A stretch of DNA of 64,000 bases from Candidatus Kaiserbacteria bacterium. GTDB taxonomy: Bacteria; Patescibacteriota; Minisyncoccia; Phycocordibacterales; Phycocordibacteraceae. Shown in pieces: positions 1 to 64,000 of this stretch (positions within the stretch are counted from its first letter, which is position 1; every line of letters starts with the position of its first letter). The notes under the pieces are model-generated. The model was not told where the DNA came from, ran no database searches, and worked only from the letters and a program-made list of their open reading frames with translations. The translations under genes and the position numbers were made by a program. The stretch is from positions 63,506-127,505 of the forward strand of contig OY969413.1 in NCBI GenBank assembly GCA_963699165.1. The letters run 5' to 3'.

Positions 1-15
1 GGCGCGGCGGCAGGA

Positions 16-807
16 GTGCTTATCGCCGCGCCGTGGCACGTCTACGAGACCGTTGTACGCGGGGCCGTGTTTTGGCAGACCTATCTCGGCGTGCATGTCG
101 TCGAGCGCTTCACGTCAAACATTCTTCCGAGCGGGACCTGGACCGTGATGCAAAGTGCGCAATACCTTTGGACATTCACCGAGCCCTGGTTTCCGCTCTT
201 TATTGGCGTCATCGGTCTTTGCGTCTATGCAGTAGCCCGAAGGAAGATTGAACCGTTTCTGCGTCCGGTTCTCGTGAGTGCGATTACCGCGCTCGTCATT
301 TTTGCGATAGTGTTTGCCTCTGCCACGAGAATACCGACGTATTTCCTCCCCGCATATCCGTTTGTCGCACTCGCAATTGCCACGACCGGCCGGTATCTTT
401 TGACTCGTTTTCCCGTCCTTGCGCAAAGGAAAAATGTATTGCTCTGCATCGGTATCGCGCTATTTGCAATCGGATCTGCGGTCACGATGTATGTATGGCT
501 TCATCTGTCACCCGATCAGCGGGCAGGGGACACGGTCGCTTTGGATGAAAAACGCGCAGGGCTCATCATGGCGCAAAATCCGGAAACGCTCGCGTACACC
601 TACCAATATAATTTCTGGGATGCGCTTGAATTTTACAGCGGCAAGCACTTAACCAAACTTGCCCTCGGCCAAAATCTTTCCCAGCCGATATATGTGATTA
701 TCTGGTCCGTCTATCTTCAGCATTTCTCTTTTCCTCCGGCCCTCGCCGCGCATTTCAAGACGCTCTATAAGGGACGAGCGCTCACGCTTTTTTACTTCTC
801 ACCATAA
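16..807 (+). CDS. membrane glycosyltransferase, GT39/ArnT-like, C-terminal part (5' end lies outside the window)
   Basis: The ORF is open to the window edge. It has many hydrophobic TM segments and resembles the C-terminal portion of PMT_2/ArnT-type glycosyltransferases. Confidence 0.45.
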   Translation: MLIAAPWHVYETVVRGAVFWQTYLGVHVVERFTSNILPSGTWTVMQSAQYLWTFTEPWFPLFIGVIGLCVYAVARRKIEPFLRPVLVSAITALVIFAIVFASATRIPTYFLPAYPFVALAIATTGRYLLTRFPVLAQRKNVLLCIGIALFAIGSAVTMYVWLHLSPDQRAGDTVALDEKRAGLIMAQNPETLAYTYQYNFWDALEFYSGKHLTKLALGQNLSQPIYVIIWSVYLQHFSFPPALAAHFKTLYKGRALTLFYFSP

Positions 808-822
808 TCAAACAGTGAACTT

Positions 823-1029
823 ATGAAATGGAAAAAGCCGCCGGTTATAAAAATCTACGAGGCGCTCGGCGCCGTTGCCGACGGCCGAATCGAAGTCGAC
901 GGAAACGCGGCCAAGGTGTATTCGTCGAGCGGCCCCCGTGATGGTTCGTGGTATGTGCCACAAATTCGGAAAAGAGAAAATTCATTCAGGAAAGGCGGGG
1001 GAGAGAAGGAGAAGGGGCAAAAAATTTGA
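823..1029 (+). CDS. small hypothetical protein
   Basis: A 68-aa ORF lies directly downstream of the preceding gene. Its 3' end overlaps a direct repeat and support is weak. Confidence 0.25.
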   Translation: MKWKKPPVIKIYEALGAVADGRIEVDGNAAKVYSSSGPRDGSWYVPQIRKRENSFRKGGGEKEKGQKI

Positions 1030-1214
1030 AGGTGGGTTTGAGAGGGGCGTTTTGAATCGGTGAATTAGAGGTTGAGTACAAGGTCGAACCTTGTAAGTAT
1101 TAAAATTCGGCACTTTCCGATTACAAGGTTCGACCTTGTAGCAAGTTCTGGAAGGTCAGACCTTCCAGAACGAAAATTTGAAGGTGGGTTTGGGGGCGAT
1201 TTGAATCGGTGAAT
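1021..1214. promoter_or_regulatory. operator-like palindrome cluster bracketed by ~42-45 bp direct repeats, ~180 bp upstream of dinB
   Basis: Two perfect 19-bp palindromes are present: TACAAGGTCGAACCTTGTA (~1077-1095) and TACAAGGTTCGACCTTGTA (~1122-1140). A 25-bp palindrome TTCTGGAAGGTCAGACCTTCCAGAA lies at ~1146-1170. Near-identical direct repeats AAAATTTGAAGGTGGGTTTG..TTGAATCGGTGAAT flank them at ~1021-1065 and ~1173-1214. Confidence 0.5.
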
Positions 1215-1391
1215 GGGCGATGGTGGGGGAAATAGTGACCACCCCCCATTTTTTGCTAATGAACCAGTATTTGCGCAAAGGACCGCGGGGGTATTTTCTC
1301 GAACCGGCAAATGCAAAGTACAAACCAATCTATCCGGAAAACACGCTCAACATCGAAGCGGTCGTGACTGCCGTCGTGCGCAAATACTAGT

Positions 1392-2699
1392 ATGGCGTGG
1401 GGCTCACTGGGGTCGTATCCGCGAGCCATCCTCCACGTCGACGGGGACGCTTTCTTTGCGTCGTGCGAAGTGGCGAAGAATCCGTCGCTTCGCGGCAAGC
1501 CGGTCATCACGGGGAAAGAGCGCGGGATTGTCTCGGCCGCGTCGTATGAAGCAAAAGCGCGCGGGGTGAAGCGAGGGATGCGTTTGAGCGAGGTGCGGAA
1601 GGTGTGTCCGGACGCGGTGATACTTCCGTCTGACTACGAAACGTACAGCATTTTTTCCGAGCGCATGTACGCGATAGTGCGGAGGTACACGCCCGCGGTT
1701 GAGGAATACAGCATTGATGAATGTTTTGCTGACCTTACGGGGTTGCGCGGCCGTTTGCACATGAGCTATGGGCAAATGGCCGCGAAGATGAAGCACGAGC
1801 TTGATACCGAACTCGGGATGACTTTTTCAATCGGCGTGTCGGCCACGAAGACGCTCGCAAAAATCGGCTCGAAGTGGCAGAAGCCGTCCGGACTCACGAT
1901 GATTCCGCTTCGGGACAGTGCGGCTTTTTTGGCGAAGACGCCGGTCGGCGCGGTGTGGGGTATTGGGCCGAACACGTCTGCTTTGCTCGCAAAATTTGGC
2001 ATACAAACGGCGCTCGACTTCGCAAAGAAGCCGGAAGCGTGGGTGAAGGAGCACGTCGCAAAACCGTACTTCGAAACGTGGCAGGAGCTGAACGGTTTTG
2101 CCGTAAACGAGCTCGATGTCGCGGGCAGAAAAGGGTACCAGTCCATCAGCAAGACCAAAACATTTACGCCGCCGTCGACGAACCCCGCCTTTGTGTTTGC
2201 CCAGCTTTCAAAAAATATCGAGAACGCGTGCATCAAGGCGCGCCGGTGGGACCTCGCGAGCCCCGTGATTTTCTTTTTCCTCAAGACGCAAGAGTTTGCC
2301 TATCACGGCTACGAAATCAAACTCGCGTACCCGACCAACATTCCGCAGGACATTTTGAAAGAAGTGTCGCGCTACTTTCCGAAAGTGTTTAAGAAGGGCA
2401 CGCCGTATCGGGCGACCGGCATCACGCTCATGGGACTCTCGCACACGGGAGAAACACAGCTCGACCTCTTCGGCTCGGTGCAAAAGTCGGAGGCCATCAA
2501 ACACGTCTTTGCGAGCGTCGACAAGGTCTCCGCGAAATACGGGAAGCACGCTGTTTTTCTCGGTTCGAGTTTCGGCGCGATGACGCACGCGGCGCACTTG
2601 GGCGACCGAGGCGACGTGGCAAAACGCGTTTCAACTTTGTTTAAAGGAGAAACGAACCGCCGCCGCTTGGCGATACCGATGCTGGGGGATGTGCGGTAG
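1392..2699 (+). CDS. dinB: Y-family DNA polymerase IV (DinB/UmuC-like)
   Basis: The N-terminal HVDGDAFFASCE motif is typical of Y-family polymerases (UmuC/DinB domain). It is followed by little-finger-like C-terminal region. Confidence 0.85.
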   Translation: MAWGSLGSYPRAILHVDGDAFFASCEVAKNPSLRGKPVITGKERGIVSAASYEAKARGVKRGMRLSEVRKVCPDAVILPSDYETYSIFSERMYAIVRRYTPAVEEYSIDECFADLTGLRGRLHMSYGQMAAKMKHELDTELGMTFSIGVSATKTLAKIGSKWQKPSGLTMIPLRDSAAFLAKTPVGAVWGIGPNTSALLAKFGIQTALDFAKKPEAWVKEHVAKPYFETWQELNGFAVNELDVAGRKGYQSISKTKTFTPPSTNPAFVFAQLSKNIENACIKARRWDLASPVIFFFLKTQEFAYHGYEIKLAYPTNIPQDILKEVSRYFPKVFKKGTPYRATGITLMGLSHTGETQLDLFGSVQKSEAIKHVFASVDKVSAKYGKHAVFLGSSFGAMTHAAHLGDRGDVAKRVSTLFKGETNRRRLAIPMLGDVR

Positions 2700-2752
2700 G
2701 GGCAACGCATCGAGAAATTTGACCGGCCGCCGGTGGTATAGTTAGGTGATCC

Positions 2753-3415
2753 ATGTGTTTCTCCGCGACCGCGAGCATTGCCGCCGGAGCCGCTTTGAGC
2801 GCGACGGGCGCCGTTACTCTCTCGAAAGTCAGAAAACGAAAAGAGATTCTATTTGCAAGCATTCCGCTTCTCTTCGGCATTCAACAGATTATCGATGGGG
2901 TCGTGTGGCTCTCGTTTGCATCTCCCATTCTCAATACCGTTGCCACGTACGCGTATGCGGTTTTTGCGTTTGCACTTTGGCCGGTATACGTTCCGTGGGC
3001 GGCGCTCCTGCTTGAAACGAAGCGAAAGCGCCGAGAAGTGCTCGAGGCGCTTGCCGTAGTCGGCGCATGCGTGGGAATTGTTTTTGCGTACGCCATCATT
3101 GCCGGCGGAGTGACGGCGCGCGTGCTGAATCATTGTGTCGCGTACGACACGCCGCACCCGCATCCGATTGGAATTCTCGCGTTTTACCTTCTTGCGACCT
3201 GCGGACCTTTTTTCGTCTCGAGCAAAAAATTGCTTAACGTGCTCGGCGCCGTGCTTCTCGTTTCTTTCGGCATCGCGGGATGGTTTTATTTCGATACGTT
3301 TTCTTCAACATGGTGCTTTTTCTCCGCAATTATAAGCGGAATCATTTATTGGTATTTCGAACAGACGTCCACGGTTCGTTCCCGCCGCATCCGTACGCGA
3401 AACGCGGCGGCATAA
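2753..3415 (+). CDS. hypothetical polytopic membrane protein
   Basis: 220-aa ORF with ~6 predicted hydrophobic helices and no recognisable catalytic motif. Confidence 0.5.
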   Translation: MCFSATASIAAGAALSATGAVTLSKVRKRKEILFASIPLLFGIQQIIDGVVWLSFASPILNTVATYAYAVFAFALWPVYVPWAALLLETKRKRREVLEALAVVGACVGIVFAYAIIAGGVTARVLNHCVAYDTPHPHPIGILAFYLLATCGPFFVSSKKLLNVLGAVLLVSFGIAGWFYFDTFSSTWCFFSAIISGIIYWYFEQTSTVRSRRIRTRNAAA

Positions 3416-3987
3416 AAACTGCCCCGTTTGCGGCGGGGCAGTTTGAATGTGCTTGGCGTTATGCGAATACTTCGTAGATTGCGCGAATTGCCTCCTCAAG
3501 ATCGTCCTCATCGACTCCGATGGTGATGTTGCGTTCGCTTCCTCCCTGAATAATCAGCCGTACGTTTATGCCGCGCGCCGCGAGAGCGTCTTTGAAAACC
3601 TTGCCAGCGACACCCGGCGTGTGCGACATCGTATTTCCAACGACGCAGATGAGAGACAGGGGAGGTTCGACTTTGATAGTGTCGGGGTTGAGTTTGTTTT
3701 TAAGGCCCGACAGAACGACCTCGAGTTTGCCGTTTAAACTCTCGCTGCTCACCACGAAACTCGCGTCATCGATGCTCGTCGGAATGTGTTCGAGATTTAC
3801 TCCATATTCCAAAAACACATCGCAAGCGTCTCTCAAGAATCCGCTCAATTCGTTCATTGCGAACTTCGACACTGTTAACGCCATGAATCCTTTGCGTCCC
3901 GCGATGCCGGCGATTGTTCCCGGCGTTCTCGGCCGGGCTTTTTCATCTGGTACAATCCACGTGCCTTCGTCGTGGCACCCAAACCCC

Positions 3988-4911
3988 TCAATTCGAACGA
4001 CGGTTTTTTGCGCTCCTCTGAGCGCGTTGTTTCTTTTCCGCAGCATACGCCTCATCTGGCGTGAGTGAACCGAGCACATCCATGAAGCGGCGATTCATCT
4101 TTGCTTCGAGTTTCTGCACAAATCTTTTTGAATACTTTGAAATATCCGAGCTTTTCGGGATGTACCGCCGCAAGTCCTTGTTCAGATTCTCGATTGATGG
4201 CTTCTCCCATGGCGCATGCACATGACAGAAATATATCTTCACCCCAAGCACCTTCTCTAGCCGTTTGTGTTCGAGAAAGAGAATATCGTTGTCGAATGTG
4301 ATGGTCTGCATCTCGGGATACCGCTTTTTCATTCTGCGAAGCGCTCGCTCCACGTTTCGCACTGACACTGGCAGGATCCGCTCCAGCAGGTTTTTGCGCA
4401 CCCTGCGATCCCGCAGACCAAGAATGATGCCTTGACCGCTCTTGCCCGACACGATGAAGTCGCCCTCCATGTGACCCAATCCCCATCGCTTGTTGATTTT
4501 GCTCGGTCGTTTGTCGATCAGGCGCTTGTCGGCAATGTGTGGTTTCGATGGCCGAGAGCGTCGCCTCTTCTTGAATACCTTTGCTCGATGCGACTCGATC
4601 CGTCTGCCATACGGGCTCTTGATATATCGGCGTATAGCCGAGGATGAAGCATATCCGATATCCTTCTCGATCCGCTTCAATCGAAGTGAGATGTTTTCGG
4701 GCGACTGATCGTCGAAGAGATGCGCCTCGATGAACTTCCGGAGCTTCGGGTCGAGAGCAATCATCTTGCCGACCGCTCGGCTGTATTTCCTTCGTACGTA
4801 TGAAATGTGATGCGCATATGCAGCATCATACGGCCGTCCCTTCCTCTTCTTTTGCGTCTCGTACCATATGACACTCTTCGGTCGGTCGAGTGCATCTCCG
4901 ACATCTTGCAA
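3988..4911 (-). CDS. IS30-family DDE transposase
   Basis: The 307-aa protein has a basic N-terminal HTH region and the GHMEGDFI motif, matching the HWEGDLV signature of IS30 transposases. Confidence 0.8.
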   Translation of the reverse strand: MQDVGDALDRPKSVIWYETQKKRKGRPYDAAYAHHISYVRRKYSRAVGKMIALDPKLRKFIEAHLFDDQSPENISLRLKRIEKDIGYASSSAIRRYIKSPYGRRIESHRAKVFKKRRRSRPSKPHIADKRLIDKRPSKINKRWGLGHMEGDFIVSGKSGQGIILGLRDRRVRKNLLERILPVSVRNVERALRRMKKRYPEMQTITFDNDILFLEHKRLEKVLGVKIYFCHVHAPWEKPSIENLNKDLRRYIPKSSDISKYSKRFVQKLEAKMNRRFMDVLGSLTPDEAYAAEKKQRAQRSAKNRRSN

Positions 4912-5022
4912 AGAGTATCCCTTCGCTAACAGTATCTGTATTTCGTCTCGTTCGGACCTTGTGAAGTGCGCACCGCCGGAGGTTTTTTCATTCGCTCAAT
5001 GTATCAAACGTTCGAATTCAAA
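3988..5022 (-). mobile_element. IS30-family insertion sequence (~1.03 kb) inside lysC
   Basis: It has a single transposase ORF. Terminal inverted repeats ..GAATTCGAACG.. are found at ~3990-4000 and, in reverse complement, at ~5009-5019. Its size fits IS30. Confidence 0.75.
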
Positions 5023-6211
5023 AGACCAGTCGCCCGTCAGGACAGTTCGTGCTTCGCAAATTTACGGGAATGCCGGCCTCCCTCAAAGGAGCCATTGCAA
5101 GCGGATGGAATACTTCCGCTCCGCTGTATGCAAGCTCTCGAATCTCTTTAAAGGTGACTTCGCGAACTTGCTTTGCATGCGGGACTATCCGAGGGGGCGC
5201 GCCGAGAAGGCCCGGGACATCCGTCCAATTCTGATATACGTCCGCGCCTATGAGTGCCGCGACAATCGCACCCGTGAGGTCCGAGCCCCCGCGGGTGAAT
5301 GTTTTAATCGTCCCGTCGGGATTTGCGCCATAGAAACCCGGAATGACGCACTTCGCATCCTTCAAATCGAGAGCGTTCCAGCGCCACCGTGTTTCCTCCA
5401 TGTCGAGCTCGCCGTCTTTGAAGCTGACAAAGTCCACCGCGTCGATGCACTTATACCCAAGCACCTCCGCCATGACGATGGCGTTCAGATACTCGCCTCT
5501 GCTGACGAAATGATCGACGGAACAGTCCGGCTTGAAAGCGAGCCGTCGAAGCTCTTTCAAATCCAAATCGAGCAGATTCGGCGACAGACGCAGACCGGAA
5601 ATGATCTTGCGGTATCGTTTTTCGATGTCAACGAAGATGCTCCTGATTTCGGCTTCCGACAGGCGGCCTCGGTGAATCCTATAGAGCATGTCGGTGACTT
5701 TTTGCCCGTTTTTTCTCAGTTGTCCGGGGGCCGAGACGACTACACATTGGATTTTCCAGTCGTAAACGATTTGACGCACCTTGGCGACTTCTTCGGGTCC
5801 GGCGACCGAGGACCCGCCGAACTTGGCTGCTATCTTAGGCCCGTTCATAGGGACCTCCTTTTAAGGAACGAGAGTAATCTGACTCGAAGGTACCGAAAAA
5901 CACACCTCTCCGCAAGCGCGCTTCACTGACGCCACATGCACCATGCGAAACAATAGGGATTATTTCTAACCATCACGAACATGCTGTACACCATTGCCGC
6001 GATACTCATTGTTCTCTGGCTCCTCGGTCTTGCTACGGCGTATACGCTCGGCGGATTCATTCATATCCTGCTCGTAGTCGCCGTCATCATGATTCTTATT
6101 CGGCTTATACGCGGAGAAAGTCCGGCATAGCGCGCGGAAGACGCGCGTATCACGCTATCTTCAGAGACCTGTCGGTATGATGCGCAGTATTAGCAGTAAT
6201 AGATATCCGGT

Positions 6212-6430
6212 ATGGAAACGTACGAAATGACTTGCACGTGCGGACACGTCATGACGGTCGACGCTTCGAGCCAGTGGGAGGCGGAAGCGAAGATGAAAAA
6301 AATGATGAACGAGCGGGCAGTGCAGAAGCATTGGCAGGAGATGCACGAGGGAAGCGGTCCGGTGCCAAGCGTGAAGGATGTGCACCGCATGATTGAGACG
6401 GAGCTAATTCCTTCGTTCGCCACCGCGTAG
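6212..6430 (+). CDS. small cysteine-containing protein (possible DUF1059-like metal-binding protein)
   Basis: A 72-aa ORF begins ..MTCTCGHVMTVD.. and is followed by a hairpin terminator at ~6437-6468. It is paralogous to the next ORF. Confidence 0.5.
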   Translation: METYEMTCTCGHVMTVDASSQWEAEAKMKKMMNERAVQKHWQEMHEGSGPVPSVKDVHRMIETELIPSFATA

Positions 6431-6436
6431 CGCAAG

Positions 6437-6468
6437 AAAAACCGTTCCGCTTGCGGGACGGTTTTTCT
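6437..6468 (+). terminator. rho-independent terminator-like hairpin
   Basis: Sequence AAAAACCGTTCCGC-TTGC-GGGACGGTTTTT: a GC-rich stem followed by a T-run. Confidence 0.55.
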
Positions 6469-6499
6469 TTCATGCAAATATCAGAGCCATGCGTGTAAA

Positions 6500-6706
6500 A
6501 TGCGCGCTATGAAATTTCTTATGACTTGCGGCGCATGCGGACATCAAATGCAGGGCGACGAAGGCCGCGAGTTGATGAATCGCATCAAGCTGCTGAGCCA
6601 TATCGAAAAATGCCATCCGGAGCGGGTCGCGAGGTTCCGGGAGGCGCTTCGCGCGCACGCCGACAGGCCGATTGCGTCCATCGACACTATCCTCGCGGCC
6701 GCCTAG
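6500..6706 (+). CDS. small cysteine-containing protein, paralog of 6212..6430
   Basis: A 68-aa ORF begins ..MTCGACGHQMQGD.. It shares the CxCGH-M motif and downstream HxxM/H-rich helices with the upstream gene. Confidence 0.5.
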   Translation: MRAMKFLMTCGACGHQMQGDEGRELMNRIKLLSHIEKCHPERVARFREALRAHADRPIASIDTILAAA

Positions 6707-6740
6707 AATGCAAAACCACATACGGTATACTTACCGCAAT

Positions 6741-8834
<2,094 letters not shown>

Positions 8835-8851
8835 AGCATAGATGTCGATAG

Positions 8852-8891
8852 GACGAGAGCGCACCGCCCCGTAGGGGCGGTGCGCTCTCGT
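8852..8891. terminator. bidirectional hairpin between convergent genes
   Basis: GACGAGAGCGCACCGCCCC-GTAG-GGGCGGTGCGCTCTCGT forms a 19-bp perfect stem. Confidence 0.6.
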
Positions 8892-8913
8892 TGCACTCTA
8901 ATCAAATCCCCGA

Positions 8914-10107
8914 TTAATTATTCCATCCGTTTCCGGAACCGTGCCGGTCAGTTGTGTTGCGGATCCCTCCTTGTTGCTGTTGTCCGGATCTGTTGCCCCC
9001 GCCGCCGAATCCGGAGAGCGACGACAATTCCCGTTCAAGCGCCCGCACGCGGTTTTGCAGGTCTCTGATTTCGCTCTGTAAGGTTGCGAGGTCCGGTGTC
9101 GAAGTTGCCGGCGGCGTCACCGTCGTCACGGTTGTCATGAACGTCTGATCCGACGACGTCGCAAGCGTTCCCGACGCATCTGCCGACCATACTTCGTAGT
9201 GATACGCCGTATTAGGCACGAGATCGGCAAGTGTCACCGAATGGTTCGTGACATCGGCCGGGTCGAGCGTGCTCGAAAAGCCGTAAGCCGTTGTCGTGCC
9301 GTAGGTGACTTGCGACGTTGCCGCTTGGTCGGTGGTCCACGCGATGACCGCGGTCGTATCCGCAGGTTTCGCGGCGATTCCCGAAATCACGGGGGCAGCC
9401 GTTGTCGTTGTTGCCGTCTCCTCGGTTGTCACGAACGTTCCATCCGACGAGGTCGCAAGCGTTCCCGACGCATTTCCCGACAGCACCTGGAAGTGATACA
9501 ACGTTCCGGGCGTAAGAGACGTCAGTGAGACCGAATGGCTCGTAACGTCGGCGTTGTCGAGCGCGGAGTAGTTGTCATACGCCGTCGTGGTTCCGAATGC
9601 GACCTCGGAGCTCGACGGCTGGTCGGTGGTCCATGCAATCGTTGCGGCAGTGTCGGTCGCAGTCGCTATGATTCCGGAAATGACGGGCGGACTGTTTACC
9701 GTCGGCGATGTTCCCGTTGTCGTGAACGTCTCATCCGATGATGTTGCCAGCGTGCTCGACGCATTTCCCGACAGCACCTGGAAGTAATACAACGTTCCGG
9801 GCGTAAGAGACGTCAGTGAGACCGAATGGCTTGTAACGTCCGTCATGTCGAGTGTGCTCGATGCGCCGTAACTCGTCGTGGTTCCGTACGCAACCTGCGT
9901 CGTTGCGGCTTGGTCGGTGGTCCACGTGACCGTAGCAGAAGTGTCAGCCGGAACCGCGAAGATTGCCGAGATAACCGGCGGCGTCGAAGATGCCTCCTGC
10001 GCCTCTGCCGAAAGCGGCAGAATTACGCCGCCGGCGAACGTTATTGCCGCAAGAGGGAGCAATCCTCCGGCGTGCAACAGCATTCTGCGAAATATATTTT
10101 TCGTCAT
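8914..10107 (-). CDS. secreted protein with four tandem fibronectin-III / purple-acid-phosphatase-N-like repeats and a C-terminal coiled-coil plus Gly-rich tail
   Basis: A signal-peptide-like N-terminus (MTKNIFRRMLLHAGGLLPLAAITFAGG..) is followed by four ~90-aa repeats (PVISxI.A.PADT.A.I.WTTDQ..TSQV.YGTT..Y..S..D...T.HSV.L..L.P.T.Y.FQV.S..ASG). The annotated start is inferred from the signal peptide; the longest ORF extends to 10218. Confidence 0.7.
   Translation of the reverse strand: MTKNIFRRMLLHAGGLLPLAAITFAGGVILPLSAEAQEASSTPPVISAIFAVPADTSATVTWTTDQAATTQVAYGTTTSYGASSTLDMTDVTSHSVSLTSLTPGTLYYFQVLSGNASSTLATSSDETFTTTGTSPTVNSPPVISGIIATATDTAATIAWTTDQPSSSEVAFGTTTAYDNYSALDNADVTSHSVSLTSLTPGTLYHFQVLSGNASGTLATSSDGTFVTTEETATTTTAAPVISGIAAKPADTTAVIAWTTDQAATSQVTYGTTTAYGFSSTLDPADVTNHSVTLADLVPNTAYHYEVWSADASGTLATSSDQTFMTTVTTVTPPATSTPDLATLQSEIRDLQNRVRALERELSSLSGFGGGGNRSGQQQQGGIRNTTDRHGSGNGWNN
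9100..9990. repeat. four ~270-bp tandem coding repeats (FN3-like modules)
   Basis: Protein-level periodicity is seen in the ORF 8914..10107. The many antisense ORFs here are repeat artefacts. Confidence 0.7.
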
Positions 10108-10283
10108 ACGCGTTTGTAAGTTAGCTGGTAACTCGCAAATTTTGCGATGTTCTCGAGTGTTTGGTGGGCACACAAAGCGGTCTTGTTGCGAGAACAGACA
10201 GTATGGCGCGTATGCCATTAAAGGAGCGTGAATCGAGATACCGAATCATTCATTCGGCGAGCATACGGGCATGTGCCTATATG

Positions 10284-10328
10284 CCGAGGGGGTCGTCTTT
10301 CTTTTAAAAAAGAAGACGACCCCCTCGG
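10284..10328. terminator. bidirectional hairpin terminator
   Basis: CCGAGGGGGTCGTCTTT-CTTTT-AAAAAAGAAGACGACCCCCTCGG. Confidence 0.55.
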
Positions 10329-10488
10329 CTAGACCATACACGTATTTGCCATACAGCAATCTAGTTACACTACAATTGCCAGTAATCGATTTTTCGATTA
10401 GAAGAGACAGTGGCGCGCAAGACGCTTTTCACCGTCGCAACTTCCGGGGCAACTATACAAACGAGCCGCTGAAGACCCGATGAATTTT

Positions 10489-10872
10489 CTACACGATTAC
10501 CGCTTCGTAGAGAAGAATCAAACCCAACAGCAGCGCGATGAATCCGGAAAAAGCGATAACGCCGGCGGTATTCGATTTTTTATAAAGCGAGACGGAAGAA
10601 TCCGGGAGCACAAGTATCCATGCCCCCTTGAGCAGGGCGAGCCAGCCGATAATCGAGACGAGCGACTCCAGTTCGGAGTTCCAGGAATTGTGGACCGCAA
10701 CGAGCACGGAACCGAAAAGCAGGGCTATAAATCCGCCGAACCAAAGAAGGCCATGGCTGCGGGACAATTCATCGAGGAGCCCCGACGCGCTTTTCCTGTT
10801 GATGAGAAGCGAGAGACCTGCGACGGTAAAAATAATACCGAGCACCTCTGCAAGAACCGAAGTTGTATCCAT
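10489..10872 (-). CDS. small integral membrane protein (4 TM)
   Basis: A 127-aa hydrophobic ORF starts MDTTSVLAEVLGIIFTVAG.. The longer 328-aa ORF upstream in this frame is not protein-like. Confidence 0.5.
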   Translation of the reverse strand: MDTTSVLAEVLGIIFTVAGLSLLINRKSASGLLDELSRSHGLLWFGGFIALLFGSVLVAVHNSWNSELESLVSIIGWLALLKGAWILVLPDSSVSLYKKSNTAGVIAFSGFIALLLGLILLYEAVIV

Positions 10873-10986
10873 ACAAGTGTGATTTTGCAACGAATAATAG
10901 AAACTGGTTCGACTGCCGCTAGCATAGCACCGGAAACGGTCCGATTTGCATTTCGCGCTTTGGCGAAAGTCGGCTAAAATGAATGC

Positions 10987-11478
10987 ATGCCGCAACGGAA
11001 ATATCTCTGGATTCTTTTGGCGGCCATTCTTCTCGCAGCCGTTTTTTTCTATAGGACAATTCCGCAGAACTTTTCGACGGGGTCTGCGAGTTCGACGGCG
11101 CAAACCCATGCCGCGCAGTTTGGCGGAGTGTCCTTGAATTTGGAGTATGCGATGACCGAAGCGGAACGAGAGAGAGGGCTTGGCGGCCGCAGCACGCTGG
11201 CGCCGGATGACGCCATGCTCTTTGTCTTCCCGCAGGATGGATATTACGGTTTCTGGATGAAAGATACCCTCATACCGCTCGATATGCTTTGGCTCGATGC
11301 TCAAGGACATGTCGTATATATCGCCGCAAACGTGGCGACCTCCTCCTATCCGAATGTCTTTTATCCGAGCGCGCCCGCTCGGTATGTCCTTGAGACGGCT
11401 GCCGGATTTTCCGCCGCCCACTCGATTGCGACCGGCACGCCGCTTTTGTTGAAAAATCTTCCGACTGTTTCGCAATAA
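10987..11478 (+). CDS. DUF192 domain protein
   Basis: It has an N-terminal TM/signal segment followed by DUF192-like motifs (..FWMKDTLIPLDMLWLDAQGHVVYI..). Confidence 0.65.
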   Translation: MPQRKYLWILLAAILLAAVFFYRTIPQNFSTGSASSTAQTHAAQFGGVSLNLEYAMTEAERERGLGGRSTLAPDDAMLFVFPQDGYYGFWMKDTLIPLDMLWLDAQGHVVYIAANVATSSYPNVFYPSAPARYVLETAAGFSAAHSIATGTPLLLKNLPTVSQ

Positions 11479-11568
11479 CGCTGTCCACAGTATGAGTTTG
11501 GGAGGAGCGGGAGTAAACTGATGTCAACGGAAAATTTTATTAGCGTTTGCCGATAACCGCCACGCCTC

Positions 11569-13959
11569 ATGTCAAAAAACGCGAAAGCAGCCGTTCGCAC
11601 GAAAGCATCGGCAGTCGTTCATGCTCCGAAAGTTGTGCAACCGCCCGTTTCGAAAGACACGCTTCGGTATCGCGAGTACCTTCCGCAAATTGAAAAGCGC
11701 GATGGGCGGCTCGTTGCGTTTGATTTCGACAAAATCGTTACTGCGATTTGGAAGGCGATGGCGGCTTCCGGAGAAGGCACGCAAGCCGATGCGGGACTTA
11801 TCGCGCACCAGGTTGTCGGCGAACTCGGACGTTTCGCGAAAAAATACAAAAACTTTCTGCCGACCGTCGAAGGGATTCAGGACTCGGTCGAGAAGTATCT
11901 CATTCTGAACGACTTCGTAAAAACGGCGAAGTCGTACATTTTGTATCGCGACAAACGGGCGCAGTTGCGCGCATCGCGCGTCGAGGTGCCGGCGCACGTG
12001 AAGAAGCTCGCAGACGAAAGCAAGAAATATTTCGAGGGAAATCCGCTCGGCGAATTCGTGTATTTGCGCACCTATGCGAAATGGATTCCGGCGGAAGGGC
12101 GTCGCGAAACGTGGGTTGAAACCGTTGACCGCTATATGAGTTTTATGCGCGAAAACCTCGGCAACAAACTCACCGATAAAGAGTATGCGGAAGTGCGCAT
12201 GGGCATTTTGAAACAGGAAGTCATGCCCTCGATGCGCCTCATGCAATTTTCGGGCGAAGCCGCGCGCCGCTGCAACACTTGCGCCTATAACTGCAGTTTT
12301 ATCGCTCCGACCAAGCTCGAGGATTTTGCGGAAATCATGTACCTCTCGATGCAGGGTGTCGGCGTCGGATTTGCAATCGAAAGCCAGAACGTCGAGCAGC
12401 TGCCGCAGATTGGAAAACAGCGCGGCGAAAAGCTTCCGACGCATGTCATCGCCGACTCGAAAGAGGGATGGTGCGATGCGCTTACGCTCGGTTTGAAGAC
12501 ATGGTACTCGGGCAAAGACATTTCTTTTGATTTCTCGCAGATTCGTCCCGCGGGAGTGCGCTTGAAGGTGATGGGCGGCAAGGCATCGGGCCCCGAGCCG
12601 CTTCGCTCCCTGCTCGGTTTCGCCCGCGAGCGCATTCTCACTCGCCAGGGACGCCGCCTGCGAACCATCGATGCGCACGACATCATCTGCAAAATCGGCG
12701 AATGTGTCGTTGCGGGCGGCGTGCGCCGCACCGCGATGATTTCGCTTTCCGACCTTGATGACGTGGAGATGCGCGATGCAAAGAAAGGGCAATTCTACAT
12801 GACTGACCCGCATCGCTCGGTTGCGAACAATTCCGCCGTGTACGAAACGCAGCCGACCAATGCGCAGCTCATGGACGAATGGGTTGCGCTCATGAAAAGC
12901 GGCGCCGGCGAACGCGGCATCTTCAATCGCGGTTCTCTTGCCGTGACGTTCCCGAAGCGCCGCGCCGAGCATTTTAAGAAAATCGGTTTCCTCGGCGAAG
13001 ACGGCGTCGTGCACGGACCGATCGGCACGAATCCTTGCGCCGAAATCATTCTGCAATCGAAACAGTTCTGCAATCTTTCGGAAGTCATCGCGCGCGCAAA
13101 CGATACGGAAGCGTCGCTTCTCCGGAAGGCGCGGCTTGCGGCGATTCTCGGCACCTACCAGTCGAGTTTGACAAAGTTCGGCTATATCTCAAAGGAATGG
13201 TCCGAGCACTGCGCGGAAGAACGGCTTCTCGGCGTTTCGATAACGGGGCAGTGGGATTCTCCGGTCGCCCGCGATGAAGCGACTATGCGCAAGGTTCGTG
13301 ATACGGCGGTAAAGACGAACGCATCCTATGCGAAGCGCTTCGGCATTTCGGCGTCGACGTCGGTGACGGCGGTAAAGCCGTCCGGCACCGTGTCGCAGAC
13401 ATTTAATTGTTCTTCCGGCATACATCCGCGCCACGCGCCGTACTATATTCGCCGCGTGCGCATCAGCGCGACCGATTCGCTCTTCAAAATGGTCCGCGAC
13501 CAGGGCGTGCCGTACTACCCGGAAGTGGGGCAGTCGGTCGAGGAAGCGAATACCTTCGTGCTTGAGTTCCCGGTGAAGTCGCCGGATCAGTCGAAAAGCG
13601 CGCATTTCAAGGATAATTTCTCGGCGCTCGAACAGCTCGAATACTGGAAGCGCGTGAAGCTCAATTTCACCGAGCACAATCCTTCCGCGACCATCTCGGT
13701 CGGCGAGGATGAGTGGATTAGCGTCGTCGATTGGGTCCAAAAGAATTGGGACATCATCGGCGGACTTTCATTCCTTCCGCGCTCAAATCACGTGTATCGC
13801 CTTGCGCCGTACGAGACGATTACAAAAGAGGAATATGAGGAACGTTTGTCCCGGTTCCCGAACATCGATTTCGCGCAATTGTACGGGTACGAGCGGCAGG
13901 ACGAAACGGATATGAAGAGGGAGCTCGCGTGCGCCGGCGGCACGTGTGAAATCGTGTAG
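11569..13959 (+). CDS. nrdJ: ribonucleotide reductase, class II (adenosylcobalamin-dependent), monomeric RTPR-like, with N-terminal ATP-cone
   Basis: It has an ATP-cone-like N-terminus and an NPCAEI active-site Cys motif. The C-terminal redox pair CAGGTCEIV resembles the C-terminal CxxxxC tail of L. leichmannii-type RTPR. Confidence 0.7.
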   Translation: MSKNAKAAVRTKASAVVHAPKVVQPPVSKDTLRYREYLPQIEKRDGRLVAFDFDKIVTAIWKAMAASGEGTQADAGLIAHQVVGELGRFAKKYKNFLPTVEGIQDSVEKYLILNDFVKTAKSYILYRDKRAQLRASRVEVPAHVKKLADESKKYFEGNPLGEFVYLRTYAKWIPAEGRRETWVETVDRYMSFMRENLGNKLTDKEYAEVRMGILKQEVMPSMRLMQFSGEAARRCNTCAYNCSFIAPTKLEDFAEIMYLSMQGVGVGFAIESQNVEQLPQIGKQRGEKLPTHVIADSKEGWCDALTLGLKTWYSGKDISFDFSQIRPAGVRLKVMGGKASGPEPLRSLLGFARERILTRQGRRLRTIDAHDIICKIGECVVAGGVRRTAMISLSDLDDVEMRDAKKGQFYMTDPHRSVANNSAVYETQPTNAQLMDEWVALMKSGAGERGIFNRGSLAVTFPKRRAEHFKKIGFLGEDGVVHGPIGTNPCAEIILQSKQFCNLSEVIARANDTEASLLRKARLAAILGTYQSSLTKFGYISKEWSEHCAEERLLGVSITGQWDSPVARDEATMRKVRDTAVKTNASYAKRFGISASTSVTAVKPSGTVSQTFNCSSGIHPRHAPYYIRRVRISATDSLFKMVRDQGVPYYPEVGQSVEEANTFVLEFPVKSPDQSKSAHFKDNFSALEQLEYWKRVKLNFTEHNPSATISVGEDEWISVVDWVQKNWDIIGGLSFLPRSNHVYRLAPYETITKEEYEERLSRFPNIDFAQLYGYERQDETDMKRELACAGGTCEIV

Positions 13960-13976
13960 TTTACCGGTTTGATAGC

Positions 13977-14005
13977 AAAAACCCGCGCAGGAGCGCGGGT
14001 TTTTG
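13977..14005 (+). terminator. rho-independent terminator
   Basis: AAAAACCCGCGC-AGGA-GCGCGGGTTTTTG. Confidence 0.65.
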
Positions 14006-14104
14006 CATTTTCGAAGACCGGGTCGATAAGCCGAATTCTGTCTCGTCCAGCACCAACTTTGCCATCGTTTGGTTTGTGTCAATCCGGACACAATGACAAA
14101 GTTG

Positions 14105-14470
14105 GTGCTGGAGAGCGACGATTATTTATCTGGGACGCCGATTACTCGACGCCTCAAGCGGCACTCCCTAAAACATGCTTCGCATGTTCGCGAAAGCATA
14201 TTTTAAGACACGGCCTTGCATACGGGTAAGGATTTGTTCGTTGCACCTCTTTAGTCACCTAAAGAGCTCATCCCGCTCGATGGCGGGATGCCCGTGCGCT
14301 TTCGCGTACAAGCGTCTCTGTGAGCACCTCTATCCTTGCGGACGACGGGCGTTACCCGCTACCTTGCTCCTGTCGCATCATTACGATGCGCGGATATGTT
14401 CGGACTTTCCTCGCCGAGCATCTTTAAGGTGCTTGGCGCAATCGTCTGACCCGGTCCTCTCTCATTATAC
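14105..14470 (-). ncRNA. rnpB: RNase P RNA (bacterial type A) candidate
   Basis: The minus-strand RNA contains GAGGAAAGUCCGAAC (P4 / CR-I region), GGUAACGCC, GCGAAAGCGCAC and GCUUGAGG elements in canonical order. A P3-like hairpin GCCAAGCA..UGCUCGGC precedes P4, and a possible P2 pairing is GACGAUU / AAUCGUC. It lies in a ~450-bp non-coding gap. Confidence 0.55.
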
Positions 14471-14561
14471 CACAATTATTGGTTGTGGATGAAGGACTAG
14501 ACAAACGTCCGTACGCGGTATACTGGACTCTATTATCATTCAGTAGCATCAAATAATTTAT

Positions 14562-16952
14562 ATGCCCCCGCAACAGACAGGTGATTCAGCGCATGCAACG
14601 TCGCGCCGTTCGCTCGATACCGTCAGCGCACTTGCGCTCATTATTACGTTAGTAGCCGTTCTCTTAATATTTACACCGGGCATTTCAGTCGCTATTACGA
14701 CAAGCAAGACCTTCCTTCTTGCGGCCGGTGCGCTTGTTACGCTTGTAATATACATATTTGCACGTCTTGCGCGCGGGAATGCCGTCTTTCCGCCGTTAGT
14801 TCTTCTCGGGGCAATTTGGTTGCCGGTGCTTGCGTATGCATTCTCGTCCGTTTTCTCGGGCGTTTCTTTCTCGAATGCGTTATGGGGCACCGCGCTTGAA
14901 CCGGATACGCTCGGCGCTCTGCTCATCGTGGCGACCGTCGGGACGCTTTCGGCGCTCACAATCCGCCGTCCCGAACACTACCGAACGTTTCTTAGCGTCG
15001 GCGCGTATACGTTCGGCCTCGTTGCGCTGCTTCAACTTCTCGTGATTCTAGTCGGTCAGTTCGCTCCGAATTTCGTCTCCCCGGCGTTTTCCTTCCTGGG
15101 TTCCTCCGGGGACTTGGCGTCGTTCCTCGGCCTTGGAGTTATCGCCACGCTTGTCTCGGTTCGGTTCACGAAACTGTCACAGCGCACAAAGACGTTGCTT
15201 ATCGTCGCGGGTGCAATTTCGCTTTTCCTTCTGGCAGTTCAGAATTCAACGCTTGTTTGGGTTCTTCTTGCAATTGTATCGCTCGGACTCTTCGTCGAGT
15301 CGGTCATGCGCCGCGGTTCGAAAGGCGCCGATGCCGATATCGACGACTCGGTTGTTCTTGAAGAAGAATCGCCGGTTGAAGCGGGCGGGGGCACGCGTTC
15401 TCTCGTATTCCCGCTTACGGTGCTTGCTATCTCGCTCTTCTTCCTTATTGGGAGCACGCTCGGCAATGCCCTTGCAAGCTCGCTGCACATAACTATCTTG
15501 AATATCCGGCCGTCCTGGCAGTCGACATTCTCGGTCGCGCATTCGGTGTATGGCACGTCGCCGATTTTCGGAACCGGTCCGAGCACGTTTGGCGCCGACT
15601 GGCTCAAATATCGCGATCCTTCCCTCAACACGACGGTATTCTGGGATGTTGACTTTACCTCGGGCATCGGCTTCATTCCGACATCCTTTGCTACTATCGG
15701 CATCCTGGGAATTCTTGCGTGGCTGGCCTTCTTCGGTCTGTTCCTGGTGCTTGGCCTGCGCACACTGATTTTCCGGTCATCGAAGGACGCATATGTCCAA
15801 TATGTCTCGATACTGTCTTTCCTCGCATCGGTGTATCTTTTCACCATTGCGGTGTTTGACCTGCCGAATGTCGTGATTCTCGGTCTGGCATTCGTCTTTG
15901 CGGGCCTGTTCGTCTCTACGACGCGATATGCGGCAAACGGAAAGCAGTGGGGCATTGTCTTCTCGAGAAGTCCGCGGCTTGGCTTCGTGATTGTCTTCTC
16001 GCTCACAATCCTTCTTCTTGCGTCGGTGGTTGCCGCATATGCGCTTGTCGGACGCTATATCGCAGTCAAGGAGCTTGCCGATGCCAGCACCGCATTTGCG
16101 GCCGGCAATTATGCGCTTGCCGAACAGTCGGCGCAGAATGCGGTTGCATTTGCTCCGAACGCGGCCGCGTACCAGGTTGAAGCGGGTGTCGCAACCGCGC
16201 ATCTCAGTCAGATTGCTTCGTCATCGACGCTTCCGGCGGCAGCTGCGCAACAGCAGTTCCAGAACGAACTTTCCGCGGGCATCACGGCTGCGCTTACGGC
16301 AACCCGATACGCGCCGAATGATTATCAGAACTGGCTCGCACTTGGAAATCTCTACGGACAAGCGGTTCCGATAGGAGTTTCCGGCGCATACAGCGCCGCG
16401 GCTACTGCATACAAAAAGGCCGAAACGCTCAATCCGACCAATCCTCAGATTCCGTATATCCTCGCTCAGCTCGATATCGTAAATAAGGATACAAAGTCGG
16501 CCGAGGCGGACCTAAAGACGGCAATTCAACTCAAACCGGACTACACGGCAGCCATCTTCCTTCTTTCGCAGCTTGAAGTTCAGGACGGCAACCTGAAGGA
16601 TGCCCTTACGGCAGCGCTTGCCGCAGCGTACTTCACACCGAACGACCCGAACATTCTGTTCCAGGTCGGACTCTTGAGTGCAGCTTCGGGTGACTACGCG
16701 ACCGCCGAAAAAGCTCTTCAGGGCTCGGTTGCCGCGAATCCTCAGTTCGCAAATGCGCGCTACTTCCTCGCAGCTATCTATGCGAAAAATGGCGACTATT
16801 CGGACGCCACACAGCAGATTCAGGCGGTTTCCGCGATGTCGGCTGACAACGCCAAGTCCGTTGCGACTCAGCTTGCGGCGCTTCAGGCGGGCAAGGATCC
16901 GTTCCCGGCAAATCTGCTCTCCGTAGCGTCTTCGACACCTGTAACGCCTTAG
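14562..16952 (+). CDS. large polytopic membrane protein (O-antigen-ligase/Wzy-like N-terminal region) with C-terminal TPR repeats
   Basis: About 12 TM helices are followed by a periplasmic/cytoplasmic TPR-like Ala/Tyr-rich repeat region (..AYQVEAGVATAHL.., ..ARYFLAAIYAKNGDYSDA..). Confidence 0.65.
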   Translation: MPPQQTGDSAHATSRRSLDTVSALALIITLVAVLLIFTPGISVAITTSKTFLLAAGALVTLVIYIFARLARGNAVFPPLVLLGAIWLPVLAYAFSSVFSGVSFSNALWGTALEPDTLGALLIVATVGTLSALTIRRPEHYRTFLSVGAYTFGLVALLQLLVILVGQFAPNFVSPAFSFLGSSGDLASFLGLGVIATLVSVRFTKLSQRTKTLLIVAGAISLFLLAVQNSTLVWVLLAIVSLGLFVESVMRRGSKGADADIDDSVVLEEESPVEAGGGTRSLVFPLTVLAISLFFLIGSTLGNALASSLHITILNIRPSWQSTFSVAHSVYGTSPIFGTGPSTFGADWLKYRDPSLNTTVFWDVDFTSGIGFIPTSFATIGILGILAWLAFFGLFLVLGLRTLIFRSSKDAYVQYVSILSFLASVYLFTIAVFDLPNVVILGLAFVFAGLFVSTTRYAANGKQWGIVFSRSPRLGFVIVFSLTILLLASVVAAYALVGRYIAVKELADASTAFAAGNYALAEQSAQNAVAFAPNAAAYQVEAGVATAHLSQIASSSTLPAAAAQQQFQNELSAGITAALTATRYAPNDYQNWLALGNLYGQAVPIGVSGAYSAAATAYKKAETLNPTNPQIPYILAQLDIVNKDTKSAEADLKTAIQLKPDYTAAIFLLSQLEVQDGNLKDALTAALAAAYFTPNDPNILFQVGLLSAASGDYATAEKALQGSVAANPQFANARYFLAAIYAKNGDYSDATQQIQAVSAMSADNAKSVATQLAALQAGKDPFPANLLSVASSTPVTP

Positions 16953-16974
16953 TAAATTAGGGTATTATAGGGCA

Positions 16975-18654
16975 ATGGTTCGACGTATTTTCGAACGCAT
17001 TGCTGCACCGATACGCGGCCTGCATCAGGCCGCGTATCTGCTTGCAGCATTGACGCTCGCATCCCAAATTCTCGCGCTTTTGCGCGACCGGACATTTGCG
17101 CACGCCTTTGGGGCAGGGCAGACGCTCGACCTCTACTATGCGGCATTTCGCGTGCCCGACCTCGTGTTTGCGCTCGTTTCGTCGCTTGTGAGCGCGTATG
17201 TCATCATTCCGCGTATCGCCGGCATGGATAAAGAATCGACGAAAGAATTACTCTCCGAATCGGCAACGTTCTTATTGGTTGCCGGCGGCGCCATCTGTTT
17301 TCTCTTCGCCGTGTTCATGCCGCAATTCCTCGCGTTTCTGTATCCGAGCTTAAGCGCCTCGCCGCAGCAGGGCTCGTTCATCATGCTTGCGCGACTGCTT
17401 CTCTTGCAGCCGATTTTGCTTGGCCTATCGGGCGTGCTCGGAAGCGTCACGCAAGTGCACCGGCGATTCGTGCTGTTTGCGATGTCGCCGGTGCTCTATA
17501 ACCTCGGCATTATCCTCGGCACCGTTTTCCTCTATCCGTATTTCGGACTGGTCGGCATCGGCATCGGCGTAATCGCGGGAGCGGTCGCGCATCTTGCGGT
17601 CAATCTTCCGATTATCGCCGAGGCGGGAGTTACGCCGAAGCTTCGCATCCCGCGCTTTGCGCGCATGATGCCGGTGATACGGAGTTCGGTGCCGCGTTCT
17701 CTTGCGCTCGGCATGAGCTCGATTACGGCGCTTGTTCTCACCGCCCTCGCTTCGAGAGTCGGAACCGGCGCCGTTTCCGTCTTTACACTCGCGGGCAATC
17801 TCGAGGCGGTGCCGCTCGCGCTCATCGGTTCATCGTACGCGATTGCGACATTTCCCGCGCTTTCCGAAGCTAGCGCGCTCGAAAAACGCGCGGAATTCAC
17901 GCAGATTCTTTCAGCGGCTTCGCGGCACATCATTCTTTGGTCGCTCGTTTTCATCGGACTCATCGCCGTGCTTCGCGCGCATATCGTTCGCGTGATTCTC
18001 GGCAGCGGCGCATTCGATTGGAATGCGACGCGGCTCACCGCCGCGCTGCTTATTGTGTTTGCCGCCGGCTTGGTTGCGCAGGGATTGGTGCTGCTTTTTT
18101 CCCGCGCGTTGTATGCCGCGCGGCAATCATGGCGGCCGCTCCTGTATCAGCTTATCGGCGGAACATTGACCGTGCTTCTGGCAATCTGTTTCCTCAATAT
18201 GAATCCGGCGCAGCTGTCGTTGCCGCTTGCGGATTATCTTCGCGTCGGCGATGTTCCGGGCACAAACATTTTGCTTCTTGCGCTTGCATCCACGCTCGGA
18301 CAAATTTTTCTCGTCTTTCTCTCTTTGTTTGCGCTTCGCAGCACGGCAGCGCAGCTCGGGCGAATGTTGTGGCGGCCGTTTATTGACGGCTGCATCGCCG
18401 CAATTGCGGGCGGCACGGCGGCGTACGCGACACTTGCGCTTCTCGGCGGCATCGCGCCGCTGACGACGCTGCTCGCCGTTTTTACGCAGGGACTCCTTGC
18501 GGGAATCGTCGGCCTTGCGGTTTCCGCGCTTGCGCTCGTGCTCGTAAAAAATAGGGAGTTTGGCGCAATGGTCGTTGCGTTTGATAAGCTTGCACAGCGA
18601 AGAATGCCTACCGCGGTTTTGTCGCCCTCAGCGGAAGAACCATTACAACCGTGA
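16975..18654 (+). CDS. murJ: lipid II flippase MurJ/MviN family
   Basis: 559-aa protein with 14 TM helices. The N-terminal conserved region (..LRDRTFAHAFGAGQTLDLYYAAFRVPDL..) matches the MurJ signature. Confidence 0.7.
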   Translation: MVRRIFERIAAPIRGLHQAAYLLAALTLASQILALLRDRTFAHAFGAGQTLDLYYAAFRVPDLVFALVSSLVSAYVIIPRIAGMDKESTKELLSESATFLLVAGGAICFLFAVFMPQFLAFLYPSLSASPQQGSFIMLARLLLLQPILLGLSGVLGSVTQVHRRFVLFAMSPVLYNLGIILGTVFLYPYFGLVGIGIGVIAGAVAHLAVNLPIIAEAGVTPKLRIPRFARMMPVIRSSVPRSLALGMSSITALVLTALASRVGTGAVSVFTLAGNLEAVPLALIGSSYAIATFPALSEASALEKRAEFTQILSAASRHIILWSLVFIGLIAVLRAHIVRVILGSGAFDWNATRLTAALLIVFAAGLVAQGLVLLFSRALYAARQSWRPLLYQLIGGTLTVLLAICFLNMNPAQLSLPLADYLRVGDVPGTNILLLALASTLGQIFLVFLSLFALRSTAAQLGRMLWRPFIDGCIAAIAGGTAAYATLALLGGIAPLTTLLAVFTQGLLAGIVGLAVSALALVLVKNREFGAMVVAFDKLAQRRMPTAVLSPSAEEPLQP

Positions 18655-20453
18655 ACCAGAAAAACATCCGCAACTTTTCAATCATCGCGCACGTCGACCA
18701 CGGCAAATCGACGCTGGCCGACCGTCTGCTCGAACGCACGGGAACGATTCCTGCGCGTCTGATGCGCGACCAGGTGCTCGACCGCATGGACCTTGAACGC
18801 GAACGCGGTATTACCATCAAAATGCAGCCGGTGCGAATGCAGTACGGCGAATTCACGCTGAACCTCATCGACACTCCTGGACATATTGATTTTTCGTACG
18901 AGGTCTCGCGCGCGCTCCATGCGGTCGAAGGCGTGCTCCTTTTGGTCGATTCGACGCAAGGCGTTCAGGCGCAGACCTTGACCACCTTCGCCGCCGCGCG
19001 CGCCCAGCAGTGCACCATCATTCCCGTCGTTTCAAAAATCGATTCGCCCTCCGCGCGCGTGCAGGAAGTGAAGAATGAACTTGCACAGCTGGTCGGGGTC
19101 TCTGCCGATGATGTGCTCGCGGTTTCCGGCAAAAGCGGGGAAGGCGTCGACAAGCTGCTTCAAGCCATCATTGAGCGCGTCCCGCCTCCGCACGATGCGA
19201 CGACTGCGCAGGTTCACACCGACGAGCCGCGCGGTCTCATTTTCGACTTTTCGTATTCCGCGCATCGCGGCGTCATCGTGTACATGCGCGTGTTCGACGG
19301 CATTTTCAAAAAGGGACAATCGCTTGCGTTTCGCGCCGCAGACAAGGACTTCATCTCGCTTGAAACGGGAATTTTCACGCCGGGAGAAACGCCCTCCGAA
19401 TCGCTTTCCGCCGGAGAAATCGGCTACATCGTGACCGGCATCAAGGAACCGGGCGTCGTCGCCGTCGGCGATACTATCGGCGCGGCAAAGGGCGCACTGC
19501 CCGCGCTTCCGGGCTACGAACGGCCGCGGCCGGTCGTGTGGGCGTCCGTGTACCCCGAAAGTCAGGATGACCTTCCACTTTTGCGCCACTCGCTCGAGCG
19601 ATTGCGCCTTTCCGACTCGTCGCTATCGTTTGAGGAGGAATCCTCGGGCGTGCTCGGCAGGGGATTCCGGTGCGGTTTTCTCGGACTGCTGCATCTTGAA
19701 ATCATCACCGAGCGATTGAAACGCGAATTCAATCTCTCGCTTATCGTCACCATTCCGACCATTTCGTACGTCGTGACGCGCACAAACGGCGTGCGCGAGA
19801 TTGTGTACACGCCCGCAAAATTTCCGGAACACGGCGACATACTAAAAATCGAAGAACCGTGGGCGAAGGTCGTCATCATCACGCCGCCCGATTCGGTGAG
19901 TTCGCTCATACAATTGCTCTACGAGCACGAAGCACAAACACTTTCGACCGAAACATTCCACGACGGCCGCATCGAGATGATTGTCGAGATGCCGCTTCGC
20001 GAACTCATGCGCGGCTTTTTCGACACGCTCAAAAACATTTCTTCCGGGTATGCGTCGCTCTCGTACGAAATTCTTCCCGAGCGGGAAGCTGATGTGGTGC
20101 GGCTTGATGTGCTTGTCGCGGAAGAGCCGGTGCCGGCGTTTGCGCGCGTCGTTGCGGCGCGCCGCGTGCAGGAAGAAGCGGAGAAGATGGTTGAGAAATT
20201 GCACGGGCTGCTGCCGAAGCAATTGTTCGTCACAAAGATTCAAGCCCGAACCGGCGGCCGTATCATTGCCTCGCGTTCGCTTTCCGCGATGCGCAAAGAC
20301 GTGACGGGATATTTGTACGGCGGCGATGTCTCGCGCAAACTGAAATTATTGCAAAAGCAAAAGCGCGGCAAAAAGAAAATGCTGGAGCGAGGCACGGGCA
20401 AAGTAAATATTCCCGAAGAGGTGTTTATGAAGATGGTGCGGTCGGGCGAGTAA
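18651..20453 (+). CDS. lepA: elongation factor 4 (LepA)
   Basis: G-domain motifs AHVDHGKST, DTPGH and SKID are present. The LepA-specific C-terminal domain carries the GGDVSRKLKLLQKQKRGKKKM motif. Confidence 0.9.
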   Translation: MNQKNIRNFSIIAHVDHGKSTLADRLLERTGTIPARLMRDQVLDRMDLERERGITIKMQPVRMQYGEFTLNLIDTPGHIDFSYEVSRALHAVEGVLLLVDSTQGVQAQTLTTFAAARAQQCTIIPVVSKIDSPSARVQEVKNELAQLVGVSADDVLAVSGKSGEGVDKLLQAIIERVPPPHDATTAQVHTDEPRGLIFDFSYSAHRGVIVYMRVFDGIFKKGQSLAFRAADKDFISLETGIFTPGETPSESLSAGEIGYIVTGIKEPGVVAVGDTIGAAKGALPALPGYERPRPVVWASVYPESQDDLPLLRHSLERLRLSDSSLSFEEESSGVLGRGFRCGFLGLLHLEIITERLKREFNLSLIVTIPTISYVVTRTNGVREIVYTPAKFPEHGDILKIEEPWAKVVIITPPDSVSSLIQLLYEHEAQTLSTETFHDGRIEMIVEMPLRELMRGFFDTLKNISSGYASLSYEILPEREADVVRLDVLVAEEPVPAFARVVAARRVQEEAEKMVEKLHGLLPKQLFVTKIQARTGGRIIASRSLSAMRKDVTGYLYGGDVSRKLKLLQKQKRGKKKMLERGTGKVNIPEEVFMKMVRSGE

Positions 20454-20490
20454 GATCGGCGCACCCCGCCTCTCGCGGTATACTAAAAGC

Positions 20491-20829
20491 ATGCGCGCGA
20501 AACAGTGGCAAAACGGATTCCTCATAGGATTTTTGTTGCTTGTGGCCTTCTGGCTTAGCTGGCTGATTTGGGGGCTTGCGGGGAAAGCGCGGATAGCGGT
20601 TTCGCAGGCGCGTGAGGCGAAAGGGCAGTATGAGGCGCTTGAACAGCGCAAGGCGACGCTTGAGGCAAACTTAAGCGCGCTTGGCACGAGCCGAGGACAA
20701 GACGCCGCCATTCGCACGGCGTTCGGGGTTGCGCGGCCCGGCGAAGAGGTTATCGTGGTTGTGCCGCCGGCAACGGCGACGCCGACAACAACGCCGCCGT
20801 GGTGGCGGCGCATACTGGATTGGTTCTGA
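20491..20829 (+). CDS. septum formation initiator (FtsB/DivIC-like) family protein
   Basis: It has a single N-terminal TM helix followed by a coiled-coil segment, then a Thr/Pro-rich tail. Confidence 0.4.
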   Translation: MRAKQWQNGFLIGFLLLVAFWLSWLIWGLAGKARIAVSQAREAKGQYEALEQRKATLEANLSALGTSRGQDAAIRTAFGVARPGEEVIVVVPPATATPTTTPPWWRRILDWF

Positions 20830-20831
20830 TT

Positions 20832-20902
20832 GCGGGTATGGTTCAGTGGCAGAACGATTGCTTCCCAAGCAATAAACGCGAGTTCGATTCTCGCTACCCG
20901 CA
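20832..20902 (+). tRNA. tRNA-Gly (anticodon CCC)
   Basis: The cloverleaf is GCGGGTA/TACCCGC acceptor, GTTC/GAAC D-stem, ATTGC-TTCCCAA-GCAAT anticodon arm and GCGAG-TTCGATT-CTCGC T-arm. No CCA is encoded. Confidence 0.85.
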
Positions 20903-20962
20903 CAAAACGAATGAAGTGAGATTTCTGCAGTAGGCCGACGTTCGGTTTGACAGCGGCGGCGT

Positions 20963-21475
20963 TTGCAAGCATTATCGAAAATAGGCACACGTGCTGTAAG
21001 CCTGTTCGCATTCTTTAGAGGGAGAAACAAGGTGGATGAAATCCAAGAGCTCATTCAAATAGCGAATGACGGGAAAAATGAGGGGTACTACGCGCCTGCT
21101 AATATTGTTTTCGTAGTGTTGCTGTTACGATATCTAGCAAATGAAGCAGGACTAGTTTTGAAAGTGGAAACCAACGATCCGGAAGGAGCAAATCCGAGCG
21201 AAGCATATTACGACCTGCTGGTTTTGTGCTACGGAGAGCACGAGATCTGCATTCCGGTGACGCTCATCGAGCGTACCTTGCTTTTTACAGCCATGAAAAC
21301 AAAACCGCAGTGTGTTGCCCGGAGGAATCATAGACGTCAGGTCAGCGTAGGAGAACCCGCAAGGGAAATTTGTCGTCAAGAGAGGATCTGTGAACTTCTC
21401 GGTGAAAATCTCATACGATACGCTGTGGATCGCATCGAATCGCCCATGAAATCGGTACGTTCTCACGGGTATTAA
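20963..21475 (+). CDS. hypothetical protein whose 3' end lies inside the IS1595 terminal repeat (probably disrupted)
   Basis: 170-aa ORF with no recognisable domain. Its last codons are encoded by the IS inverted repeat. Confidence 0.3.
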   Translation: MQALSKIGTRAVSLFAFFRGRNKVDEIQELIQIANDGKNEGYYAPANIVFVVLLLRYLANEAGLVLKVETNDPEGANPSEAYYDLLVLCYGEHEICIPVTLIERTLLFTAMKTKPQCVARRNHRRQVSVGEPAREICRQERICELLGENLIRYAVDRIESPMKSVRSHGY

Positions 21476-22320
21476 GAACGAGTTGGCACAAGCGTTAATG
21501 ATTTTAATAAGTAAGTGCGCGGATTTCCGAACAATTCCGGTGAGGAAAATCTGAAGCAGAATTCCCTCACGTATTGCTCGAGGTTCTCGCTCCAGTGATG
21601 ATGATACATCCTCCGCACAAAGGTGCGGTATACGCCGAACACGCCTTCGATTTCGGAGGTATGTTCGAACTCGAATTTTGAATGAATGTCTCTGCTGTGG
21701 GAGACCGGCCATCGCTTGCCGACACCCCGGTATATCGAACCGCCATCGGTCCACAACTCGCTCCCCGGCTTCACTTTGGCAAAGAGAAAGTCCATCACGT
21801 CCGTCTTGTTCGGGAAGCGATTGTGCATGACGGTATAGGCAAGCTTTCTCGTTCCTTTCTGCTTGGCCATCACGAGAGCTGCGTTCTTGAAATATGCCTC
21901 GTCCATCTGCACGATACGCTCGAGAATATGCTCTTCTTGGGGCAAATGCTCACGAAAGGTGGCATACCAGCGGCGTATCGTTCGTTCAGGCAAATGCGTG
22001 AGCTCCATGGCCTGCAAGACGGGTTCTCGTATCGTCCAGCACCAGAGGAGCATCCACCACGTCTGGAGCGGAAGCTTGAGGTTTGAGAGCCAGGTATGCG
22101 AGAGGAGCGAGAACCTTCGGCGGCAGGCAACACACCGGTACCGGTCTTCGTACCGCACAATCCTGCGCGAGCGGCAGAGCGGGCAAAACACATTCTTTCC
22201 GAACAACGTTCGCCGCAAAAACTTTCTAATCTGCACTTCAGACGGAATTTGTTTGAGCGTGTACATAGCTTCCATGATACGGGAGCTGTGCCAACAGAGT
22301 CTGAATACCCGTTCTCACGC
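21456..22320 (-). mobile_element. IS1595-family insertion sequence (~0.87 kb)
   Basis: It has a single transposase ORF. Imperfect terminal inverted repeats CGTTCTCACGGGTATTAAGAACGAGTTGGCACA are found at ~21458 and TGTGCCAAC..AATACCCGTTCTCACG at ~22319. Confidence 0.7.
21472..22275 (-). CDS. IS1595-family transposase (N-terminal Zn-ribbon + DDE domain)
   Basis: It has an N-terminal CPLC..CVAC zinc ribbon and the QMDEAYF DDE core typical of ISXO2/IS1595 transposases. Confidence 0.8.
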   Translation of the reverse strand: MEAMYTLKQIPSEVQIRKFLRRTLFGKNVFCPLCRSRRIVRYEDRYRCVACRRRFSLLSHTWLSNLKLPLQTWWMLLWCWTIREPVLQAMELTHLPERTIRRWYATFREHLPQEEHILERIVQMDEAYFKNAALVMAKQKGTRKLAYTVMHNRFPNKTDVMDFLFAKVKPGSELWTDGGSIYRGVGKRWPVSHSRDIHSKFEFEHTSEIEGVFGVYRTFVRRMYHHHWSENLEQYVREFCFRFSSPELFGNPRTYLLKSLTLVPTRS

Positions 22321-22422
22321 GCTGTAAAGTTTCGGGGCGGCTGCAAGGCAGCCGCCCCGATGTGTTTCTGTGGATAACTCCAAATGGTATACTCTGCTCA
22401 CTCGCCTATAACTTTATCCACT

Positions 22423-22665
22423 ATGGACAAAACAATTACCATCTACAGCACACCGACCTGTCATTTCTGCCAAATGACAAAGGATTTTCTCAAGGAAAAG
22501 GGCATCGGCTATACCGAATACGACGTTGCGCACGACCTCGATAAGCGCCAGGAAATGATTCAAAAGTCAGGCCAGATGGGGGTGCCGGTCATTCTAGTGG
22601 GCGAAGAAGTGATTGTCGGCTTCGACAAGGAAAGGTTGCAGTCCTCCCTTGGTGTCGCCGTATAA
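22423..22665 (+). CDS. glutaredoxin / NrdH-like redoxin
   Basis: 81 aa with the CHFC active site in a thioredoxin fold (..ITIYSTPTCHFCQMTKDFL..GVPVILVG..). The start is chosen at MDKTITIY. Confidence 0.7.
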   Translation: MDKTITIYSTPTCHFCQMTKDFLKEKGIGYTEYDVAHDLDKRQEMIQKSGQMGVPVILVGEEVIVGFDKERLQSSLGVAV

Positions 22666-22674
22666 CTTACTTCG

Positions 22675-22746
22675 GCCCCTTTAGTTCAATGGATAGAACG
22701 GCTCACTCCTAACGAGCTGATTCAGGTTCGACTCCTGGAGGGGGCA
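22675..22746 (+). tRNA. tRNA-Arg (anticodon CCT)
   Basis: Acceptor GCCCCTT/AGGGGGC (one G-U pair), D-stem GTTC/GAAC, anticodon loop CTCCTAA, T-arm TCAGG-TTCGACT-CCTGG. It has a 4-nt variable loop and encodes no CCA. Confidence 0.75.
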
Positions 22747-22795
22747 CAAAAGACACGGAGAAGCGCTCTGCTGCGCTTCTCCGTGCTTTTGTGTC
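22747..22795 (+). terminator. long hairpin directly after tRNA-Arg
   Basis: CACAAAAGACACGGAGAAGCGC-TCTGCT-GCGCTTCTCCGTGCTTTTGTG forms a ~21-bp stem. Confidence 0.55.
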
Positions 22796-22825
22796 TGACG
22801 GAGCCATGTCCGAGTCTTCGAGGAC

Positions 22826-22885
22826 GGCGAGTCGGGGTCGAGAGCGCTTAGCAAAATGCGAATGCTTGGAGCATTTTACTTAGCG
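22826..22885 (+). other. conserved hairpin element, copy 1 (paralogous to 40060..40110)
   Basis: GCGCTTAGCAAAATGC-GAATGCTTGGA-GCATTTTACTTAGCGACTCGTGACC shares ~85% identity with copy 2. Stem substitutions are compensatory (AAAATGC/GCATTTT here versus AGAATGC/GCATTCT in copy 2). Confidence 0.45.
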
Positions 22886-23003
22886 ACTCGTGACCACAAA
22901 CGAGTGGGCCGACTCAGCTCATCAACTGCTTGCCGTGCGCCCAGGAGTCGATTCCTGCCAGTGGCACCAAAATCGCCGCGACGAGATGCTACACTAAAAG
23001 CAT

Positions 23004-23291
23004 ATGGACCCGGAAACTCGACGATTGCTTGAGGAGACGCACGCGCTTGCGCGCGACAATAACCAAATGCTCCGCGCCATACGGCGGCATCAGTGGCTCA
23101 GCTTTTTCTCCAACGTTATCTTCTGGATACTGATGATTGTCTTGCCGTTATATTTTTATCAGCAGTATCTTCAACCCGAAATAGCGAAGTTTTTGGCGAG
23201 CTATGGTATAAACACAAGCCCAAGCCCGCTCAATTTGCCATCTTCCGCAGATCTGCAAAAGCTGATAAACTCGTATAAAGCGGGGAAGTAG
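23004..23291 (+). CDS. small hypothetical membrane protein
   Basis: 95-aa ORF with one hydrophobic stretch (FFSNVIFWILMIVLPLYFY), immediately upstream of tRNA-Phe. Confidence 0.4.
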   Translation: MDPETRRLLEETHALARDNNQMLRAIRRHQWLSFFSNVIFWILMIVLPLYFYQQYLQPEIAKFLASYGINTSPSPLNLPSSADLQKLINSYKAGK

Positions 23292-23301
23292 CCCGCCGTT
23301 T

Positions 23302-23374
23302 GCTTGGATAGCTCAGTTGGTAGAGCACTTCCCTGAAGAGGAAGGGGTCCCCGGTTCGAGCCCGGGTCCAAGCA
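23302..23374 (+). tRNA. tRNA-Phe (anticodon GAA); integration site (attL) of the downstream element
   Basis: GCTTGGATAGCTCAGTTGGTAGAGCACTTCCCTGAAGAGGAAGGGGTCCCCGGTTCGAGCCCGGGTCCAAGCA. Its 3'-terminal 19 bp is duplicated at ~40111..40129. Confidence 0.9.
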
Positions 23375-23534
23375 CACACTAGTGACAAGTCGAGTGACCG
23401 AGTCACCTCGAATATTTACGCCGTATTTTTCACATTTGGTTCGAGACCTGGAAACGCAGCTAACTTGAGATAGGTTCGGACTCCGAGGAGCATGCCTCCT
23501 GTCAAATAGGTTCAGTTTGAAGTAATATACGCTC

Positions 23535-23912
23535 ATGCATGACCTGACGCCCTATAAAGACAAACCGTCTGACGAGTGGCTTTCTGTTACAGAGAAGTTG
23601 ATTAAGGAACATCCATTAGGACCTGAAGCGATGGTCGCAGTAGTAAAGAAATCATGGGATCAGATTTTCACGAGCAAAATCGGTGGAGTTATCCAGATAG
23701 GAGAAGAGATCGCCCTTACCCCTCAAATGATTGGTAATTTTCTGCATGTATTAGTTGCACATAATCTTTCAGAGAGCTCGCCGGAACTATGGCGGATAGA
23801 GGCTGCCGCTGGGGAAAAAGATGTTGTGTACGTGCCGGACGACTACTACTCATTGTACCGACCCCTATTCTTCAGACCACTTCCTAGACGAGTGAAGATA
23901 GTGTACGGGTGA
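23535..23912 (+). pseudogene. hypothetical protein, C-terminally truncated by IS-A copy 1
   Basis: The ORF is real-looking up to ~23853. Its last ~19 codons (..RPLFFRPLPRRVKIVYG) are encoded by the IS-A terminal repeat, and the same tail appears wherever IS-A abuts an ORF. Confidence 0.4.
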
Positions 23913-24696
23913 TGTGCGATTTCGCAAACTCTCTCGGTGCCATCTTGAGTGTTGAGTGTATACGCACGGTGTTGTACCGGTGAATTGTCTGATAGATTTC
24001 AGCAACAAGTTCACCAAGCGTATCGAAGCGATTGGGATCGCCCAGATCAGTTTTGAATTTTCCATAGAACGATTCTTGGTACCCGTTCTCCCACGGACAG
24101 CCCTTTTTTGAGCGAGAGATGCTGATGCCGAAATTGATGAGCATCTCTCGGAAGGATGCGGCATTGTATTCCACTCCGTTGTCGCTGTGAAAGATGGTGG
24201 GACGAGGATGGTTGAGAAGTGCCGCGCACAATGCCTGCGTCACAAGTACGGTTCCACCTCGCGTACCAATGGCGAGCCCAACGACACTTCGAGTGTATAC
24301 GTCCATGGTGGTTGCCACACGAATGTCTTTCCCTTTGAAATACACATGAGTGAAATCAGCGACCCATGCTTGATGCGGATAGGCGGGTACAATCCGCATC
24401 AGGAGATTTGGATACTCCACGGCTTGTTTCCTTGATTTCCTCCACCGTCTTCCTCTTCTTCGATATGCTTTGATACCAAAGAGTCGCATGACTCTTTGAA
24501 CCTTCTTTTTGTTCTCCTTGAGATACAGGGCAACTCTCCGGTATCCATACGAAGGAAACTCTCGAAGGACTTCTTCAATACGGCATTTGAGTGCCCAGTC
24601 TTTGTCAGGCTTCTTCTTTTGATACCAGAAGGTGGAACGAGCTATACCAAGAGTACGCGCTGTTGTGCGCGTACCAATCGGAGATTCTTTGCTCAC
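23884..24696 (-). CDS. IS3-family transposase OrfB (DDE integrase core)
   Basis: 270-aa rve domain (..WVADFTHVY..HSDNGVEY..CPWENGYQESFYGKFK..). Confidence 0.85.
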   Translation of the reverse strand: MSKESPIGTRTTARTLGIARSTFWYQKKKPDKDWALKCRIEEVLREFPSYGYRRVALYLKENKKKVQRVMRLFGIKAYRRRGRRWRKSRKQAVEYPNLLMRIVPAYPHQAWVADFTHVYFKGKDIRVATTMDVYTRSVVGLAIGTRGGTVLVTQALCAALLNHPRPTIFHSDNGVEYNAASFREMLINFGISISRSKKGCPWENGYQESFYGKFKTDLGDPNRFDTLGELVAEIYQTIHRYNTVRIHSTLKMAPREFAKSHITRTLSSLV

Positions 24697-24950
24697 TTCT
24701 TTTTTTGGGTTTCAGACAGCTTGAGCGTCATGAGTCCAACAAGACGAAGGAGTTCGTCATTCTCTTTTCGAAGTCTCGCAATCTCAAGAACAGATGCGGT
24801 ACCGTCTTGCACTTTCGCACCAAGCCAGCCATAGATGGTGGTCTCGTGGATACCATGCTCTTTGGCCGCTTGGGCGACAGTGACACCATCGTTCTTGATT
24901 CGATTAATGATTTGTTCCTTCACCTCAGGAGCGATGCGGTATTGCTTCAT
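24693..24950 (-). CDS. IS3-family transposase OrfA (HTH)
   Basis: 85 aa: MKQYRIAPEVKEQIINRIKNDGVTVAQAAKEHGIHETTIYGWL.. with a leucine-zipper tail. Confidence 0.85.
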   Translation of the reverse strand: MKQYRIAPEVKEQIINRIKNDGVTVAQAAKEHGIHETTIYGWLGAKVQDGTASVLEIARLRKENDELLRLVGLMTLKLSETQKKK

Positions 24951-25029
24951 ATGACGTCATTCTAGCGGTTAATCCCGTCTAGAACATGGTCTGAAATTTG
25001 GGGGTCAGGTCAATTGTCATCCATAAGTT

Positions 25030-25587
25030 CTATCTCTGCTTATATTTTCCCACAATCCGCTTTTTAATATCCTCGAGTTCTCGTTCGTTGAAAAGTTTAT
25101 CGTACTTCCATATTTTTCCTCCTGTGTCGAAAGCGCCGATGTATTGTTCACAATAAATTCTCGGATTAATGGCATACGCAGCGCCGCGTCGTTCCCAACC
25201 CGATGTCATGCCGTAGTCGTAGATGATATCGTGACCCAACGATCCTATCCATTGATGCGCGAGAATATTTCGCCAGTCGTGGATTATTTCGGCGATCTTG
25301 GAGAATTTTGTATCCTCAGAGTCACCATCGACATATGTCTCCAAGAACCATTTATATCCATCGAGTCCATTTTGGTCGACAAACACCTCCGCAATTGTCA
25401 GGGCGACGGCATGAATGCCGAGAAAAAGAAGTGTCGTTTGAGCCTGTCCGACCGTGAGCTCGATTTCATTATTGAAAAAATTGTCGATGGAATTCAGTAA
25501 TGTCTCGATAGCTTCAATCGGATGACCGTTTTGAAGACGTTGCAATCGATGTTCTTTTGACTCCGATTCGTGGGCGTTATTTCTCAT
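25030..25587 (-). CDS. hypothetical protein downstream of the serine recombinase
   Basis: 185-aa ORF with protein-like composition and no recognisable domain. Confidence 0.45.
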   Translation of the reverse strand: MRNNAHESESKEHRLQRLQNGHPIEAIETLLNSIDNFFNNEIELTVGQAQTTLLFLGIHAVALTIAEVFVDQNGLDGYKWFLETYVDGDSEDTKFSKIAEIIHDWRNILAHQWIGSLGHDIIYDYGMTSGWERRGAAYAINPRIYCEQYIGAFDTGGKIWKYDKLFNERELEDIKKRIVGKYKQR

Positions 25588-25633
25588 ATCTCTGGAGTAT
25601 AGAGCAAATTTCTGGTAAGGAAATTCCCAGATG

Positions 25634-26983
25634 CTAGATATTGCTCAGATCAACGTTTCCCATTATTACTTCTCGGTCTTTTAGTATCAACTGACTTTTA
25701 AGGCATGACAGTAGTTCTCGCTTTTCCGTAATCGTACCGTCCTTAAGTAAATATTTTGCATAGGTACGTATGTCGATATCGGGTGCACGATCTTTTTTCT
25801 TCGCACCGAGCACGCCCATTCGGAATTTGTTATATCGCACGATCTCTTCTTCTATTTTTTCTCGCATACCAATCTCATCCAGGTCGAGTGTGTCAAGCAG
25901 TTTCGATAGTTCTTCGATTAGTGCAGTCTCGTTAATGGCCGGATTCGTGCAGTCGGTTTTTGTACTTCGCGTACACATATAGTACACATGGCGATTCGCG
26001 CCTCCATTCTTCAGTTTCTTGAATTTCTCATCGGCAGTGATGCCGCTTCCGCAGTATCCGCATTTAATGAGTTTCGTAAATGCGAACTCCTTGCTCTCGG
26101 TCTTGGGGATATAGCGATCAGTGACCGCTTCATGTACTTTGTCGAATAATTCCTTCGTAATGAGTGGCTCATGTTTACCTTGATACCAATTGCCGCTCTC
26201 GACCGGGTATTCAAATTCGCCGTAGTAGAAGGAGTTGTGAAGAAGGAGAAAGATATTCCCTAAGGAAAGTGTTTTGCCGGTTCGTGTCTTGAATCCCATT
26301 TTCTTGAGCCACCGAAATACATCTCTACCACTCCATCCATCGTTACCAACTTTCTCGAATATCTGACGCACTACAATTGCGCGTTTCGGATCAGGTCGTA
26401 CTTGGCACTTCTTGTCGACATTCTTTTCTGGAAGATATCCGGTTGGTGCAACGCTCGGCCGCCATCCCGTTTCGCAACGTGCTCGCAGTCCGCGCTTCAC
26501 ATTGATTATTTTTTGATCGTTCTCGAGCTTCGCCTGCGAGCCGAGAATCATGAGCATGAATTTCTCGTTCGGATTGTTTGTGAATGTCTGACTATAGGTG
26601 CGGATCTCAACGAGCTTCTTTTGGTCAAACAGATCCACGACGGCGCCAAGGTCTCCGGCGTTACGACTTAACCGATCCGGTGCCCACGTCAGAATGCCGT
26701 TGAATTTGCCACATCGAATATCATCGAGAAGTTGGTTGTATATCGGCCTTTGGCCGACTTCCTTAGAGGAGTGCGATTCGCGCTTGATCTCAACGATCTC
26801 GAGACTTTCGCGCGAAGCGATGTCCGTCATTTCTTTCACTTGTGATTCGATGGAAAGAATTTGCCGATCTTCTTCCAAAGTACTTTTTCTTGCATAAAGG
26901 CAGTATTTAACCTTGATGGGTTCCGGTTTGACGGCCTGCCTCATAATGCCGCTAAAGGGTGCCCGAATTGCTGTTTGTGTCAT
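25634..26983 (-). CDS. large serine recombinase (integrase of the tRNA-Phe element)
   Basis: An N-terminal resolvase catalytic domain (YARKST..S..Q..) is followed by a recombinase domain, a Cys-rich zinc ribbon (CGYCGSGI..YYMCTRS) and a C-terminal coiled-coil. It reads toward tRNA-Phe. Confidence 0.85.
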   Translation of the reverse strand: MTQTAIRAPFSGIMRQAVKPEPIKVKYCLYARKSTLEEDRQILSIESQVKEMTDIASRESLEIVEIKRESHSSKEVGQRPIYNQLLDDIRCGKFNGILTWAPDRLSRNAGDLGAVVDLFDQKKLVEIRTYSQTFTNNPNEKFMLMILGSQAKLENDQKIINVKRGLRARCETGWRPSVAPTGYLPEKNVDKKCQVRPDPKRAIVVRQIFEKVGNDGWSGRDVFRWLKKMGFKTRTGKTLSLGNIFLLLHNSFYYGEFEYPVESGNWYQGKHEPLITKELFDKVHEAVTDRYIPKTESKEFAFTKLIKCGYCGSGITADEKFKKLKNGGANRHVYYMCTRSTKTDCTNPAINETALIEELSKLLDTLDLDEIGMREKIEEEIVRYNKFRMGVLGAKKKDRAPDIDIRTYAKYLLKDGTITEKRELLSCLKSQLILKDREVIMGNVDLSNI

Positions 26984-27135
26984 ACAGACACAAGGAATGA
27001 CGCTGACCGCTCTAGGAGTCCAGAGCGTCCGATGCCCTGAGTTGATAAGAAACGGCTTTATTTCAGGTCATTTTTGTGCTAAAATCACAAAATCCACTCA
27101 CTCTGTGGTCACTTTAAATTGGAGAAAAATAGCTA

Positions 27136-28586
27136 TGTTTGAAAATTCATTCAAAAATATAGACCAAATACTTCATACAGATTCTGGTTCAGCCACTGAA
27201 CTGGACTATGTCGAGCAGACATCGTGGATTCTCTTTTTGAAATACCTTGACGATTTGGACGAGGCAAAGAAAACGGAATCGGCCTTAGCAGGCAAAAAAT
27301 ACAGCTATATTCTTGATCCGCAGTATCGTTGGAACACTTGGGCTGCTCCAAAAACCGCTGATGGGAAAATAGATCATAACAAGACGCTCGACGGTGATGA
27401 TTTAAATGATTTCGTGAATCAAAAGCTATTTCCGTATTTGAAAAAATTTAAAGCCGAGGAACCGAATACTATTGAATATAAGATTGGTGAGATTTTTAGC
27501 GAGCTTAAGAATAAGATTTCTAGCGGCTATAAGTTGCGTGAGATTTTGAATATTGTTGATCGGATGCACTTCCGTCTATATGAAGAGAAGCATGAGCTGT
27601 CGCACCTCTACGAGGCAAAAATTAAAAATATGGGAAATGCCGGTAGAAATGGTGGCGAATACTACACACCGCGACCTCTTATTAAAACCATTGTAAAAGT
27701 AGTCGCGCCGACCATCGGCGAGACAATCTATGACGGTGCCTGTGGCTCGGCAGGATTCTTGGTGGAGTCGTTTAATTTTCTTACGCAGAATCAAGCCAAG
27801 CTGTCATCGGCGCAGATGGCGACACTTCAGAACAAGACGTTTTATGGAAAAGAAATAAAATCCCTTGCCTACATTATCGGCATCATGAATATGATCCTGC
27901 ACGGTATTGAAGCGCCGAACATCAGGCATATGAACACGCTCGCGCAGAACATTAACGACATTCAAGAAAAAGACCGCTACGATATTGTTCTAGCCAACCC
28001 TCCTTTTGGTGCGGGTATTGGGCGAGAGATTCAGCAAAACTTCCCCATAAAGACTGGCGAGACGGCATTTCTATTTCTTCAACACTTCATAAAAATACTC
28101 AAAGCTGGTGGTCGCGCGGGAATTGTTATTAAAAATACATTCCTATCCAACACCGACAATGCTTCTGTCAGTCTCCGCAAACTCCTTCTGGAGAACTGCA
28201 ACCTACATACCGTACTCGATCTGCCGGGAGGTGTTTTCGCCGGGGCAGGAGTGAAGACGGTCGTGCTCTTCTTTGAGAAAGGAAAGCCGACGAAGAAGGT
28301 GTGGTTCTATCAGCTGAATCTAAAGCGCAACCTCGGCAAGACCAATCCCCTTAATGAAGCAGACTTGGCAGAGTTTGTGGCGCTACAGAAGACGAAGGCG
28401 GATAGCGAGAATTCATGGAGCGTTGATATCTCAAGTGTTGATCAAAACACCTTTGACCTGTCAGTGAAGAATCCAAACAAAGGTGATGGGGTAGCTCTTC
28501 GTAGCCCTAAAGAGATTTTGAAACAAATGAAGGATTTAGATAAGGAAAGTGAAAAAATAGTGGCATCTCTAGAAAAACAACTATGA
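27136..28586 (+). CDS. HsdM-like N6-adenine DNA methyltransferase (type I RM M-subunit family) with no HsdS/HsdR partner
   Basis: It has an HsdM_N-like N-terminus, an NPPFG catalytic motif and a SAM-binding GACGSAGFL. An RBS GGAGAAAAA precedes the ATG at 27136. Its stop overlaps the start of the SIR2 gene (cTATGA). Confidence 0.8.
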
Positions 28587-29012
28587 AAGAACTAAAAGAT
28601 ATTAAAAAAACAATAGATAGCGCAAACATTAATTTCTTAATTGGATCAGGGTTGTCTAGTCCTTTTCTAGAAATTCTCAACCAAATTGAAACCAAGCTAA
28701 CGAAAGCAGAAAACGAAAAGAACGATGTTGAAGTTTTAAGATTAATGAAGGAATACTTTGAGAAATCGATGCTTGGAAACCTAAAAATCGTTGCTGAAAT
28801 TACTGATAAGGTTAAAGATGGAGTTCTAAAAAATTATGAAGATTTTTATAAGAAAATTAATCACATAGTTTTAAAGAGGGAGAGTTCCATTCTAACAAAA
28901 CAAATTAATGTCTTTACCACAAACGTAGATATTTTCTCTGAAAAGGCGCTAGAAAATACAGGGATTGGAAGGTACCCCTTTCTTCGTACACTCATTCTAT
29001 AAGTATAGGATA

Positions 29013-29795
29013 CTATGCTCTGCTCAGAGCAACAAACTCTCTTGGCGCCATACGCAGTGCTGAGTGAATGCGAGCGGTATTGTGATAGTGGATGGTGAGG
29101 TAGATCTCAGCCACTAATTCACCTAACGTGTCGAATCGGTTCGGATCACCCAGGTCAATCTTGAACCCTTTGTAGAAGGACTCTTGGTAGCCATTCTCCC
29201 AGGGACATCCAGGACGAGACATAGATTGCTGTATGCCGATCGTTGCCACGAGCATCGCATAATCCTTTGAGGCATACTCGCTGCCTTGATCCGAATGGAT
29301 GACACGAGGTGGCGATTTGTGATGCAATGCAGAGAGAAGTGCATTCATGATGAGTTGCGTGCTGTGGGTGGTGAGGACTGACACACCGACAATCTCTCGG
29401 GAATAGACGTCAAGGATGGTAGCGACGTATACCCAGTACCCGTGGTACTTGAGGTAGGTGAAGTCACTCGCCCAGATGTCACCGTCCTGCTCGGGAGTTT
29501 GATGGAGCAAGAAGTTCGGGAATATACTGTCTTTTGTCTTTAGCACAAATCGCTTCTTTGCGGTCCTCCGATATGGTTTGATACCGAACAATTTCATCAC
29601 ACGCAGAATGCGCTTTTTGTTGACTTTGAGGTAGAGTGCCAACCGTTTGTGCCCATAGGCGGGATGGCTATGCAGAGCTTCTTCGATGAGTTGCTTTGTG
29701 TGCCAATCCCTCCGAGCCTGCTTCGGCTCGTAGTACAGCGTACTGCGAGCAATACCGCTCTCGCGTGCAAGAGCACTCTTGTTTTCTCTCATCAA
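29013..29795 (-). CDS. IS3-family transposase OrfB (IS-B)
   Basis: 260-aa rve integrase core (..HSDQGSEYAS..CPWENGYQESFYKGFK..). Confidence 0.85.
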   Translation of the reverse strand: MMRENKSALARESGIARSTLYYEPKQARRDWHTKQLIEEALHSHPAYGHKRLALYLKVNKKRILRVMKLFGIKPYRRTAKKRFVLKTKDSIFPNFLLHQTPEQDGDIWASDFTYLKYHGYWVYVATILDVYSREIVGVSVLTTHSTQLIMNALLSALHHKSPPRVIHSDQGSEYASKDYAMLVATIGIQQSMSRPGCPWENGYQESFYKGFKIDLGDPNRFDTLGELVAEIYLTIHYHNTARIHSALRMAPREFVALSRA

Positions 29796-30052
29796 GAGCC
29801 CCTTTTTTCTCCGTTTGAGAGTTTAAACGTCAATTCTCCGATGAGTGCTTTAAGGAGACCGTTCTCCTTCTTCACTCTGTTGTGCTCAATGATACTCACT
29901 CCTTTTGCAGAGGTGCCAAGCCAAGCATAGATAGTGACGGTACTGACTCCGTGTTCTTTCGCTGCCTCAGCGACACTGATGCCATCGTTTTTGATACGGT
30001 TGATAATCTGCTCCTTAATCTCAGGAGCAATACGGTATGCTTTCTTTGCCAT
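29792..30052 (-). CDS. IS3-family transposase OrfA (IS-B)
   Basis: 86 aa: MAKKAYRIAPEIKEQIINRIKNDGISVAEAAKEHGVSTVTIYAWL.. Confidence 0.85.
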   Translation of the reverse strand: MAKKAYRIAPEIKEQIINRIKNDGISVAEAAKEHGVSTVTIYAWLGTSAKGVSIIEHNRVKKENGLLKALIGELTFKLSNGEKRGS

Positions 30053-31010
30053 AGGTACATTCTAAATTAGCTGCTGGTATTTAGAATGAGTGTCCGACGT
30101 TTGGGGTACCTTGCAGATCGATTTTAATGATGGTTTCAACGGAAGATTCAATCCTAAATATGATGTGGGAAATTTCAAGAAGTCTTATTTCAAGAAGAGT
30201 CTTCATTATGAGAACACGTCCGAAATACCTGTATTTAATATACTGAAGTTACACGGGTCTCTTTCTTGGAAAGAAACTGATAGAGAGATTTATTTGGATA
30301 GTGTCTTGGAACAAGTAAAAGAAGTCGAAAATAATAAAGTGTCTGAATTTTATGATTGTTTCAAAAAATTGATGGTCGTTAATCCAACTAAACAAAAGTT
30401 TGGAGACACATTATTAAATCAACGCTACTACGACTTGCTCAGAATTTTCTCTAACGAACTAGAGAAGGATAATACCGTACTATTCGCGATGGGCTTTTCA
30501 TTTATGGATGAGCACATTTACGACCTAACATTGAGAGTTGCAAATTCTAATCCTACTCTGAATATTTACATATTTAGTCACGGCTCCAAACCGAGTGATA
30601 CCTATCTAAAACTGGAAGCGGATGCTAAAAATAAAAATATAAAAATCCTTATTCCGGAAAGTGGAAAAGAGTACAGTCTAGAAACAATAACTTCAGACTG
30701 TTTTGATAAGATTATTCTCCCTGAAAAAGAGGTTGGCAAAGGGCTTATAGATACTTCATTGCCACAAAAAGATGACTGACGACCTTACCTTAATGGAGAA
30801 ATACATAATTGATAACTCAATTTTTAGAATTGGGAAGGTTATTGAAATATCAGGTCAATCTGTAAAAGTAAAAGTAGATACTGGGAAAAACACATCCTCA
30901 ATCTTGTATAAGGGGGAGATAATGCAAAATATTTCTGTACAAGGATATGTGAAAATAAAGAAGTGGAAGGTACCCCTTTCTTCGTACACTCATTCTATAA
31001 GTATAGGATA

Positions 31011-31793
31011 CTATGCTCTGCTCAGAGCAACAAACTCTCTTGGCGCCATACGCAGTGCTGAGTGAATGCGAGCGGTATTGTGATAGTGGATGGTGAGGTA
31101 GATCTCAGCCACTAATTCACCTAACGTGTCGAATCGGTTCGGATCACCCAGGTCAATCTTGAACCCTTTGTAGAAGGACTCTTGGTAGCCATTCTCCCAG
31201 GGACATCCAGGACGAGACATAGATTGCTGTATGCCGATCGTTGCCACGAGCATCGCATAATCCTTTGAGGCATACTCGCTGCCTTGATCCGAATGGATGA
31301 CACGAGGTGGCGATTTGTGATGTAGCGCAGAGAGAAGTGCATTCATGATGAGTTGCGTGCTGTGGGTGGTGAGGACTGACACACCGACAATCTCTCGGGA
31401 ATAGACGTCAAGGATGGTAGCGACGTATACCCAGTACCCGTGGTACTTGAGGTAGGTGAAGTCACTCGCCCAGATGTCACCGTCCTGCTCGGGAGTTTGA
31501 TGGAGCAAGAAGTTCGGGAATATACTGTCTTTTGTCTTTAGCACAAATCGCTTCTTTGCGGTCCTCCGATATGGTTTGATACCGAACAATTTCATCACAC
31601 GCAGAATGCGCTTTTTGTTGACTTTGAGGTAGAGTGCCAACCGTTTGTGCCCATAGGCGGGATGGCTATGCAGAGCTTCTTCGATGAGTTGCTTTGTGTG
31701 CCAATCCCTCCGAGCCTGCTTCGGCTCGTAGTACAGCGTACTGCGAGCAATACCGCTCTCGCGTGCAAGAGCACTCTTGTTTTCTCTCATCAA
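31011..31793 (-). CDS. IS3-family transposase OrfB (IS-B copy 2)
   Basis: Identical to 29013..29795. Confidence 0.85.
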   Translation of the reverse strand: MMRENKSALARESGIARSTLYYEPKQARRDWHTKQLIEEALHSHPAYGHKRLALYLKVNKKRILRVMKLFGIKPYRRTAKKRFVLKTKDSIFPNFLLHQTPEQDGDIWASDFTYLKYHGYWVYVATILDVYSREIVGVSVLTTHSTQLIMNALLSALHHKSPPRVIHSDQGSEYASKDYAMLVATIGIQQSMSRPGCPWENGYQESFYKGFKIDLGDPNRFDTLGELVAEIYLTIHYHNTARIHSALRMAPREFVALSRA

Positions 31794-32050
31794 GAGCCCC
31801 TTTTTTCTCCGTTTGAGAGTTTAAACGTCAATTCTCCGATGAGTGCTTTAAGGAGACCGTTCTCCTTCTTCACTCTGTTGTGCTCAATGATACTCACTCC
31901 TTTTGCAGAGGTGCCAAGCCAAGCATAGATAGTGACGGTACTGACTCCGTGTTCTTTCGCTGCCTCAGCGACACTGATGCCATCGTTTTTGATACGGTTG
32001 ATAATCTGCTCCTTAATCTCAGGAGCAATACGGTATGCTTTCTTTGCCAT
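31790..32050 (-). CDS. IS3-family transposase OrfA (IS-B copy 2)
   Basis: Identical to 29792..30052. Confidence 0.85.
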   Translation of the reverse strand: MAKKAYRIAPEIKEQIINRIKNDGISVAEAAKEHGVSTVTIYAWLGTSAKGVSIIEHNRVKKENGLLKALIGELTFKLSNGEKRGS

Positions 32051-33246
32051 AGGTACATTCTAAATTAGCTGCTGGTATTTAGAATGAGTGTCCGACGTTT
32101 GGGGTACCTTGCATAAAGAATTGCCATTAATAGACAATACTTGTTTTTTACTCACAAAAGAGGAGTTTAATAAAATCCATGAATTTGTTAATAAAGATGA
32201 CAAACCTATCGAAATAGGAAGATTGGAATACGACGATGGTCAAAAAATAGAACTAGGCATAAACAAATTATTTGCTAGCCATATAGGTATATTTGGTAAT
32301 ACTGGAAGCGGTAAATCATATACGCTCGCAAAAATCTATAGAGAATTATTCAAAATCTTTAAAGATAGTCCGAAATTTCAAAAAAATGCAAAGATCTTCC
32401 TGATTGATTTTAATGGCGAATATATTGGAGAACTGGAAGAGAGTACTGGTAAATACAAAAGTAGAGATGTAATCGTTGAAGAGAAATATAAGAATATATA
32501 CGAACTAACGACGAGAAAAAAGATTGAAGATATTACGGAAGAAGAAAAGTTTCCTATCCACGAATCAGCAATAAAAGATTCTACGTTTTGGTCAATTTTT
32601 CTCTCGGCAACTGAAAAGACCCAGATACCTTTTTTGGAGAGAGCTATTAGAGATACTTATATTGAAGAAAGATTGAAGAAAGAGAAATCTTTTAAAGACC
32701 TTCTTAGTGCCAAGATATTTGATGCAGTAACACAAATAGACAAAAAGACCGAGAAGAGTGTAATAACGGATTTGTTAAACGAATTATTTCATTATTTAGA
32801 TAAAAACGAATCTATAAAAGAAGCGGAGAAATACTTCAGAGAGAACTACGGTATTTTCCAAAAGGAGGGAAAATCAGTATTTAAGTTAAATAAAAATAAT
32901 GCAGATCACTACTCGGATAATGCTAATGACATAAAGACATTTCAGGATGATATAAATGAGCAGGTTGCAAAAATATCGGAAGTAAAAGTCGACGAACTGT
33001 CCACAATAAAGAGATTGGGGCTACAAATCATAATTAAATACTACGATGAAATGATTCGTGGATTTTCAAACAGAGAACATCTCTCTCCTTTGATCAAGCG
33101 ACTTGACCAAAGGATTTTGGATCTAGAGAAGGTCTTAGTAGTAGTGGAAAAAATCAGTAAATCTGAAAAGAACTTCACTGTTATTGACCTGACCCCCAAA
33201 TTTCAGACCATGTTCTAGACGGGATTAACCGCTAGAATGACGTCAT

Positions 33247-33504
33247 ATGAAGCAATACCGCATCGCTCCTGAGGTGAAGGAACAAATCATTAATCGAATC
33301 AAGAACGATGGTGTCACTGTCGCCCAAGCGGCCAAAGAGCATGGTATCCACGAGACCACCATCTATGGCTGGCTTGGTGCGAAAGTGCAAGACGGTACCG
33401 CATCTGTTCTTGAGATTGCGAGACTTCGAAAAGAGAATGACGAACTCCTTCGTCTTGTTGGACTCATGACGCTCAAGCTGTCTGAAACCCAAAAAAAGAA
33501 GTGA
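33247..33504 (+). CDS. IS3-family transposase OrfA (IS-A copy 2)
   Basis: Identical to 24693..24950. Confidence 0.85.
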   Translation: MKQYRIAPEVKEQIINRIKNDGVTVAQAAKEHGIHETTIYGWLGAKVQDGTASVLEIARLRKENDELLRLVGLMTLKLSETQKKK

Positions 33505-34313
33505 GCAAAGAATCTCCGATTGGTACGCGCACAACAGCGCGTACTCTTGGTATAGCTCGTTCCACCTTCTGGTATCAAAAGAAGAAGCCTGACAAAGACT
33601 GGGCACTCAAATGCCGTATTGAAGAAGTCCTTCGAGAGTTTCCTTCGTATGGATACCGGAGAGTTGCCCTGTATCTCAAGGAGAACAAAAAGAAGGTTCA
33701 AAGAGTCATGCGACTCTTTGGTATCAAAGCATATCGAAGAAGAGGAAGACGGTGGAGGAAATCAAGGAAACAAGCCGTGGAGTATCCAAATCTCCTGATG
33801 CGGATTGTACCCGCCTATCCGCATCAAGCATGGGTCGCTGATTTCACTCATGTGTATTTCAAAGGGAAAGACATTCGTGTGGCAACCACCATGGACGTAT
33901 ACACTCGAAGTGTCGTTGGGCTCGCCATTGGTACGCGAGGTGGAACCGTACTTGTGACGCAGGCATTGTGCGCGGCACTTCTCAACCATCCTCGTCCCAC
34001 CATCTTTCACAGCGACAACGGAGTGGAATACAATGCCGCATCCTTCCGAGAGATGCTCATCAATTTCGGCATCAGCATCTCTCGCTCAAAAAAGGGCTGT
34101 CCGTGGGAGAACGGGTACCAAGAATCGTTCTATGGAAAATTCAAAACTGATCTGGGCGATCCCAATCGCTTCGATACGCTTGGTGAACTTGTTGCTGAAA
34201 TCTATCAGACAATTCACCGGTACAACACCGTGCGTATACACTCAACACTCAAGATGGCACCGAGAGAGTTTGCGAAATCGCACATCACCCGTACACTATC
34301 TTCACTCGTCTAG
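33501..34313 (+). CDS. IS3-family transposase OrfB (IS-A copy 2)
   Basis: Identical to 23884..24696. Confidence 0.85.
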   Translation: MSKESPIGTRTTARTLGIARSTFWYQKKKPDKDWALKCRIEEVLREFPSYGYRRVALYLKENKKKVQRVMRLFGIKAYRRRGRRWRKSRKQAVEYPNLLMRIVPAYPHQAWVADFTHVYFKGKDIRVATTMDVYTRSVVGLAIGTRGGTVLVTQALCAALLNHPRPTIFHSDNGVEYNAASFREMLINFGISISRSKKGCPWENGYQESFYGKFKTDLGDPNRFDTLGELVAEIYQTIHRYNTVRIHSTLKMAPREFAKSHITRTLSSLV

Positions 34314-36083
34314 GAAGTGGTCTGAAGAATAGGGGTCGGTACACTTTGCCTCCTTCGCTCTTATAAGAAGATTCTGTGCGGGATTGTATCCACCTCTCGT
34401 TGTTTCCTGCTTTACGATAAGTTCTTGGTCGGCATCCTTCTCGTTTAACGGATATGGCGGCGGAGGCGTATATGAACCTTCTGGAATGCGAATCTTTCCC
34501 GCCAAACGATCGCGCATTTCCGAAAACGCAAACCATAGCGCCATCAGTGCATCGCCAGTGTGGCCATCGGGGAACGCTCGCATTTCATTTACGAGTTGCG
34601 CGACGAGTTGTCGCGTTCGCGCGTCACTCTGACTATAAGGAAGGATGATCTTCCTCTGTTCAAAGAGAACCGCTAAACTATTCACGCCGATCGCTGGGTC
34701 ATTCTTTTCTCCGCCGGTCTTGTAGCTGGTGACGAGTGCACCGGAGTCGCCCAAGTCGCGATACATCATTTCCTGAAATCCGTTCGTCTCGACACGAGTT
34801 GCGGTCGGTCTCACGATCGCTTCATTGCGGATGACCATATCGCACGTTTCTTTCGGTGAGAACTTCCCGCGCCGTATGTTGCGAAGCACATAGTCGCCAA
34901 CTTTAAAAGTTCCGTCCGTTGAGCCGCGGAGAACACGGTCGAGAGTGAGAAGAACGGTGTCGTCATTCCAATTCTCGGTAGCGATAGCGAGATCGAGACC
35001 AGCGGTTGTCATTTCCACGTCATACTCGGTATACGGCGCGTCTTGCAAGATCAAGTCCTTGCCCTTAGCAAGTGCTGCTTCAATGTCCTTCTCAAGGAAC
35101 TTCTGATTCGGACGAATTGAAGGATCACACATATACATGCGTGCGAAGGCATATGGATTGGCGATGCGTTTCAGATAAAGATCTCCGTACGAGAAACGCT
35201 CCGGCCAGAGGACATCTATACCTTCCTCCATTTCCGCTTTATGCTCGGCACGATACTCGCTCGCTTTTGCTGTTTTTTCTTCAGGTGAAAGCGATTCATC
35301 GAGATGGATATTTGCCCATTCCTGCCACATATCCTGACGATTCGCTTCGTGCAGTATCGATGGTACGCGTTTTCTCACTTGAAATTGCGGGTCCTTGAGA
35401 AGATTGTTCATCAAGTCGTCCATGTGCCATGTGTTGCCAAGACAGATGAGACGACCGTCCGTCATTAAGACCGGCAGAAGCGTCGTGTATACCCAATCCT
35501 TGATCTTCGCACGCTGCTCCTCGGTCGCGGCGTTTTCCTGCGTCACCACATCATCAAGAATGATGATATCGGCACGCTTGGAAACGATTGACCCGAAGAG
35601 ACCGACGGCATTTACAGTCGGATCTTTTAGATTCAGTCCTTCGCGCTCGACCGTGAAAGAACTTCCGGTCCAATGTTCCTCACGTTTCTTTCCGTGACGC
35701 AGGCGCGGGGCGACACTGCGACGCTTCGGGTCGATCATCTTCGACCAAAGTCGATATTTCGGATTGCGCTCGATGTGCCCAATGATATCTGAAACGAATC
35801 CACGCGCGATTTCGCCAGTGCTCGATACGAGAAGAATGCGAATCTCGCGATTTTTGGCGATCTCCCAGAGAGGGTATGCGATGGAGCTATGGGTTGATTT
35901 ACCAAAACCGCGCGGCATCGCGATGGCGAGTTTTTGATAGGTATAGTTGGAGAGAGCATCGTCAAGTTCGTCCTGAAACGGCGCATTGTTTAGACCAATA
36001 ATTTCGGACACGAAGACGCGAAAATGCTCGGCCGCTATCGCGCAAAAGACGGCCGCTTCTTCAAGTTTTGGAATGTTACCCAT
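34302..36083 (-). CDS. terL: phage terminase large subunit (ATPase + nuclease); last ~14 codons supplied by IS-A copy 2 (C-terminally truncated)
   Basis: It has Walker A AMPRGFGKST and Walker B IIILDDV, followed by a C-terminal RNaseH-like nuclease domain. The start is taken at MGNIPKLEEAAVF; the longest ORF begins at 36122. Confidence 0.75.
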   Translation of the reverse strand: MGNIPKLEEAAVFCAIAAEHFRVFVSEIIGLNNAPFQDELDDALSNYTYQKLAIAMPRGFGKSTHSSIAYPLWEIAKNREIRILLVSSTGEIARGFVSDIIGHIERNPKYRLWSKMIDPKRRSVAPRLRHGKKREEHWTGSSFTVEREGLNLKDPTVNAVGLFGSIVSKRADIIILDDVVTQENAATEEQRAKIKDWVYTTLLPVLMTDGRLICLGNTWHMDDLMNNLLKDPQFQVRKRVPSILHEANRQDMWQEWANIHLDESLSPEEKTAKASEYRAEHKAEMEEGIDVLWPERFSYGDLYLKRIANPYAFARMYMCDPSIRPNQKFLEKDIEAALAKGKDLILQDAPYTEYDVEMTTAGLDLAIATENWNDDTVLLTLDRVLRGSTDGTFKVGDYVLRNIRRGKFSPKETCDMVIRNEAIVRPTATRVETNGFQEMMYRDLGDSGALVTSYKTGGEKNDPAIGVNSLAVLFEQRKIILPYSQSDARTRQLVAQLVNEMRAFPDGHTGDALMALWFAFSEMRDRLAGKIRIPEGSYTPPPPYPLNEKDADQELIVKQETTRGGYNPAQNLLIRAKEAKCTDPYSSDHFLDE

Positions 36084-36495
36084 GGTCGTTTGTTTTAGGG
36101 TGATTAAGATACGGTTCGACAAGCCGCTTGGTTTCGGGTTTCAGTGTTCCGAACACTTCGAAGAAGATATTTTCATCTTCATCACGAGCGATGGCGAAGG
36201 CGGACTCGAAGGCGCGCTGACGATAATCGGGATGCTTATTTTTCAACCAGAATATCGTTGCCGTGAGATTGCCGTTTTTGATGCCGGAGAGTATCTGACT
36301 CTCGGCGGCATCGTTCATGAGCGCCGTGCCTTCGGCGAGCGCGTCATCAACGAACTTCGCGAATTCCGAATCTTCTTTCTTCCACCTGTACAGGCTCGCG
36401 CGACTCATGCCGGTTTTCTGACATGCGACTTCAATGATCGGCGTTTTGCGTAATTGTTCAAGCAACAATTCTTTGGTACGAATAGTCTTTTTCAT
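36076..36495 (-). CDS. phage terminase small subunit-like HTH DNA-binding protein
   Basis: 139 aa with an N-terminal HTH (..KTGMSRASLYRWKKEDSEF..) immediately upstream of terL. Confidence 0.5.
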   Translation of the reverse strand: MKKTIRTKELLLEQLRKTPIIEVACQKTGMSRASLYRWKKEDSEFAKFVDDALAEGTALMNDAAESQILSGIKNGNLTATIFWLKNKHPDYRQRAFESAFAIARDEDENIFFEVFGTLKPETKRLVEPYLNHPKTNDHG

Positions 36496-37274
36496 ATTTG
36501 TTTTGCTTTAAGGTTGGTACAGTGCTCCCAGCGAGAAATCGCTGTGAGGCAATATTCGAGATCAATTTCGACCGCGAAGCATCGACGCTTCGTTTGCTCG
36601 CACGCTAACAGCGTGGTACCGCTGCCAAGAAATCCGTCGTATACCACATCGCCGATTTCGCTTGAGTTGAGAATCAAACGACGAATAAGTCCGATGGGTT
36701 TGGTTGTCGGATGAAATTTGCTTTTGACAGGACGCGGATAGAACAAAACCGACTTATCTTTTGAGTGACGGAATATATGCGTGCCATGCCAGCCGTAAAG
36801 GATCAATTCATGTTGGGGTGCGTAATCGAGGCGACCGATAACCGCTTGCGATTTCACCCACACAAGAAGCTGCGCGACCTTGAATCCAGCGTCTAACATT
36901 CCTTCGCGAAGCGACCACACCATTTTGTCTGCATTGAACACATACGCGGCGTTTTTTCGGGCGAGATAAGGAGCGATTGTTTCAAGCCATGCGCGGTTGA
37001 ACGCCCGATATGATTCATCGGATTGTAGTTCGTCGTTCGCAACAATTTTATCTTTTGAGAGTTTTGAGAATCCGCGTTTAGATTCCACTGCCGAGACGGC
37101 ATACGGTACGTCACAACATACGAGATTTATATGGATATTACCTATAAGCCTCTCCAGCAGTTTTTTGTCACGTGCGTCGCCGTATGCGATGCGGTGATCG
37201 CCAAGTTGCCAGATAGTGCCAGGCTTAATTGAGTTTGCGGGCTTTGATTCCAGTTGCGTTTTCATACCGTTCAA
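36492..37274 (-). CDS. DNA methyltransferase (N6_N4_Mtase family, phage-type)
   Basis: It has a DVPY (DPPY-like) motif and the C-terminal SAM-binding motif VVYDGFLGSGTTLLACEQTKRRCFAVEID. Confidence 0.8.
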   Translation of the reverse strand: MNGMKTQLESKPANSIKPGTIWQLGDHRIAYGDARDKKLLERLIGNIHINLVCCDVPYAVSAVESKRGFSKLSKDKIVANDELQSDESYRAFNRAWLETIAPYLARKNAAYVFNADKMVWSLREGMLDAGFKVAQLLVWVKSQAVIGRLDYAPQHELILYGWHGTHIFRHSKDKSVLFYPRPVKSKFHPTTKPIGLIRRLILNSSEIGDVVYDGFLGSGTTLLACEQTKRRCFAVEIDLEYCLTAISRWEHCTNLKAKQI

Positions 37275-38508
37275 TAATTACGTCCACGAATATCGGCTCT
37301 GCTTCGACCATGTAGCAGATTCGTTTCATCTGATCGGCGGCCATGAGCGTACTACCCGAGCCACCAAAGAGATCCAGCACCGCATCACCCGGCTTCGTAC
37401 AACGCTTGAGTGGCCGTTCGTGCAAGGTCACTGGCTTTTGCGTCGGATGACAATATTCTTGACTGGCGACGCGTTTCGCTAACCAAATATCCGCTTGATC
37501 CATGATGTCGTCGAGCAGTTTATTGCCTGACGGTCCAAGTTCTTTGTTCAGAACTTCTGCGAAGTTCTGCCCGACGGGTGCGATGTACGGCTTATTGCGC
37601 GTCGCATAGACGCAGGGCTCGTAACACTTTCCGAAGGCTACGCCAGGTACAGGGTTGGCGGGTCCCTTAATCCACAAACAAACTCGGCGATTTACGAGAC
37701 CAGCATCGGCAGAAAGTGACTGCACCATACCAATATATTTTTGGTCGCAGAAAAAGAATATGTGACAATCAGGGTCGCATACAACAAGCGCGTTCTCCAT
37801 CGAGCGTTTCAAGAAAGAACGATATTCTTCGTCTGGTTTCGAGTCGTCTACATTTCCGCCATACGAACCTTTGCCGCCAACGCCACGATCGTAATCAAGC
37901 GAGATGTTATAGGGCGGATCACAATAAATCATTCCGATTTTTGCCCCACAGGTAACTTTCTTTACAGTTTCGATATCGAGCGAACTTCCGCAGGCAAGAC
38001 GGTGCGACCCGAGCGCGTATAGATCGCCAGTTTTCGCCTTCGGTTCCTTCACGCGCTTTACCGCCTCGTCAAAATCAAATTCATCATCCGAAGTTTCAAG
38101 CGCGTCCGCAAAGATAATCGACAGATCCGAATCATCGAAGCCCGATGCGAGCATCGTATCGATATCGAAGTATTGGGAAATGAGACCATAATCCCAATCG
38201 CCATGAATACGATTACTTGAAAGCAGGTAACGATCGTACTCCGCCTTTGTGAGCTTTCTCGAAGGAACGCGTACTGGAATTTCTTCATCGATACGACCCA
38301 TGGCGGCTAACGCGGCGATACGCTGATGACCTGCAACTAGAGAGTTATCAAGGTCTATAACAGGAGCTTCAACAATTCCGAATTCTTTCAAGCTCTTTTT
38401 GAGGTCTGTCATCTGTTTCGGACTCATAATCCTTGGATTGTGTGGATTCTGAACGAGGTCGGAAACTTTTCTCGTCTCCGTCGTCCACGTGAGCGGCTGC
38501 TTTTTCAT
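37225..38508 (-). CDS. ParB-like nuclease domain fused to DNA methyltransferase
   Basis: It has an N-terminal ParB/Srx domain (..IVEAPVIDLDNSLVAGHQRIAA..) and a C-terminal MTase (..MIYCDPPYNISLDYD.., ..VLDLFGGSGSTLMAA..). The start is chosen at MKKQPLTW; the longest ORF begins at 38613. Confidence 0.75.
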   Translation of the reverse strand: MKKQPLTWTTETRKVSDLVQNPHNPRIMSPKQMTDLKKSLKEFGIVEAPVIDLDNSLVAGHQRIAALAAMGRIDEEIPVRVPSRKLTKAEYDRYLLSSNRIHGDWDYGLISQYFDIDTMLASGFDDSDLSIIFADALETSDDEFDFDEAVKRVKEPKAKTGDLYALGSHRLACGSSLDIETVKKVTCGAKIGMIYCDPPYNISLDYDRGVGGKGSYGGNVDDSKPDEEYRSFLKRSMENALVVCDPDCHIFFFCDQKYIGMVQSLSADAGLVNRRVCLWIKGPANPVPGVAFGKCYEPCVYATRNKPYIAPVGQNFAEVLNKELGPSGNKLLDDIMDQADIWLAKRVASQEYCHPTQKPVTLHERPLKRCTKPGDAVLDLFGGSGSTLMAADQMKRICYMVEAEPIFVDVIIERYENATGIKARKLN

Positions 38509-38627
38509 ATCGGTATATTTGCTGTTAAAAGGCGCATCGCGCGCCCTACAGCAGATACCCACGACTTTCGGCATTTTTGTGACATATAAAAAGCCGCATG
38601 GAAGCGGCTTCAACGGGGAATCCTATT

Positions 38628-39689
38628 TTAGGACAGTAATGGCTTCAGTTTCGGGAGAGCGCGGCTTTTCGCCTTTCGTTCGGTAGCAGTGAGAATTTCA
38701 CCGCGATAATCTTTTTCTATGGCCAGTCGCTCTTTTGGAGGGAGCTTTGTGATCGCACGAGCGATATCGATTTCTTGGATATTGATGGTATCAGTATGCC
38801 TTGCGAGTACCGCATCTGCTCGGGTTTCATCATTGAGAATTTTATCCAACGATTCTTCCAAAAAATTATCTTTGATTTCGTACTTGCCGCGCCCGAGGTT
38901 GTAATCTTTATGGCGGAGACGAAGCCTCTCCGGAAGTTCCGATAGATACAAAGGTTTTCGACGCGGCTTAGCAAGCAGTTTCTGCGTCTCATCTACTGCA
39001 AACGTGAGATTGCCAAGGGAAGTTGAGGCATAGAGATACTGGTAGGTCGATTTGAAACCGCTCCATGCGCGCGTAAGACGCCGCATTAAATCTGCACGAT
39101 GAGGCCCACACGGATCCTTTTCCTTTACACGAGCGAGGAGAGCTCCAACCTCAACAATTTCTGCCCGCCTTATTTCGAGCTCTTTAATGGTTTTGCACCA
39201 GCCGCGAATCATTTCTTTTGTAACGGATGGATACTTTCCCCGGATTTCATTCCATGCTTCTGGAGTGAATTGGTCTTCCCATGACCAAAGAATCTCCGAT
39301 TGATGATCTGGAGAGAACGGCGGTTCGGATTCTTCAGAGATTTGCAATAATGGATTATGTAAAGTTTTGCTCTCTTCGTCCAAATATCCTTCGTATAAAA
39401 TTTCGGTTAGGGAATGCAGAGATGCTAAAACTTCGGGCGATTCTTCACAATCTTTGGCCGCAAAAAGGAAGTACTGTAGGCAAATCAATTGCAATTGAAG
39501 GTCGTTGAGGAAGAAAAGATCTGGGTGTTGAGCCCGCTTCAGTGCGAATTCTTTCATAACAAGACCCAGATCTGCCCATACATCTTCTGCCGTGCGTGAG
39601 GGCAGACGCAAACGCAGTTGGAAGTTATGAATGGCTTGATCGAACTTCGTTCGTTCGTGATTGATAACGGTGCTGTGCGGAGTGGTCAT
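38628..39689 (-). CDS. hypothetical protein (phage-like cargo)
   Basis: 353-aa ORF with protein-like composition and no recognisable domain. Confidence 0.5.
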   Translation of the reverse strand: MTTPHSTVINHERTKFDQAIHNFQLRLRLPSRTAEDVWADLGLVMKEFALKRAQHPDLFFLNDLQLQLICLQYFLFAAKDCEESPEVLASLHSLTEILYEGYLDEESKTLHNPLLQISEESEPPFSPDHQSEILWSWEDQFTPEAWNEIRGKYPSVTKEMIRGWCKTIKELEIRRAEIVEVGALLARVKEKDPCGPHRADLMRRLTRAWSGFKSTYQYLYASTSLGNLTFAVDETQKLLAKPRRKPLYLSELPERLRLRHKDYNLGRGKYEIKDNFLEESLDKILNDETRADAVLARHTDTINIQEIDIARAITKLPPKERLAIEKDYRGEILTATERKAKSRALPKLKPLLS

Positions 39690-40059
39690 ACTCTAATTTT
39701 ACCCCCAATTCAAGCTTTTTATTACGAGAGTGTCGTGAGACACGGCTTCGTAGATTCAGCTACTTTTTTATAGCGCTTCATTCGTTTCAATTCTTAGTGA
39801 ATACGCCATATTCCGCCAAGAATGCTACATCAGTCGCATTCTTCGATTTTGACCCCCAGACCGAGTGGCTTCGTCATGCTACACTGAAAGGATGTCAAAA
39901 ACCCTTACGGTGCCTCGCCGGGCAAGGTTCTAGACGGACTTGGGGCACCTGAACGCGAGTGAAAGGCATTGGACAGCATGCCGACTGCTCGGCATGTGGC
40001 CGGGCTCGAATGCCGGAGCGATGTTCGGCTGAAAGCCGAACCGCGAGGCGGGGTAGCGA

Positions 40060-40110
40060 ATCTTAGCAGAATGCGAATGCGTGGAGCATTCTGCTTAGCA
40101 ATTCGTGACC
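40060..40110 (+). other. conserved hairpin element, copy 2, abutting attR
   Basis: GAATCTTAGCAGAATGC-GAATGCGTGGA-GCATTCTGCTTAGCAATTCGTGACC forms a 13-bp near-perfect stem and lies immediately 5' of the 19-bp tRNA-Phe repeat. Confidence 0.45.
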
Positions 40111-40129
40111 GAGCCCGGGTCCAAGCACT
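40111..40129 (+). repeat. attR: 19-bp direct repeat of the tRNA-Phe 3' end
   Basis: CGAGCCCGGGTCCAAGCAC is identical to tRNA-Phe positions ~23357-23375. The upstream T-arm sequence is not conserved, so only the tRNA 3' fragment is present. Confidence 0.7.
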
Positions 40130-40184
40130 TGAACGTCAGTGGAAGGGGTGCACGATACGCGACCGGTTCGTAGTCCTGGGAGGC

Positions 40185-40285
40185 GCATCGCCTCACTGTC
40201 GAGTGCGATGTCTCATCGCACTGTCGAGTGCAATGCTTCATCGCACTGTCGAGTGCGACGCATCGTCGTGCTGTCGAGTACAGAA
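40185..40285 (+). repeat. four tandem ~25-bp repeats (YCATCGCACTGTCGAGTGCRATG-like)
   Basis: The units are cctcactgtcgagtgcgatgtc / tcatcgcactgtcgagtgcaatgct / tcatcgcactgtcgagtgcgacgca / tcgtcgtgctgtcgagtacagaagca. Copies of the GCACYTGAACG motif flank the array at ~40125 and ~40283, with a third copy at ~39938. Confidence 0.6.
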
Positions 40286-40312
40286 GCACCTGAACGTCAG
40301 CGAGAAAATGGG

Positions 40313-40816
40313 TTAGCCGGCTTTCACGCGCAATTTGGTCTGCTTTGCTTTATCCAGTTTCGGAAGAACGATAGTCAAAAGGCCGTCTTTTGCGCTTGCC
40401 GTTGCCGCTTCAACATCCACTTCTTCGGGAAGAAGAATTGTGCGCGAGAATGAACCCCAAAAAAGCTCTCGGATAAAATAGTCGGGACCTGCGATTTGGC
40501 TGCGTTCGCTGCGCGAGCCGCTTATTTCAACCATATCGCGCCGTATGGAAATATTTAATTCGTCGGGTCGGACGCCCGCGACAAATGCCCGCACGATAAT
40601 TTCCAGAGGGGTCTGATGCACGTCTACCGGCAATTGGCCTTCGCCCGAAGAAGCGTCGTCTTCAAGCGGAGCGGGTCGAGTTCCGTACTCCTCGCGCCGG
40701 GGCGGTATTTCTTTGCGCACCGGCGCGGAGACCGGTTCGTCATCGAAAGAATCGAACGCATCGTCAGCGCTTGGGGTGCCGGAAAGGCGTTCGAAAAAAG
40801 AGCGTTTATTTGTCAT
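40313..40816 (-). CDS. Hsp20/alpha-crystallin family small heat-shock protein
   Basis: It has a C-terminal alpha-crystallin domain (..GLLTIVLPK..) and an acidic disordered N-terminus. Confidence 0.8.
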   Translation of the reverse strand: MTNKRSFFERLSGTPSADDAFDSFDDEPVSAPVRKEIPPRREEYGTRPAPLEDDASSGEGQLPVDVHQTPLEIIVRAFVAGVRPDELNISIRRDMVEISGSRSERSQIAGPDYFIRELFWGSFSRTILLPEEVDVEAATASAKDGLLTIVLPKLDKAKQTKLRVKAG

Positions 40817-41526
40817 GATGAGCGGGTAGGGTTAGGAAAATTATGATACTGAAAATATTTGAGGACCTCGAATGCGGCGAAGAAGACGACGGCAATCATC
40901 CAAATAAGGAAGAATGCGGTCAGAGTGGTCGAAGTGCCTGCACCCATAATAATAGTGTTGAAGGCGGTATGCAATGCGATTGCGAGGATAAGTCCGACAG
41001 CCGCGGCGAAAATCCGCGCGTCCGCGCGGTACCGCTCCGAAAATGCGAGCGCGAAACCGATTGTCGCCGATGAAAGCACATGACAGAGCGTCGAACCGAG
41101 AAAGCGCAGGTCGCCGGTTACAAATGAAGTCGCGATTTGACCGTTCAGAAGCGGTTCTAGAATAAAGAGCGTGTTTTCGAGCGCGGCAAAACCGAGCGCG
41201 ACCGTGAGCATGTAAATGACATAGTCGGGCGTTTCGTCGACCGCTCTGCGCCAGAAGATGAAAATCGCCGCCATTGCATATTTCACTACTTCTTCGATGG
41301 TTGCCCAGCCGAGCATCACGGAGAAATTGTTTTGCAGATTTGCGCGCACATACTGTTCCATCGGAATCGCAATCGGCACCGCGAGCATGCCGACAATAAA
41401 CGCAAAGGCAATCAGTTTTTTCGGTTCGGGATGGCGCGCGTCCTCTCGAAGCAGAAAATAGAGCCAGATGAACGACGGAAGAATCCCGCCGAGAAATGCG
41501 TAACCGAGGGCAGTAAGAATCACCAC
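40813..41526 (-). CDS. PrsW-family intramembrane protease
   Basis: 237 aa with 7 TM helices and the conserved EExxK (IEEVVKYAM), FxxxE (FAALENTLF) and HxxxN (HTAFN) motifs. Confidence 0.6.
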   Translation of the reverse strand: MVILTALGYAFLGGILPSFIWLYFLLREDARHPEPKKLIAFAFIVGMLAVPIAIPMEQYVRANLQNNFSVMLGWATIEEVVKYAMAAIFIFWRRAVDETPDYVIYMLTVALGFAALENTLFILEPLLNGQIATSFVTGDLRFLGSTLCHVLSSATIGFALAFSERYRADARIFAAAVGLILAIALHTAFNTIIMGAGTSTTLTAFFLIWMIAVVFFAAFEVLKYFQYHNFPNPTRSS

Positions 41527-41527
41527 T

Positions 41528-43693
41528 CTATTCTAACGCATCTTCGATGGTCCATTTCGCCACCATGAGGAAAGCGGCGTCTTTTGTCGGTAGCGATTGC
41601 CAGATTTCTTCGGTGACAAACGGCATGAAGGGGTGCAGCATGCGAAGTGTGCGGTCGAGAAGAACGAGGAGAAGCCGCGCGCGCGAAGCGCGCGCGGCTT
41701 CATCCGCTCCCGCAAAAATCGGCTTCGATTCTTCAAGAATCTTGTCGGCGAGCTCGTGCCACGCATAGTGGTACAGTTTTTCGGCCGCAAGATACACGCG
41801 GAATTCTTCCATGTCGCTGGTCACATCTTTTGAAAGTTCTTCAAATGCCGAGAGAATTTCCGTATCTGCCGGTGACAGCGATGCATCCATCTTTGCATCC
41901 TGCGCGTTCTCCAAAATAAACCGCGCAATATTCCACAGCTTGTTTGCAAAATGCTTGTAACCCTTCACTTTATCCTCGCTGATGCGCATGTCGGTACCGG
42001 GTGTATTGCCGACGATGAGCGCCATGCGCGCGGCGTCTGCGCCAAATTTCGCCGAAACATCGAGCGGGTCGAGATTATTGCCGAGCGACTTGGACATCTT
42101 TCGCCCTTGCGCATCGCGGACAAGACCGTGCAGATAAATCGTCTTGAAAGGAATCGTGTTGAGCGTAAACTCGGTCATAAGAATCATTCGCGCAATCCAA
42201 AAGAAAAGAATGTCATAGCCGGTCTCGATGAGGTCGGTTGGGTGATACACATTGAGGTCTTTCGTTTTATCCGGCCATCCAAGCGTCGAGAATGTCCACA
42301 ATCCGGAAGAGAACCACGTATCAAGAGTGTCCTCGTCCTGTACCCAGCCCGCATCTTTCGGCTCAACACCGACGATAATGTCTTCGCCCTTGTACCACAC
42401 CGGAACACGATGCCCGTACCAAATCTGCCGGCTGATGCACCAGTCGCGAAGATTTTCTATCCAATGGTAGTACGTTTTTTCGAAATGCTCCGGAATGATC
42501 TTGATGGCGCCCGAGCGTACCGGTTCAAGCATCAGTTCCTTAAGCGTCTTTTCGCGCCCGGGCACTTTTTTATTGACGTCGACCCACCATTGCATTTTCG
42601 GCAGCGGTTCAATGACGCCGCCCGTGCGTTCCGCAGTCGCGATATTTTGCAAAACATCTTCTTCCTTCTCGAACAATCCCTCGCTTTTGAGCCATTCGAC
42701 GATAATGTCGCGCGCGTCGGCAACCTTCTTTCCTTCAAGACGGCCGGGGACGGCCATCTTTGCGTACTCGTTTATAACGATGACTTCGTGCGATAGCTCG
42801 TGACGGTCGGCAATTGCCCAGTCGATATGGCTGTGCGCGGGAGTGATGCCGACGGCTCCCGTTCCGAATGCAGGGTCGACTTCTTTGTCTGCAACGATTT
42901 TTATGTGAATCGGCACATCGCAAAAAACCGCGTCGTATTCTTTTCCGATAAACGCCGCATAGCGCGCGTCGTCCGGATGCACTGCAACGCCCACATCGCC
43001 GACCTTTGTTTCCGGACGCGTCGTTGCAACCGGAATAGGGAAGTCCTTCGAGTAGCGGAACGTATACAGTTTACCCTTGCGCTCCTCGTACACTATTTCA
43101 TCGTCGGAAATAGTCGTCTGGCCTTTCGGGTCCCAGTTCACGATGCGCTGTCCGCGGTAAATGAGACCGGCGTCATACATTTGTTTGAAAACGGTGCGCA
43201 CCGCAAGGTTGCGGTCTTCGTCGAGCGTAAATGCTTCGCGCGACCAATCAAGCGACGCGCCCATCGTCTTTACCTGATTCACAATGGCGTCGTGGCTCTG
43301 CGTTGCAAATGCTTCGATGCGCTTCAATAATTCTTCGCGGCCGATGTCATGCCTGCCTTTCCCCTCGTCTTTTTTGATTTGTTTTTCAACGACCGACTGC
43401 GTCGCGATGGCCGCGTGGTCCGTGCCGGGAATCCAAAGCGTGCGGAAGCCGCGCATGCGCTTATAGCGGATAAAAATGTCCTCAATAGCGAGCATGAGCG
43501 CATGACCCATGTGAAGGCGTCCGGTCACGTTCGGCGGCGGCAGCACGATTGAATACGGCGTTGCGTCTGCTTTTGTCGCGCCTTGCTTCACGCATTCGTC
43601 CGGATTAAAAAGTCCGCTTTTCTCCCACGCGGCATAGGTGCGTGGCTCGGTTTCGTTGGAATCGTAGGGCTTTAGGAATTTATCGGGCACCAT
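41528..43693 (-). CDS. valS: valine--tRNA ligase (compact form lacking the C-terminal coiled-coil)
   Basis: It has PPPNVTGRLHMGHAL (HIGH) and KMSKSLGN motifs with editing-domain-like insert architecture. The 721-aa length is short for ValRS. Confidence 0.85.
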   Translation of the reverse strand: MVPDKFLKPYDSNETEPRTYAAWEKSGLFNPDECVKQGATKADATPYSIVLPPPNVTGRLHMGHALMLAIEDIFIRYKRMRGFRTLWIPGTDHAAIATQSVVEKQIKKDEGKGRHDIGREELLKRIEAFATQSHDAIVNQVKTMGASLDWSREAFTLDEDRNLAVRTVFKQMYDAGLIYRGQRIVNWDPKGQTTISDDEIVYEERKGKLYTFRYSKDFPIPVATTRPETKVGDVGVAVHPDDARYAAFIGKEYDAVFCDVPIHIKIVADKEVDPAFGTGAVGITPAHSHIDWAIADRHELSHEVIVINEYAKMAVPGRLEGKKVADARDIIVEWLKSEGLFEKEEDVLQNIATAERTGGVIEPLPKMQWWVDVNKKVPGREKTLKELMLEPVRSGAIKIIPEHFEKTYYHWIENLRDWCISRQIWYGHRVPVWYKGEDIIVGVEPKDAGWVQDEDTLDTWFSSGLWTFSTLGWPDKTKDLNVYHPTDLIETGYDILFFWIARMILMTEFTLNTIPFKTIYLHGLVRDAQGRKMSKSLGNNLDPLDVSAKFGADAARMALIVGNTPGTDMRISEDKVKGYKHFANKLWNIARFILENAQDAKMDASLSPADTEILSAFEELSKDVTSDMEEFRVYLAAEKLYHYAWHELADKILEESKPIFAGADEAARASRARLLLVLLDRTLRMLHPFMPFVTEEIWQSLPTKDAAFLMVAKWTIEDALE

Positions 43694-43720
43694 TAATGAG
43701 AATATAGCAAATACGCGAGA

Positions 43721-44950
43721 TTACGCGAGCGGCAGGTTGCCGTTTGCGCGAATATCGGTTGCAAATTCTTTTCGTAGAGCGCGGTAGAAACTGGCGAGCG
43801 CAATCATGACGGCGTTGTCGGTAGTAAGTTCCTTGGAGGGAATGCGGAGCGAAACATGCGGATGTTCCGTCTTAATGTGTTCCGTAAACTCGCGGCGAAT
43901 GTGCGTATTTGCGGAAACACCGCCGCCGAGCACGAGCGTTTGCGCGCCGGTCAGGTCGAGCGCGCGCGATGTTTTCTTCCAGAGCACTTCCGTGACGGCA
44001 TTTTCAAATTCGAGTGCAATCTGCTGTTTGTCGACTTCTCCGACCGCGGGCATTTTTTTCAACAGGTACAGGACAGCCGTTTTCAGCCCCGCAAAAGAAA
44101 AATCGCAGGAGTCATCGTGCAGCATCGGGCGGGGCAGAACGATTTCAGAAGATGCGCTTGACGCCGACCGCGCGATTTCGGCGAGGCGAGAGATTTCCGG
44201 ACCGCCCGGGTAAGGAAGGTCGAGCATGCGCGCGACCTTATCAAACGCTTCACCGACTGCATCGTCGCGCGTGCGCCCGATGAGTTCGTACGAAAGCCAC
44301 TCACGCATGAGCACAAGCTCGGTGTGTCCGCCGGAAATGAGAAGCGCGAGAACGGGCATTGCGATGTTTTCGATGACGAGTTTGCCGTTCTCACTCCGAG
44401 CCAATGCCGACAAGTCGTCGTGTTCGTCCCGAAGGGACGCGACGTGATGGCGGCTAGTTAAGGCCGCCATCAAGTGCCCCTCCATGTGATTCACCGCAAC
44501 GAGCGGTTTGTTCCACAAAAGCGAAAGTGCCATCGCAAAGTTAACGCCGACCCAAAGCGCCGGCTCAAGCCCCGGACCTGCCGTAACCGCGATGACGTCA
44601 ATCGCGGGCGGTTCGCATTCGCTCACAAATTCGAAAAACTGTTCTTCGAGGCCGGGTTCGCGCGACAAAATCGCTGCGATTTTGTCGCGCGTCTCTTCCG
44701 GTATCACCTGCGCGTCCTCATGCAAAAGTTCCGCTTCTTCGAGCGCCGCTTCCAAAATCGGCACAAGATTTTTTGCGTGCTCGCGCTTTGCGAGCGCCGG
44801 GAAGACCCCGCCGTACTCTTTGTGGATTTCTATCTGCGAAAGCAGCGCATTCCCGAGCACCTCGAATTCCGCTTTTTGCTCGTCGCCATTTGCTTCGACG
44901 ACCGCTATTGCGGTCTCATCGCAACTGGTCTCAATCGCGAGGATTTTCAT
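43721..44950 (-). CDS. tsaD: tRNA N6-adenosine threonylcarbamoyltransferase TsaD (Kae1/Gcp family), with a C-terminal extension
   Basis: It begins MKILAIETSCDETAIAVVE.. and carries HMEGH metal-binding motifs. Confidence 0.85.
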   Translation of the reverse strand: MKILAIETSCDETAIAVVEANGDEQKAEFEVLGNALLSQIEIHKEYGGVFPALAKREHAKNLVPILEAALEEAELLHEDAQVIPEETRDKIAAILSREPGLEEQFFEFVSECEPPAIDVIAVTAGPGLEPALWVGVNFAMALSLLWNKPLVAVNHMEGHLMAALTSRHHVASLRDEHDDLSALARSENGKLVIENIAMPVLALLISGGHTELVLMREWLSYELIGRTRDDAVGEAFDKVARMLDLPYPGGPEISRLAEIARSASSASSEIVLPRPMLHDDSCDFSFAGLKTAVLYLLKKMPAVGEVDKQQIALEFENAVTEVLWKKTSRALDLTGAQTLVLGGGVSANTHIRREFTEHIKTEHPHVSLRIPSKELTTDNAVMIALASFYRALRKEFATDIRANGNLPLA

Positions 44951-45809
44951 TTTCTTTTTCTATCGGCGTCCACGGTACTTTTTCTCCAAATCGCACCCGA
45001 AATGCCGCCGCCGCCGGGTGGCCGTTGCCGCCGTATTTCCGGGCAATCGCCGCGACGTCTACGGTTTTGTCGCTTCGCAATGATACTTGCATTTCGGTCG
45101 CATCGACTGAAACAATGAGCGCGATGGGCGGTTTTTGCTCAACCAATGTGTGACCCACATCGCTCTTAAATTCTCCCGTCGCGCACACGAGATAGCATTC
45201 GTATCCTTCAAACGTTACCAATTCTGCATGCCGTACGGCATTGCTGATGATGTGTTCGTGATACTGATTAAAAAGAGAGCCGGTGTGAATGATTCGTTCG
45301 CGTTCCTTGTCATTTTCCATTTCGGCAACGAATACATCCCAATCCTCAAAAGATGAGGCAAGCAGTGGCGAGGTATACGCGTATGCGAGAATCGCGCGCG
45401 AATCCGGCAGCTCGAAGCGATACAAATCCCCGTCGGCAATGTACTGCAGCAAAGTTGGCACGGGCGTGTCGGGGTGAAAATAACTCCATGCGATGGTCGC
45501 GCCGGAGCGGTTCGCGTCAAACACAAAGTGCGGCATGCTCTGGACGATTTCCTTCGTGCCGAGGTGGTGGTCCAGCACGGTGACGGATTTCGCCTCCGCA
45601 ACGATGGCGTCCATGATTTCCTGTGGATAACAAAAATCGATAAAGTAGAGCGTGCGCCCGGCGAGTCCGTCAGGCGCCGGTCGGCCGTGTTTTGCGGGAA
45701 TGTATTCGGTAGCGTCACCAAACTTTTTCCACGCCGCGTACGCGCCGCCGAGTCCGTCCGGGCATCCGCCGTGATACAGAACGGCAATCTCTTTATGTTC
45801 TTCGTGCAT
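44931..45809 (-). CDS. DHH-family phosphoesterase (NrnA-like)
   Basis: It has HGGCPDGLGGA and a DHH motif (VLDHHLG). The C-terminal DHHA1-like region carries GGNGHPAAA. Confidence 0.7.
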   Translation of the reverse strand: MHEEHKEIAVLYHGGCPDGLGGAYAAWKKFGDATEYIPAKHGRPAPDGLAGRTLYFIDFCYPQEIMDAIVAEAKSVTVLDHHLGTKEIVQSMPHFVFDANRSGATIAWSYFHPDTPVPTLLQYIADGDLYRFELPDSRAILAYAYTSPLLASSFEDWDVFVAEMENDKERERIIHTGSLFNQYHEHIISNAVRHAELVTFEGYECYLVCATGEFKSDVGHTLVEQKPPIALIVSVDATEMQVSLRSDKTVDVAAIARKYGGNGHPAAAAFRVRFGEKVPWTPIEKENENPRD

Positions 45810-45846
45810 GCGCTTAGTGTACCGCGGAGTGGTTCAAACCTCTACA

Positions 45847-45889
45847 ACCCGCGCCTGTGAAGGTCAGACCTTCACAGGCGCGGGTTGAC
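45847..45889. promoter_or_regulatory. 43-bp near-perfect palindrome in a divergent promoter region
   Basis: CAACCCGCGCCTGTGAAGGTCAGACCTTCACAGGCGCGGGTTG has the same GAAGGTCAGACCTTC core as ~1150-1166. A related site lies at ~46797-46820. Confidence 0.55.
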
Positions 45890-46065
45890 AAGCTACATCT
45901 AGCAGTTGTATTGTATAAATAGCAAGAACGTTGAGATACATAGCTGTTTCGTCACAGCAGAAAGTGGCATAGTATCTGGGCCATTTCCTGCTGTGGCGAA
46001 TCGCCATCAGTCCCTTAACTCACGGACAGTGAGACACTCATGAGCACCCAGCTCAAGGAGATACC

Positions 46066-46683
46066 ATGAAATACGGCAACCTTACGCTCGGCCAAATCGA
46101 GGCGGGAATCAACAAACTCGGCATCGCACTCAGTATCCCCGGTGAAGAAGCATTTATGCGACTTCTCCGAGACCAGCTGGTGATTTCCGAAGCGGCTGCG
46201 AAGAAGCTTCTCGAACGCCTCCCCGCAACCATCGCTGTTCCGGCCATGACGCAATTCATTGCCGCGGACAACTTCGTCGTCGATACGTCGGCAAGGGCGA
46301 AGGTTAAGATCAGCGGCCTCGGCGACAACCTCAAGAAGCACTTCCTGAAGAAAATCGAGAGCTACGAAGTCGCCGCCGAAAACCTCGCCGTCAACAAGCT
46401 GCTCGAATTCGCCTACGATCCCGCCATCATCACCGCTCTCGGCGGCGAACCGAAGGTGGAGATCACGCTCGGCCAGTTCTTTGCGGTCTTCGCGAAGCAA
46501 CCGAACGGCGAAGCAGGTACGCTCCTGACGAACGGATACGCCAACGTCGGCTACATCCCCGACATCAATGGCGTTCTGGGGGCGGTCTACGGCTACTGGT
46601 GCGTCGGCGGCTGGTTCTTCGAGGCGGGCCCATTCGTTCACCGGTACAGGTGGATCGACGGCCTTCAGTTCCTCTCTCGCTGA
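46066..46683 (+). CDS. hypothetical protein
   Basis: 205-aa ORF with protein-like composition and a good RBS context (GGAGATACC ATG). Confidence 0.5.
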   Translation: MKYGNLTLGQIEAGINKLGIALSIPGEEAFMRLLRDQLVISEAAAKKLLERLPATIAVPAMTQFIAADNFVVDTSARAKVKISGLGDNLKKHFLKKIESYEVAAENLAVNKLLEFAYDPAIITALGGEPKVEITLGQFFAVFAKQPNGEAGTLLTNGYANVGYIPDINGVLGAVYGYWCVGGWFFEAGPFVHRYRWIDGLQFLSR

Positions 46684-46829
46684 TTCTTAATGCCTCAGGG
46701 CATTTGAATCAGACTCTTTGATCCTCCGAATCTTTCCGCGCATTCGTTTGCGTTGCAGAGGTTCGGAGGGTTTTGTTTTATACTGAACGATGGGGAAGTC
46801 CCACCTGTGAAGGTCTGACCTCCACAATG

Positions 46830-47771
46830 CTATCGCACAAAGCGCACATAGATGCCGGCGGGGACGACACGATCCGATGCAGATTCCTTTATGAAAAGCT
46901 CACCGCATTCGCCGTTTGATTCGCCGAAGACACTTTCAATTGCTTGTGCAAACGAGCGCGGCGCGTAGCCGGCGGCGTAGCCGTTTACCAAAAAGAATGA
47001 GCCGGATTTTTTTGAAAGCAGTTGCGAAAGCGCTTCGATGAGCGGAGTAAAATCTTCCTCGATTTTCCATACCTCGCCCTTTGCGCCGCGGCCGAATGCC
47101 GGCGGGTCGAGAATGATACCGTCGTAGCTTGCGCCGCGGCGCACTTCGCGTTTTACAAAAGCGAATGCGTCGTCGAGTATCCAACGGACTGAAGTTTCGG
47201 GAATGTCGGAAAGCCGTGCGTTTTCGTGCGCCCAGTCGAGTGACTGCTTTGATGCGTCAACATGCGTCACGAATGCGCCCGCTTGCGCGGCGGCGAGCGA
47301 GGCGATGCCGGTATAGCCGAAAAGGTTGAGCACGCTCACGACAGGAGACTGCTGCGAAAAAGTCCTCGGTTCTCCCGACTGCGTCGGGCCAGACTGTTTT
47401 CTCGCAGTCTCCTGTCGTTCGCCCAGCGCATTGACCTGATCATGTATCCAAACCCAATTCGGTTCTTGCTCCGGGAAGATGCCGGTGTGTTTAAACCCGG
47501 TAAGTCGCGCGAGGAATTTCGTGTCCTTCCAAGAAAGCTCCCATGATTCCGGAACCGGTTTTCGCGTCGTCCATTTTCCTTTCTTATCTTTAAATGCAAA
47601 TTCGGCCTGCGCGGTTTTCCAAAGTTCGGGACGCTTCTTTTGCCAGAGTGCTTGCGTTTCGGGACGCGCGACAACGATTTCGCCAAAGCGCTCAAGCTTC
47701 ATCGAGTCGCCGGAGTCGAGAAGTTCGTAGTCGCTCCACGGCAGGGCAGTGAGGTGTTGGTCGTATTTCAT
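46830..47771 (-). CDS. class I SAM-dependent rRNA methyltransferase (RlmI/RlmK-like, PUA + MTase)
   Basis: SAM-binding motif LNLFGYTGIASLAAAQAG plus the ILDPPAF motif. Confidence 0.7.
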   Translation of the reverse strand: MKYDQHLTALPWSDYELLDSGDSMKLERFGEIVVARPETQALWQKKRPELWKTAQAEFAFKDKKGKWTTRKPVPESWELSWKDTKFLARLTGFKHTGIFPEQEPNWVWIHDQVNALGERQETARKQSGPTQSGEPRTFSQQSPVVSVLNLFGYTGIASLAAAQAGAFVTHVDASKQSLDWAHENARLSDIPETSVRWILDDAFAFVKREVRRGASYDGIILDPPAFGRGAKGEVWKIEEDFTPLIEALSQLLSKKSGSFFLVNGYAAGYAPRSFAQAIESVFGESNGECGELFIKESASDRVVPAGIYVRFVR

Positions 47772-48229
47772 AATCGGTATATGCGCTTGATGCAGTCGTC
47801 AAGGTCTTCTACGAGCGGCATGGATAGAGCGTCAATGGGAGACACCCATTCGAAATCCTCGTGCTCATCTTTTTTTGTGAGTACTTCCGGTCGGGATTGG
47901 AGCAGCAACGAAAACATGTGATAGATAAAATCATAACCCCCATGGCGCACGTACAGTGTCTCTAGAAATGAAATATGTTCGGGAAGGACTGAAATGCCGG
48001 TTTCTTCGGCAAGCTCGCGAACCATGCCGTCAAGAGGAGTTTCCCCGACCTCGAGTTTTCCAGCCGGCACTCCCCATTTTCCGCCTTGAGATTTAGTCGG
48101 AAGTCGCAGAAGCATGAGGATTGCGCCCTCGTGTTCCGTAAAACAACTAACCACCTCAAAACGAGGGCTAAATCCGTCGATTTTGGTTTCGAAAATCATA
48201 TAAGCGCTTCGGGGTGCTTCTTTGACCAT
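47768..48229 (-). CDS. NUDIX hydrolase
   Basis: Nudix box GKWGVPAGKLEVGETPLDGMVRELAEETGI. Confidence 0.7.
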   Translation of the reverse strand: MVKEAPRSAYMIFETKIDGFSPRFEVVSCFTEHEGAILMLLRLPTKSQGGKWGVPAGKLEVGETPLDGMVRELAEETGISVLPEHISFLETLYVRHGGYDFIYHMFSLLLQSRPEVLTKKDEHEDFEWVSPIDALSMPLVEDLDDCIKRIYRL

Positions 48230-49005
48230 TCGTAAAAAACTACCGCGGCCGAGACGGCGGCGTTTAAGGATTCGGTGCGCTTATGCATCGGAATCGAAAG
48301 CGTGACATCGCATGCCTCGAGCGTTTTCTCGCGGATGCCCGCGCCTTCATTGCCGACGACAAATGCGCTCGGCGCATCGAACGCGTCCGTGCCGAGCGTG
48401 GTTTTGCCGTCCATCGCGAGGCCGTAAATCCAAAAACCTTTTTCTTTGAGTACCGAAATCGCGTGATTTACATTGCCGATGGAAACGAGCGGAATGCGAA
48501 ATGCCATGCCTGCGGATGTTTTGACGACTGCGCCGGTTACGCCTGCCTGATTGTGTTCGGGAATGAGCACGGCCGCAAAACCGAACGCAGCCGCAGAGCG
48601 GATGATGGCGCCGACATTGTGCGGGTCCTGCACTTCAGCGAGCACGGCGACTGCAGGATGTTTTGTGAGGTCGACTTTAGAAAGAAATTCGTCGAGAGAA
48701 ATGAGAAGGGCAGATGTGTCGATGGTGAAAATGACGCCTTGGTGCGCGGTGTCTCGCCCAACAAGCTCGTTGCCCCGGCCCGCCGCGAGCGGCGCAGTCG
48801 AAATGGAGTTTTTCTCAAGAAGAGCGCGCAACTCGCTGTCCCGCAAGTCGGACGCGAGGAAAACTTTTCGAATGATGCGCGGCGTGTTTTGGAGCGCTTC
48901 GACAAGCGCGTGTTTGCCGTACACATAGACCTTGCTGTCCGCGGCGCGCTTCGCGCGCCGCGGCTCCTTCCTATCCGTATGTCTCGCCTTTCTCTTTGGT
49001 CGCAT
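48196..49005 (-). CDS. rlmB: SpoU/TrmH-family RNA 2'-O-methyltransferase (RlmB-like)
   Basis: It has an N-terminal L30e-like substrate-binding domain and the SPOUT motifs ..DPHNVGAIIRSAAAFG.. and ..NLNAAVSAAVV.. Confidence 0.8.
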   Translation of the reverse strand: MRPKRKARHTDRKEPRRAKRAADSKVYVYGKHALVEALQNTPRIIRKVFLASDLRDSELRALLEKNSISTAPLAAGRGNELVGRDTAHQGVIFTIDTSALLISLDEFLSKVDLTKHPAVAVLAEVQDPHNVGAIIRSAAAFGFAAVLIPEHNQAGVTGAVVKTSAGMAFRIPLVSIGNVNHAISVLKEKGFWIYGLAMDGKTTLGTDAFDAPSAFVVGNEGAGIREKTLEACDVTLSIPMHKRTESLNAAVSAAVVFYEWSKKHPEALI

Positions 49006-49078
49006 TAAGTAACGTTATACCACGAAATCAAGTTGCCGGAAAAAGAAAATGCCGCCTCAACGGCGGCATCGGGAATTG

Positions 49079-49546
49079 TTATGGCCTTCCCTCATATTGA
49101 CGAACTGCGGTTTGAACGATTCTCGCAGCGTTTTTGAGCGATGGAATATCGTCTACGGAGAACCATCGTATGTGACCAATTTCCCCATCCCGCTTATTGC
49201 CGGGTTTCGCATTATCGACGACGGCAAGAAATATTTTGACGGTATCTTTCTTTCCCTCTGCCTCGGTGTAGTATTCGCCGAGAGCTTCGACTGTAAGCGG
49301 CGTCAAACCTAACTCTTCGCCTAGTTCTCGTTGGAGTGCATGTATCGCGGATTCTTTCTTTGGATTGTATCCACCACCGGGAAGGTTCCAAAGTAACACA
49401 TCACCATAGGTATGTCGTACAAGCAGGATCTCGTGCGCATTGCCTCTTTGCACAATTACCGCCTTCACGCCAAATGTAGCTGGACGAAAGAGTTTCCAGT
49501 ACATTTGAGCGAAAGGCAGGAGAATTTTGTAGAGGGTTCCTTTCAT
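49079..49546 (-). CDS. NUDIX hydrolase
   Basis: Nudix box GGGYNPKKESAIHALQRELGEELGL. Confidence 0.7.
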   Translation of the reverse strand: MKGTLYKILLPFAQMYWKLFRPATFGVKAVIVQRGNAHEILLVRHTYGDVLLWNLPGGGYNPKKESAIHALQRELGEELGLTPLTVEALGEYYTEAEGKKDTVKIFLAVVDNAKPGNKRDGEIGHIRWFSVDDIPSLKNAARIVQTAVRQYEGRP

Positions 49547-49547
49547 G

Positions 49548-50312
49548 TCAATACCTAAGCGAAGTGTTCAGAGGATCATCAAATCTGACTCTCACCATTA
49601 TTCTTTCCCCTTCGTACGGCATTCTACCATGCAGAGTCAGCTTATTATCAACGAGCAAGATGTCACCTCGTTCCCATGTATGACTGGCAATCAGGCATTT
49701 CTTCAAAGAATGCTCAACTGCTCCATATAGGTCGTCTTCTGTGTAACCCCTCGGGAGTTGCAGTATGCGGTTTCCGAATGTTAGTCCCCGATACCGCAGA
49801 TATTCTCGCTCGCATAGAGGGTGAATTGCCTTTTCCCCAACATACGATGCACTGGAATACTCGATGTCGACATCTACAATCTCAGGGTAATCGCTTCGAA
49901 TCAGGCAGGCAGCTTTCCGGGCGTCATACACATTTGTCATGCCGCCAGTTTCAGAAGGTTTGACGCATCCCAAAGCAAAATATGGGGTTATGCCCGCCCG
50001 CGCATATATGCCTTCCGTATGTATCGCCAAACTATCCTTATCCCTCCGGGCCTGCAGGGTTATATATGACGCCGAACTAGCGATTCTTTGACCAAAAAGG
50101 ACAGCGATTAGAATTATGTACGTCGCCAGGTTGGCATCAGTTTCCGGGAGAGAACCTGGTTTAATCAATACACATCCGAATTCTCTTAATTGTTTTAGAA
50201 CGGGAACGGTCGCCTCATTGATTGACGTCTCGCTGTTTATTGAAGCAATTCCAATCATACACGAACACCTTTCCTGACAAGAAACTTTTAGTTCCCGCAT
50301 GTACAATATCAA
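49548..50312 (-). CDS. TauD/TfdA-like Fe(II)/2-oxoglutarate dioxygenase family protein
   Basis: It has a HTEG (HxD/E) motif and a C-terminal LVDNKLTLHGR matching the TfdA-family WDNRxxxHxR signature. Confidence 0.5.
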   Translation of the reverse strand: MILYMRELKVSCQERCSCMIGIASINSETSINEATVPVLKQLREFGCVLIKPGSLPETDANLATYIILIAVLFGQRIASSASYITLQARRDKDSLAIHTEGIYARAGITPYFALGCVKPSETGGMTNVYDARKAACLIRSDYPEIVDVDIEYSSASYVGEKAIHPLCEREYLRYRGLTFGNRILQLPRGYTEDDLYGAVEHSLKKCLIASHTWERGDILLVDNKLTLHGRMPYEGERIMVRVRFDDPLNTSLRY

Positions 50313-50340
50313 ATAACTACGGACCGCAAGTATTTGTCTT

Positions 50341-51042
50341 GGCCACGCATAATTTTCTGCTGAAAATTTGCGCGGCTCCTAAAGGACTGCGGTTTGTATG
50401 CCAATCGCTTCGCTCTTGGACAAACCGGAAGCCCTCCTCGGGCCTCATTCAGCAGAATGACCTACTGGGGTCGCCCTGCGGCTTTCGAGTCCCTTACTGC
50501 GCTACAAAACAATAATCGCCACACGCTTCGCGTATGACTCGTTTGTTTTGTGGCGGGACTCGGTCACGAATAATTCGTTCGCCGCCGCTCACGAATTTTC
50601 GCGACCCCGTCTCGGCCACGCACTCGCTTCGCTCGCGCGGCTTCGCGGCCTCCGACTTTCGAGTCCCTTACCGCGCTACAAAATGATAGTCGCCGGTCAC
50701 TTTCGTGACCGGCTCCTTCATTTTGTGCGCGGGCTCGGCCACGCATAATTTTCTGCTGAAAATTTGCGCGGCCCCGCCTCCGGCCGTCGCCGTCCGGCTT
50801 TCGAGTCCCTTACCGCGCTACAAAACAATAATCGCCACACGCTTCGCGTATGGCTCGTTTGTTTTGTGGCGGGACTCGGTCACGAATAATTCGTTCGCCG
50901 CCACTCACGAATTTTCGCGACCCCGTCTCGGCCACGCGCTCGCTTCGCTCGCGCGGCTTCGCGGCCTCCGACTCTCGAGTCCCTTACTGCGCTACAAAAC
51001 AATAATCGCCACACGCTTCGCGTATGGCTCGTTTGTTTTGTG
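50341..51042 (+). repeat. complex tandem repeat array containing four copies of a tRNA-Val 3'-end fragment (TTCGAGTCCCTTACCGCGC)
   Basis: There are two full 174-bp units (~50483-50656 and ~50800-50973) plus a 67-bp partial unit, interleaved with a variant unit (~50657-50799). Each unit starts with CTTTCGAGTCCCTTACYGCGCTACAAAA. The motif GGCCACGCATAATTTTCTGCTGAAAATTTGCGCGGC recurs at ~50341 and ~50737. The ORFs here are repeat artefacts. Confidence 0.7.
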
Positions 51043-51106
51043 CCCCCTAACGGTACCGCAAGACACCAAGTGAGGCAATTGCAAGGCCTTTGGGCGACCT
51101 ATACAA

Positions 51107-51125
51107 CGTACGGCTTGAGGCCTAA
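51107..51125 (+). repeat. 19/20-bp direct repeat (left copy) TTGAGG-CCTAACGGTCACG; right copy at ~58281-58300 next to tRNA-Val
   Basis: The two copies are 19/20 identical and 7.2 kb apart. They bracket the DGR, the IS481-like element, two IS-A copies, the IS-B fragments and a serine-recombinase gene fragment. Confidence 0.5.
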
Positions 51126-51537
51126 CGGTCACGATCAGAACTGGACACTTTAGACACTACATAGCGTGTTCCACCAGTGTCCTGTTTTCGGGATTCCAGC
51201 AAGCCTTTCAAGGGTATTTGAGAGATTCGGAGCCTTAACCCACCATCCCGGAGGGAGTCCAACGGTACCGCACCAAAAAACGAACAAACCGAACACGAAA
51301 GCGCATATTTTGAGTGTTCGTATTCTGTTCGGTTCTGGAGGCTCATAGGCACCCAATTCGTGAGACAGGTGTCTCATTTGCCCTCCACAGCATGGCTTAT
51401 TTGCTCAATATGAGACAAATGAGACACAAAAGAGGGGTATTTGGGGTGTCTCATTTGTCGAAGTTAAAATGCCAATAAATGCCAATTTTTGAGAATGTGT
51501 AAGAAATAAAAACAAGGATACATATGTTGCATATGTG

Positions 51538-52563
51538 TCAAAGATTTCGGCTTCGGTTTGTATCTGCGCCGAGGGTGATTGCCACCTTGGTTTTAGGGAT
51601 AAGCGCCGCGAGCGTGTGCGCGTTGCCGTGCGAGAGCAGTCCTCGGTACGATGCGAGTGTAGCCTCCTCCGGTTCTCCTTGGAGCGCCTTGAGCATCCTT
51701 CGCTTGGTGCTGGTGCGCAGCACGTCGTGATCGGGGAAATGCACCCAGCCGAGAAAGTCGATGCCTGACGCGAGGGTGGAGATGGAGACCTTGTTCGGGT
51801 GCAGCTCGAGCTTGAGCGTATCGCGCAGGTATTCGCGTATGTGCGGCAGTAGCGCTTCAAGCTCGATTCGATCCATTGAGAGCACTACGAAGTCGTCGGC
51901 ATAACGGAGGTAGTAGCGGGCTTTGAGGCGATGCTTCACCCATTGGTCGAACTCGTTCATGTACACGTTCACGAGGAGCTGGCTGGTGAGGTTGCCGAGC
52001 GGGAGACCCTTCCCCGGCGTGCCGGAGCGGAAGCTCTCGATTACGTTTTGGAGCAGGGCGAGCGTGCGCTCGTCGTTGACGTGATTGCGCAAAATGCCGA
52101 GGAGCACTTCGTGATCGATGGAGGCGAAGAACTTGCGCACGTCGCACTTGAGTACCCACAGCGTCTTGGTGTGATTCTTGCTCGCTTTGTACGCATAGCG
52201 CTTGAAGGCGGCTATGGCGCGATGGGTACCCTTGTCGAGGCGGCAGGAGTACGAGTCGGGAATGAAGGTGCGATTGAAATAGGGATAGAGAACTCGATAG
52301 ATGGCGTGATGCGTGAGGCGGTCGCGCACTCGTGCCTTGTGAATGTCGCGGGGCTTGGGGTCACTAATCCTGAAATGCGAATACGGGCCGTGGCGATAGG
52401 TGCCGGACGCCAGCTCGTCATGGAGTTGCGAGATGTTTTCAACAAGGTTGTACTCGAAAGCCTGCACATCTTTCTTCTGCCGCTTGCCGCGTATAAATTC
52501 TTTCCATGCGTCGAGCAGATTATTGGGAGAAATGATACTTTCGTATGTATGAGTGATTTCCAT
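51538..52563 (-). CDS. diversity-generating retroelement (DGR) reverse transcriptase
   Basis: The RT domain carries the YADDFVV (YxDD) box and the DGR-specific LPLGNLTSQLLVNVYMNEFD motif. The N-terminus resembles DGR RTs (..RGKRQKKDVQAFEYNLVENISQLHDELASGTYRHGPYSHFRISDPKPRDI..). The start is taken at MEITHTYE; the longest ORF to 52779 adds a GC-rich low-complexity leader. Confidence 0.85.
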   Translation of the reverse strand: MEITHTYESIISPNNLLDAWKEFIRGKRQKKDVQAFEYNLVENISQLHDELASGTYRHGPYSHFRISDPKPRDIHKARVRDRLTHHAIYRVLYPYFNRTFIPDSYSCRLDKGTHRAIAAFKRYAYKASKNHTKTLWVLKCDVRKFFASIDHEVLLGILRNHVNDERTLALLQNVIESFRSGTPGKGLPLGNLTSQLLVNVYMNEFDQWVKHRLKARYYLRYADDFVVLSMDRIELEALLPHIREYLRDTLKLELHPNKVSISTLASGIDFLGWVHFPDHDVLRTSTKRRMLKALQGEPEEATLASYRGLLSHGNAHTLAALIPKTKVAITLGADTNRSRNL

Positions 52564-52604
52564 TCTTTTAGTTCCCCCCCCCCGCAATCGCCCCTGACAA
52601 GCTC

Positions 52605-52964
52605 GTGCCGGTGGTGTTGAAACTAAAGGAAGCATACCTCGCGTGGCAGCAGGCGCTTCCGCATGTCGCCAAGGCGCGGCGGCAGACCGTGGGGGCGCGG
52701 ATCGATGGGGCGCTCCTCGACACGCTTGAGCACGCCTTTCGTGCCGGGTATGCCTCGGGCACTCGCAAGCTGGAGGCACTTGAGTATTCGATCGAGAAAC
52801 TCGATGCCGCGAGGTTCTTCCTGCTTGTGGGCTGGGAAAGCGCCGCGCTCACGAACGCGCAGTACATGCGCATAGCAGGACTCTTAGTGGATGCGAGTAA
52901 GATGCTCGTCGGGTGGAAGGCGTATATGGAAAAGAAAACTCCCGCGAATAGCGAGAGAAAGTAA
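52605..52964 (+). CDS. putative Avd-like four-helix-bundle accessory protein, encoded on the strand opposite to RT/TR
   Basis: 119 aa with a GTG start. Its helical heptad pattern (LKEAYLAWQQA.., ..LEALEYSIEKLDAARFFLLVGWESAALTNAQYMRIAGLLVDASKMLVGWKAYM) resembles DGR Avd / 23S-IVS four-helix-bundle proteins. The same-strand ORF over this region (52568..53062) is Ser-rich and not protein-like. Confidence 0.4.
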   Translation: MPVVLKLKEAYLAWQQALPHVAKARRQTVGARIDGALLDTLEHAFRAGYASGTRKLEALEYSIEKLDAARFFLLVGWESAALTNAQYMRIAGLLVDASKMLVGWKAYMEKKTPANSERK

Positions 52965-52967
52965 GAC

Positions 52968-53079
52968 GAGTTTCGGACGAGGAGTCGATTGTCAGCGTTC
53001 CAGCGATTGTCGTTGCCGAGCCTGTTGACGTTCGCGTTCCACCTCGAGTCGTCGCGATTCACGTTGGCGACCGAGACGC
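52968..53079 (-). repeat. DGR template repeat (TR), 112 bp
   Basis: It is 102/112 identical to the VR. All 10 differences sit at adenines of the TR sense (minus) strand: 9 A->G and 1 A->C. TR codons are rich in AAC/AAT (Asn). Confidence 0.85.
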
Positions 53080-53319
53080 TATGTGCCGCTCACCATCCAT
53101 ACCACCGCCCATCGAATGCTCTCCGGGCTGTATCTGATTTGAGGCCGTGAGCCCGCAAGCGGGCGACACCAACTTGAATTTCTTTTTTCGGGCGTTTATA
53201 CCCGGAACCTCGCCACCCGAAGCCCGAGGGCCGCAAATGCCAGCGTGTTCGTATAAAATTATACCCCTCTTCGCGCAAGCGCGAAGAGGGGTAATTCGAG
53301 GAAGCCCGAATACAGGGAC

Positions 53320-54015
53320 TTAGGATCCCAGTTTCGAAGCGTCCAAGTTGCGGACGAGGAGCCGATCGTCAGCGTCCCAGCGATCGTCGTTGCCGAGCCT
53401 GCTGACGTCCGCGTTCCACCTCGAGTCGCCGCGATTCACGCCGGCGACCGAGACGCTGCCGTTCTTGTCTTCGACGAAGAACCAGTTGGCCCAGCCGTCG
53501 GTGCGCATGCCGGTATTGCCCGGCTTGCTCTCCGTGGCCTCGACCATGGCCTCGGCTTGCGCCAACGTCATGGTGTGGCCGCGCTCTATGAGGAGCGCTG
53601 CCAGCTTCTCGATCGAAGTGTCCGCGGGAACGCCGAGGACAAACGCTGCCCATTGCGCGAACGTCGCGTCCCGCGAGGGAGTGAGCGTCGTGATGGTGCA
53701 GGCGGCCGCTTCAGGCTGTTCCTTGGGGAGCCAGCCGTCGAAGTCGCTGTCGCGGTACGCATAGCGCGAGGCGGTGAAGCACTTCTTCGTCGGCTTGCCA
53801 ACGACCACAGCGAGCTCTGTCGTCGCGGAAGCGGAAAGCAATGCGGCCGGTGCAGTTGCGCTCTCCGGTGGCACGAGGCCAGCAAGGAACTTCTTGGTCG
53901 CGGCGGGATTGTTCATCCAGCCGTCCATGATCTCGTCGGTCAGCGTGTCGGGAAAATTCTGGATCATGAACCCCGCGAATGCGGCGGTTTTCTTGTCGTA
54001 GGCCTTCGCACTCAT
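53320..54015 (-). CDS. DGR target (variable) protein with a C-terminal ligand-binding VR, probably a C-type-lectin/FGE-like fold
   Basis: 231 aa. The C-terminal ~40 residues are encoded by the VR, with the upstream ..GWANWFFVED.. motif common in DGR targets. Confidence 0.75.
   Translation of the reverse strand: MSAKAYDKKTAAFAGFMIQNFPDTLTDEIMDGWMNNPAATKKFLAGLVPPESATAPAALLSASATTELAVVVGKPTKKCFTASRYAYRDSDFDGWLPKEQPEAAACTITTLTPSRDATFAQWAAFVLGVPADTSIEKLAALLIERGHTMTLAQAEAMVEATESKPGNTGMRTDGWANWFFVEDKNGSVSVAGVNRGDSRWNADVSRLGNDDRWDADDRLLVRNLDASKLGS
53346..53457 (-). repeat. DGR variable repeat (VR) at the 3' end of the target gene
   Basis: It encodes ..NRGDSRWNADVSRLGNDDRWDADDRLLVRN.., where TR would encode NRDDSRWNANVNRLGNDNRWNADNRLLVRN. 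It ends ~24 nt before the target stop codon. Confidence 0.85.
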
Positions 54016-54133
54016 GTGCGCTTCTCCTTATGACAGTGGTTACTCAGGCCGGATGGCGCGAGTTGAAGCCCTATGTCCGTAACGGAATCAAGGTGCTTCT
54101 GAGATACATTATACACATAGAATAGAGGTTGCG

Positions 54134-55033
54134 TCAAGGCGTTGTACGCGTCCAGTACTTTTGGCAGTCCCCGACGGTTAATGTCGACACAATATACCGC
54201 AAGGGGGACACCATGCCGAGCGACTGGTGCGGGCGTTTGGTGTTGTACCAGATCAGCCAGTCGACAAGCTTCAGATTGAAGGAATGAATATCGTCCCGCA
54301 GCAGGCCCCGATTCAGCATGATGAAGTCCTCGGAGACGGTGCGATTGAATCGTTCGACGTGGGCATTCATCTTGGGAGTGCGGGGGCGGGTGTGAAAGTG
54401 CGTGAGCCCGAGTTCGGCACAGGCATCCTCGAAGTGTTTGGCGAACTCGCTCCCGTTGTCGGTCTGCAACTCGTCGATATCGAAGGGGCAAACCTCGATG
54501 ACTCGGCGAAGGAAGTCGTCCGCGCTTCTCGACGAGTGGTTCGTATACGCGCCCGCAAAGGCGAACTTCCGCTCCACGTCCACTGCCGTGAGGACGTACC
54601 GCTTCACGCCGTCGATGAAGCGGACGACGGTATCGAGCTCCATGCCGCGCTTGCCGGTGCGGCGAAGCTTGGTACGGCGTTTCTGCGGTGTTTCCGTGTG
54701 ATTGCCCGTACGTGCGTGGAACGAGAGCCGGCTCTGCTGCGGGAGCAGACCGCGGTTCTTCAAATCCAGAATGACCCGCCCAACGTATGACTCCGACACG
54801 GAGTACCCTTCTTCGCGCAGGAGAACGGCAAGCTTTGCTTTCCCAAGCCGGGGATGCGCCTGTCGTTCGCGGATGATGAAATCCTCGACCTCGGGCAGAA
54901 CAGTCCTCCTTCGACGCGCCTTCGGCGCAGTGCTCTTCGGGTCAAGTGCATCAATGCGGCCCTCGTGGGCTTTGAGTTCCTCCTTCCAGCGATACAAGGT
55001 GCGCTCCGAGGTGCCAAAGGCGTCGTATGCGGC
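54134..55033 (-). pseudogene. IS481-family transposase, 5'-truncated by IS-A copy 3
   Basis: rve integrase core (..LQTDNGSEFAKHF.., ..HVERFNRTV..). The N-terminal HTH begins abruptly at the IS-A boundary (~55034). Confidence 0.7.
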
Positions 55034-55095
55034 TGACCTGACCCCCAAATTTCAGACCATGTTCTAGACGGGATTAACCGCTAGAATGACGTCAT

Positions 55096-55353
55096 ATGAA
55101 GCAATACCGCATCGCTCCTGAGGTGAAGGAACAAATCATTAATCGAATCAAGAACGATGGTGTCACTGTCGCCCAAGCGGCCAAAGAGCATGGTATCCAC
55201 GAGACCACCATCTATGGCTGGCTTGGTGCGAAAGTGCAAGACGGTACCGCATCTGTTCTTGAGATTGCGAGACTTCGAAAAGAGAATGACGAACTCCTTC
55301 GTCTTGTTGGACTCATGACGCTCAAGCTGTCTGAAACCCAAAAAAAGAAGTGA
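55096..55353 (+). CDS. IS3-family transposase OrfA (IS-A copy 3)
   Basis: Identical to the other IS-A orfA copies. Confidence 0.85.
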   Translation: MKQYRIAPEVKEQIINRIKNDGVTVAQAAKEHGIHETTIYGWLGAKVQDGTASVLEIARLRKENDELLRLVGLMTLKLSETQKKK

Positions 55354-56162
55354 GCAAAGAATCTCCGATTGGTACGCGCACAACAGCGCGTACTCTTGGT
55401 ATAGCTCGTTCCACCTTCTGGTATCAAAAGAAGAAGCCTGACAAAGACTGGGCACTCAAATGCCGTATTGAAGAAGTCCTTCGAGAGTTTCCTTCGTATG
55501 GATACCGGAGAGTTGCCCTGTATCTCAAGGAGAACAAAAAGAAGGTTCAAAGAGTCATGCGACTCTTTGGTATCAAAGCATATCGAAGAAGAGGAAGACG
55601 GTGGAGGAAATCAAGGAAACAAGCCGTGGAGTATCCAAATCTCCTGATGCGGATTGTACCCGCCTATCCGCATCAAGCATGGGTCGCTGATTTCACTCAT
55701 GTGTATTTCAAAGGGAAAGACATTCGTGTGGCAACCACCATGGACGTATACACTCGAAGTGTCGTTGGGCTCGCCATTGGTACGCGAGGTGGAACCGTAC
55801 TTGTGACGCAGGCATTGTGCGCGGCACTTCTCAACCATCCTCGTCCCACCATCTTTCACAGCGACAACGGAGTGGAATACAATGCCGCATCCTTCCGAGA
55901 GATGCTCATCAATTTCGGCATCAGCATCTCTCGCTCAAAAAAGGGCTGTCCGTGGGAGAACGGGTACCAAGAATCGTTCTATGGAAAATTCAAAACTGAT
56001 CTGGGCGATCCCAATCGCTTCGATACGCTTGGTGAACTTGTTGCTGAAATCTATCAGACAATTCACCGGTACAACACCGTGCGTATACACTCAACACTCA
56101 AGATGGCACCGAGAGAGTTTGCGAAATCGCACATCACCCGTACACTATCTTCACTCGTCTAG
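55350..56162 (+). CDS. IS3-family transposase OrfB (IS-A copy 3)
   Basis: Identical to the other IS-A orfB copies. Confidence 0.85.
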   Translation: MSKESPIGTRTTARTLGIARSTFWYQKKKPDKDWALKCRIEEVLREFPSYGYRRVALYLKENKKKVQRVMRLFGIKAYRRRGRRWRKSRKQAVEYPNLLMRIVPAYPHQAWVADFTHVYFKGKDIRVATTMDVYTRSVVGLAIGTRGGTVLVTQALCAALLNHPRPTIFHSDNGVEYNAASFREMLINFGISISRSKKGCPWENGYQESFYGKFKTDLGDPNRFDTLGELVAEIYQTIHRYNTVRIHSTLKMAPREFAKSHITRTLSSLV

Positions 56163-56192
56163 GAAGTGGTCTGAAGAATAGGGGTCGGTACA

Positions 56193-56756
56193 AGTTTAAA
56201 CGTCAATTCTCCGATGAGTGCTTTAAGGAGACCGTTCTCCTTCTTCACTCTGTTGTGCTCAATGATACTCACTCCTTTTGCAGAGGTGCCAAGCCAAGCA
56301 TAGATAGTGACGGTACTGACTCCGTGTTCTTTCGCTGCCTCAGCGACACTGATGCCATCGTTTTTGATACGGTTGATAATCTGCTCCTTAATCTCAGGAG
56401 CAATACGGTATGCTTTCTTTGCCATAGGTACATTCTAAATTAGCTGCTGGTATTTAGAATGAGTGTCCGACGTTTGGGGTACCTTGCATACTGACTCCGT
56501 GTTCTTTCGCTGCCTCAGCGACACTGATGCCATCGTTTTTGATACGGTTGATAATCTGCTCCTTAATCTCAGGAGCAATACGGTATGCTTTCTTTGCCAT
56601 AGGTACATTCTAAATTAGCTGCTGGTATTTAGAATGAGTGTCCGACGTTTGGGGTACCTTGCAACGGTTGATAATCTGCTCCTTAATCTCAGGAGCAATA
56701 CGGTATGCTTTCTTTGCCATAGGTACATTCTAAATTAGCTGCTGGTATTTAGAATG
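56193..56756 (-). mobile_element. three nested/tandem partial copies of the IS-B orfA-proximal end (~294, ~172 and ~93+30 bp)
   Basis: All three fragments share the IS-B end ...GTCCGACGTTTGGGGTACCTTGCA. The first (56193..~56488) includes a truncated orfA (56159..56425, different C-terminus). The second is ~56489..56663. The third (~56664..56756) is split by IS-A copy 4 and continues at ~57916..57945. Confidence 0.7.
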
Positions 56757-56786
56757 TGTACCGACCCCTATTCTTCAGACCACTTC

Positions 56787-57599
56787 CTAGACGAGTGAAG
56801 ATAGTGTACGGGTGATGTGCGATTTCGCAAACTCTCTCGGTGCCATCTTGAGTGTTGAGTGTATACGCACGGTGTTGTACCGGTGAATTGTCTGATAGAT
56901 TTCAGCAACAAGTTCACCAAGCGTATCGAAGCGATTGGGATCGCCCAGATCAGTTTTGAATTTTCCATAGAACGATTCTTGGTACCCGTTCTCCCACGGA
57001 CAGCCCTTTTTTGAGCGAGAGATGCTGATGCCGAAATTGATGAGCATCTCTCGGAAGGATGCGGCATTGTATTCCACTCCGTTGTCGCTGTGAAAGATGG
57101 TGGGACGAGGATGGTTGAGAAGTGCCGCGCACAATGCCTGCGTCACAAGTACGGTTCCACCTCGCGTACCAATGGCGAGCCCAACGACACTTCGAGTGTA
57201 TACGTCCATGGTGGTTGCCACACGAATGTCTTTCCCTTTGAAATACACATGAGTGAAATCAGCGACCCATGCTTGATGCGGATAGGCGGGTACAATCCGC
57301 ATCAGGAGATTTGGATACTCCACGGCTTGTTTCCTTGATTTCCTCCACCGTCTTCCTCTTCTTCGATATGCTTTGATACCAAAGAGTCGCATGACTCTTT
57401 GAACCTTCTTTTTGTTCTCCTTGAGATACAGGGCAACTCTCCGGTATCCATACGAAGGAAACTCTCGAAGGACTTCTTCAATACGGCATTTGAGTGCCCA
57501 GTCTTTGTCAGGCTTCTTCTTTTGATACCAGAAGGTGGAACGAGCTATACCAAGAGTACGCGCTGTTGTGCGCGTACCAATCGGAGATTCTTTGCTCAC
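56787..57599 (-). CDS. IS3-family transposase OrfB (IS-A copy 4)
   Basis: Identical to the other copies. Confidence 0.85.
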   Translation of the reverse strand: MSKESPIGTRTTARTLGIARSTFWYQKKKPDKDWALKCRIEEVLREFPSYGYRRVALYLKENKKKVQRVMRLFGIKAYRRRGRRWRKSRKQAVEYPNLLMRIVPAYPHQAWVADFTHVYFKGKDIRVATTMDVYTRSVVGLAIGTRGGTVLVTQALCAALLNHPRPTIFHSDNGVEYNAASFREMLINFGISISRSKKGCPWENGYQESFYGKFKTDLGDPNRFDTLGELVAEIYQTIHRYNTVRIHSTLKMAPREFAKSHITRTLSSLV

Positions 57600-57853
57600 T
57601 TCTTTTTTTGGGTTTCAGACAGCTTGAGCGTCATGAGTCCAACAAGACGAAGGAGTTCGTCATTCTCTTTTCGAAGTCTCGCAATCTCAAGAACAGATGC
57701 GGTACCGTCTTGCACTTTCGCACCAAGCCAGCCATAGATGGTGGTCTCGTGGATACCATGCTCTTTGGCCGCTTGGGCGACAGTGACACCATCGTTCTTG
57801 ATTCGATTAATGATTTGTTCCTTCACCTCAGGAGCGATGCGGTATTGCTTCAT
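57596..57853 (-). CDS. IS3-family transposase OrfA (IS-A copy 4)
   Basis: Identical to the other copies. Confidence 0.85.
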   Translation of the reverse strand: MKQYRIAPEVKEQIINRIKNDGVTVAQAAKEHGIHETTIYGWLGAKVQDGTASVLEIARLRKENDELLRLVGLMTLKLSETQKKK

Positions 57854-57945
57854 ATGACGTCATTCTAGCGGTTAATCCCGTCTAGAACATGGTCTGAAAT
57901 TTGGGGGTCAGGTCAATGAGTGTCCGACGTTTGGGGTACCTTGCA

Positions 57946-58196
57946 TACTGTTAGAGAGCATCAGCATCGACGAGATTGGGGCTCGGCATCTCATCGAAAG
58001 AGAGGTATCCCGGTACAACAAGCTCCGGGCGGCCATGCAGGACAAAAGTGAGAAGGTGAAGGCAGACGAAATGGATATACGGAAGTACGCAAAGTATCTT
58101 CTTGAGAACGGGACACCATCGGAACAGCGGGAACTACTCGGGCATCTCAAGGGAAGGATCATCCTGAAAGACCGGAAGGTGGCTATCGAAAATTAG
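57946..58196 (+). pseudogene. 3'-terminal fragment (~80 codons) of a large serine recombinase gene, truncated by the IS-B/IS-A cluster
   Basis: The in-frame translation ..[76 protein letters not shown]-stop is homologous to the C-terminus of the recombinase at 25634..26983 (..[56 protein letters not shown]..). Confidence 0.65.
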
Positions 58197-58210
58197 AGCG
58201 CCCAAAGCAA

Positions 58211-58245
58211 AACCTCGCGATGAAAATCGCGAGGTTTTGCGTCAA
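58211..58245. terminator. bidirectional hairpin terminator
   Basis: AAAACCTCGCGATTTTCATCGCGAGGTTTTG. Confidence 0.6.
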
Positions 58246-58321
58246 ACACCCCGAAAGGTACCGAACCACCTATTCTCATTTTGAGGGCCTAACGGTCACG
58301 TTTTTAGGCCGCTGACTGCTG

Positions 58322-58394
58322 TGCGCGGTAAGGGACTCGAACCCCTGACCCTCTCAACGTCAATGAGATGCTCTACCAACTGAGCTAACCGCGC
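58322..58394 (-). tRNA. tRNA-Val (anticodon GAC)
   Basis: The minus strand reads GCGCGGTTAGCTCAGTTGGTAGAGCATCTCATTGACGTTGAGAGGGTCAGGGGTTCGAGTCCCTTACCGCGCA with anticodon loop TTGACGT. No CCA is encoded. Confidence 0.85.
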
Positions 58395-58453
58395 GTCAGT
58401 GGACTATACCACGACATCTTTTCGGACGAAATACGGCGTTTCAATATTGTGTT

Positions 58454-58981
58454 TTGGTGGTAAAATCCGACCAATCTATGAATTCTTCAACTGAAATTCC
58501 CGAGTTTGGCACGAAGCGAGAAAATGAAGAACGGCGCGACGGCGGCTGTGCGATTGTATTTGACCCCGAAACAAAGCGGTACGCGGTCGGCAGGCACACG
58601 GCCGACGGCAAGCTGCGGCTTTTTTCGGGCGGCGTCGGAGACGACGAAGATATTCAAGCCGGCATTCTTCGCGAGGTTGTCGAGGAAAGCGGTTTGCATG
58701 ATTTTTCGCATGTCGAAGTCATAGGCGAAGCGTTTACGCACTATTACAACATTTTGAAAAAGGTGAACCGGGTGGGGAAGGCGACGTGTCTGCTCGTCAT
58801 TTTGAAAAGCAGGAATCTTGTCGAAACAAAACTCGAGGAGCACGAGAAATTTACGCTTGCGTGGGTGACGGCCGAAGAATTATTTTCAAATTGGAACGCG
58901 CACAACGAAACAAACAATTACGACCACTGGATTTATTTTATGAACATCGCCGTTCGGCGTCTGAAGGAATTGGGATATTAA
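58454..58981 (+). CDS. NUDIX hydrolase
   Basis: Nudix-box-like motif GGVGDDEDIQAGILREVVEESGL. Confidence 0.6.
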   Translation: MVVKSDQSMNSSTEIPEFGTKRENEERRDGGCAIVFDPETKRYAVGRHTADGKLRLFSGGVGDDEDIQAGILREVVEESGLHDFSHVEVIGEAFTHYYNILKKVNRVGKATCLLVILKSRNLVETKLEEHEKFTLAWVTAEELFSNWNAHNETNNYDHWIYFMNIAVRRLKELGY

Positions 58982-59036
58982 AGGGGCGGGGAAACCCGAA
59001 GGTTCCGCCCGCCCGGCATTGTCTGCGCGATGGATA

Positions 59037-59378
59037 TTACTCCGTCTTTCCGCAGTTGCGGAGCCGCTCCGCTGCCGCACCTTCGAAAATTATCTTGAAA
59101 TTACCCGTTGAGTAGAATTCCACCGCAGCGGATTCCGAGTCGAAGAATCCATAAGCGACGAGTTTGCCTCCCGCCCTCGTCCACACGACATCTGTGTCAA
59201 ATTCTCCTTCAAACATAGCCCGATTACACGAGTCAAGTAGCTCCTTTGCTTTTTCAAAAGCCGTTGGCTCATTCGGCAGGGAGCCGGTCGGTTCTTTCAC
59301 GTCAGCATCTCCTTTGTCGCAAGGGGTCTGCACGCGTAATACCAAATGCGGCAAGCGGTGTAAAGCTTCGGGCGACAC
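59037..59378 (-). CDS. hypothetical protein
   Basis: 113-aa ORF with no recognisable motif. Confidence 0.3.
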   Translation of the reverse strand: MSPEALHRLPHLVLRVQTPCDKGDADVKEPTGSLPNEPTAFEKAKELLDSCNRAMFEGEFDTDVVWTRAGGKLVAYGFFDSESAAVEFYSTGNFKIIFEGAAAERLRNCGKTE

Positions 59379-59901
59379 CCCCTATTTGGAAAGCGGGGGT
59401 GTCGCCATTAGGCAGGCGATGGAATTGAGGGCATGAATAGCAAGCAGGTGTGCCCGGCTGACGACGGCGGCCTTGACAGCAGTCCAAGATGGTGTATCTT
59501 GCAAAAAGATCGATGTGGGGATAAGCCAAGTTTTAACCCCACTCGTTGGTACCATTTAAATAGCCCCGCTCTTCACAAAAAGGAAATTTTCGATGCCAGG
59601 CATGATGGTCTTCTCCTCGCTCGGTGAAGCACTGAGAGCCGGATTCCAGGTGTACGACCGGACTCCGGACGGATACCTCGTCCGACGGCTCACATCCAGA
59701 GGATGGGCGTTGGCAGTCGTCGTCGTCCGCCAGGAGGTATACGCCTAGACGTGTACTCCTACCGCTCCCCAGCAGGCCCCCATTTTTATGTGGGGGTCTG
59801 TCTATGTAAAACGACCATTAAATCATTTAATACTCACTGTTCGGCATCTGTTTAATACGTGTGTGGCCGATTGGCGCGCTATTGTTACAATTACTGTAAT
59901 G

Positions 59902-61125
59902 GAATTGGATACGGCTAATCTCGCAAAGGCGCGCGCATACATCGATTCGTACTGGCAGCGTCTCGTTCGAAAAAATGAAACCGATTCGGGCACGCTCATC
60001 GGACTGCCGAATCCGTATCTGGTGCCGTCATACCCGGAAGACAGCGAGTTTAATTACGACGAACTCTACTATTGGGACAGCTACTTCATGGTGCAGGGCA
60101 TGCTCGATGAGCCACACAAGGACTTGGTGCTCGGAATTCTCGACGACCTCATTTACCTGTTCCAGCGGTTCAACATCATTCCGAACGGTTCGCGCTTGTA
60201 TTACACCAGCCGCACCCAGCCGCCATTCCTGACGAGTTTCATTTTCGACGTATACGACGCGTACAATCTCGACGCCGAATGGCTGCGAGAAAAGATTTTT
60301 GTCGCAATGCAAGAATACGAGACGGTGTGGATGGGAACAAAGAAGCCGAATGCGCGGCAGGTCTACCAAGGACTCAGCCGCTACTACGACTTCAATTATC
60401 TGAACGACCTTGCCGAGGCCGAAAGCGGGTGGGACATGACGCCGCGATTCGAGCGGAAGGCGCTCGATTATCTTCCCATCGACCTCAACACGCTTTTGTA
60501 TAAATACGAAAAGGATTTTGCGCGCGCCGCTCGCATACTGGGCGACACTGACGAGGCAGCCGCATGGGATGAGCGCGCGCAGCGCCGGAAGGAAACGATA
60601 GACAAGCTCATGTGGAGCGAGCGCGACGGTTTGTATTACGATTACAATTATGCGACCAAAAAACGGGGAACCGTCGCGTCGCTCGCGAGCTTTTATCCCT
60701 TGTGGGCGGGCATGGTTGATGAAAAAAGAGCCGCGCGTCTGGTCCGTTCTCTCGCACGTTTCGAAAAAGCGGGCGGGCTGGTGACTGCCGTTTTGCAACC
60801 GCTCACGCACCGTTTTCGACGCAGCATTCCTTTGCAGTGGGCATATCCGAACGGCTGGGCGCCGCTGCAATTTTTGATAATCAAAGGCCTTGAGCGGTAT
60901 GGCTTTCATGCCGAATCGAAAAGGATTGCGCTCAAATGGCTGCAGACCAATCTGAATTGGTTCACCGCGCACGGCGAATTTTTGGAAAAATATAACGTGG
61001 TACATCCCGCCGAGGAACCCGCAAAGGGTTTGTACCCGCCGCAAACGGGCTTCGGGTGGAGCAACGCGGTCTTCGAGCGGCTGTGCAGGGATTATGTGGA
61101 TGGGGGCGGACGGAGCGGGGAATGA
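59902..61125 (+). CDS. treA: trehalase (glycoside hydrolase family 37)
   Basis: It carries GH37 signatures: ..DELYYWDSYFMVQGML.., ..SRTQPPFLT.. and a C-terminal ..PQTGFGWSNAV.. The start is chosen at MELDTANLAKA; the longest ORF begins at 59788. Confidence 0.75.
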   Translation, partial: ELDTANLAKARAYIDSYWQRLVRKNETDSGTLIGLPNPYLVPSYPEDSEFNYDELYYWDSYFMVQGMLDEPHKDLVLGILDDLIYLFQRFNIIPNGSRLYYTSRTQPPFLTSFIFDVYDAYNLDAEWLREKIFVAMQEYETVWMGTKKPNARQVYQGLSRYYDFNYLNDLAEAESGWDMTPRFERKALDYLPIDLNTLLYKYEKDFARAARILGDTDEAAAWDERAQRRKETIDKLMWSERDGLYYDYNYATKKRGTVASLASFYPLWAGMVDEKRAARLVRSLARFEKAGGLVTAVLQPLTHRFRRSIPLQWAYPNGWAPLQFLIIKGLERYGFHAESKRIALKWLQTNLNWFTAHGEFLEKYNVVHPAEEPAKGLYPPQTGFGWSNAVFERLCRDYVDGGGRSGE

Positions 61126-61182
61126 CATGCAAACACCGCCCGCGCTAAAGCGCGGGCGGTGTTTTTTGATGGATCTGATGCG

Positions 61183-61476
61183 TTAGCTTATGGAAATGGA
61201 ATGTGAAATCATTGAGTTATGTATCTCCGTGAATTCGCTAAAAGTGATGATGGTGATTTTGTCCAAGTCAAAACCGTAGTGCCGGAAAACTTCCCGCGCA
61301 TCTCCGTCAAATCTTTTTTCCCAATCAAAACCGACTCGCAAGCATAGTTTTTTCAGTGACTCCACCGACGGTCCTTCGATTTCTACGTAGGCGGGAATTT
61401 TCGGCCAGCTGTCGATGTCAATCGTGACATCATCCGGTACTATTTCGTAACAGGGAATCGGGCAAGCGCTCGTCAA
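61183..61476 (-). pseudogene. C-terminal fragment of a CYTH-like (CyaB/thiamine-triphosphatase-type) protein, possibly truncated at an att-repeat zone
   Basis: The region ..YVEIEGPSVESLKKLCLRVGFDWEKRFDGDAREVFRHYGFDL resembles CYTH C-terminal strands. Its N-terminus starts inside repeated tRNA-Glu 3'-end fragments. Confidence 0.3.
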
Positions 61477-61482
61477 AAAATC

Positions 61483-61606
61483 GACCCCACGGGGAATCGG
61501 TCAAGCGCTCGTTCGTCGCCGTCGCTCCTCACTCCGCCTGACCACGCTCGCGCGACCCGACCTGCTGGCCGGGTGCCCGCGCTCGCCTTCGATTCCCCGT
61601 GGGGTC
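61483..61606. repeat. 17-bp inverted pair of the tRNA-Glu 3' end (GACCCCACGGGGAATCG) flanking a 90-bp GC-rich spacer, plus a 20-bp direct repeat GGAATCGGKCAAGCGCTCGT
   Basis: The direct copy lies at ~61483-61499 and the inverted copy at ~61590-61606, both identical to the tRNA-Glu gene 3' end at ~61658-61674. GGAATCGGGCAAGCGCTCGT occurs at ~61454 and GGAATCGGTCAAGCGCTCGT at ~61492. Confidence 0.6.
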
Positions 61607-61656
61607 TACAAAAATATAATCGCCCGATGCTCATCGCATCGTTCTCATTATTTTTG

Positions 61657-61728
61657 TGACCCCACGGGGAATCGAACCCCGATTTACGCCGTGAAAGGGC
61701 GCTGTCCTAACCGTTAGACGATGGGGCC
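61657..61728 (-). tRNA. tRNA-Glu (anticodon TTC)
   Basis: The minus strand reads GGCCCCATCGTCTAACGGTTAGGACAGCGCCCTTTCACGGCGTAAATCGGGGTTCGATTCCCCGTGGGGTCA. No CCA is encoded. Confidence 0.8.
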
Positions 61729-61778
61729 GTCTACAGGCGCACAAACTAGGAGTTGTGTGCACATGTATTGAAACCTTA

Positions 61779-63476
61779 TCATTTCCGCCACGAAATGCTA
61801 GGATAGCCAGCACGGGCTACGGCGAAAACTGACCTTTCGCTCGTCCAGACATCGCATGCGATGCAAATAAGGAGAGGTGGCAGAGTGGTCGAATGCACTG
61901 GTTTCGAAAACCAGCAGGGGTGTAAGCTCCTCGTGGGTTCAAATCCCACCCTCTCCGCAATAGGTAGGACAGTACTAGATTTATCAAAATTATTTTGGGC
62001 TTCACGCAGTGAAGCCCATTGGGGTTGAGCCACGCCGCGCGCTTCGCGCGTATGTAAGGAAAGGTTGGAGCCGAAGATTTTTTGGAGGGAGAGTTTTTTG
62101 GAGCGGAGGTCGCTGCTTTTTCGTATTTCGTCCAGCATTGAAGCGTCCTTTATGAAATCACGCAGAGGTTGGAGCCAAAGCGTAGCGTCATGCTCCAGTC
62201 GGACGATCTGTTCCTCGGCCGACTTGCGCTCAGACATGAGCGCACGCCTCCGCTCAAGGTAGGTATCGCGGTCTATGTCCTGCTCGGAATAGAGATCAAC
62301 GAAGCGGCTCATCTTGCCGTCCAGTTGAGCAATCTTCGCTCGGAGTTCTTGCACGGCAGTCATAGCAACGGACTCGGTCTTCTGCTCGTCTTCGTTAGCC
62401 ATGCGGTATAGCTCTTGCGTCCAATCCGTAGGCATAACATAGAGCGAAAGTAGATCGGAGAGTTGAGCACTCAATACCTCCTCGCGGACATAGGACTGCG
62501 AACAGATACCGCGTTTCTTGGTACAACGGTAGTAGACGTAGCGGTGGACGTTGCCGTTCTTCTGGTGCTTGGTTATCACTTCTCCCGTTATCATCCCGCC
62601 GCACTCGCCGCAACGCATAATGCCGCACAGAGGCTGCGGCTCATTCTTGGGCTTGTGTCGCTGTCTGCCGCGTAGCTCCAAAACGTCCTGCACTTTGTCG
62701 AAAGTGGCTTTTGAAACTAGGGGCGTATGCACACCTTTGTACACCTCTCCGGCGTACTCGAAATGACCGTAGTAGAAGACGTTGGTGAGCATCTTCTTTA
62801 TGCTGTCCTTTTTCAAAGGCTTGTCGCCGCTACTACCGGACTTCTTGATCTTCTTACTTCTGATACCACGCTCATACAGAAAAGTGGCAATGTCCTCGAA
62901 GCGTGATTTGTTCTCAGCGTACAGCTCAAAGGCCGTTCGGATGGCCGGAGCCTTGCGACGATCAACTTCGACGCGCTTCGTTCTGGGATTGTTGATATAG
63001 CCCAACGGAGCAAGCCCCGGATACTCGCCGCGTCTCGCTTTCTCCCGTTGTCCCCGTTTCGTATTCGCACTCAAGTCGCGGATGTAGTGGTTCGCCATTC
63101 CAAGCTCGACAGACATCATCAGCACGTTATCGGCGGGAAGAAAACTGCGATCGTGAGTTTGTATGTGTTGAATTACGGACTGCTGCAAAAGCCAACTGAT
63201 CTGGCCGCCGTCCACCGGATTACGGGCAAGGCGATCTATCTTCCAACACACGATGCCCTGCGCTTCGCCCGCGATGATACGTCGGATTATATCGTTAAAG
63301 ACGGGACGACCCGGCTTCTTCGCGGATTGCTTCTCCACGAACTCGGCCGCAATCTCCAACCCCTCGCGCTTAGCGAGGGAGCGCAACTCAGAGAGCTGCG
63401 CGTCTATCGAGAGGACTTGCTTGTCCTCGACATCGGTACTCTTGCGGGCGTAGAGGAAGTAGTGGGGCATAGGCAT
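61779..63476 (-). CDS. large serine recombinase (integrase of a tRNA-Ser-associated element); ORF reads through the opposite strand of tRNA-Ser
   Basis: It begins MPMPHYFLYARKSTDVEDKQVLSIDAQ.. (resolvase domain), followed by a recombinase domain, a zinc ribbon (CGIMRCGECGG..YYRCTKKRGIC) and a coiled-coil. The last ~58 codons (..ERVGFEPTRSLHP..) overlap tRNA-Ser antisense, so the true C-terminus may lie near 61960. Confidence 0.8.
   Translation of the reverse strand: MPMPHYFLYARKSTDVEDKQVLSIDAQLSELRSLAKREGLEIAAEFVEKQSAKKPGRPVFNDIIRRIIAGEAQGIVCWKIDRLARNPVDGGQISWLLQQSVIQHIQTHDRSFLPADNVLMMSVELGMANHYIRDLSANTKRGQREKARRGEYPGLAPLGYINNPRTKRVEVDRRKAPAIRTAFELYAENKSRFEDIATFLYERGIRSKKIKKSGSSGDKPLKKDSIKKMLTNVFYYGHFEYAGEVYKGVHTPLVSKATFDKVQDVLELRGRQRHKPKNEPQPLCGIMRCGECGGMITGEVITKHQKNGNVHRYVYYRCTKKRGICSQSYVREEVLSAQLSDLLSLYVMPTDWTQELYRMANEDEQKTESVAMTAVQELRAKIAQLDGKMSRFVDLYSEQDIDRDTYLERRRALMSERKSAEEQIVRLEHDATLWLQPLRDFIKDASMLDEIRKSSDLRSKKLSLQKIFGSNLSLHTREARGVAQPQWASLREAQNNFDKSSTVLPIAERVGFEPTRSLHPCWFSKPVHSTTLPPLLICIACDVWTSERSVFAVARAGYPSISWRK
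61871..61957 (+). tRNA. tRNA-Ser (anticodon CGA), class II with a long variable arm
   Basis: GGAGAGGTGGCAGAGTGGTCGAATGCACTGGTTTCGAAAACCAGCAGGGGTGTAAGCTCCTCGTGGGTTCAAATCCCACCCTCTCCG. No CCA is encoded. Confidence 0.85.
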
Positions 63477-63530
63477 TACATTATAGTGTAATACTACCTA
63501 TATAATATAACAAGCTATATACTCTGGATA

Positions 63531-63737
63531 ATGAAAAGTGAGTCCGAGAAACTTGGCAGAAATCTGAAGAGGATTCGGAAAGCGAAGGGTATAACGCAGG
63601 GCGACATAGTCCGTGCACTAGGAGTTGGGAGAGGATATATCAGCAACATTGAGAACGGTAAAATGAATCCTACACTCTCGACAATCACAAGGTTGGCGAA
63701 GGCTCTCGGTGTATCATCTAATGAGTTGCTGAAATAA
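63531..63737 (+). CDS. XRE-family helix-turn-helix transcriptional regulator
   Basis: 68 aa with HTH_3 (..ITQGDIVRALGVGRGYISNIENGKMNPTLSTITRLAKALGVS..). It is divergent from the recombinase, as in phage cI/Cro-like regulators. Confidence 0.8.
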   Translation: MKSESEKLGRNLKRIRKAKGITQGDIVRALGVGRGYISNIENGKMNPTLSTITRLAKALGVSSNELLK

Positions 63738-63740
63738 TTT

Positions 63741-64000
63741 ATGAAATTTGAACTAGAAGAATTCCACAGAAATACATCAGAGGAAGAAATGCTTGCCGAT
63801 GTTAGACGTGTTGCAGAAAAAATAAACAAGAATTCTGTAACAATGGACGAATATAAAGAATTTGGGAAATATCACCCATCAACACTAACTCGTAAGATGG
63901 GTAGTTGGTTTAATATTCTCGAAAAAGCTGGAATGAAAATAAACCGTAGCCCGATGAATATACCTGAGGAGGAGCTTTTTAAGAACTTAGAAGAAGTGTG
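63741..64000 (+). CDS. hypothetical protein (3' end outside the window), in an AT-richer foreign-looking segment
   Basis: The ORF from ATG 63741 (MKFELEEFHRNTSEEEMLADVRRVAEKINKNS..) runs to the window end. Base composition is visibly lower in GC than the flanking chromosome. Confidence 0.4.
   Translation, partial: MKFELEEFHRNTSEEEMLADVRRVAEKINKNSVTMDEYKEFGKYHPSTLTRKMGSWFNILEKAGMKINRSPMNIPEEELFKNLEEV

Follow-up and report, generated by a model that had tools for sequence, protein, structure and literature searches.

How does a diversity-generating retroelement (DGR) come to lie beside a tRNA gene in a Candidatus Kaiserbacteria genome, and did an integrative element carry it there? The locus belongs to a stretch of 64,000 nucleotides (the window, by which we mean the whole of the DNA analysed), in which tRNA-Val(GAC) is adjoined by a DGR, IS copies and a large serine recombinase gene reduced to its 3' end. 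A preliminary description had regarded the DGR as cargo of a decayed integrative element. Site-specific insertion stands, with an attP-type junction in a related contig set against attL- and attR-type junctions in the window, whereas a single element shared by recombinase and DGR is not required. We put at roughly 70% the probability that 51040-58320 comprises the remains of one integrative element, or of two in tandem, of the CPR-wide LSR1 family of large serine recombinases; the segment would show one way in which protein-diversifying DGR cassettes move between genome sites.

Organisation of the locus

Two sequences serve for close comparison: L089, a metagenome contig of 3.7 kb that is 94% identical to the window, and L169, an independent assembly of the same strain. 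The contents listed earlier between the repeat copies (DGR, IS481-like transposase, two IS-A copies, IS-B fragments and recombinase 3' end) were all confirmed and are arranged as follows, with attachment-site terms referring to the proposed insertion.

50340..51038, - strand: flank outside the element, 4.5 tandem units
51039..51043, - strand: core GCACA of putative attR, the distal junction; divergence point of window and L089
51044..51133, - strand: putative P arm of the element, 96.6% identical to L089, with motifs m2 and m1
51046-51058: motif m2 CGGTACCGTTAGG in the P arm, adjoining the core
51115-51133: motif m1 in the P arm, the left 20-mer
51134..51537, - strand: spacer from RT to P arm, 95.6% identical to L089
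51538..52563, - strand: DGR reverse transcriptase (RT; PF00078, E = 2.6e-24)
52969..53080, - strand: DGR template repeat (TR), 112 nt
53320..54015, - strand: DGR target gene of 231 aa, its 3' end carrying the variable repeat (VR), 53346-53457
54134 to about 55033-55048, - strand: IS481-like (rve) transposase gene, 5' end cut by IS-A
55034..56192, + strand: IS-A, IS3-like, TG...CA ends, no target-site duplication
56193..56756: nested IS-B fragments
56757..57915, - strand: IS-A copy with 3-bp target duplication CAT, sitting in an IS-B end
57916..57945, + strand: end of IS-B (30 nt), adjoining the recombinase gene, which it truncates
57948..58196, + strand: large serine recombinase pseudogene, last 82 codons, reading toward tRNA-Val
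58197..58319, - strand: putative P' arm, with a terminator-like palindrome at 58207-58240 and motif m3
58281-58300: motif m3, the right 20-mer, within the hairpin GGCCTAA-N11-TTAGGCC at 58286-58310
58320..58324, - strand: core GCACA of putative attL, overlapping the last 3 nt of tRNA-Val
58321..58394, - strand: tRNA-Val(GAC), intact (Rfam 68.8 bits), B side of the attachment site

The RT open frame reaches 52779, and the start at 52563 is taken from the L169 gene call. The spacer holds three copies of GTGTCTCATTTG / CAAATGAGACAC, and no counterpart of it was found downstream of the RT in the related loci L087, L088 or L090.

Repeated motifs beside the tRNA gene

The direct repeat reported earlier, of the form TTGAGG(G)CCTAACGGTCACG, is real. 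Its right copy, the 20-mer TTGAGGGCCTAACGGTCACG, occupies 58281-58300 as described, and its left copy, the 19-nt TTGAGGCCTAACGGTCACG on the same strand, lies at 51115-51133, 8 nt higher than had been given; the distance from the tRNA-Val 3' end to the right copy is 20 nt rather than about 22. The copies are at edit distance 1, the left being one G short, and TTGAGGCCTAACGGTCACG is the sole partner of TTGAGGGCCTAACGGTCACG at that distance in the window. The longest ungapped identical stretch of the pair is 15 nt (E = 0.01, blastn-short with a 200-nt query). Among 486 20-mers taken from within 100 nt downstream of the six tRNAs, a partner no more than one edit away exists only for TTGAGGGCCTAACGGTCACG and for the inverted copy at tRNA-Glu.

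Two short sequences are overrepresented in the window, counts that cover 64 kb of a roughly 1-Mb source genome: the 9-mer ACCGTTAGG occurs three times against 0.27 expected, always on the - strand (51046, 51121 and 58288), and GTGACCGAG four times against 0.56 expected, at att-like places only. The sequence that follows the tRNA is alignable among L081, L083, L085, L089 and the two window sites at tRNA-Phe and tRNA-Val, and five elements of the LSR1 recombinase family have GTGACCG at a distance of 19-22 nt from the tRNA end. In L089, one attP-like site holds the left 20-mer together with a diverged version of the right one, so the motif was repeated before insertion took place. The 20-mers are thus best read as instances of an arm motif, (C)GTGACCGTTAGGCC, that both the P and the P' arm already carried, and not as a duplication made by insertion. 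Accounts of the pair as the ends of the element have to be given up in favour of the pentanucleotide GCACA at 51039-51043 and 58320-58324.

Attachment-site junctions

Positions 1-1516 of L089 match window 52555-51039 at 94%, from the RT through the left repeat, and the two sequences split at GCACA (51039-51043). Past this core L089 reads AGCAGTCAGC..., where the window reads AAACAAACGAG...; L089 continues from AGCAGTCAGC through GTGACCG, a terminator and a recombinase 3' fragment, which is the order of the window tRNA-Val flank (58319-57971). The core is present at both window junctions, and the rebuilt arrangement P-core-P' exists as such in L089. Read on the - strand, the window has tRNA-core-P' at the right and P-core-terminator at the left; this direct orientation, with P and P' facing inward, is the product expected of circle insertion and not of inversion or deletion. 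By these comparisons L089 carries an attP-like junction and the window the matching attL and attR, sharing only the short core. Since the real junctions lie at the 5-nt core, the element extends over about 51040-58320 (about 7.3 kb).

Beyond its recombinase fragment, L089 enters an MFS-like gene that is missing from the window. With its length of 3.7 kb, the contig is compatible with a junction in a free circle, in a tandem array or in a further integrated copy.

L169 shows the same DGR-attR-TauD arrangement. No empty tRNA-Val site was found among the collections searched, in which the flanking genes have their nearest relatives at 53-66% identity and without synteny; the trehalase loci of relatives are likewise not syntenic, and the sole close TauD match is L169, of the same strain.

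The flank beyond the distal junction is itself repetitive. Each tandem unit of 50340-51038 comprises an arm-like motif with a pseudo tRNA end, a terminator-like hairpin (- strand, 51028-51008, 50854-50834 and 50538-50518) and a stretch complementary to the 3' end of tRNA-Val. Four inverted copies of the tRNA-Val 3' 19-mer lie between 50484 and 50992, outside the element. The unit nearest the element (50975-51038) forms the B' side of attR, and the array of L169 is one 174-nt unit shorter than that of the window. Left of the distal junction stand a terminator-like hairpin on the tRNA-Val strand and then the tRNA-Val 3' end in complement, a layout that recurs downstream of tRNA-Glu, and to judge from these features the sequence looks like a tRNA terminator.

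The most readily dismissed account of the locus, an assembly artefact through mis-joins across IS-A, IS-B or the tandem units of a repeat-rich region, is highly improbable: the interior does consist of 100%-identical IS copies and nested fragments, and L169 differs in unit number, but that independent assembly otherwise reproduces 54378-45867 including the distal junction, both junctions lie in unique sequence, and single-assembly support is limited to the IS nest 55034-57945.

The recombinase fragment and the LSR1 family

The 82-codon fragment is 51% identical (E = 3e-25) to residues 362-443 of LSR1, the 449-aa recombinase encoded at 25634-26983 in the tRNA-Phe island, and has no detectable similarity to the protein of 61779-63476. 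The kinship proposed earlier with the former therefore holds at the level of a broad family, of which the fragment is a C-terminal part; in sequence it is unrelated to the other protein. It does read toward the tRNA as in intact elements, as had been supposed, and its stop codon stands 124 nt from the tRNA, against 125 nt in L083 and L084. In LSR1, L081-L085 and L159, among other intact relatives, the Resolvase, Recombinase and zinc-ribbon domains are all present. In the window only the last 82 codons are left and the catalytic domain is gone; the segment is therefore a remnant and not a working serine-recombinase element. The L089 counterpart (83% amino acid and 74% nucleotide identity) is cut about 10 codons from the window breakpoint, and with both copies cut, no autonomous copy of this element has been seen.

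Homologues of LSR1, 70-86% identical, occur in many CPR genomes, where they read toward a tRNA and accompany restriction-modification or defence cargo. The tRNA-Phe island of the window, with intact LSR1, is flanked by a 19-nt direct repeat (23357-23375 and 40110-40128), is missing from the syntenic relative L090, which represents the unoccupied site, and by this comparison is evidently a true insertion. DGRs are found in further islands of this kind: L159 is an intact 16.7-kb tRNA-His island with 39-nt direct repeats, recombinase, DGR, AbiEii and a type III restriction-modification system, and in L094 an LSR1-family gene adjoins VP-TR-RT and the methyltransferase module that is typical of such islands.

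One element or two in tandem

Identity between the window and L089 is about 95% for the RT, the spacer and the P arm, and falls exactly at the core to 62% in the P' arm and 74% in the recombinase fragment; the two ends therefore differ in history. Between them, the IS-A at 55034-56192 has flanks (...GGC and AGT...) that lack a target duplication and come from different contexts, the one being a truncated IS481 gene and the other an internal piece of IS-B. This IS-A marks the rearrangement joint at which the DGR half meets the recombinase half. Because of the identity drop and this joint, the recombinase fragment need not have shared an element with the DGR.

A possible history, if a distinctly less probable one, is accordingly that two tandem elements were fused. 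A DGR element would have inserted first at tRNA-Val and been pushed outward by a second, related element, after which an IS-A/IS-B deletion ran from the N-terminus of the second recombinase to just upstream of the DGR target gene, so that recombinase fragment and DGR were never in the same element. The position of the identity drop, the mixed flanks of IS-A and the resemblance of L089 to the distal end of one element, a core and the proximal end of the next all suit this history; however, a single element that had exchanged modules with a related element at the core would show the same identity pattern, and a second P-core or core-P' relic was not found inside the 7.3 kb.

The DGR and its possible former place

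TR and VR form a 112-nt pair, 91% identical, in which 10 of 10 mismatches fall at TR adenines on the coding strand, and the VR lies within the last 46 codons of the target gene. The target protein is 57% identical to that of L087 and has no Pfam match, and the gene calls between target gene and RT include no Avd candidate in either the window or L087. RT homologues are 331-341 aa long, and thousands were found in CPR, the window RT being 65-76% identical to those of related Saccharimonadales, and a TR/VR pair adjoins the RT in each of seven related loci examined for repeats. The DGR is apparently functional. The VR of L169, from the same strain, is identical to that of the window, and L089 ends short of the VR.

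The window DGR appears to occupy a non-ancestral place, since the whole cassette lies between RNR and rnpB-TPR-MurJ-LepA in L087, L088 and L090, RNR and rnpB are 51 nt apart in the window with no cassette between them, and the window RT groups with the RTs of those three loci. The closest relatives of the DGR are chromosomal and not on elements.

This chromosomal setting, together with four 100%-identical IS-A copies in the window (three without target duplications) and the IS-B nests, could be taken to mean that no site-specific insertion occurred and that IS-mediated inversion, deletion or composite transposition moved the DGR beside an old recombinase relic, the 19/20 repeat being fortuitous or dispersed; exact repeats of 15 nt are indeed not rare in 64 kb of sequence. 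We consider this improbable, because the breakpoint between L089 and the window falls at GCACA beside the arm motifs and away from any IS end, no IS lies to the left of the DGR, the arm motif is family-specific and position-specific, and the two hybrid sites have the direct orientation predicted for circle insertion. A composite IS transposon carrying the DGR was rejected, as IS copies occur only to its right and the left border is an attachment arm.

A model for insertion and decay

Under the favoured reading, remains of one or two LSR1-family elements, the recombinase would recombine the extreme 3' terminus of a tRNA gene with an element site made up of P arm, core and P' arm, leaving its own gene adjoining the tRNA and reading toward it, with cargo beyond. 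Crossover would take place in the core GCACA; as this overlaps only the last 3 nt of tRNA-Val, the tRNA would stay intact, its original terminator being displaced by 7.3 kb. The DGR cargo (target gene, TR and RT) would have come to lie at the distal, P-arm end. Insertions of IS-B and IS-A, with at least one IS-A-mediated deletion, would then have destroyed the recombinase and left a fixed island with an apparently functional DGR. The sequences show directly the junctions and their direct orientation, the attP-type junction of L089, the arm motif across the family, the recombinase fragment, the adenine-specific TR/VR pair and the IS joints. We infer from them the catalyst, presumably a serine recombinase, as well as the precise dinucleotide of crossover, the sequence of events in the decay and the capture of the DGR from the chromosomal RNR-rnpB site.

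A generalisation that we advance as no better than doubtful is that CPR host a large undescribed family of small serine-recombinase islands at tRNA 3' ends, which use att sites that mimic tRNA ends and bear repeated arm motifs, and which can capture and move a resident DGR (here from RNR-rnpB), even as non-autonomous mini-elements on which a related recombinase acts in trans. If true, it would provide a concrete route for horizontal DGR spread in organisms with few phages or plasmids.

Comparison with known systems

Elements and prophages with large serine recombinases include phiC31, Bxb1, A118 and TP901-1, and SCCmec with CcrAB. The LSR1 elements resemble them in the Resolvase, Recombinase and zinc-ribbon domains of intact family members, in a very short common core (5 nt here) with attL/attR hybrid sites, and in a recombinase gene at one element end adjoining the attachment site. 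Serine integrases have mostly been described inserting into protein-coding genes, whereas the LSR1 family targets extreme tRNA 3' ends (Val, Phe and Arg; His in a related clade). The term tRNA is absent from the main text of Durrant et al. 2022 (PMC10083194). The present elements differ further in arms that repeat one motif in direct orientation across about 130 nt, and in a CPR host, small size and a cargo of defence genes or a DGR, with neither phage nor conjugation genes. That the P and P' motifs are direct repeats counts against a serine integrase, whose half-sites are normally inverted.

Islands linked to tRNA genes through tyrosine integrases include Legionella islands or ICEs that carry DGRs. 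They share with this locus the position at a tRNA 3' end, a DGR in the cargo and decay through IS activity; here, in contrast, the far border has no tRNA 3' duplication, and the junctions share 5 nt at the crossover as well as arm motifs older than the insertion. An island of this type was rejected as an explanation, since the integrase domain is absent from the reading frames of the segment and the tRNA-Val 3' 19-mers are inverted and outside the element. Chromosomal DGRs have reportedly been found in CPR bacteria, and the window cassette resembles these in its compactness (target gene, TR, RT) and adenine-specific mutagenesis; it differs in lying within a tRNA-linked insertion, beside an attachment arm, and not at RNR-rnpB.

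The tRNA-Val segment and its contents

The window has a G+C content of 51.7% and a high density of insertion sequences; IS-A, an IS3-like element of 1159 bp with TG...CA ends, is present in four identical copies, and IS-B in two full copies and several fragments. The relatives of the trehalase all derive from MAGs of Candidatus Saccharimonadales/Saccharibacteria, the host being a CPR bacterium, and exact look-ups of the window proteins NUDIX, trehalase and P0001 matched no record. Diversity-generating retroelements (DGRs) are unusually common in CPR bacteria. The preliminary description listed a DGR, an IS481-like transposase, two IS-A copies, nested IS-B fragments and the 3' end of a serine recombinase gene between two direct 20-mers next to tRNA-Val, and all of these components are present.

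Features of the tRNA-Val segment
DGR RT, PF00078
52969-53080, DGR TR
53346-53457, DGR VR; 10 of the 10 TR/VR differences lie at TR adenines
53320-54015, DGR target gene
IS481-like transposase gene, 5'-truncated
Two IS-A copies, mutually inverted, surrounding nested IS-B fragments
57948-58196, large serine recombinase fragment, last 82 codons
58321-58394, - strand, tRNA-Val(GAC)

The proposed homology of the recombinase fragment to LSR1, the intact 449-aa recombinase of the window's tRNA-Phe island (25634-26983), was borne out by alignment (51% identity, E = 3e-25, residues 362-443); similarity was undetectable to the second recombinase (61779-63476), whose locus had been likened to this one. 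The fragment is only 50-54% identical to each of 120 LSR1-clade proteins, among which no full-length member of its subfamily was retrieved.

Attachment sites at tRNA-Val

The junctions of the insertion are defined by L089 (VFSW01083781.1, 3682 bp), a contig obtained from a metagenome scan with the RT as query. It corresponds to window 52555-51039 at 94% identity, through the RT, a 400-nt spacer, the left 20-mer, 51 nt and CGGTACCGTTAGGGGGCAC. Beyond this breakpoint the window continues with AAAACAAACGAG..., which on the strand of tRNA-Val is a hairpin resembling a terminator, and next comes a perfect complement of the 3' end of tRNA-Val; L089 continues with AGCAGTCAGCAGCCCCATTTGTGACCGCTGGGCT..., a terminator and a 73-codon 3' fragment of a recombinase gene. 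The tRNA-Val flank of the window reads ...CCGCGCAC followed directly by AGCAGTCAGCGGCCTAAAAACGTGACCGTTAGGCC..., a terminator and the recombinase fragment. GCACA is the sole sequence common to all three sites, and with this pentamer as core the element-side (P, P') and host-side (B, B') arms are distributed as follows.

Arms of the three attachment sites
L089 site: P-core-P'
Window left site, core 51039-51043: P-core-B'
Window right site, core 58320-58324: B-core-P'

The two window sites are directly oriented, with P and P' pointing inward. Such a pair is the product of the insertion of a circular molecule into tRNA-Val; an inversion would produce inverted sites and a deletion one site only. 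The L089 junction comes from a short contig of 3682 bp. Since the core covers just the last 3 nt of tRNA-Val, the gene is left intact. In the rebuilt attB, tRNA-Val would be joined directly to AAAACAAACGAG, with the tRNA terminator and then the tRNA's 3' end in inverted copy, a layout that is actually present at tRNA-Glu (61588-61728). The circular attP expected in the strain of the window would read ...GTTAGGGGGCAC joined to AGCAGTCAGC. We infer both the catalysis of the insertion by the recombinase and the position of the crossover dinucleotide.

In substance the proposal was right: the attP-like site of L089 and the hybrid sites of the window support a decayed integrative element beside tRNA-Val that includes the DGR. 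Its ends had been placed at the 20-mer repeat, which was wrong, as L089 places the junctions at GCACA.

No empty tRNA-Val attB was found in a trehalase scan of genome contigs, in which none of the 80 Saccharimonadales loci recovered (58-67% identity) was syntenic with the tRNA-Val side, or among TauD homologues, which comprised the same strain (L169, an independent assembly) and otherwise only proteins at most 53% identical. Viral contigs scanned for the attP junction and the 20-mer gave no matches, and a search of phage DNA returned a generic RT as the only match.

Nature of the 20-mer

The repeat itself is real: TTGAGGGCCTAACGGTCACG lies at 58281-58300, as described, and its partner, minus one G, at 51115-51133, 8 nt to the right of the position first assigned to it. 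On the strand of the tRNA the right copy reads CGTGACCGTTAGGCCCTCAA, begins 21 nt past the end of tRNA-Val and forms part of a hairpin, GGCCTAA-N11-TTAGGCC. The shorter sequence ACCGTTAGG occurs three times in the window, always on the - strand (in both 20-mers and at 51046-51054), and there are four copies of GTGACCGAG, located at both ends of the tRNA-Phe island and within the array to the left of the DGR.

Homologues of LSR1 are very common across CPR (70-86% identity), and in the contexts that were fetched they read towards a tRNA and accompany restriction-modification or other defence genes. The distance from stop codon to tRNA is 125 nt at tRNA-Arg in two related loci (L083 and L084), compared with 124 nt at tRNA-Val in the window. 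Throughout the LSR1-family elements compared, the sequence immediately beyond the tRNA is alignable and carries GTGACCG at +19 to +22, for example ...CAAGTGACCGAGAGGCC in the related locus L081 and ...GAGTGACCGAGTCACC at the window's tRNA-Phe; on this alignment the right 20-mer is an element-side (P') arm motif of the family. A target duplication or crossover site is ruled out for the 20-mer: the single, undivided site of L089 already holds the left 20-mer together with a diverged version of its right-hand partner, so the repeat was not made by insertion. A search of 10-kb flanks in L081, L083 and L085 revealed no direct repeat of the tRNA end. The three direct arm motifs may have a function in recombination.

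One element or two

On the P side, L089 and the window share high identity (RT 93.2%, spacer 95.6%, P arm 96.6%), which falls exactly at the core (P' arm 61.5%, recombinase fragment 74.1%). Furthermore, the IS-A copy at 55034-56192, which adjoins the truncated IS481 gene on one side and an internal piece of IS-B on the other, is without a target duplication; the other IS-A copy of the segment has a clean CAT duplication. The drop at the core and the IS-A copy lacking a duplication argue that the DGR half and the recombinase half have different histories and were linked via IS-mediated rearrangement. A single element that swapped modules at the core with a related element fits these data, and so does a tandem pair of elements fused by deletion; under either reading the DGR is inside the tRNA-Val insertion, adjoining a genuine distal attachment arm. 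The recombinase of L089 is also truncated, about 10 codons further in than the window fragment, and with the gene broken in both no autonomous copy of the tRNA-Val element has been seen. The element is dead, which makes it of modest biological importance in itself.

Of the four identical IS-A copies in the window, three (23854-25012, 33185-34343 and 55034-56192) are without target-site duplication and have mutually unmatched flanks, which points to several IS-mediated rearrangements, some with copies beyond the window.

Other DGR-bearing recombinase islands

It is well established that phages and islands with tyrosine integrases can carry DGRs; our literature search found no account of recombinase-tRNA islands in CPR, nor of DGRs on them. 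The arrangement at tRNA-Val is not a one-off. On a 356-kb metagenome contig, L159, an intact 16.7-kb island at tRNA-His (4022-20732) is bounded by perfect 39-nt direct repeats and encodes a serine recombinase of 543 aa, whose gene reads into the tRNA; its cargo comprises a DGR, the TR/VR pair of which is adenine-specific, as well as a TPR protein, AbiEii and type III restriction-modification. In L094 an LSR1-family gene (69%) lies immediately beside VP-TR-RT and the methyltransferase module characteristic of such islands comes next, and in L103 an RT is followed by an LSR1-family gene. A further candidate, L133, was rejected: its recombinase forms a 1.6-kb cassette between 63-nt inverted repeats, with the DGR outside. 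L089, L094, L159 and the tRNA-Val locus present the DGR as cargo of tRNA-linked islands that use serine, not tyrosine, recombinases. The comparison with relatives defines attachment sites to the nucleotide for a family of recombinases that many CPR genomes encode, which is of use for island annotation in reduced genomes and possibly for integration tools.

Origin of the DGR cassette

Besides that of L089, the closest RTs are those of L088 (76%), L087 (72%) and L090 (67%), and in all three of these related Saccharimonadales loci the complete cassette is situated between RNR and rnpB-TPR-MurJ-LepA.

Interval from RNR to the 3' end of the RNase P RNA gene
L087, 8436-10996, DGR
L090, 7400-10109, DGR
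L088, 1-1149, DGR

These genes occupy 11569-20453 in the window, where the corresponding gap (13960-14010) is empty and 51 nt long. Nucleotide homology extends over window 51634-54100 and L087 10939-8436 (69.6%). A neighbour-joining RT tree, built without bootstrap support, pairs the window and L089 as the sister group of L087 and L088 and places L090 outside them; L171 (75%) carries the cassette in yet another context. These three different genomic contexts, the tRNA-Val island, the RNR-rnpB site and that of L171, indicate that the cassette changes place within this clade, for which the capture of a resident chromosomal DGR by an element would be the simplest reading.

In the spacer between RT and attachment arm (51360-51460) a 12-mer occurs three times (GTGTCTCATTTG twice, its complement once); it is conserved in L089 and is a candidate protein-binding site.

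Arrays beside tRNA-Val and tRNA-Glu

Arrays lie downstream of the former position of tRNA-Val (50340-51038, 4.5 units) and downstream of tRNA-Glu (61480-61655). Each unit has three parts, separated by GC-rich spacers: a pseudo 3' end of a tRNA, a hairpin of terminator type, and the 3' end of the real tRNA in perfect inverted copy. In L169 the tRNA-Val array is shorter by one unit (174 nt). Old attachment scars, tandem duplication and native terminator design are candidates for their origin. The tRNA-Val 3' end recurs in four + strand copies (50484-50992); an interpretation of these as relics of att sites, their orientation being due to an IS-A-mediated inversion, was rejected because the copies are the far arm of terminator-like hairpins, tRNA-Glu has the same layout and L089 sets the true junction. 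Rfam at a relaxed threshold gave chance-level matches only over 50250-51600.

The tRNA-Phe island and other tRNA-linked insertions

The tRNA-Phe island (23376-40128, 16.7 kb), a sister of the tRNA-Val element that supports the reading given above, has LSR1 intact and is bounded by a 19-nt direct repeat (23357-23375 and 40110-40128). Its genes include one of type I HsdM-like character, a fragment of a ScaI endonuclease gene, IS-A copies and SIR2-like and HerA-like genes, the latter two disrupted by two IS-B copies; its double methyltransferase module is common to L081, L083, L085 and L094. In the syntenic L090 (RNR 83%, LepA 84%) the island is absent and tRNA-Phe leads straight to the orthologue of 40313-41508. 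Relative to L090, the window has an additional 1.46 kb with two reading frames immediately after tRNA-Gly(ccc) (20908-22368) and an additional 234 nt immediately after tRNA-Arg(cct) (22750-22982), the latter containing a P-arm relic (22847-22895) that is 88% identical to the arm of the tRNA-Phe island (40062-40110) and a relic tRNA-Arg 3' end at about 22938-22962.

Nearly all tRNAs of the window have an insertion or scar at the 3' end. Immediately beyond the right border of the tRNA-Phe island, 25-nt tandem repeats occur four times (40185-40282; ...CATCGCACTGTCGAGTGC...). The second recombinase frame (61779-63476, 565 aa) crosses tRNA-Ser(cga) (61871-61958) on the opposite strand; the same arrangement is found at tRNA-Ser(tga) in L085 (17075-18661), where the recombinase gene lies between 133-nt inverted repeats, and in L133 (11141-12708) one of the 63-nt repeats abuts tRNA-Arg. 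Inverted repeats of this sort were not found around the second recombinase of the window. Loci of this kind may represent either minimal cassettes with a recombinase and nothing else or segments that can invert. Elsewhere in the window, a 434-aa reading frame on the - strand (8914-10218) contains three repeats of about 292 nt, mutually 66-88% identical.

Follow-up and report, generated by a model that had tools for sequence, protein, structure and literature searches.

Diversity-generating retroelements (DGRs) are already known to be common in ultra-small Patescibacteria, and the clade has been catalogued in thousands of metagenomes. The locus described here lies in a 64,000-nucleotide stretch of DNA (hereafter, the window) from the chromosome of a member of the Minisyncoccia/Paceibacteria (Patescibacteria), and it raises two questions: whether a reverse transcriptase (RT) gene and a pair of near-identical repeats form a complete DGR, and, if they do, how the template RNA is organized. 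As to the first, we are highly confident that the element is an intact chromosomal DGR of the Patescibacteria (CPR) lineage, in the order target gene with variable repeat (VR), template-RNA gene, inverted avd, and RT. It adds one member to a known type of CPR DGR, from which it differs in nothing essential. As to the second, the comparison with relatives is more useful than the find itself, which as a DGR is one more example: a conserved folded RNA upstream of the template suggests that the template RNA is wired differently from that of the phage model system.

Layout of the element

The genes and repeats of the element, the latter delimited by an exact ungapped alignment, are as follows.

51538..52563, minus strand: DGR RT gene, 341 aa, with LGNLTSQ and YADD motifs (RVT_1, 1.6e-24)
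52605..52964, plus strand: avd-like accessory gene, 119 aa, between the template repeat (TR) and the RT and on the opposite strand to both
52969..53080, minus strand: TR, 112 nt, intergenic and non-coding
53346..53457, minus strand: VR, 112 nt, in frame, with 23 nt between its end and the stop codon
53320..54015, minus strand: target gene, 231 aa, carrying the VR at its C-terminus

The original prediction was of a complete DGR with a signature of transfer from TR to VR. This is borne out, as every mismatch between the repeats falls on an adenine, the RT is of DGR type, and an Avd homologue is present. The completeness stands, with one addition: the avd-like gene on the opposite strand (52605-52964) belongs to the element and was missing from the earlier description. 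The same cassette order is kept in 13 genome loci and 71 metagenome loci, and avd is inverted in all 84 of them, that is, in the 13 genome loci and in 71/71 metagenome loci that extend upstream of the RT. A TR, an avd on the reverse strand, an RT, and a CPR host together define architecture B3, and the coordinates above place the element in it (definition in PMC5758913). Architecture B3, TR-(avd)-RT, makes up 90% of CPR DGRs (Wu et al. 2018, PMC5758913). The surroundings had been called IS-riddled, and they do contain four 100%-identical IS3-type copies of ~1.16 kb as well as an rve-type transposase that abuts the target gene.

Reverse transcriptase, Avd-like protein, and the G-tract between them

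The RT most likely starts at the ATG at 52563, giving 341 aa, and not at the far-upstream GTG of the mechanical open reading frame. The LGNLTSQ and YADDFVV motifs that had been read in it are both present; LGNLTSQ, an [I/L/V]GxxxSQ motif of the kind seen in the palm of DGR RTs, aligns with IGSLTSQ of the Bordetella phage RT (bRT), and YADD, the YxDD catalytic box, with the YMDD of bRT, and both are invariant in 11 related RTs. The best sequence match in the PDB is bRT (8ub7; E=3.9e-48, residues 8-318). Next come, at ~1e-18, a group II intron RT and a chain that its depositors named 'retron-type', and then weaker matches to a retron RT (~1e-6) and to Drt RTs (1e-6 or weaker). The protein is 57-72% identical to the RTs of the same cassette in other Patescibacteria, and it carries no maturase/X domain extension. 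Among its NCBIfam matches a DGR RT model is absent, and the group II and retron models all fall below their curated cutoffs, the top one being a group II RT/maturase at 149 bits against a cutoff of 300. On these pairwise and profile match scores, the RT belongs with DGR RTs and not with group II or retron RTs, as had been proposed.

The product of the avd-like gene is matched over its full length by the NCBIfam model DivGenRetAVD with E=7.5e-8, but at 32.6 bits against a curated cutoff of 80; Pfam bAvd matches it at 0.029. When a low-confidence structural model of the protein was compared with the PDB by Foldseek, all top matches were bAvd (4dwl, 8ub7; TM 0.6-0.74), and searches of the PDB with the sequence, both single and profile, gave no match.

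The short region between avd and RT contains a further conserved feature.

52574..52583, minus strand: G10 homopolymer (C10 on the plus strand), within the 41 nt that separate avd from RT; 10 nt lie between its end and the RT ATG

No other G/C run in the window reaches a length of 8. At the corresponding place, 67/72 relatives have at least seven consecutive G (mode 9-10, range 7-12), and 76/80 such runs in 640 kb of loci sit just upstream of the RT. Near-identical loci provided a single pair in which length polymorphism could be sought, and its two tracts are of equal length. The homopolymer is a candidate control point for switching hypermutation on.

Template and variable repeats

TR and VR lie at an offset of 377 and are identical at 102/112 positions on the minus strand. 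The length and identity of the repeat pair had been given correctly, whereas the TR had been placed one base too low; its real position is 52969-53080. All 10 mismatches fall at TR adenines, as claimed (9 A>G and 1 A>C), and 0/83 non-A positions differ. With 29 A in the 112 nt of the TR, the hypergeometric probability that 10/10 mismatches fall on A by chance is 3.5e-7. In 12 relatives with the same gene order there are 184 further TR/VR mismatches, and 184/184 are at adenines, with A>C and A>T each making up 45/184.

As a hallmark of mutagenesis, the nine A>G changes hold and the lone A>C probably does not. It is a synonymous difference, CGA in the TR and CGC in the VR, and it lies within the 3' ends of the repeats.

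53346..53363, minus strand: IMH-like 3' end of the VR (GGCTCCTCGTCCGCAACT), GC-rich and almost A-free
52969-52986, minus strand: IMH*-like 3' end of the TR, the counterpart of the VR end

Because the same difference recurs in 9/12 relatives, it is probably a fixed IMH/IMH* difference rather than a mutagenesis event. The only other difference between the two ends is one ordinary A>G (GGC in the VR, GAC in the TR). The VR end is a candidate IMH by its likeness to that of BPP-1 (PMC5758913).

The 29 adenines of the TR cluster in AAY codons of the VR frame. Seven mismatches change a codon that specifies Asn or Asp or derives from an Asn codon, and two, at CGA, leave the amino acid as it is. An Asn-rich scaffold had been named as the part that is diversified, and in the alignment of the protein family the hypervariable columns do coincide with the Asn/Asp codons of the TR. 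The VR also lies close to the stop of the 231-aa target gene, as described, with 23 nt between them. Additional VRs for this TR, for which a search had been suggested, do not occur within the 64-kb window, even with variation permitted at each of the TR adenines.

Downstream of the VR lies a strong hairpin.

53262..53293, minus strand: GC-rich hairpin of 14 bp with a 4-nt loop, then a T-rich run, 53 nt after the VR

The 121-nt segment that holds it folds with z = -6.0. The hairpin is present in all relatives inspected with differing stem sequences, and a GC hairpin of this kind follows the VR and not the TR. It is a candidate for the terminator of the target gene and/or for a DGR hairpin/cruciform element; it is 53 nt away from the VR, and a role as terminator is also plausible.

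Target protein

The target protein is predicted to begin with a variable module of three helices, after which comes a divergent domain, C-type-lectin/FGE-like, with the VR. No Pfam domain and no recognisable domain or transmembrane segment was found in it; CPR DGR targets are typically without recognisable domains (PMC8144416). Its fold appears lectin/FGE-like, with TvpA among the top matches, and the Foldseek search of the PDB gave no significant match. The family, of 231 aa with 89 homologues, may be one of the unclassified 'UVR' classes of the CPR DGR literature. Upstream of the gene there is a predicted promoter-like site.

54108..54137, minus strand: TTGACG-18-TATAAT (11/12), from a consensus scan

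The block that contains it, 54048-54140, is conserved upstream of the target in the close relatives L025-L027.

A structured leader RNA upstream of the template

Between the target gene and the TR lie a leader and a promoter-like box.

53081..53250, minus strand: structured RNA leader, ~170 nt, directly 5' of the TR (covariance-model core 53187..53077)
53169..53158 with 53094..53083, minus strand: helix P3, a long-range helix of 12 bp that ends 3 nt before the TR
53258..53263, minus strand: -10-like box TATAAT; the conserved part of the leader begins 7 nt downstream of it

RNAalifold on 13 loci gave 37 pairs, 19 of them compensatory, and 97.5% of cells were paired as compared with 35-50% in slid controls. 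A covariance model of the leader then matched 79 loci, once in each and without exception on the strand of the RT; in these, 97.6% of cells are paired and 20/22 pairs are compensatory. The 79 loci are those of 79/96 sources and represent 78 distinct sequences, and there is one copy in every related locus that reaches far enough upstream. The window contains a single match and is the top-scoring locus, at 114 bits. Most of the leader-bearing loci are without a match to this target protein, and their Avd is only ~30% identical.

At gathering score, Rfam matched nothing in the cassette; over 52850-53400 there was no match even at E<=1, and over 50200-51600 there were chance-level matches only. 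Rfam would be expected to cover the RT-1..19 motifs (PMC5737381). We found no mention of the leader RNA or the G-tract in the CPR DGR literature examined, a scope that does not include Paul et al. 2017 (Nat Microbiol). A TATAAT/TATACT/TATATT-like box occurs at equal distance from the leader in relatives, and the box at 53258..53263 is a candidate promoter of the template RNA.

A model for the template RNA and its priming

Two more elements bear on how cDNA synthesis might begin.

52929..52957, minus strand: stem-loop of 7 bp, then UUUUCUUUUC; it lies 12 nt beyond the TR, in sequence antisense to the 3' end of avd
53171..53174, minus strand: AGUU, candidate primer strand, one nucleotide 5' of P3

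The stem-loop behind the TR has been kept in relatives through compensatory changes, and stem-loop and U-tract occur together in 72/76 loci. It is a candidate terminator-like structure at the position of the Avd-binding stem-loop of BPP-1 (Handa et al., bioRxiv 10.1101/2023.10.23.563531).

With these parts, the minus strand would hold a discrete template-RNA gene made up of the -10-like box, the ~170-nt structured leader, the 112-nt TR, and the stem-loop with its U-tract. The RT and the Avd-like protein would bind this RNA, and the RT would copy the TR into cDNA, misincorporating specifically opposite adenines. The cDNA would then replace the VR at the C-terminus of the small, putatively lectin-fold protein, re-randomising nine AAY codons and several GAC/AGG/AGC codons, for which codon-table arithmetic gives of the order of 1e14 possible proteins.

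For priming, we looked to the pairing Sp53-56:TR118-121 of BPP-1, on which a primer role for AGUU is modelled. AGUU, together with the leader bases upstream of it, is complementary to AACU at the 3' end of the TR (52972..52969) and to the sequence flanking that end, with 11/15 ungapped pairs in the window. Across loci, the leader and flank of the same locus pair better than mismatched combinations (permutation p<1/5000, also with 45 cluster representatives). By this analogy, X-AGUU of the leader would pair with AACU-X' at the TR 3' end and stack on P3, which abuts the TR 5' end. The whole TR would then form a loop, with the leader duplex as primer duplex on one side and P3 as stop duplex on the other. 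TR/VR homology begins 3 nt past P3 and variation halts just before AAC, boundaries that match the proposed stop and start of cDNA synthesis. The arrangement would be the primer/stop module of the Bordetella phage RNP, placed 5' of the template instead of 3'; the permuted module would comprise a primer strand, a stop-duplex strand, a small stem-loop, unpaired adenosines, a single-stranded stretch, and an RT-binding stem-loop. We tentatively propose, as a hypothesis still short of probable, that the template RNA of this DGR and of the large Patescibacteria clade to which it belongs is a circularly permuted form of the DGR RNA of the Bordetella phage, ending at the terminator-like stem-loop after the TR and primed from upstream in a retron-like manner, with the G9-12 tract perhaps serving as a slipped-strand switch for hypermutation.

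Two observations count against the priming part of this model: covariation with the TR motif is not clean at the central base of AGUU/ACUU, and the duplex of the window itself is interrupted (11/15). Strict covariation of the second base of AGUU/ACUU with TR AACU/AAGU/AAAU was found to be inconsistent, only the longer flank helix being locus-specific. Two other pairings were considered and rejected. In that of an A-rich leader run with the U-tract at the 3' end, covariation is missing at the interrupting bases, and the A-run is often the loop of a small hairpin; for the 3' end of the terminated U-tract priming on TR GAAA, several TRs have CGCAAC or CGCTAC, and the pairing is not general.

It is a serious possibility, if not one to which we would commit ourselves, that the leader RNA is real but stabilising or regulatory, or a separate small RNA, and that priming is by sequences 3' of the TR, in the antisense of avd, as in BPP-1. 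In many DGRs with an Avd, those of CPR included, Handa et al. reported putative stem-loops for Avd binding as well as duplexes between upstream and downstream sequence, using 40 nt upstream and 100 nt downstream. The stem-loop after the TR sits at the BPP-1 position, and CTCGTC within the TR has a complement, GACGAG, 70 nt after the TR. On the other hand, the 110 nt past the U-tract contain no detectable conserved structure beyond the stem-loop; this stretch is coding for avd and is conserved in step with the Avd protein (MLVGW). The U-tract behind the stem-loop in 72/76 loci also suggests that the RNA ends there. Finally, sequence within the 15 nt upstream of the TR is already paired with a strand further upstream through P3, with heavy covariation, and is therefore not free for downstream pairing.

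Activity of the element

The original prediction also called the system recently active. The sole basis of this is the absence of TR/VR differences at non-A positions, with which recent activity would be consistent. Counting against it, the window is a single consensus sequence, and its closest relatives (~90% nucleotide identity) are different strains; for this reason their use as population variants was rejected, although their VRs do differ at A positions. Of the 28 mutable adenines, nine are changed, all A>G. In relatives ~51-54% of changes are A>G, so that the chance of 9/9 is ~0.002-0.004, and selection or few homing rounds must be invoked.

The nine substitutions, compared with 11-21 in most relatives over a comparable repeat length, would also fit a DGR by descent that is now inactive, its VR written in the past and its cassette silent or regulated off. 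An IS element adjoins the upstream region of the target, and in the relative L027 avd and the greater part of the RT seem to have been lost, which indicates that decay does occur in the lineage. We nevertheless consider inactivity unlikely: all open reading frames are full length with catalytic motifs present, the identity of the 83 non-A positions would have been eroded by drift after inactivation, and the leader (114 bits), stem-loop, G-tract, and promoter-like boxes match the family consensus.

An ordinary duplication that diverged by strand-biased transitions (e.g., cytosine deamination, C>T on the plus strand) beside an unrelated group II intron, retron or defence RT would explain why 9/10 differences are of one transition type (plus strand T in the TR, C in the VR) and why the best NCBIfam model of the RT is a group II one with no DGR RT model, but it is effectively refuted by the A>C and A>T changes of the same-cassette relatives, by an RT that matches bRT 30 orders of magnitude above group II RTs and has no maturase/X extension, by the Avd homologue, by variable columns of the protein family that match TR adenines, and by Rfam, in which the interval from RT to target has no match and the window as a whole none, at gathering score, to a group II intron or retron family.

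Comparison with known systems

The closest known systems are the CPR DGRs (Wu et al. 2018, PMC5758913; DGR clade 2 of Roux et al. 2021, PMC8144416), with which the intact element described here shares gene order, inverted avd, and host phylum. Also common to both are a chromosomal location, a target without domain or transmembrane segment, and adenine-specific mismatches. For the target protein, Treponema denticola TvpA and other C-type-lectin/FGE variable proteins of DGRs are among the closest systems.

With BPP-1 (mtd-VR, avd, TR, Sp, brt), the element shares a homologous RT with an IGxxxSQ-type motif, an Avd-like four-helix protein, and a VR at the C-terminus of what is probably a lectin-fold protein, with a GC-rich IMH-like end and a downstream GC hairpin. 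Both also have a stem-loop right after the TR and, if the priming model holds, a primer duplex stacked on a stop duplex flanking the TR. It differs in that avd is inverted between TR and RT, and in the conserved structured RNA 5' of the TR; instead of a BPP-1-type non-coding spacer (Sp) 3' of the TR, there are an antisense avd and one conserved stem-loop. Furthermore, the element is cellular rather than phage-borne, and its target is small and apparently cytoplasmic, not a tail fibre. The sole mechanistic model comes from one phage, in which the RNA scaffold lies on the other side of the template, while B3 makes up ~90% of CPR DGRs; the leader thus gives a testable proposal for how cDNA synthesis is primed and stopped in the commonest cellular DGRs, and leader RNA, RT, and Avd form a compact set for reconstitution.

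If the priming model is right, the topology would also be like that of retron msr-msd RNA, in that one RNA would hold the template and, 5' of it, the primer nucleotide, which a duplex of primer-adjacent sequence with the template 3' end would position. The element differs from retrons in that its RT lies outside the retron clade and its product would be a mutagenised cDNA homing into a gene, not multicopy msDNA.

The repeats and the target gene

The diversity-generating retroelement (DGR) is real, and the interpretation given in the original prediction holds. A repeat search recovers a direct repeat in two 112-nt copies that are 91% identical, and base by base this identity drops at once beyond both repeat limits. 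The variable repeat (VR) lies at 53346-53457, as first proposed; the template repeat (TR) had been placed one base too low and occupies 52969-53080. Read on the minus strand, the copies differ at ten positions, nine A>G and one A>C. All ten fall on TR adenines and none of the 83 non-adenine positions differs, which bears out the claim of adenine-only mismatches. With adenine at 29 of 112 TR positions, the hypergeometric probability of this outcome is 3.5e-7. Searching the full window on either strand, with only non-adenine TR positions scored, turned up no additional VR.

54015..53320, minus strand: target gene, an open reading frame of 231 aa with the VR in frame

The VR ends 23 nt ahead of the stop of this gene, just before it as predicted. 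In the target frame the TR translates as an Asn-rich segment with ten AAY codons, relative to which the VR carries N>G, D>G, N>D (four times) and N>S, plus two synonymous changes at CGA.

The N-terminal three-helix module of the target (residues 1-55; 54015..53851) is exchanged among homologues that are otherwise 75-90% identical (P0002-P0004, P0039, P0056 and P0087 were compared). At least three unrelated N-termini occur among the target homologues, none with an obvious signal peptide; an exchangeable docking domain is a possible role for the module.

Reverse transcriptase and accessory protein

52563..51538, minus strand: DGR reverse transcriptase (RT), 341 aa from the ATG at 52563, where homologues begin aligning
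52605-52964, plus strand: avd-like gene (accessory variability determinant), 119 aa, between TR and RT
52583..52574, RT strand: run of ten G (C10 on the plus strand, 52574-52583) within the 41 nt that separate the start of avd from that of the divergent RT

The mechanically called RT frame (51538..52779) uses a GTG start and overlaps the adjacent gene. The protein contains an RVT_1 domain (1.6e-24). Its best match among all PDB sequences is chain A of 8ub7 (residues 8-318), described in the entry as a Bordetella phage DGR ribonucleoprotein; at 3.9e-48 this places the RT with the phage BPP-1 enzyme (bRT), far ahead of the next matches at about 1e-18, which are group II intron RTs and a chain named 'retron-type' by its depositor. 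A retron RT reaches 1e-6, and Drt RTs are weaker still. The DGR motifs recognized at the outset align with their bRT counterparts, LGNLTSQ on IGSLTSQ and YADD on YMDD. Among NCBIfam matches of the RT there is no DGR RT model; the top-scoring one, group II RT/maturase, is under its cutoff.

The Avd frame matches the NCBIfam model 'DGR protein Avd' over its whole length (E=7.5e-8; 32.6 bits, where the curated cutoff is 80) and Pfam bAvd weakly, and PDB sequence searches returned no match. A single-sequence AF2 model (pLDDT 63.5) has four long helices, and its top Foldseek matches are all bAvd chains (TM 0.6-0.74).

The G10 run is the sole G/C homopolymer of at least 8 nt in the window. A run of 7-12 G occupies the avd-RT position in 67 of 72 related loci; across 640 kb of loci there are 80 such runs, 76 of them just upstream of RT. 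The run may control the DGR enzymes, as a slipped-strand switch or as a UTR element; the literature searched offered no account of it.

Relatives and the mutation spectrum

Scanning a single genome for each species yielded 24 Patescibacteria loci, 13 of which share the order target (+), VR, about 260 nt, TR, avd (-) and RT (+). The TR/VR pairs of twelve relatives add 184 mismatches, every one on a TR adenine. Together with the window the totals are 103 A>G, 46 A>C and 45 A>T; as all three are present, the signature in this lineage is A>N with a G bias.

One difference recurs in the same place: nine of the twelve relatives, like the window, have CGA-AAC in the TR and CGC-AAC in the VR. The change is synonymous, so protein-level selection cannot account for its recurrence, and it is best read as a fixed distinction between the 3' ends of VR and TR (IMH and IMH*) rather than as mutagenesis. 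The sole A>C of the window is this difference, which would leave nine genuine events, each of them A>G. With A>G at 51-54% in the relatives, the chance of nine out of nine is about 0.002-0.004. This is unusual, not decisive, and could be explained by selection or by few homing rounds.

Three loci are close relatives, at about 90% nucleotide identity. L025 (a contig of Logan ERR11630400) and L026 each carry a tandem pair of 231-aa targets, and the VR of either target matches the TR. In L027 the TR runs straight into sequence resembling the RT 3' end; this looks like a loss of avd and most of RT, or else like a chimeric contig.

Genomic surroundings

23853-25014, 33183-34347, 55034-56193 and 56753-57917: four IS3-type copies of about 1.16 kb, 100% identical, with orfA (HTH_Tnp_1) and orfB (rve)
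54134-55048: rve-type transposase gene abutting the promoter-like region of the target

These copies and the transposase gene beside the DGR confirm the IS-rich setting initially described. The transposase gene ends where the conserved block upstream of the target starts. Two of the four IS3-type copies are inverted, 564 nt apart, and adjoin the DGR; a tandem duplication of about 2 kb lies at 28966-32115.

Downstream of RT are non-coding repeats, then TauD-, NUDIX- and SpoU-family genes. The repeat block just downstream of RT (50338-51050) contains two copies of about 234 nt (94% identical, period 316 nt) and shorter units (ggctttcgagtcccttac...gtttgttttgtg) about four times; its Rfam matches are at chance level only. 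Two copies of GTGTCTCATTTG and one of its reverse complement CAAATGAGACAC lie within the 100 nt right past the RT stop (51365-51460); they could belong to a terminator region or mark where a small mobile element ends.

A conserved leader RNA ahead of the template

53293..53262, minus strand: GC hairpin of 14 bp with a T-rich tail, after the VR
53263..53258, minus strand: TATAAT box following the hairpin
52957..52929, minus strand: stem-loop (7-bp stem) and U-tract, 12 nt downstream of the TR

The structure of the GC hairpin is kept in relatives with different stem sequences. Seven nt past the TATAAT box begins a block conserved in all relatives (GAACACGCTGGCAT...), which was aligned through to the TR across 13 loci. 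RNAalifold gave 37 pairs in six helices, 19 pairs with compensatory changes. Paired cells make up 97.5% of this alignment, and 35-50% once partners are slid; the covariation score is 0.53, against 0.08-0.18, and none of 500 shuffles matches the observed values. Invariant G-U pairs show that the leader RNA is read on the TR strand.

A covariance model of 111 positions, covering the 3' two-thirds of the leader, was scanned against the window, 15 genome loci and 80 metagenome loci retrieved with an RT alignment. It gave 79 matches, one per locus wherever about 650 nt upstream of RT is present, including a single match in the window (53187..53077). All except one, in L084, lie on the RT strand just ahead of the TR. 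Of the metagenome loci, 78 of 80 have no match to the window's target protein and carry an Avd of about 30% identity. In the model-fitted alignment, which leans towards the model, 97.6% of cells are paired, 20 of 22 pairs show compensatory changes, and covariation scores 0.72 against at most 0.16 in controls. The leader region has no Rfam 15 match at E<=1, and no description of such a leader was found in the literature searched, Paul et al. 2017 being outside that scope.

The exceptional match (L084:1533-1608, minus strand) lies downstream of RT, opposite its strand, and is cut at the contig end; it may be part of a second, inverted cassette. At L018 (MHWB01000011.1, 46998-59895), a second target with its own VR is followed by a full copy of leader and TR, lacking avd and RT; the complete cassette is 60 kb away. 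The L018 leader has the same covariance-model score as that of L019, on the same contig, and the shared TR segment is nearly identical, which suggests that template-RNA genes can duplicate and be served in trans.

On the 3' side of the TR, the stem-loop and U-tract show compensatory changes and are found in 72 of 76 loci. No conserved structure was detected in the 110 nt past the U-tract, antisense to avd.

Comparison with known systems and a proposal for priming

Wu et al. 2018 (PMC5758913) already define the B3 architecture, TR-(avd)-RT, in which avd runs on the reverse strand. Roux et al. 2021 (PMC8144416) describe a Patescibacteria-restricted DGR clade with targets in which transmembrane and other recognisable domains are typically absent. 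The element is a further example of these DGRs, its inverted avd already described. As a standard DGR it has low novelty; its value lies in the RNA anatomy revealed by comparison.

In BPP-1, five elements come from the spacer on the 3' side of the TR (Sp). Directly after the TR stands a stem-loop that binds Avd. Sp53-56 form the primer strand and pair with TR118-121, and another Sp strand makes up the 'stop' duplex with a partner immediately 5' of the TR. The other two are a small stem-loop with adenosines after it, and the unpaired 'thumb ring' together with a stem-loop bound by RT (bioRxiv 10.1101/2023.10.23.563531). The TR analysis of Handa et al. spanned 40 nt upstream and 100 nt downstream only (same reference).

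In the leader, the 3' strand of the 12-bp long-range helix P3 (53169..53158 with 53094..53083) lies 3 nt ahead of the TR. One nt 5' of P3 is an invariant AGUU/ACUU. After the P3 5' strand the leader continues with a stem-loop of 4 bp, then the A-rich CAAAU/CGAAU, the conserved and unpaired AGAUnCAG, and finally a variable stem-loop. Together with the bases before it, AGUU/ACUU is complementary to AACU at the TR end and to the 12 nt that separate TR and stem-loop, with 11 of 15 ungapped pairs in the window. A leader scores better when paired with its own flank than with those of other loci (10.15 vs 9.33 pairs; -6.3 vs -4.7 kcal/mol; permutation p<1/5000), also with 45 cluster representatives. 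The middle base of AGUU shows no clean covariation with the TR motif. TR/VR homology begins right past P3 and variation stops just short of AAC, as expected from a stop at P3 and a start beside AACU.

The order of leader elements, the flank complementarity and the homology limits lead us to propose that the template RNA may be a circularly permuted DGR RNA primed from upstream, in which cDNA synthesis would start next to AACU and stop at P3. The leader elements stand in the same order as those of BPP-1 Sp, but on the opposite side of the template; upstream priming of the kind proposed would have the same topology as in retron RNAs.

Follow-up and report, generated by a model that had tools for sequence, protein, structure and literature searches.

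The window, that is, the whole 64-kb stretch of DNA analysed here, contains a candidate DGR cassette in which an open reading frame on the plus strand lies between a TR and an RT gene that are both on the minus strand. The features of this locus, numbered from the first letter of the window, are as follows.

53320..54015, minus strand: target gene of 231 aa with VR at its C-terminus, assigned from the ORF list and the position of VR
53346..53457, minus strand: VR, 112 nt, 91% identical to TR
53262..53293, minus strand: GC-rich hairpin of 14-15 bp followed by a U-rich tail, from an inverted repeat and a terminator-like call
53077..53251, minus strand: putative structured leader of the TR RNA, about 175 nt, immediately 5' of TR, from RNAalifold covariation
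52969..53080, minus strand: TR, with 29 A in 112 nt and seven AAC
52929..52957, minus strand: candidate 3' element of the TR RNA, a 7-bp hairpin (52957..52939) followed by a U-tract (52938..52929)
52605..52964, plus strand: 119-aa ORF with a GTG start, the candidate avd gene, convergent with TR and divergent from RT
52574..52583: C10 on the plus strand, equal to G10 in the RT sense, inside the 41-bp gap between avd and RT
52564..52573, minus strand: 10-nt gap from the G-run to the RT ATG, AACTAAAAGA
52549..52620, plus strand: 23-codon ORF in the avd sense, whose ATG is the reverse complement of the CAT codon for RT His5
52533..52541, plus strand: extended -10-like motif TGATACTTT in the avd sense, inside RT codons 8-11
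51538..52563, minus strand: RT gene, 341 aa, with its ATG at 52563 and its stop at 51538 (RVT_1, E=1.6e-24)

The core of the cassette has marks of a DGR in its repeats and its RT. All mismatches between TR and VR (10/10) are opposite TR adenines, for which the chance expectation is ~1e-6 given 29 adenines among 112 positions, and VR is located at the 3' end of the 231-aa target ORF (54015..53320, minus strand). A Pfam search of this target ORF returned no match, and homologous ORFs of ~234 aa were present at the equivalent position in two related loci, L001 and L003. DGR RTs are marked by an (I/L)GxxxSQ motif-4 signature together with YxDD, and the RT of the window carries LGNLTSQ at residue 189 and YADD at residue 221. 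Among its 45 relatives in the genome collection, 44 are labelled as Patescibacteria/CPR or as unclassified 'bacterium' MAGs and a single one, L048, as Gammaproteobacteria; these record titles suggest a Patescibacteria/CPR origin for the window. The locus is, with high probability, an intact CPR/Patescibacteria-type DGR, with target(VR), TR, a reverse-strand avd and RT in this order. The hairpin at 53262..53293, which shows compensatory changes in the alignment and is kept across relatives, follows VR at a distance of ~53 nt, farther than in Bordetella, and is either the terminator of the target gene or a DGR cruciform-like element.

An earlier note on this DNA had proposed that the plus-strand ORF encodes an Avd-like four-helix-bundle protein antisense to the rest of the cassette. 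Coordinates, length and GTG start of the ORF proved exact, and TR (53080..52969) and RT (52563..51538) are indeed both on the minus strand, with 5 bp between the ORF and the TR end and 41 bp between the ORF and the RT start. The NCBIfam Avd profile NF033474 matched residues 1-105 over profile positions 1-103 of 104 (E=7.5e-8) with a score of 32.6 bits, under its curated cut-off of 80, and the Pfam bAvd profile PF22296 gave E=0.029 and 15.3 bits, under its cut-off of 40. One homologue of the ORF (P0054) has a precomputed PF22296 match; in total, 56 homologues with 55-92% identity were found. The AF2 model of the 119-aa protein, which is basic (pI 9.69), has a pLDDT of 88.3 and four helices (residues 2-20, 23-49, 52-78 and 84-111). 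Comparison of this model with the PDB using Foldseek returned as its top 23 matches 2GSC, 2RLD, the Avd of 4DWL and the bRT-Avd entries 8UB7, 8UBB, 8UBE and 8UB8, at TM 0.61-0.87 (mostly 0.73-0.87) and with a steep fall after rank 23; by fold, Avd and the S23/IVS family (PF05635) match best. When a profile built from the 34 closest homologues was run against PDB sequences, no Avd was found, the sole match being a ribosomal P0 protein (E=0.46), and the link to Avd is drawn from NCBIfam and the fold comparison, not from this sequence profile. Across 28 homologues, the third codon positions of the plus frame are free to vary, which identifies this frame as coding. A family search with the minus-strand ORF that covers the same DNA (52568..53062), and which had been dismissed as junk, gave no match. 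With an Avd homologue at the same place beside RT in ~90 related loci, we have very little doubt that the 119-aa ORF is a true Avd and the cassette a member of architecture B3.

What did not hold was the suggestion that the reversed orientation is unusual, since it is odd only against the Bordetella prototype. As defined by Wu et al. 2018 (PMC5758913), architecture B3, TR-(avd)-RT with avd reversed, makes up 90% of their CPR DGR set, and the locus, with the same order and a reverse-strand avd, falls under this definition. The proposed comparison with homologous loci likewise spoke against an exceptional arrangement: an opposite-strand Avd directly upstream of RT was observed at every locus with a 5' flank among 45 genome and 32 metagenome loci, as well as in 16/16 viral-contig loci whose RTs are 44-63% identical. 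The assignment to B3 covers relatives with the 5' flank present and an RT at least 44% identical; for RTs at 30-39% identity, the upstream Avd is on the same strand wherever it was detected. The reversed avd is an arrangement already described and typical of CPR.

Conserved RNA signals were found on both sides of TR. For the leader, RNAalifold predicted 42 pairs in six helices, with double changes in 18 pairs, and 97.8% of the alignment cells were paired compared to 36-45% in slid controls, a value reached by 0/500 shuffles. Searching with the leader using nhmmer identified 75 loci; among the genome and viral matches listed (34 loci), every one is located upstream of avd and on the strand of RT. 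The 3' element, which is antisense to the last ~12 avd codons, fits the form of a terminator, with a GC-rich hairpin followed by a U-tract and conserved compensatory changes, and was called terminator-like in L001 as well as in the window. When stems were searched with the U-tract as anchor and a shuffle control, 51/57 unique loci had one of 7 bp or more that ends at this tract, with compensatory pair types, versus 36% in the shuffle null, which is high because the two arms are pyrimidine- and purine-rich. The tract itself, UUUU(C/G)UUUU, is conserved after the hairpin in nearly all loci. MAFFT with RNAalifold returned no structure for this hairpin, because variable loop lengths misaligned its 5' arm, and Rfam searches with the leader and the hairpin, at gathering and E-value thresholds, returned no family. 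In avd, the synonymous sites of codons E109, K110 and K111 are invariant and synonymous-site constraint is limited to the last ~12 codons, so that further conserved antisense RNA is not detectable. Handa et al. predicted an 'Avd-binding stem-loop' downstream of TR in 207/278 DGRs, including CPR, and the TR 3' hairpin may be this stem-loop. The comparative signals suggest that the TR RNA is probably a separate unit consisting of leader, TR, 3' hairpin and U-tract, a reading that we favour with some reserve.

The C10 tract, for which the position given in the earlier note between the RT start and the plus-strand ORF was likewise exact, is the sole G/C homopolymer of at least 7 nt in the window. 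A run of at least 6 nt within 110 nt upstream of RT is present in 60 unique related loci (72 contigs before deduplication) out of 69, placed in the RT-avd gap where loci were inspected, and its length ranges from 6 to 17 nt with a mode of 9-10. Judged by this recurrence, C10 is no chance feature but a hallmark of the clade, although the architecture can do without it, as most sister B3 DGRs lack the run. Full-text literature searches, taken alone, returned no prior description of the homopolymer. In three loci a different simple repeat takes the place of the run: L039 and L040 have (GA)n, and L019 has six copies of a heptamer. In L054, L051 and L031 the tract is interrupted with a total length of still 9-10. 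Among ten groups of near-identical contigs, run length is constant in nine and differs in one, which comprises C9 (L092), C10 (L059) and C11 or more (L091) between identical flanks. A look-up of the window's own Avd in the contig index returned no entry. Contingency loci typically have a homopolymer of some 8 nt or longer, placed either in a promoter spacer or in the 5' part of an ORF, and C10 lies in the avd-sense leader ORF. The run is strongly conserved and has promoter-like and start-codon signals beside it on both strands. That its length may modulate expression, as the earlier note suggested, is plausible.

On the RT side, the 13 nt between the G-run and the RT start of relatives consist of a TAnnnT hexamer plus 7 nt. 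The hexamer abuts the run in 35/60 loci, against a background of 1.2%, and in 28/60 the run is followed by an ATG at a distance of exactly 13 nt. The window copy is without such a hexamer: it has AACTAA in place of TAnnnT, and only 10 nt separate its run from the ATG where relatives have 13. A consensus promoter scan of 52300..53400 identified no sigma-70-like site. In a subgroup (L005, L007, L010, L014, L016, L035 and others), the stretch from the run to the conserved HTY motif contains no canonical RT start. Several other genes of the window display leaderless-like -10/ATG layouts, with G enrichment just 5' of such hexamers, and many window genes are without an SD. Two further readings of the run were rejected. 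The G-run as the RT Shine-Dalgarno was set aside as the main reading, given that the spacing is 13 nt, that many genes are SD-less and that a subgroup has an AGGAG of its own between run and RT. A classical -35/-10 promoter with the run as part of a 16-17-nt spacer (TTGCGA, 7 nt, G9-10, TAnnnT) fits the close family and fails for distant members and for the window copy, the -35-like TTGCGA being found at proper spacing in the close family only.

On the avd side, a TGnTAnnnT motif followed by an ATG 7 nt further on is present in 44-48 of ~59 unique loci. The RT codons that overlap these signals are unusually uniform: Ile10 is encoded by ATC in 51/59 loci (Fisher p=7e-9 versus other Ile positions), and His5 by CAT in 46/47 loci versus 80:93 at other His positions (p=4e-12). 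The 23-codon ORF reads the C-run as Pro-Pro-Pro, its TGA stop overlaps the avd-frame TTG at 52617, and with C10 it is out of frame with avd. Across 44 loci, the leader ORF is fused to avd in nine, and the other two frames occur in 20 and 15. 'Long Avd' gene calls of 132-147 aa make up 13 of the 56 database homologues; a 'long Avd' made from the antisense ATG through poly-Pro was rejected as a selected product, since the fusion frame (9/44) is no commoner than expected by chance.

The reversed avd can be accommodated because the cassette apparently consists of separate, tightly packed expression units. In the model that we propose, TR would be part of a self-contained non-coding RNA formed by the covarying leader, TR, and the hairpin with its U-tract, in which the 3' hairpin probably has two functions, binding RT/Avd as a 3' element and marking where the RNA ends. 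If the TR RNA does end at this hairpin, no antisense TR transcription through avd would be needed, and RT, being separate from the TR RNA, would require its own promoter. In relatives, the TAnnnT beside the G-run, 7 nt before the RT ATG, could act as the -10 of RT, and this layout, which is shared with several other genes of the genome, suggests a leaderless or nearly leaderless RT mRNA. An avd-sense start is predicted from the extended -10 in RT codons 8-11, 7 nt before an ATG, and the C-run would fall in the first ~40 nt of the avd-sense RNA. Given the two predicted starts, the homopolymer would be part of the RT promoter, as its upstream spacer, and of the avd RNA, as a segment of the translated 5' leader; run length could in principle determine RT promoter geometry and the frame in which the avd leader ORF is read. 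The comparative analysis supports the TR RNA unit, while the two starts and the effect of run length are drawn from sequence signals only. We propose the promoter and leader role of the homopolymer tentatively and rate its likelihood as somewhat below even.

Other explanations were weighed against this model. The possibility of a spurious plus-strand ORF and a cassette devoid of avd, or of a C-run that is an assembly artefact, is refuted and has next to no likelihood left: although the Pfam and NCBIfam scores are under the curated cut-offs, the ORF is backed by 56 homologues, by plus-frame synonymous sites that vary freely, by a confident four-helix model like Avd structures and by a position beside RT that is kept in ~90 loci, and the run recurs at the same spot in 60 unique loci from many independent projects. 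A second explanation is that a single long transcript covers TR and RT and passes through avd in antisense, as for Bordetella TR-brt, in which case the TR 3' hairpin may be only an Avd-binding stem-loop and not a terminator. Strand and order are the same as in the prototype, and the stem-loops predicted by Handa et al. are located just downstream of TR. However, the UUUU(C/G)UUUU tract after the hairpin in nearly all loci, the loss of synonymous constraint in avd beyond the last ~12 codons and the conserved -10-like hexamer 7 nt before the RT ATG argue for the separate TR RNA unit, and we consider co-transcription doubtful.

For the homopolymer itself, a static role is conceivable, either as an SD-like G tract for RT, as a rigid spacer or insulator between back-to-back promoters, or as a protein-binding site. 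G-rich sequence could pair with the anti-SD, and both the strong positional conservation, with a fixed 13 nt to the RT ATG, and the stable length among near-identical contigs would fit an invariant element. Nevertheless, 13 nt from run to start is long for an SD, many genes are SD-less, a subgroup has its separate AGGAG, and sister B3 DGRs (RT 44-63% identical) are mostly run-less, some with abutting starts; a static role appears possible but rather unlikely. Alternatively, the run could be a heritable and reversible length switch, in which frequent slipped-strand gain or loss of a G/C switches RT transcription, the avd leader frame or both between on and off states, gating the retroelement via RT promoter geometry and/or leader frame and making the DGR phase-variable. 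A G/C run of 9-10 is among the sizes of known phase-variable tracts. Lengths of 6-17 across lineages, leader-ORF frames distributed over 9, 20 and 15 loci, other simple repeats at the same spot in L039, L040 and L019, scaffold gaps exactly at the run in L029, L032, L044 and L091, and the group varying between C9 and C11 or more are all in line with such a switch. In contrast, the same length was retained in nine of the ten near-identical groups, which come from different samples, and the interrupted tracts of L054, L051 and L031 keep their total of 9-10, which argues for a spacing role over mutability. Moreover, gaps and one-base differences can be poly-G sequencing artefacts, and minority alleles are invisible in an assembly consensus. 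A contingency switch is, on this evidence, improbable, and we retain the tentative promoter and leader role described above.

Because a backwards avd is already in the literature, this feature alone would make the locus one more example of a CPR-type DGR. The comparative work adds a testable picture of how a compact cassette might be expressed, with a stand-alone TR RNA whose 3' hairpin is antisense within the Avd C-terminus, two overlapping divergent starts, and a lineage-specific homopolymer at their junction. DGR regulation in nature is poorly understood. If tract length sets RT/Avd output, the run would offer a simple handle on DGR regulation as well as a design rule for minimal DGRs; if tract length is without effect, the locus is an ordinary B3 DGR. 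Should the switch prove true, a large Patescibacteria DGR clade would place targeted hypermutation under stochastic on/off contingency control.

Phase-variable repeats include (TA)n in the divergent hifA/hifB promoters of Haemophilus influenzae, poly-G/C in porA/opc of Neisseria and poly-C in fim of Bordetella. The locus resembles such systems in having a homopolymer upstream of a -10-like hexamer, between divergent genes and in the 5' part of an ORF; it differs in a consensus length that is stable in 9/10 near-identical groups. Compared to the CPR B3 cassettes, as presented in the part of Wu et al. 2018 (PMC5758913) considered here, order and strands are identical, there is likewise one adjacent target gene and no architectural difference was seen; the sections searched contain no 'promoter', 'intergenic' or 'G-rich'. 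Sister B3 DGRs on IMG/VR contigs (L094-L108 and L124, RT 44-63% identical) also have a reverse-strand avd directly upstream of RT, and the leader RNA is detectable in L094, L095, L097 and L103, but the homopolymer is missing in most of them. At 44-51% RT identity, as seen in L101 and L108, the avd and RT starts abut or overlap (CATATG or CATG), leaving zero intergenic DNA. With the DGR of Bordetella BPP-1 (mtd-avd-TR-brt; PDB 4DWL, 8UB7), the locus shares adenine-specific changes from TR to VR, an LGxxxSQ RT, a stem-loop just 3' of TR and a basic four-helix-bundle Avd (TM 0.73-0.81 to 4DWL and the bRT-Avd entries, with one 8UB8 chain at 0.67). Unlike in BPP-1, an opposite-strand avd separates TR from RT, TR is preceded by a dedicated non-coding leader RNA where BPP-1 has the end of avd, the short 3' spacer overlaps avd in antisense, and a homopolymer precedes RT.

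The locus is a diversity-generating retroelement (DGR) whose reverse transcriptase (RT), template repeat (TR) and target all lie on the minus strand. TR and variable repeat (VR) differ at 10 positions, 10/10 of which are adenine in the TR, and the RT contains the LGNLTSQ and YADD motifs. It belongs to the known B3 class of DGRs from the candidate phyla radiation (CPR) as a regular member, and the plus-strand ORF is the accessory variability determinant (Avd) of the cassette. The coordinates, strands and C10 run (G10 in RT sense) described in the earlier note were all borne out:

54015..53320, minus: target ORF, 231 aa, VR at its 3' end
53457..53346, minus: VR, 112-nt repeat at the 3' end of the target ORF
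53293..53262, minus: VR-proximal hairpin
53251..53077, minus: TR leader, ~175 nt, non-coding, between VR-proximal hairpin and TR
53080..52969, minus: TR, 112-nt repeat with 29 A and 7 AAC
52957..52939, tail to 52929, minus: TR 3' element, hairpin CTCTCGC-TATTC-GCGGGAG, then UUUUCUUUUC
52605..52964, plus: avd ORF, GTG start, 119 aa
52574..52583: C10 run, within the 41-bp gap separating RT and avd ORF
52563 (ATG) to 51538 (stop), minus: RT gene, 341 aa, RVT_1 match E=1.6e-24
52549, plus: antisense ATG
52533..52541, plus: TGnTAnnnT signal

In the profile search that the earlier note had proposed for the plus-strand ORF, the NCBIfam Avd model NF033474 matched it end to end (residues 1-105, profile positions 1-103 of 104; E=7.5e-8) at 32.6 bits, under the curated cut-off of 80, and the Pfam bAvd match was weak (E=0.029). 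A confident AlphaFold model (pLDDT 88.3, pTM 0.80), made from 34 of the 56 homologues of the 119-aa protein (55-92% identity; 98-185 aa, nearly all 98-147), showed four long helices. Its best 23 Foldseek PDB matches comprised only 2GSC and 2RLD of the S23/IVS four-helix family, the Bordetella phage Avd (4DWL) and the bRT-Avd ribonucleoprotein (8UB7, 8UBB, 8UBE, 8UB8), with TM-scores of 0.61-0.87, mostly 0.73-0.87, and a sharp fall in scores beyond them. The protein is basic (pI 9.69). In the plus frame of 28 homologous genes, third codon positions varied almost without constraint (normalised entropy 0.76-0.89), the signature of a translated gene, and no family match was found for the overlapping minus-strand ORF. 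Profile, fold and homologous loci all favour the proposed reading of the ORF as a true Avd, and by backing a reverse-strand Avd they reverse the scenario of a spurious ORF in a cassette lacking avd.

Comparison with homologous loci, also suggested in that note, showed that relatives with RTs of 44-75% identity carry a reverse-strand avd wherever their 5' flank is present. The genome collection held 45 RT relatives (55-75% identity), 44 of them by title Patescibacteria-group or unclassified 'bacterium' MAGs and one (L048; L numbers denote related DGR loci) Gammaproteobacteria. In every one of these with a 5' flank, RT was immediately preceded by an Avd homologue on the opposite strand, as it was in 32 metagenome loci, in loci retrieved via exact Avd proteins and in 16/16 IMG/VR contigs (RT 44-63% identical). 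The classification of DGR cassettes by Wu et al. (2018) already defines B3 as TR-(avd)-RT with avd reversed, an architecture that makes up 90% of their CPR set. The antisense avd, initially regarded as unusual, is therefore a defined arrangement common to relatives with a 5' flank and RTs at least 44% identical.

A run of at least 6 G (RT sense) was present within 110 nt upstream of RT in 60 of the 69 unique loci that had a 5' flank and an RT of at least 52% identity, and lay in the avd-RT gap where inspected. Run lengths were 6 (4 loci), 7 (4), 8 (8), 9 (17), 10 (14), 11 (8), 12 (4) and 17 (1), and G/C runs of at least 7 were almost absent from the rest of the window and of ~330 kb spanned by related loci. 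One Patescibacteria contig (L049, JBBTQV010000016.1) carries two DGR RT copies (114-1046 and 3501-4439, ~3.4 kb apart), preceded by G10 and G7. Interrupted tracts still total 9-10 (C4TC5 in L054, C2AC6 in L051, G6TG3 in L031), three loci have other simple repeats at this site ((GA)n in L039 and L040, a heptamer x6 in L019), and N-gaps fall exactly at the run in four scaffolds. Most B3 DGRs on viral contigs have no run, and start codons of avd and RT abut or overlap (CATATG or CATG) in the 44-51%-identity group, as seen in L101 and L108. The homopolymer is lineage-specific.

That run length could modulate expression, as the earlier note suggested, is a reasonable hypothesis. Among contigs from different samples with identical or near-identical Avd, run length was constant within each of nine groups, including one of six contigs, all C10. 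One group varied with identical flanks (L092 C9, L059 C10, L091 C11 or more, then a gap); two contigs of low quality that seemed to have extra C's carry other A-to-C errors as well and were discounted. The window's own Avd protein had no other record in the contig index. Run length rarely varies at the level of assembled consensus, and consensus lengths neither establish nor exclude phase variation.

Toward RT, the run is directly followed by a TAnnnT hexamer in 35/60 loci, compared to a background of 1.2% per position. In 28/60, ATG comes exactly 13 nt past the run, the length of the hexamer and 7 further nt. Positions 1-2 nt 5' of such hexamers show an excess of G across related loci. At several other window genes, 6-8 nt separate a -10-like hexamer from the start codon, and many of these genes have no Shine-Dalgarno sequence. 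The layout fits a leaderless-type RT promoter whose upstream spacer contains the G-run. TTGCGA lies 7 nt ahead of the run in the close family, where the modal run of 9-10 would make a 16-17-nt spacer; this spacing fails to hold in distant members. In the window copy, just 10 nt (AACTAAAAGA) follow the run, without TAnnnT, and a consensus promoter scan at this RT-side copy found no site. Elsewhere in the window, TAnnnT-like hexamers stand 6-8 nt before ATG at gene starts such as 16975, 39689, 43693 and 49005, and many long ORFs have no Shine-Dalgarno sequence; leaderless mRNAs may therefore be frequent in this genome. No ATG, GTG or TTG separates the repeat tract from the conserved RT HTYxxII motif in L005, L007, L010, L014, L015, L016, L028, L030, L035, L036 and L039; the RT frame of this subgroup is open through the tract, which encodes Gly-Gly-Gly if it is a G-run, and TTG or CTG occurs just 5' of the tract in L005, L007 and L008. 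The run may lie inside the RT ORF there.

Signals were also found on the avd-sense strand. Synonymous variation is lowered in the first 15 RT codons (0.61 versus 0.88-0.96 elsewhere), His5 being CAT in 46/47 loci versus 80:93 at other His positions (p=4e-12) and Ile10 being ATC in 51/59 (p=7e-9). Read on the opposite strand, these codons give TGnTAnnnT, 7 nt and ATG, in 44-48 of about 59 unique loci. The ORF from this antisense ATG reads the C-run as Pro-Pro-Pro, and its fusion to avd in some loci explains the 132-147-aa gene calls among database homologues. We rejected a long Avd fusion as a selected product: the ORF is in frame with avd in just 9/44 loci (20 and 15 in the other two frames), with no selection seen. 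In the window (C10) it is out of frame and ends in a TGA that overlaps the TTG at 52617 of the avd frame; with C11 or C8 it would be fused to avd.

At the other end of avd, a hairpin and U-tract on the TR/RT strand lie 12-40 nt past the TR end, within the last ~12 avd codons, and L001, a related locus, carries the same element as the window. A stem of at least 7 bp ending exactly at a UUUU(C/G)UUUU tract was found in 51/57 unique loci, compared to 36% in a composition-preserving shuffle, with compensatory changes across stems (CUCCCGC/GCGGGAG, CUCUCGC/GCGAGAG, CUCUUCCGC/GCGGAGGAG, CCCCGCC/GGCGGGG). The element crosses or lies past the avd stop codon in some loci, indicating independence of the coding frame. 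U-tract and 3' arm are antisense to the codons of the Avd C-terminal motif EKKTP; synonymous entropy drops to 0.31 in the last segment of avd scored, the E109, K110 and K111 codons are invariant, and no comparable constraint was found in the remainder of the gene. In 207/278 Avd-containing DGRs, CPR included, Handa et al. (bioRxiv 10.1101/2023.10.23.563531) predicted 'Avd-binding stem-loops' shortly after the TR, and the window hairpin is probably this stem-loop. The conserved U-tract and the stop of antisense constraint suggest that it also marks the end of the TR RNA. TR would be expressed as a stand-alone RNA convergent with avd, overlapping only its last codons.

The TR leader has a consensus structure of 6 helices and 42 pairs, 18 of them with double changes. 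Paired cells amounted to 97.8%, compared to 36-45% with partners slid, and 0/500 shuffles matched the observed values. Its sequence profile matches 75 of the related loci collected; among the matches listed (30 genome loci and 4 viral contigs), all are on the RT strand and upstream of avd. No Rfam family matched the leader. At one point of the otherwise conserved leader, some loci (L006, L050, L053, L068, L070) have an optional insertion of ~57 nt that contains separate hairpins, and many loci have a second optional hairpin ahead of its closing helix; such modular variation is typical of structured RNAs.

Around the cassette, a 304-aa rve/rve_3 transposase with an HTH_32 N-terminus (54134-55048, minus) directly adjoins the target gene, placing the DGR at the edge of a mobile-element cluster. 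Four 100% identical ~1160-bp insertion sequence copies, two per orientation (23853-25014, 33183-34347, 55034-56193, 56753-57917), each encode an HTH_Tnp_1 ORF (85 aa) and an rve-integrase ORF (270 aa) in IS3-like layout; two inverted copies lie ~1 kb past the target gene. Stretches of 100% identity recur at 1998-nt spacing in 28966-32115 and include a 261-aa ORF in duplicate (ends near 29795 and 31793); they suggest a recent ~2-kb tandem duplication or repeated element, of which a 298-nt piece recurs at 56193. Between the 3' end of RT and a TauD-family gene are two direct repeats of 234 nt (50461-50694 and 50777-51010; 94% identical, 316 nt apart), and Tandem Repeats Finder detected no array at 50461-51010. 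About 80 nt past the RT stop codon is a perfect 14-bp inverted repeat (51414-51459: GACAAATGAGACAC, 18 nt, GTGTCTCATTTGTC), with a similar GAGACA motif at about 51360. A bacterial RNase P class A RNA (14011-14457, minus, 122.5 bits) and six tRNA genes indicate that the window is chromosomal and not phage DNA. In the close relative L058 (VFSW01064580.1; Avd 91% identical), two successive targets, each with a terminal VR-like repeat, apparently lie downstream of a single TR, which makes this a two-target form of the cassette.

To our knowledge from literature searches, neither a clade-wide homopolymer beside promoter- or start-like signals on both strands, nor a TR-RNA 3' hairpin and U-tract written into Avd C-terminal codons, nor a covarying leader RNA has been described. 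These features, which we infer from sequence comparison, are refinements of a known system. In the canonical DGR arrangement Avd lies upstream of RT on the same strand, as it did wherever detected among RTs of 30-39% identity (11 loci), in contrast to the window; the Bordetella prototype is the sole reference against which the orientation of the window avd is unusual.
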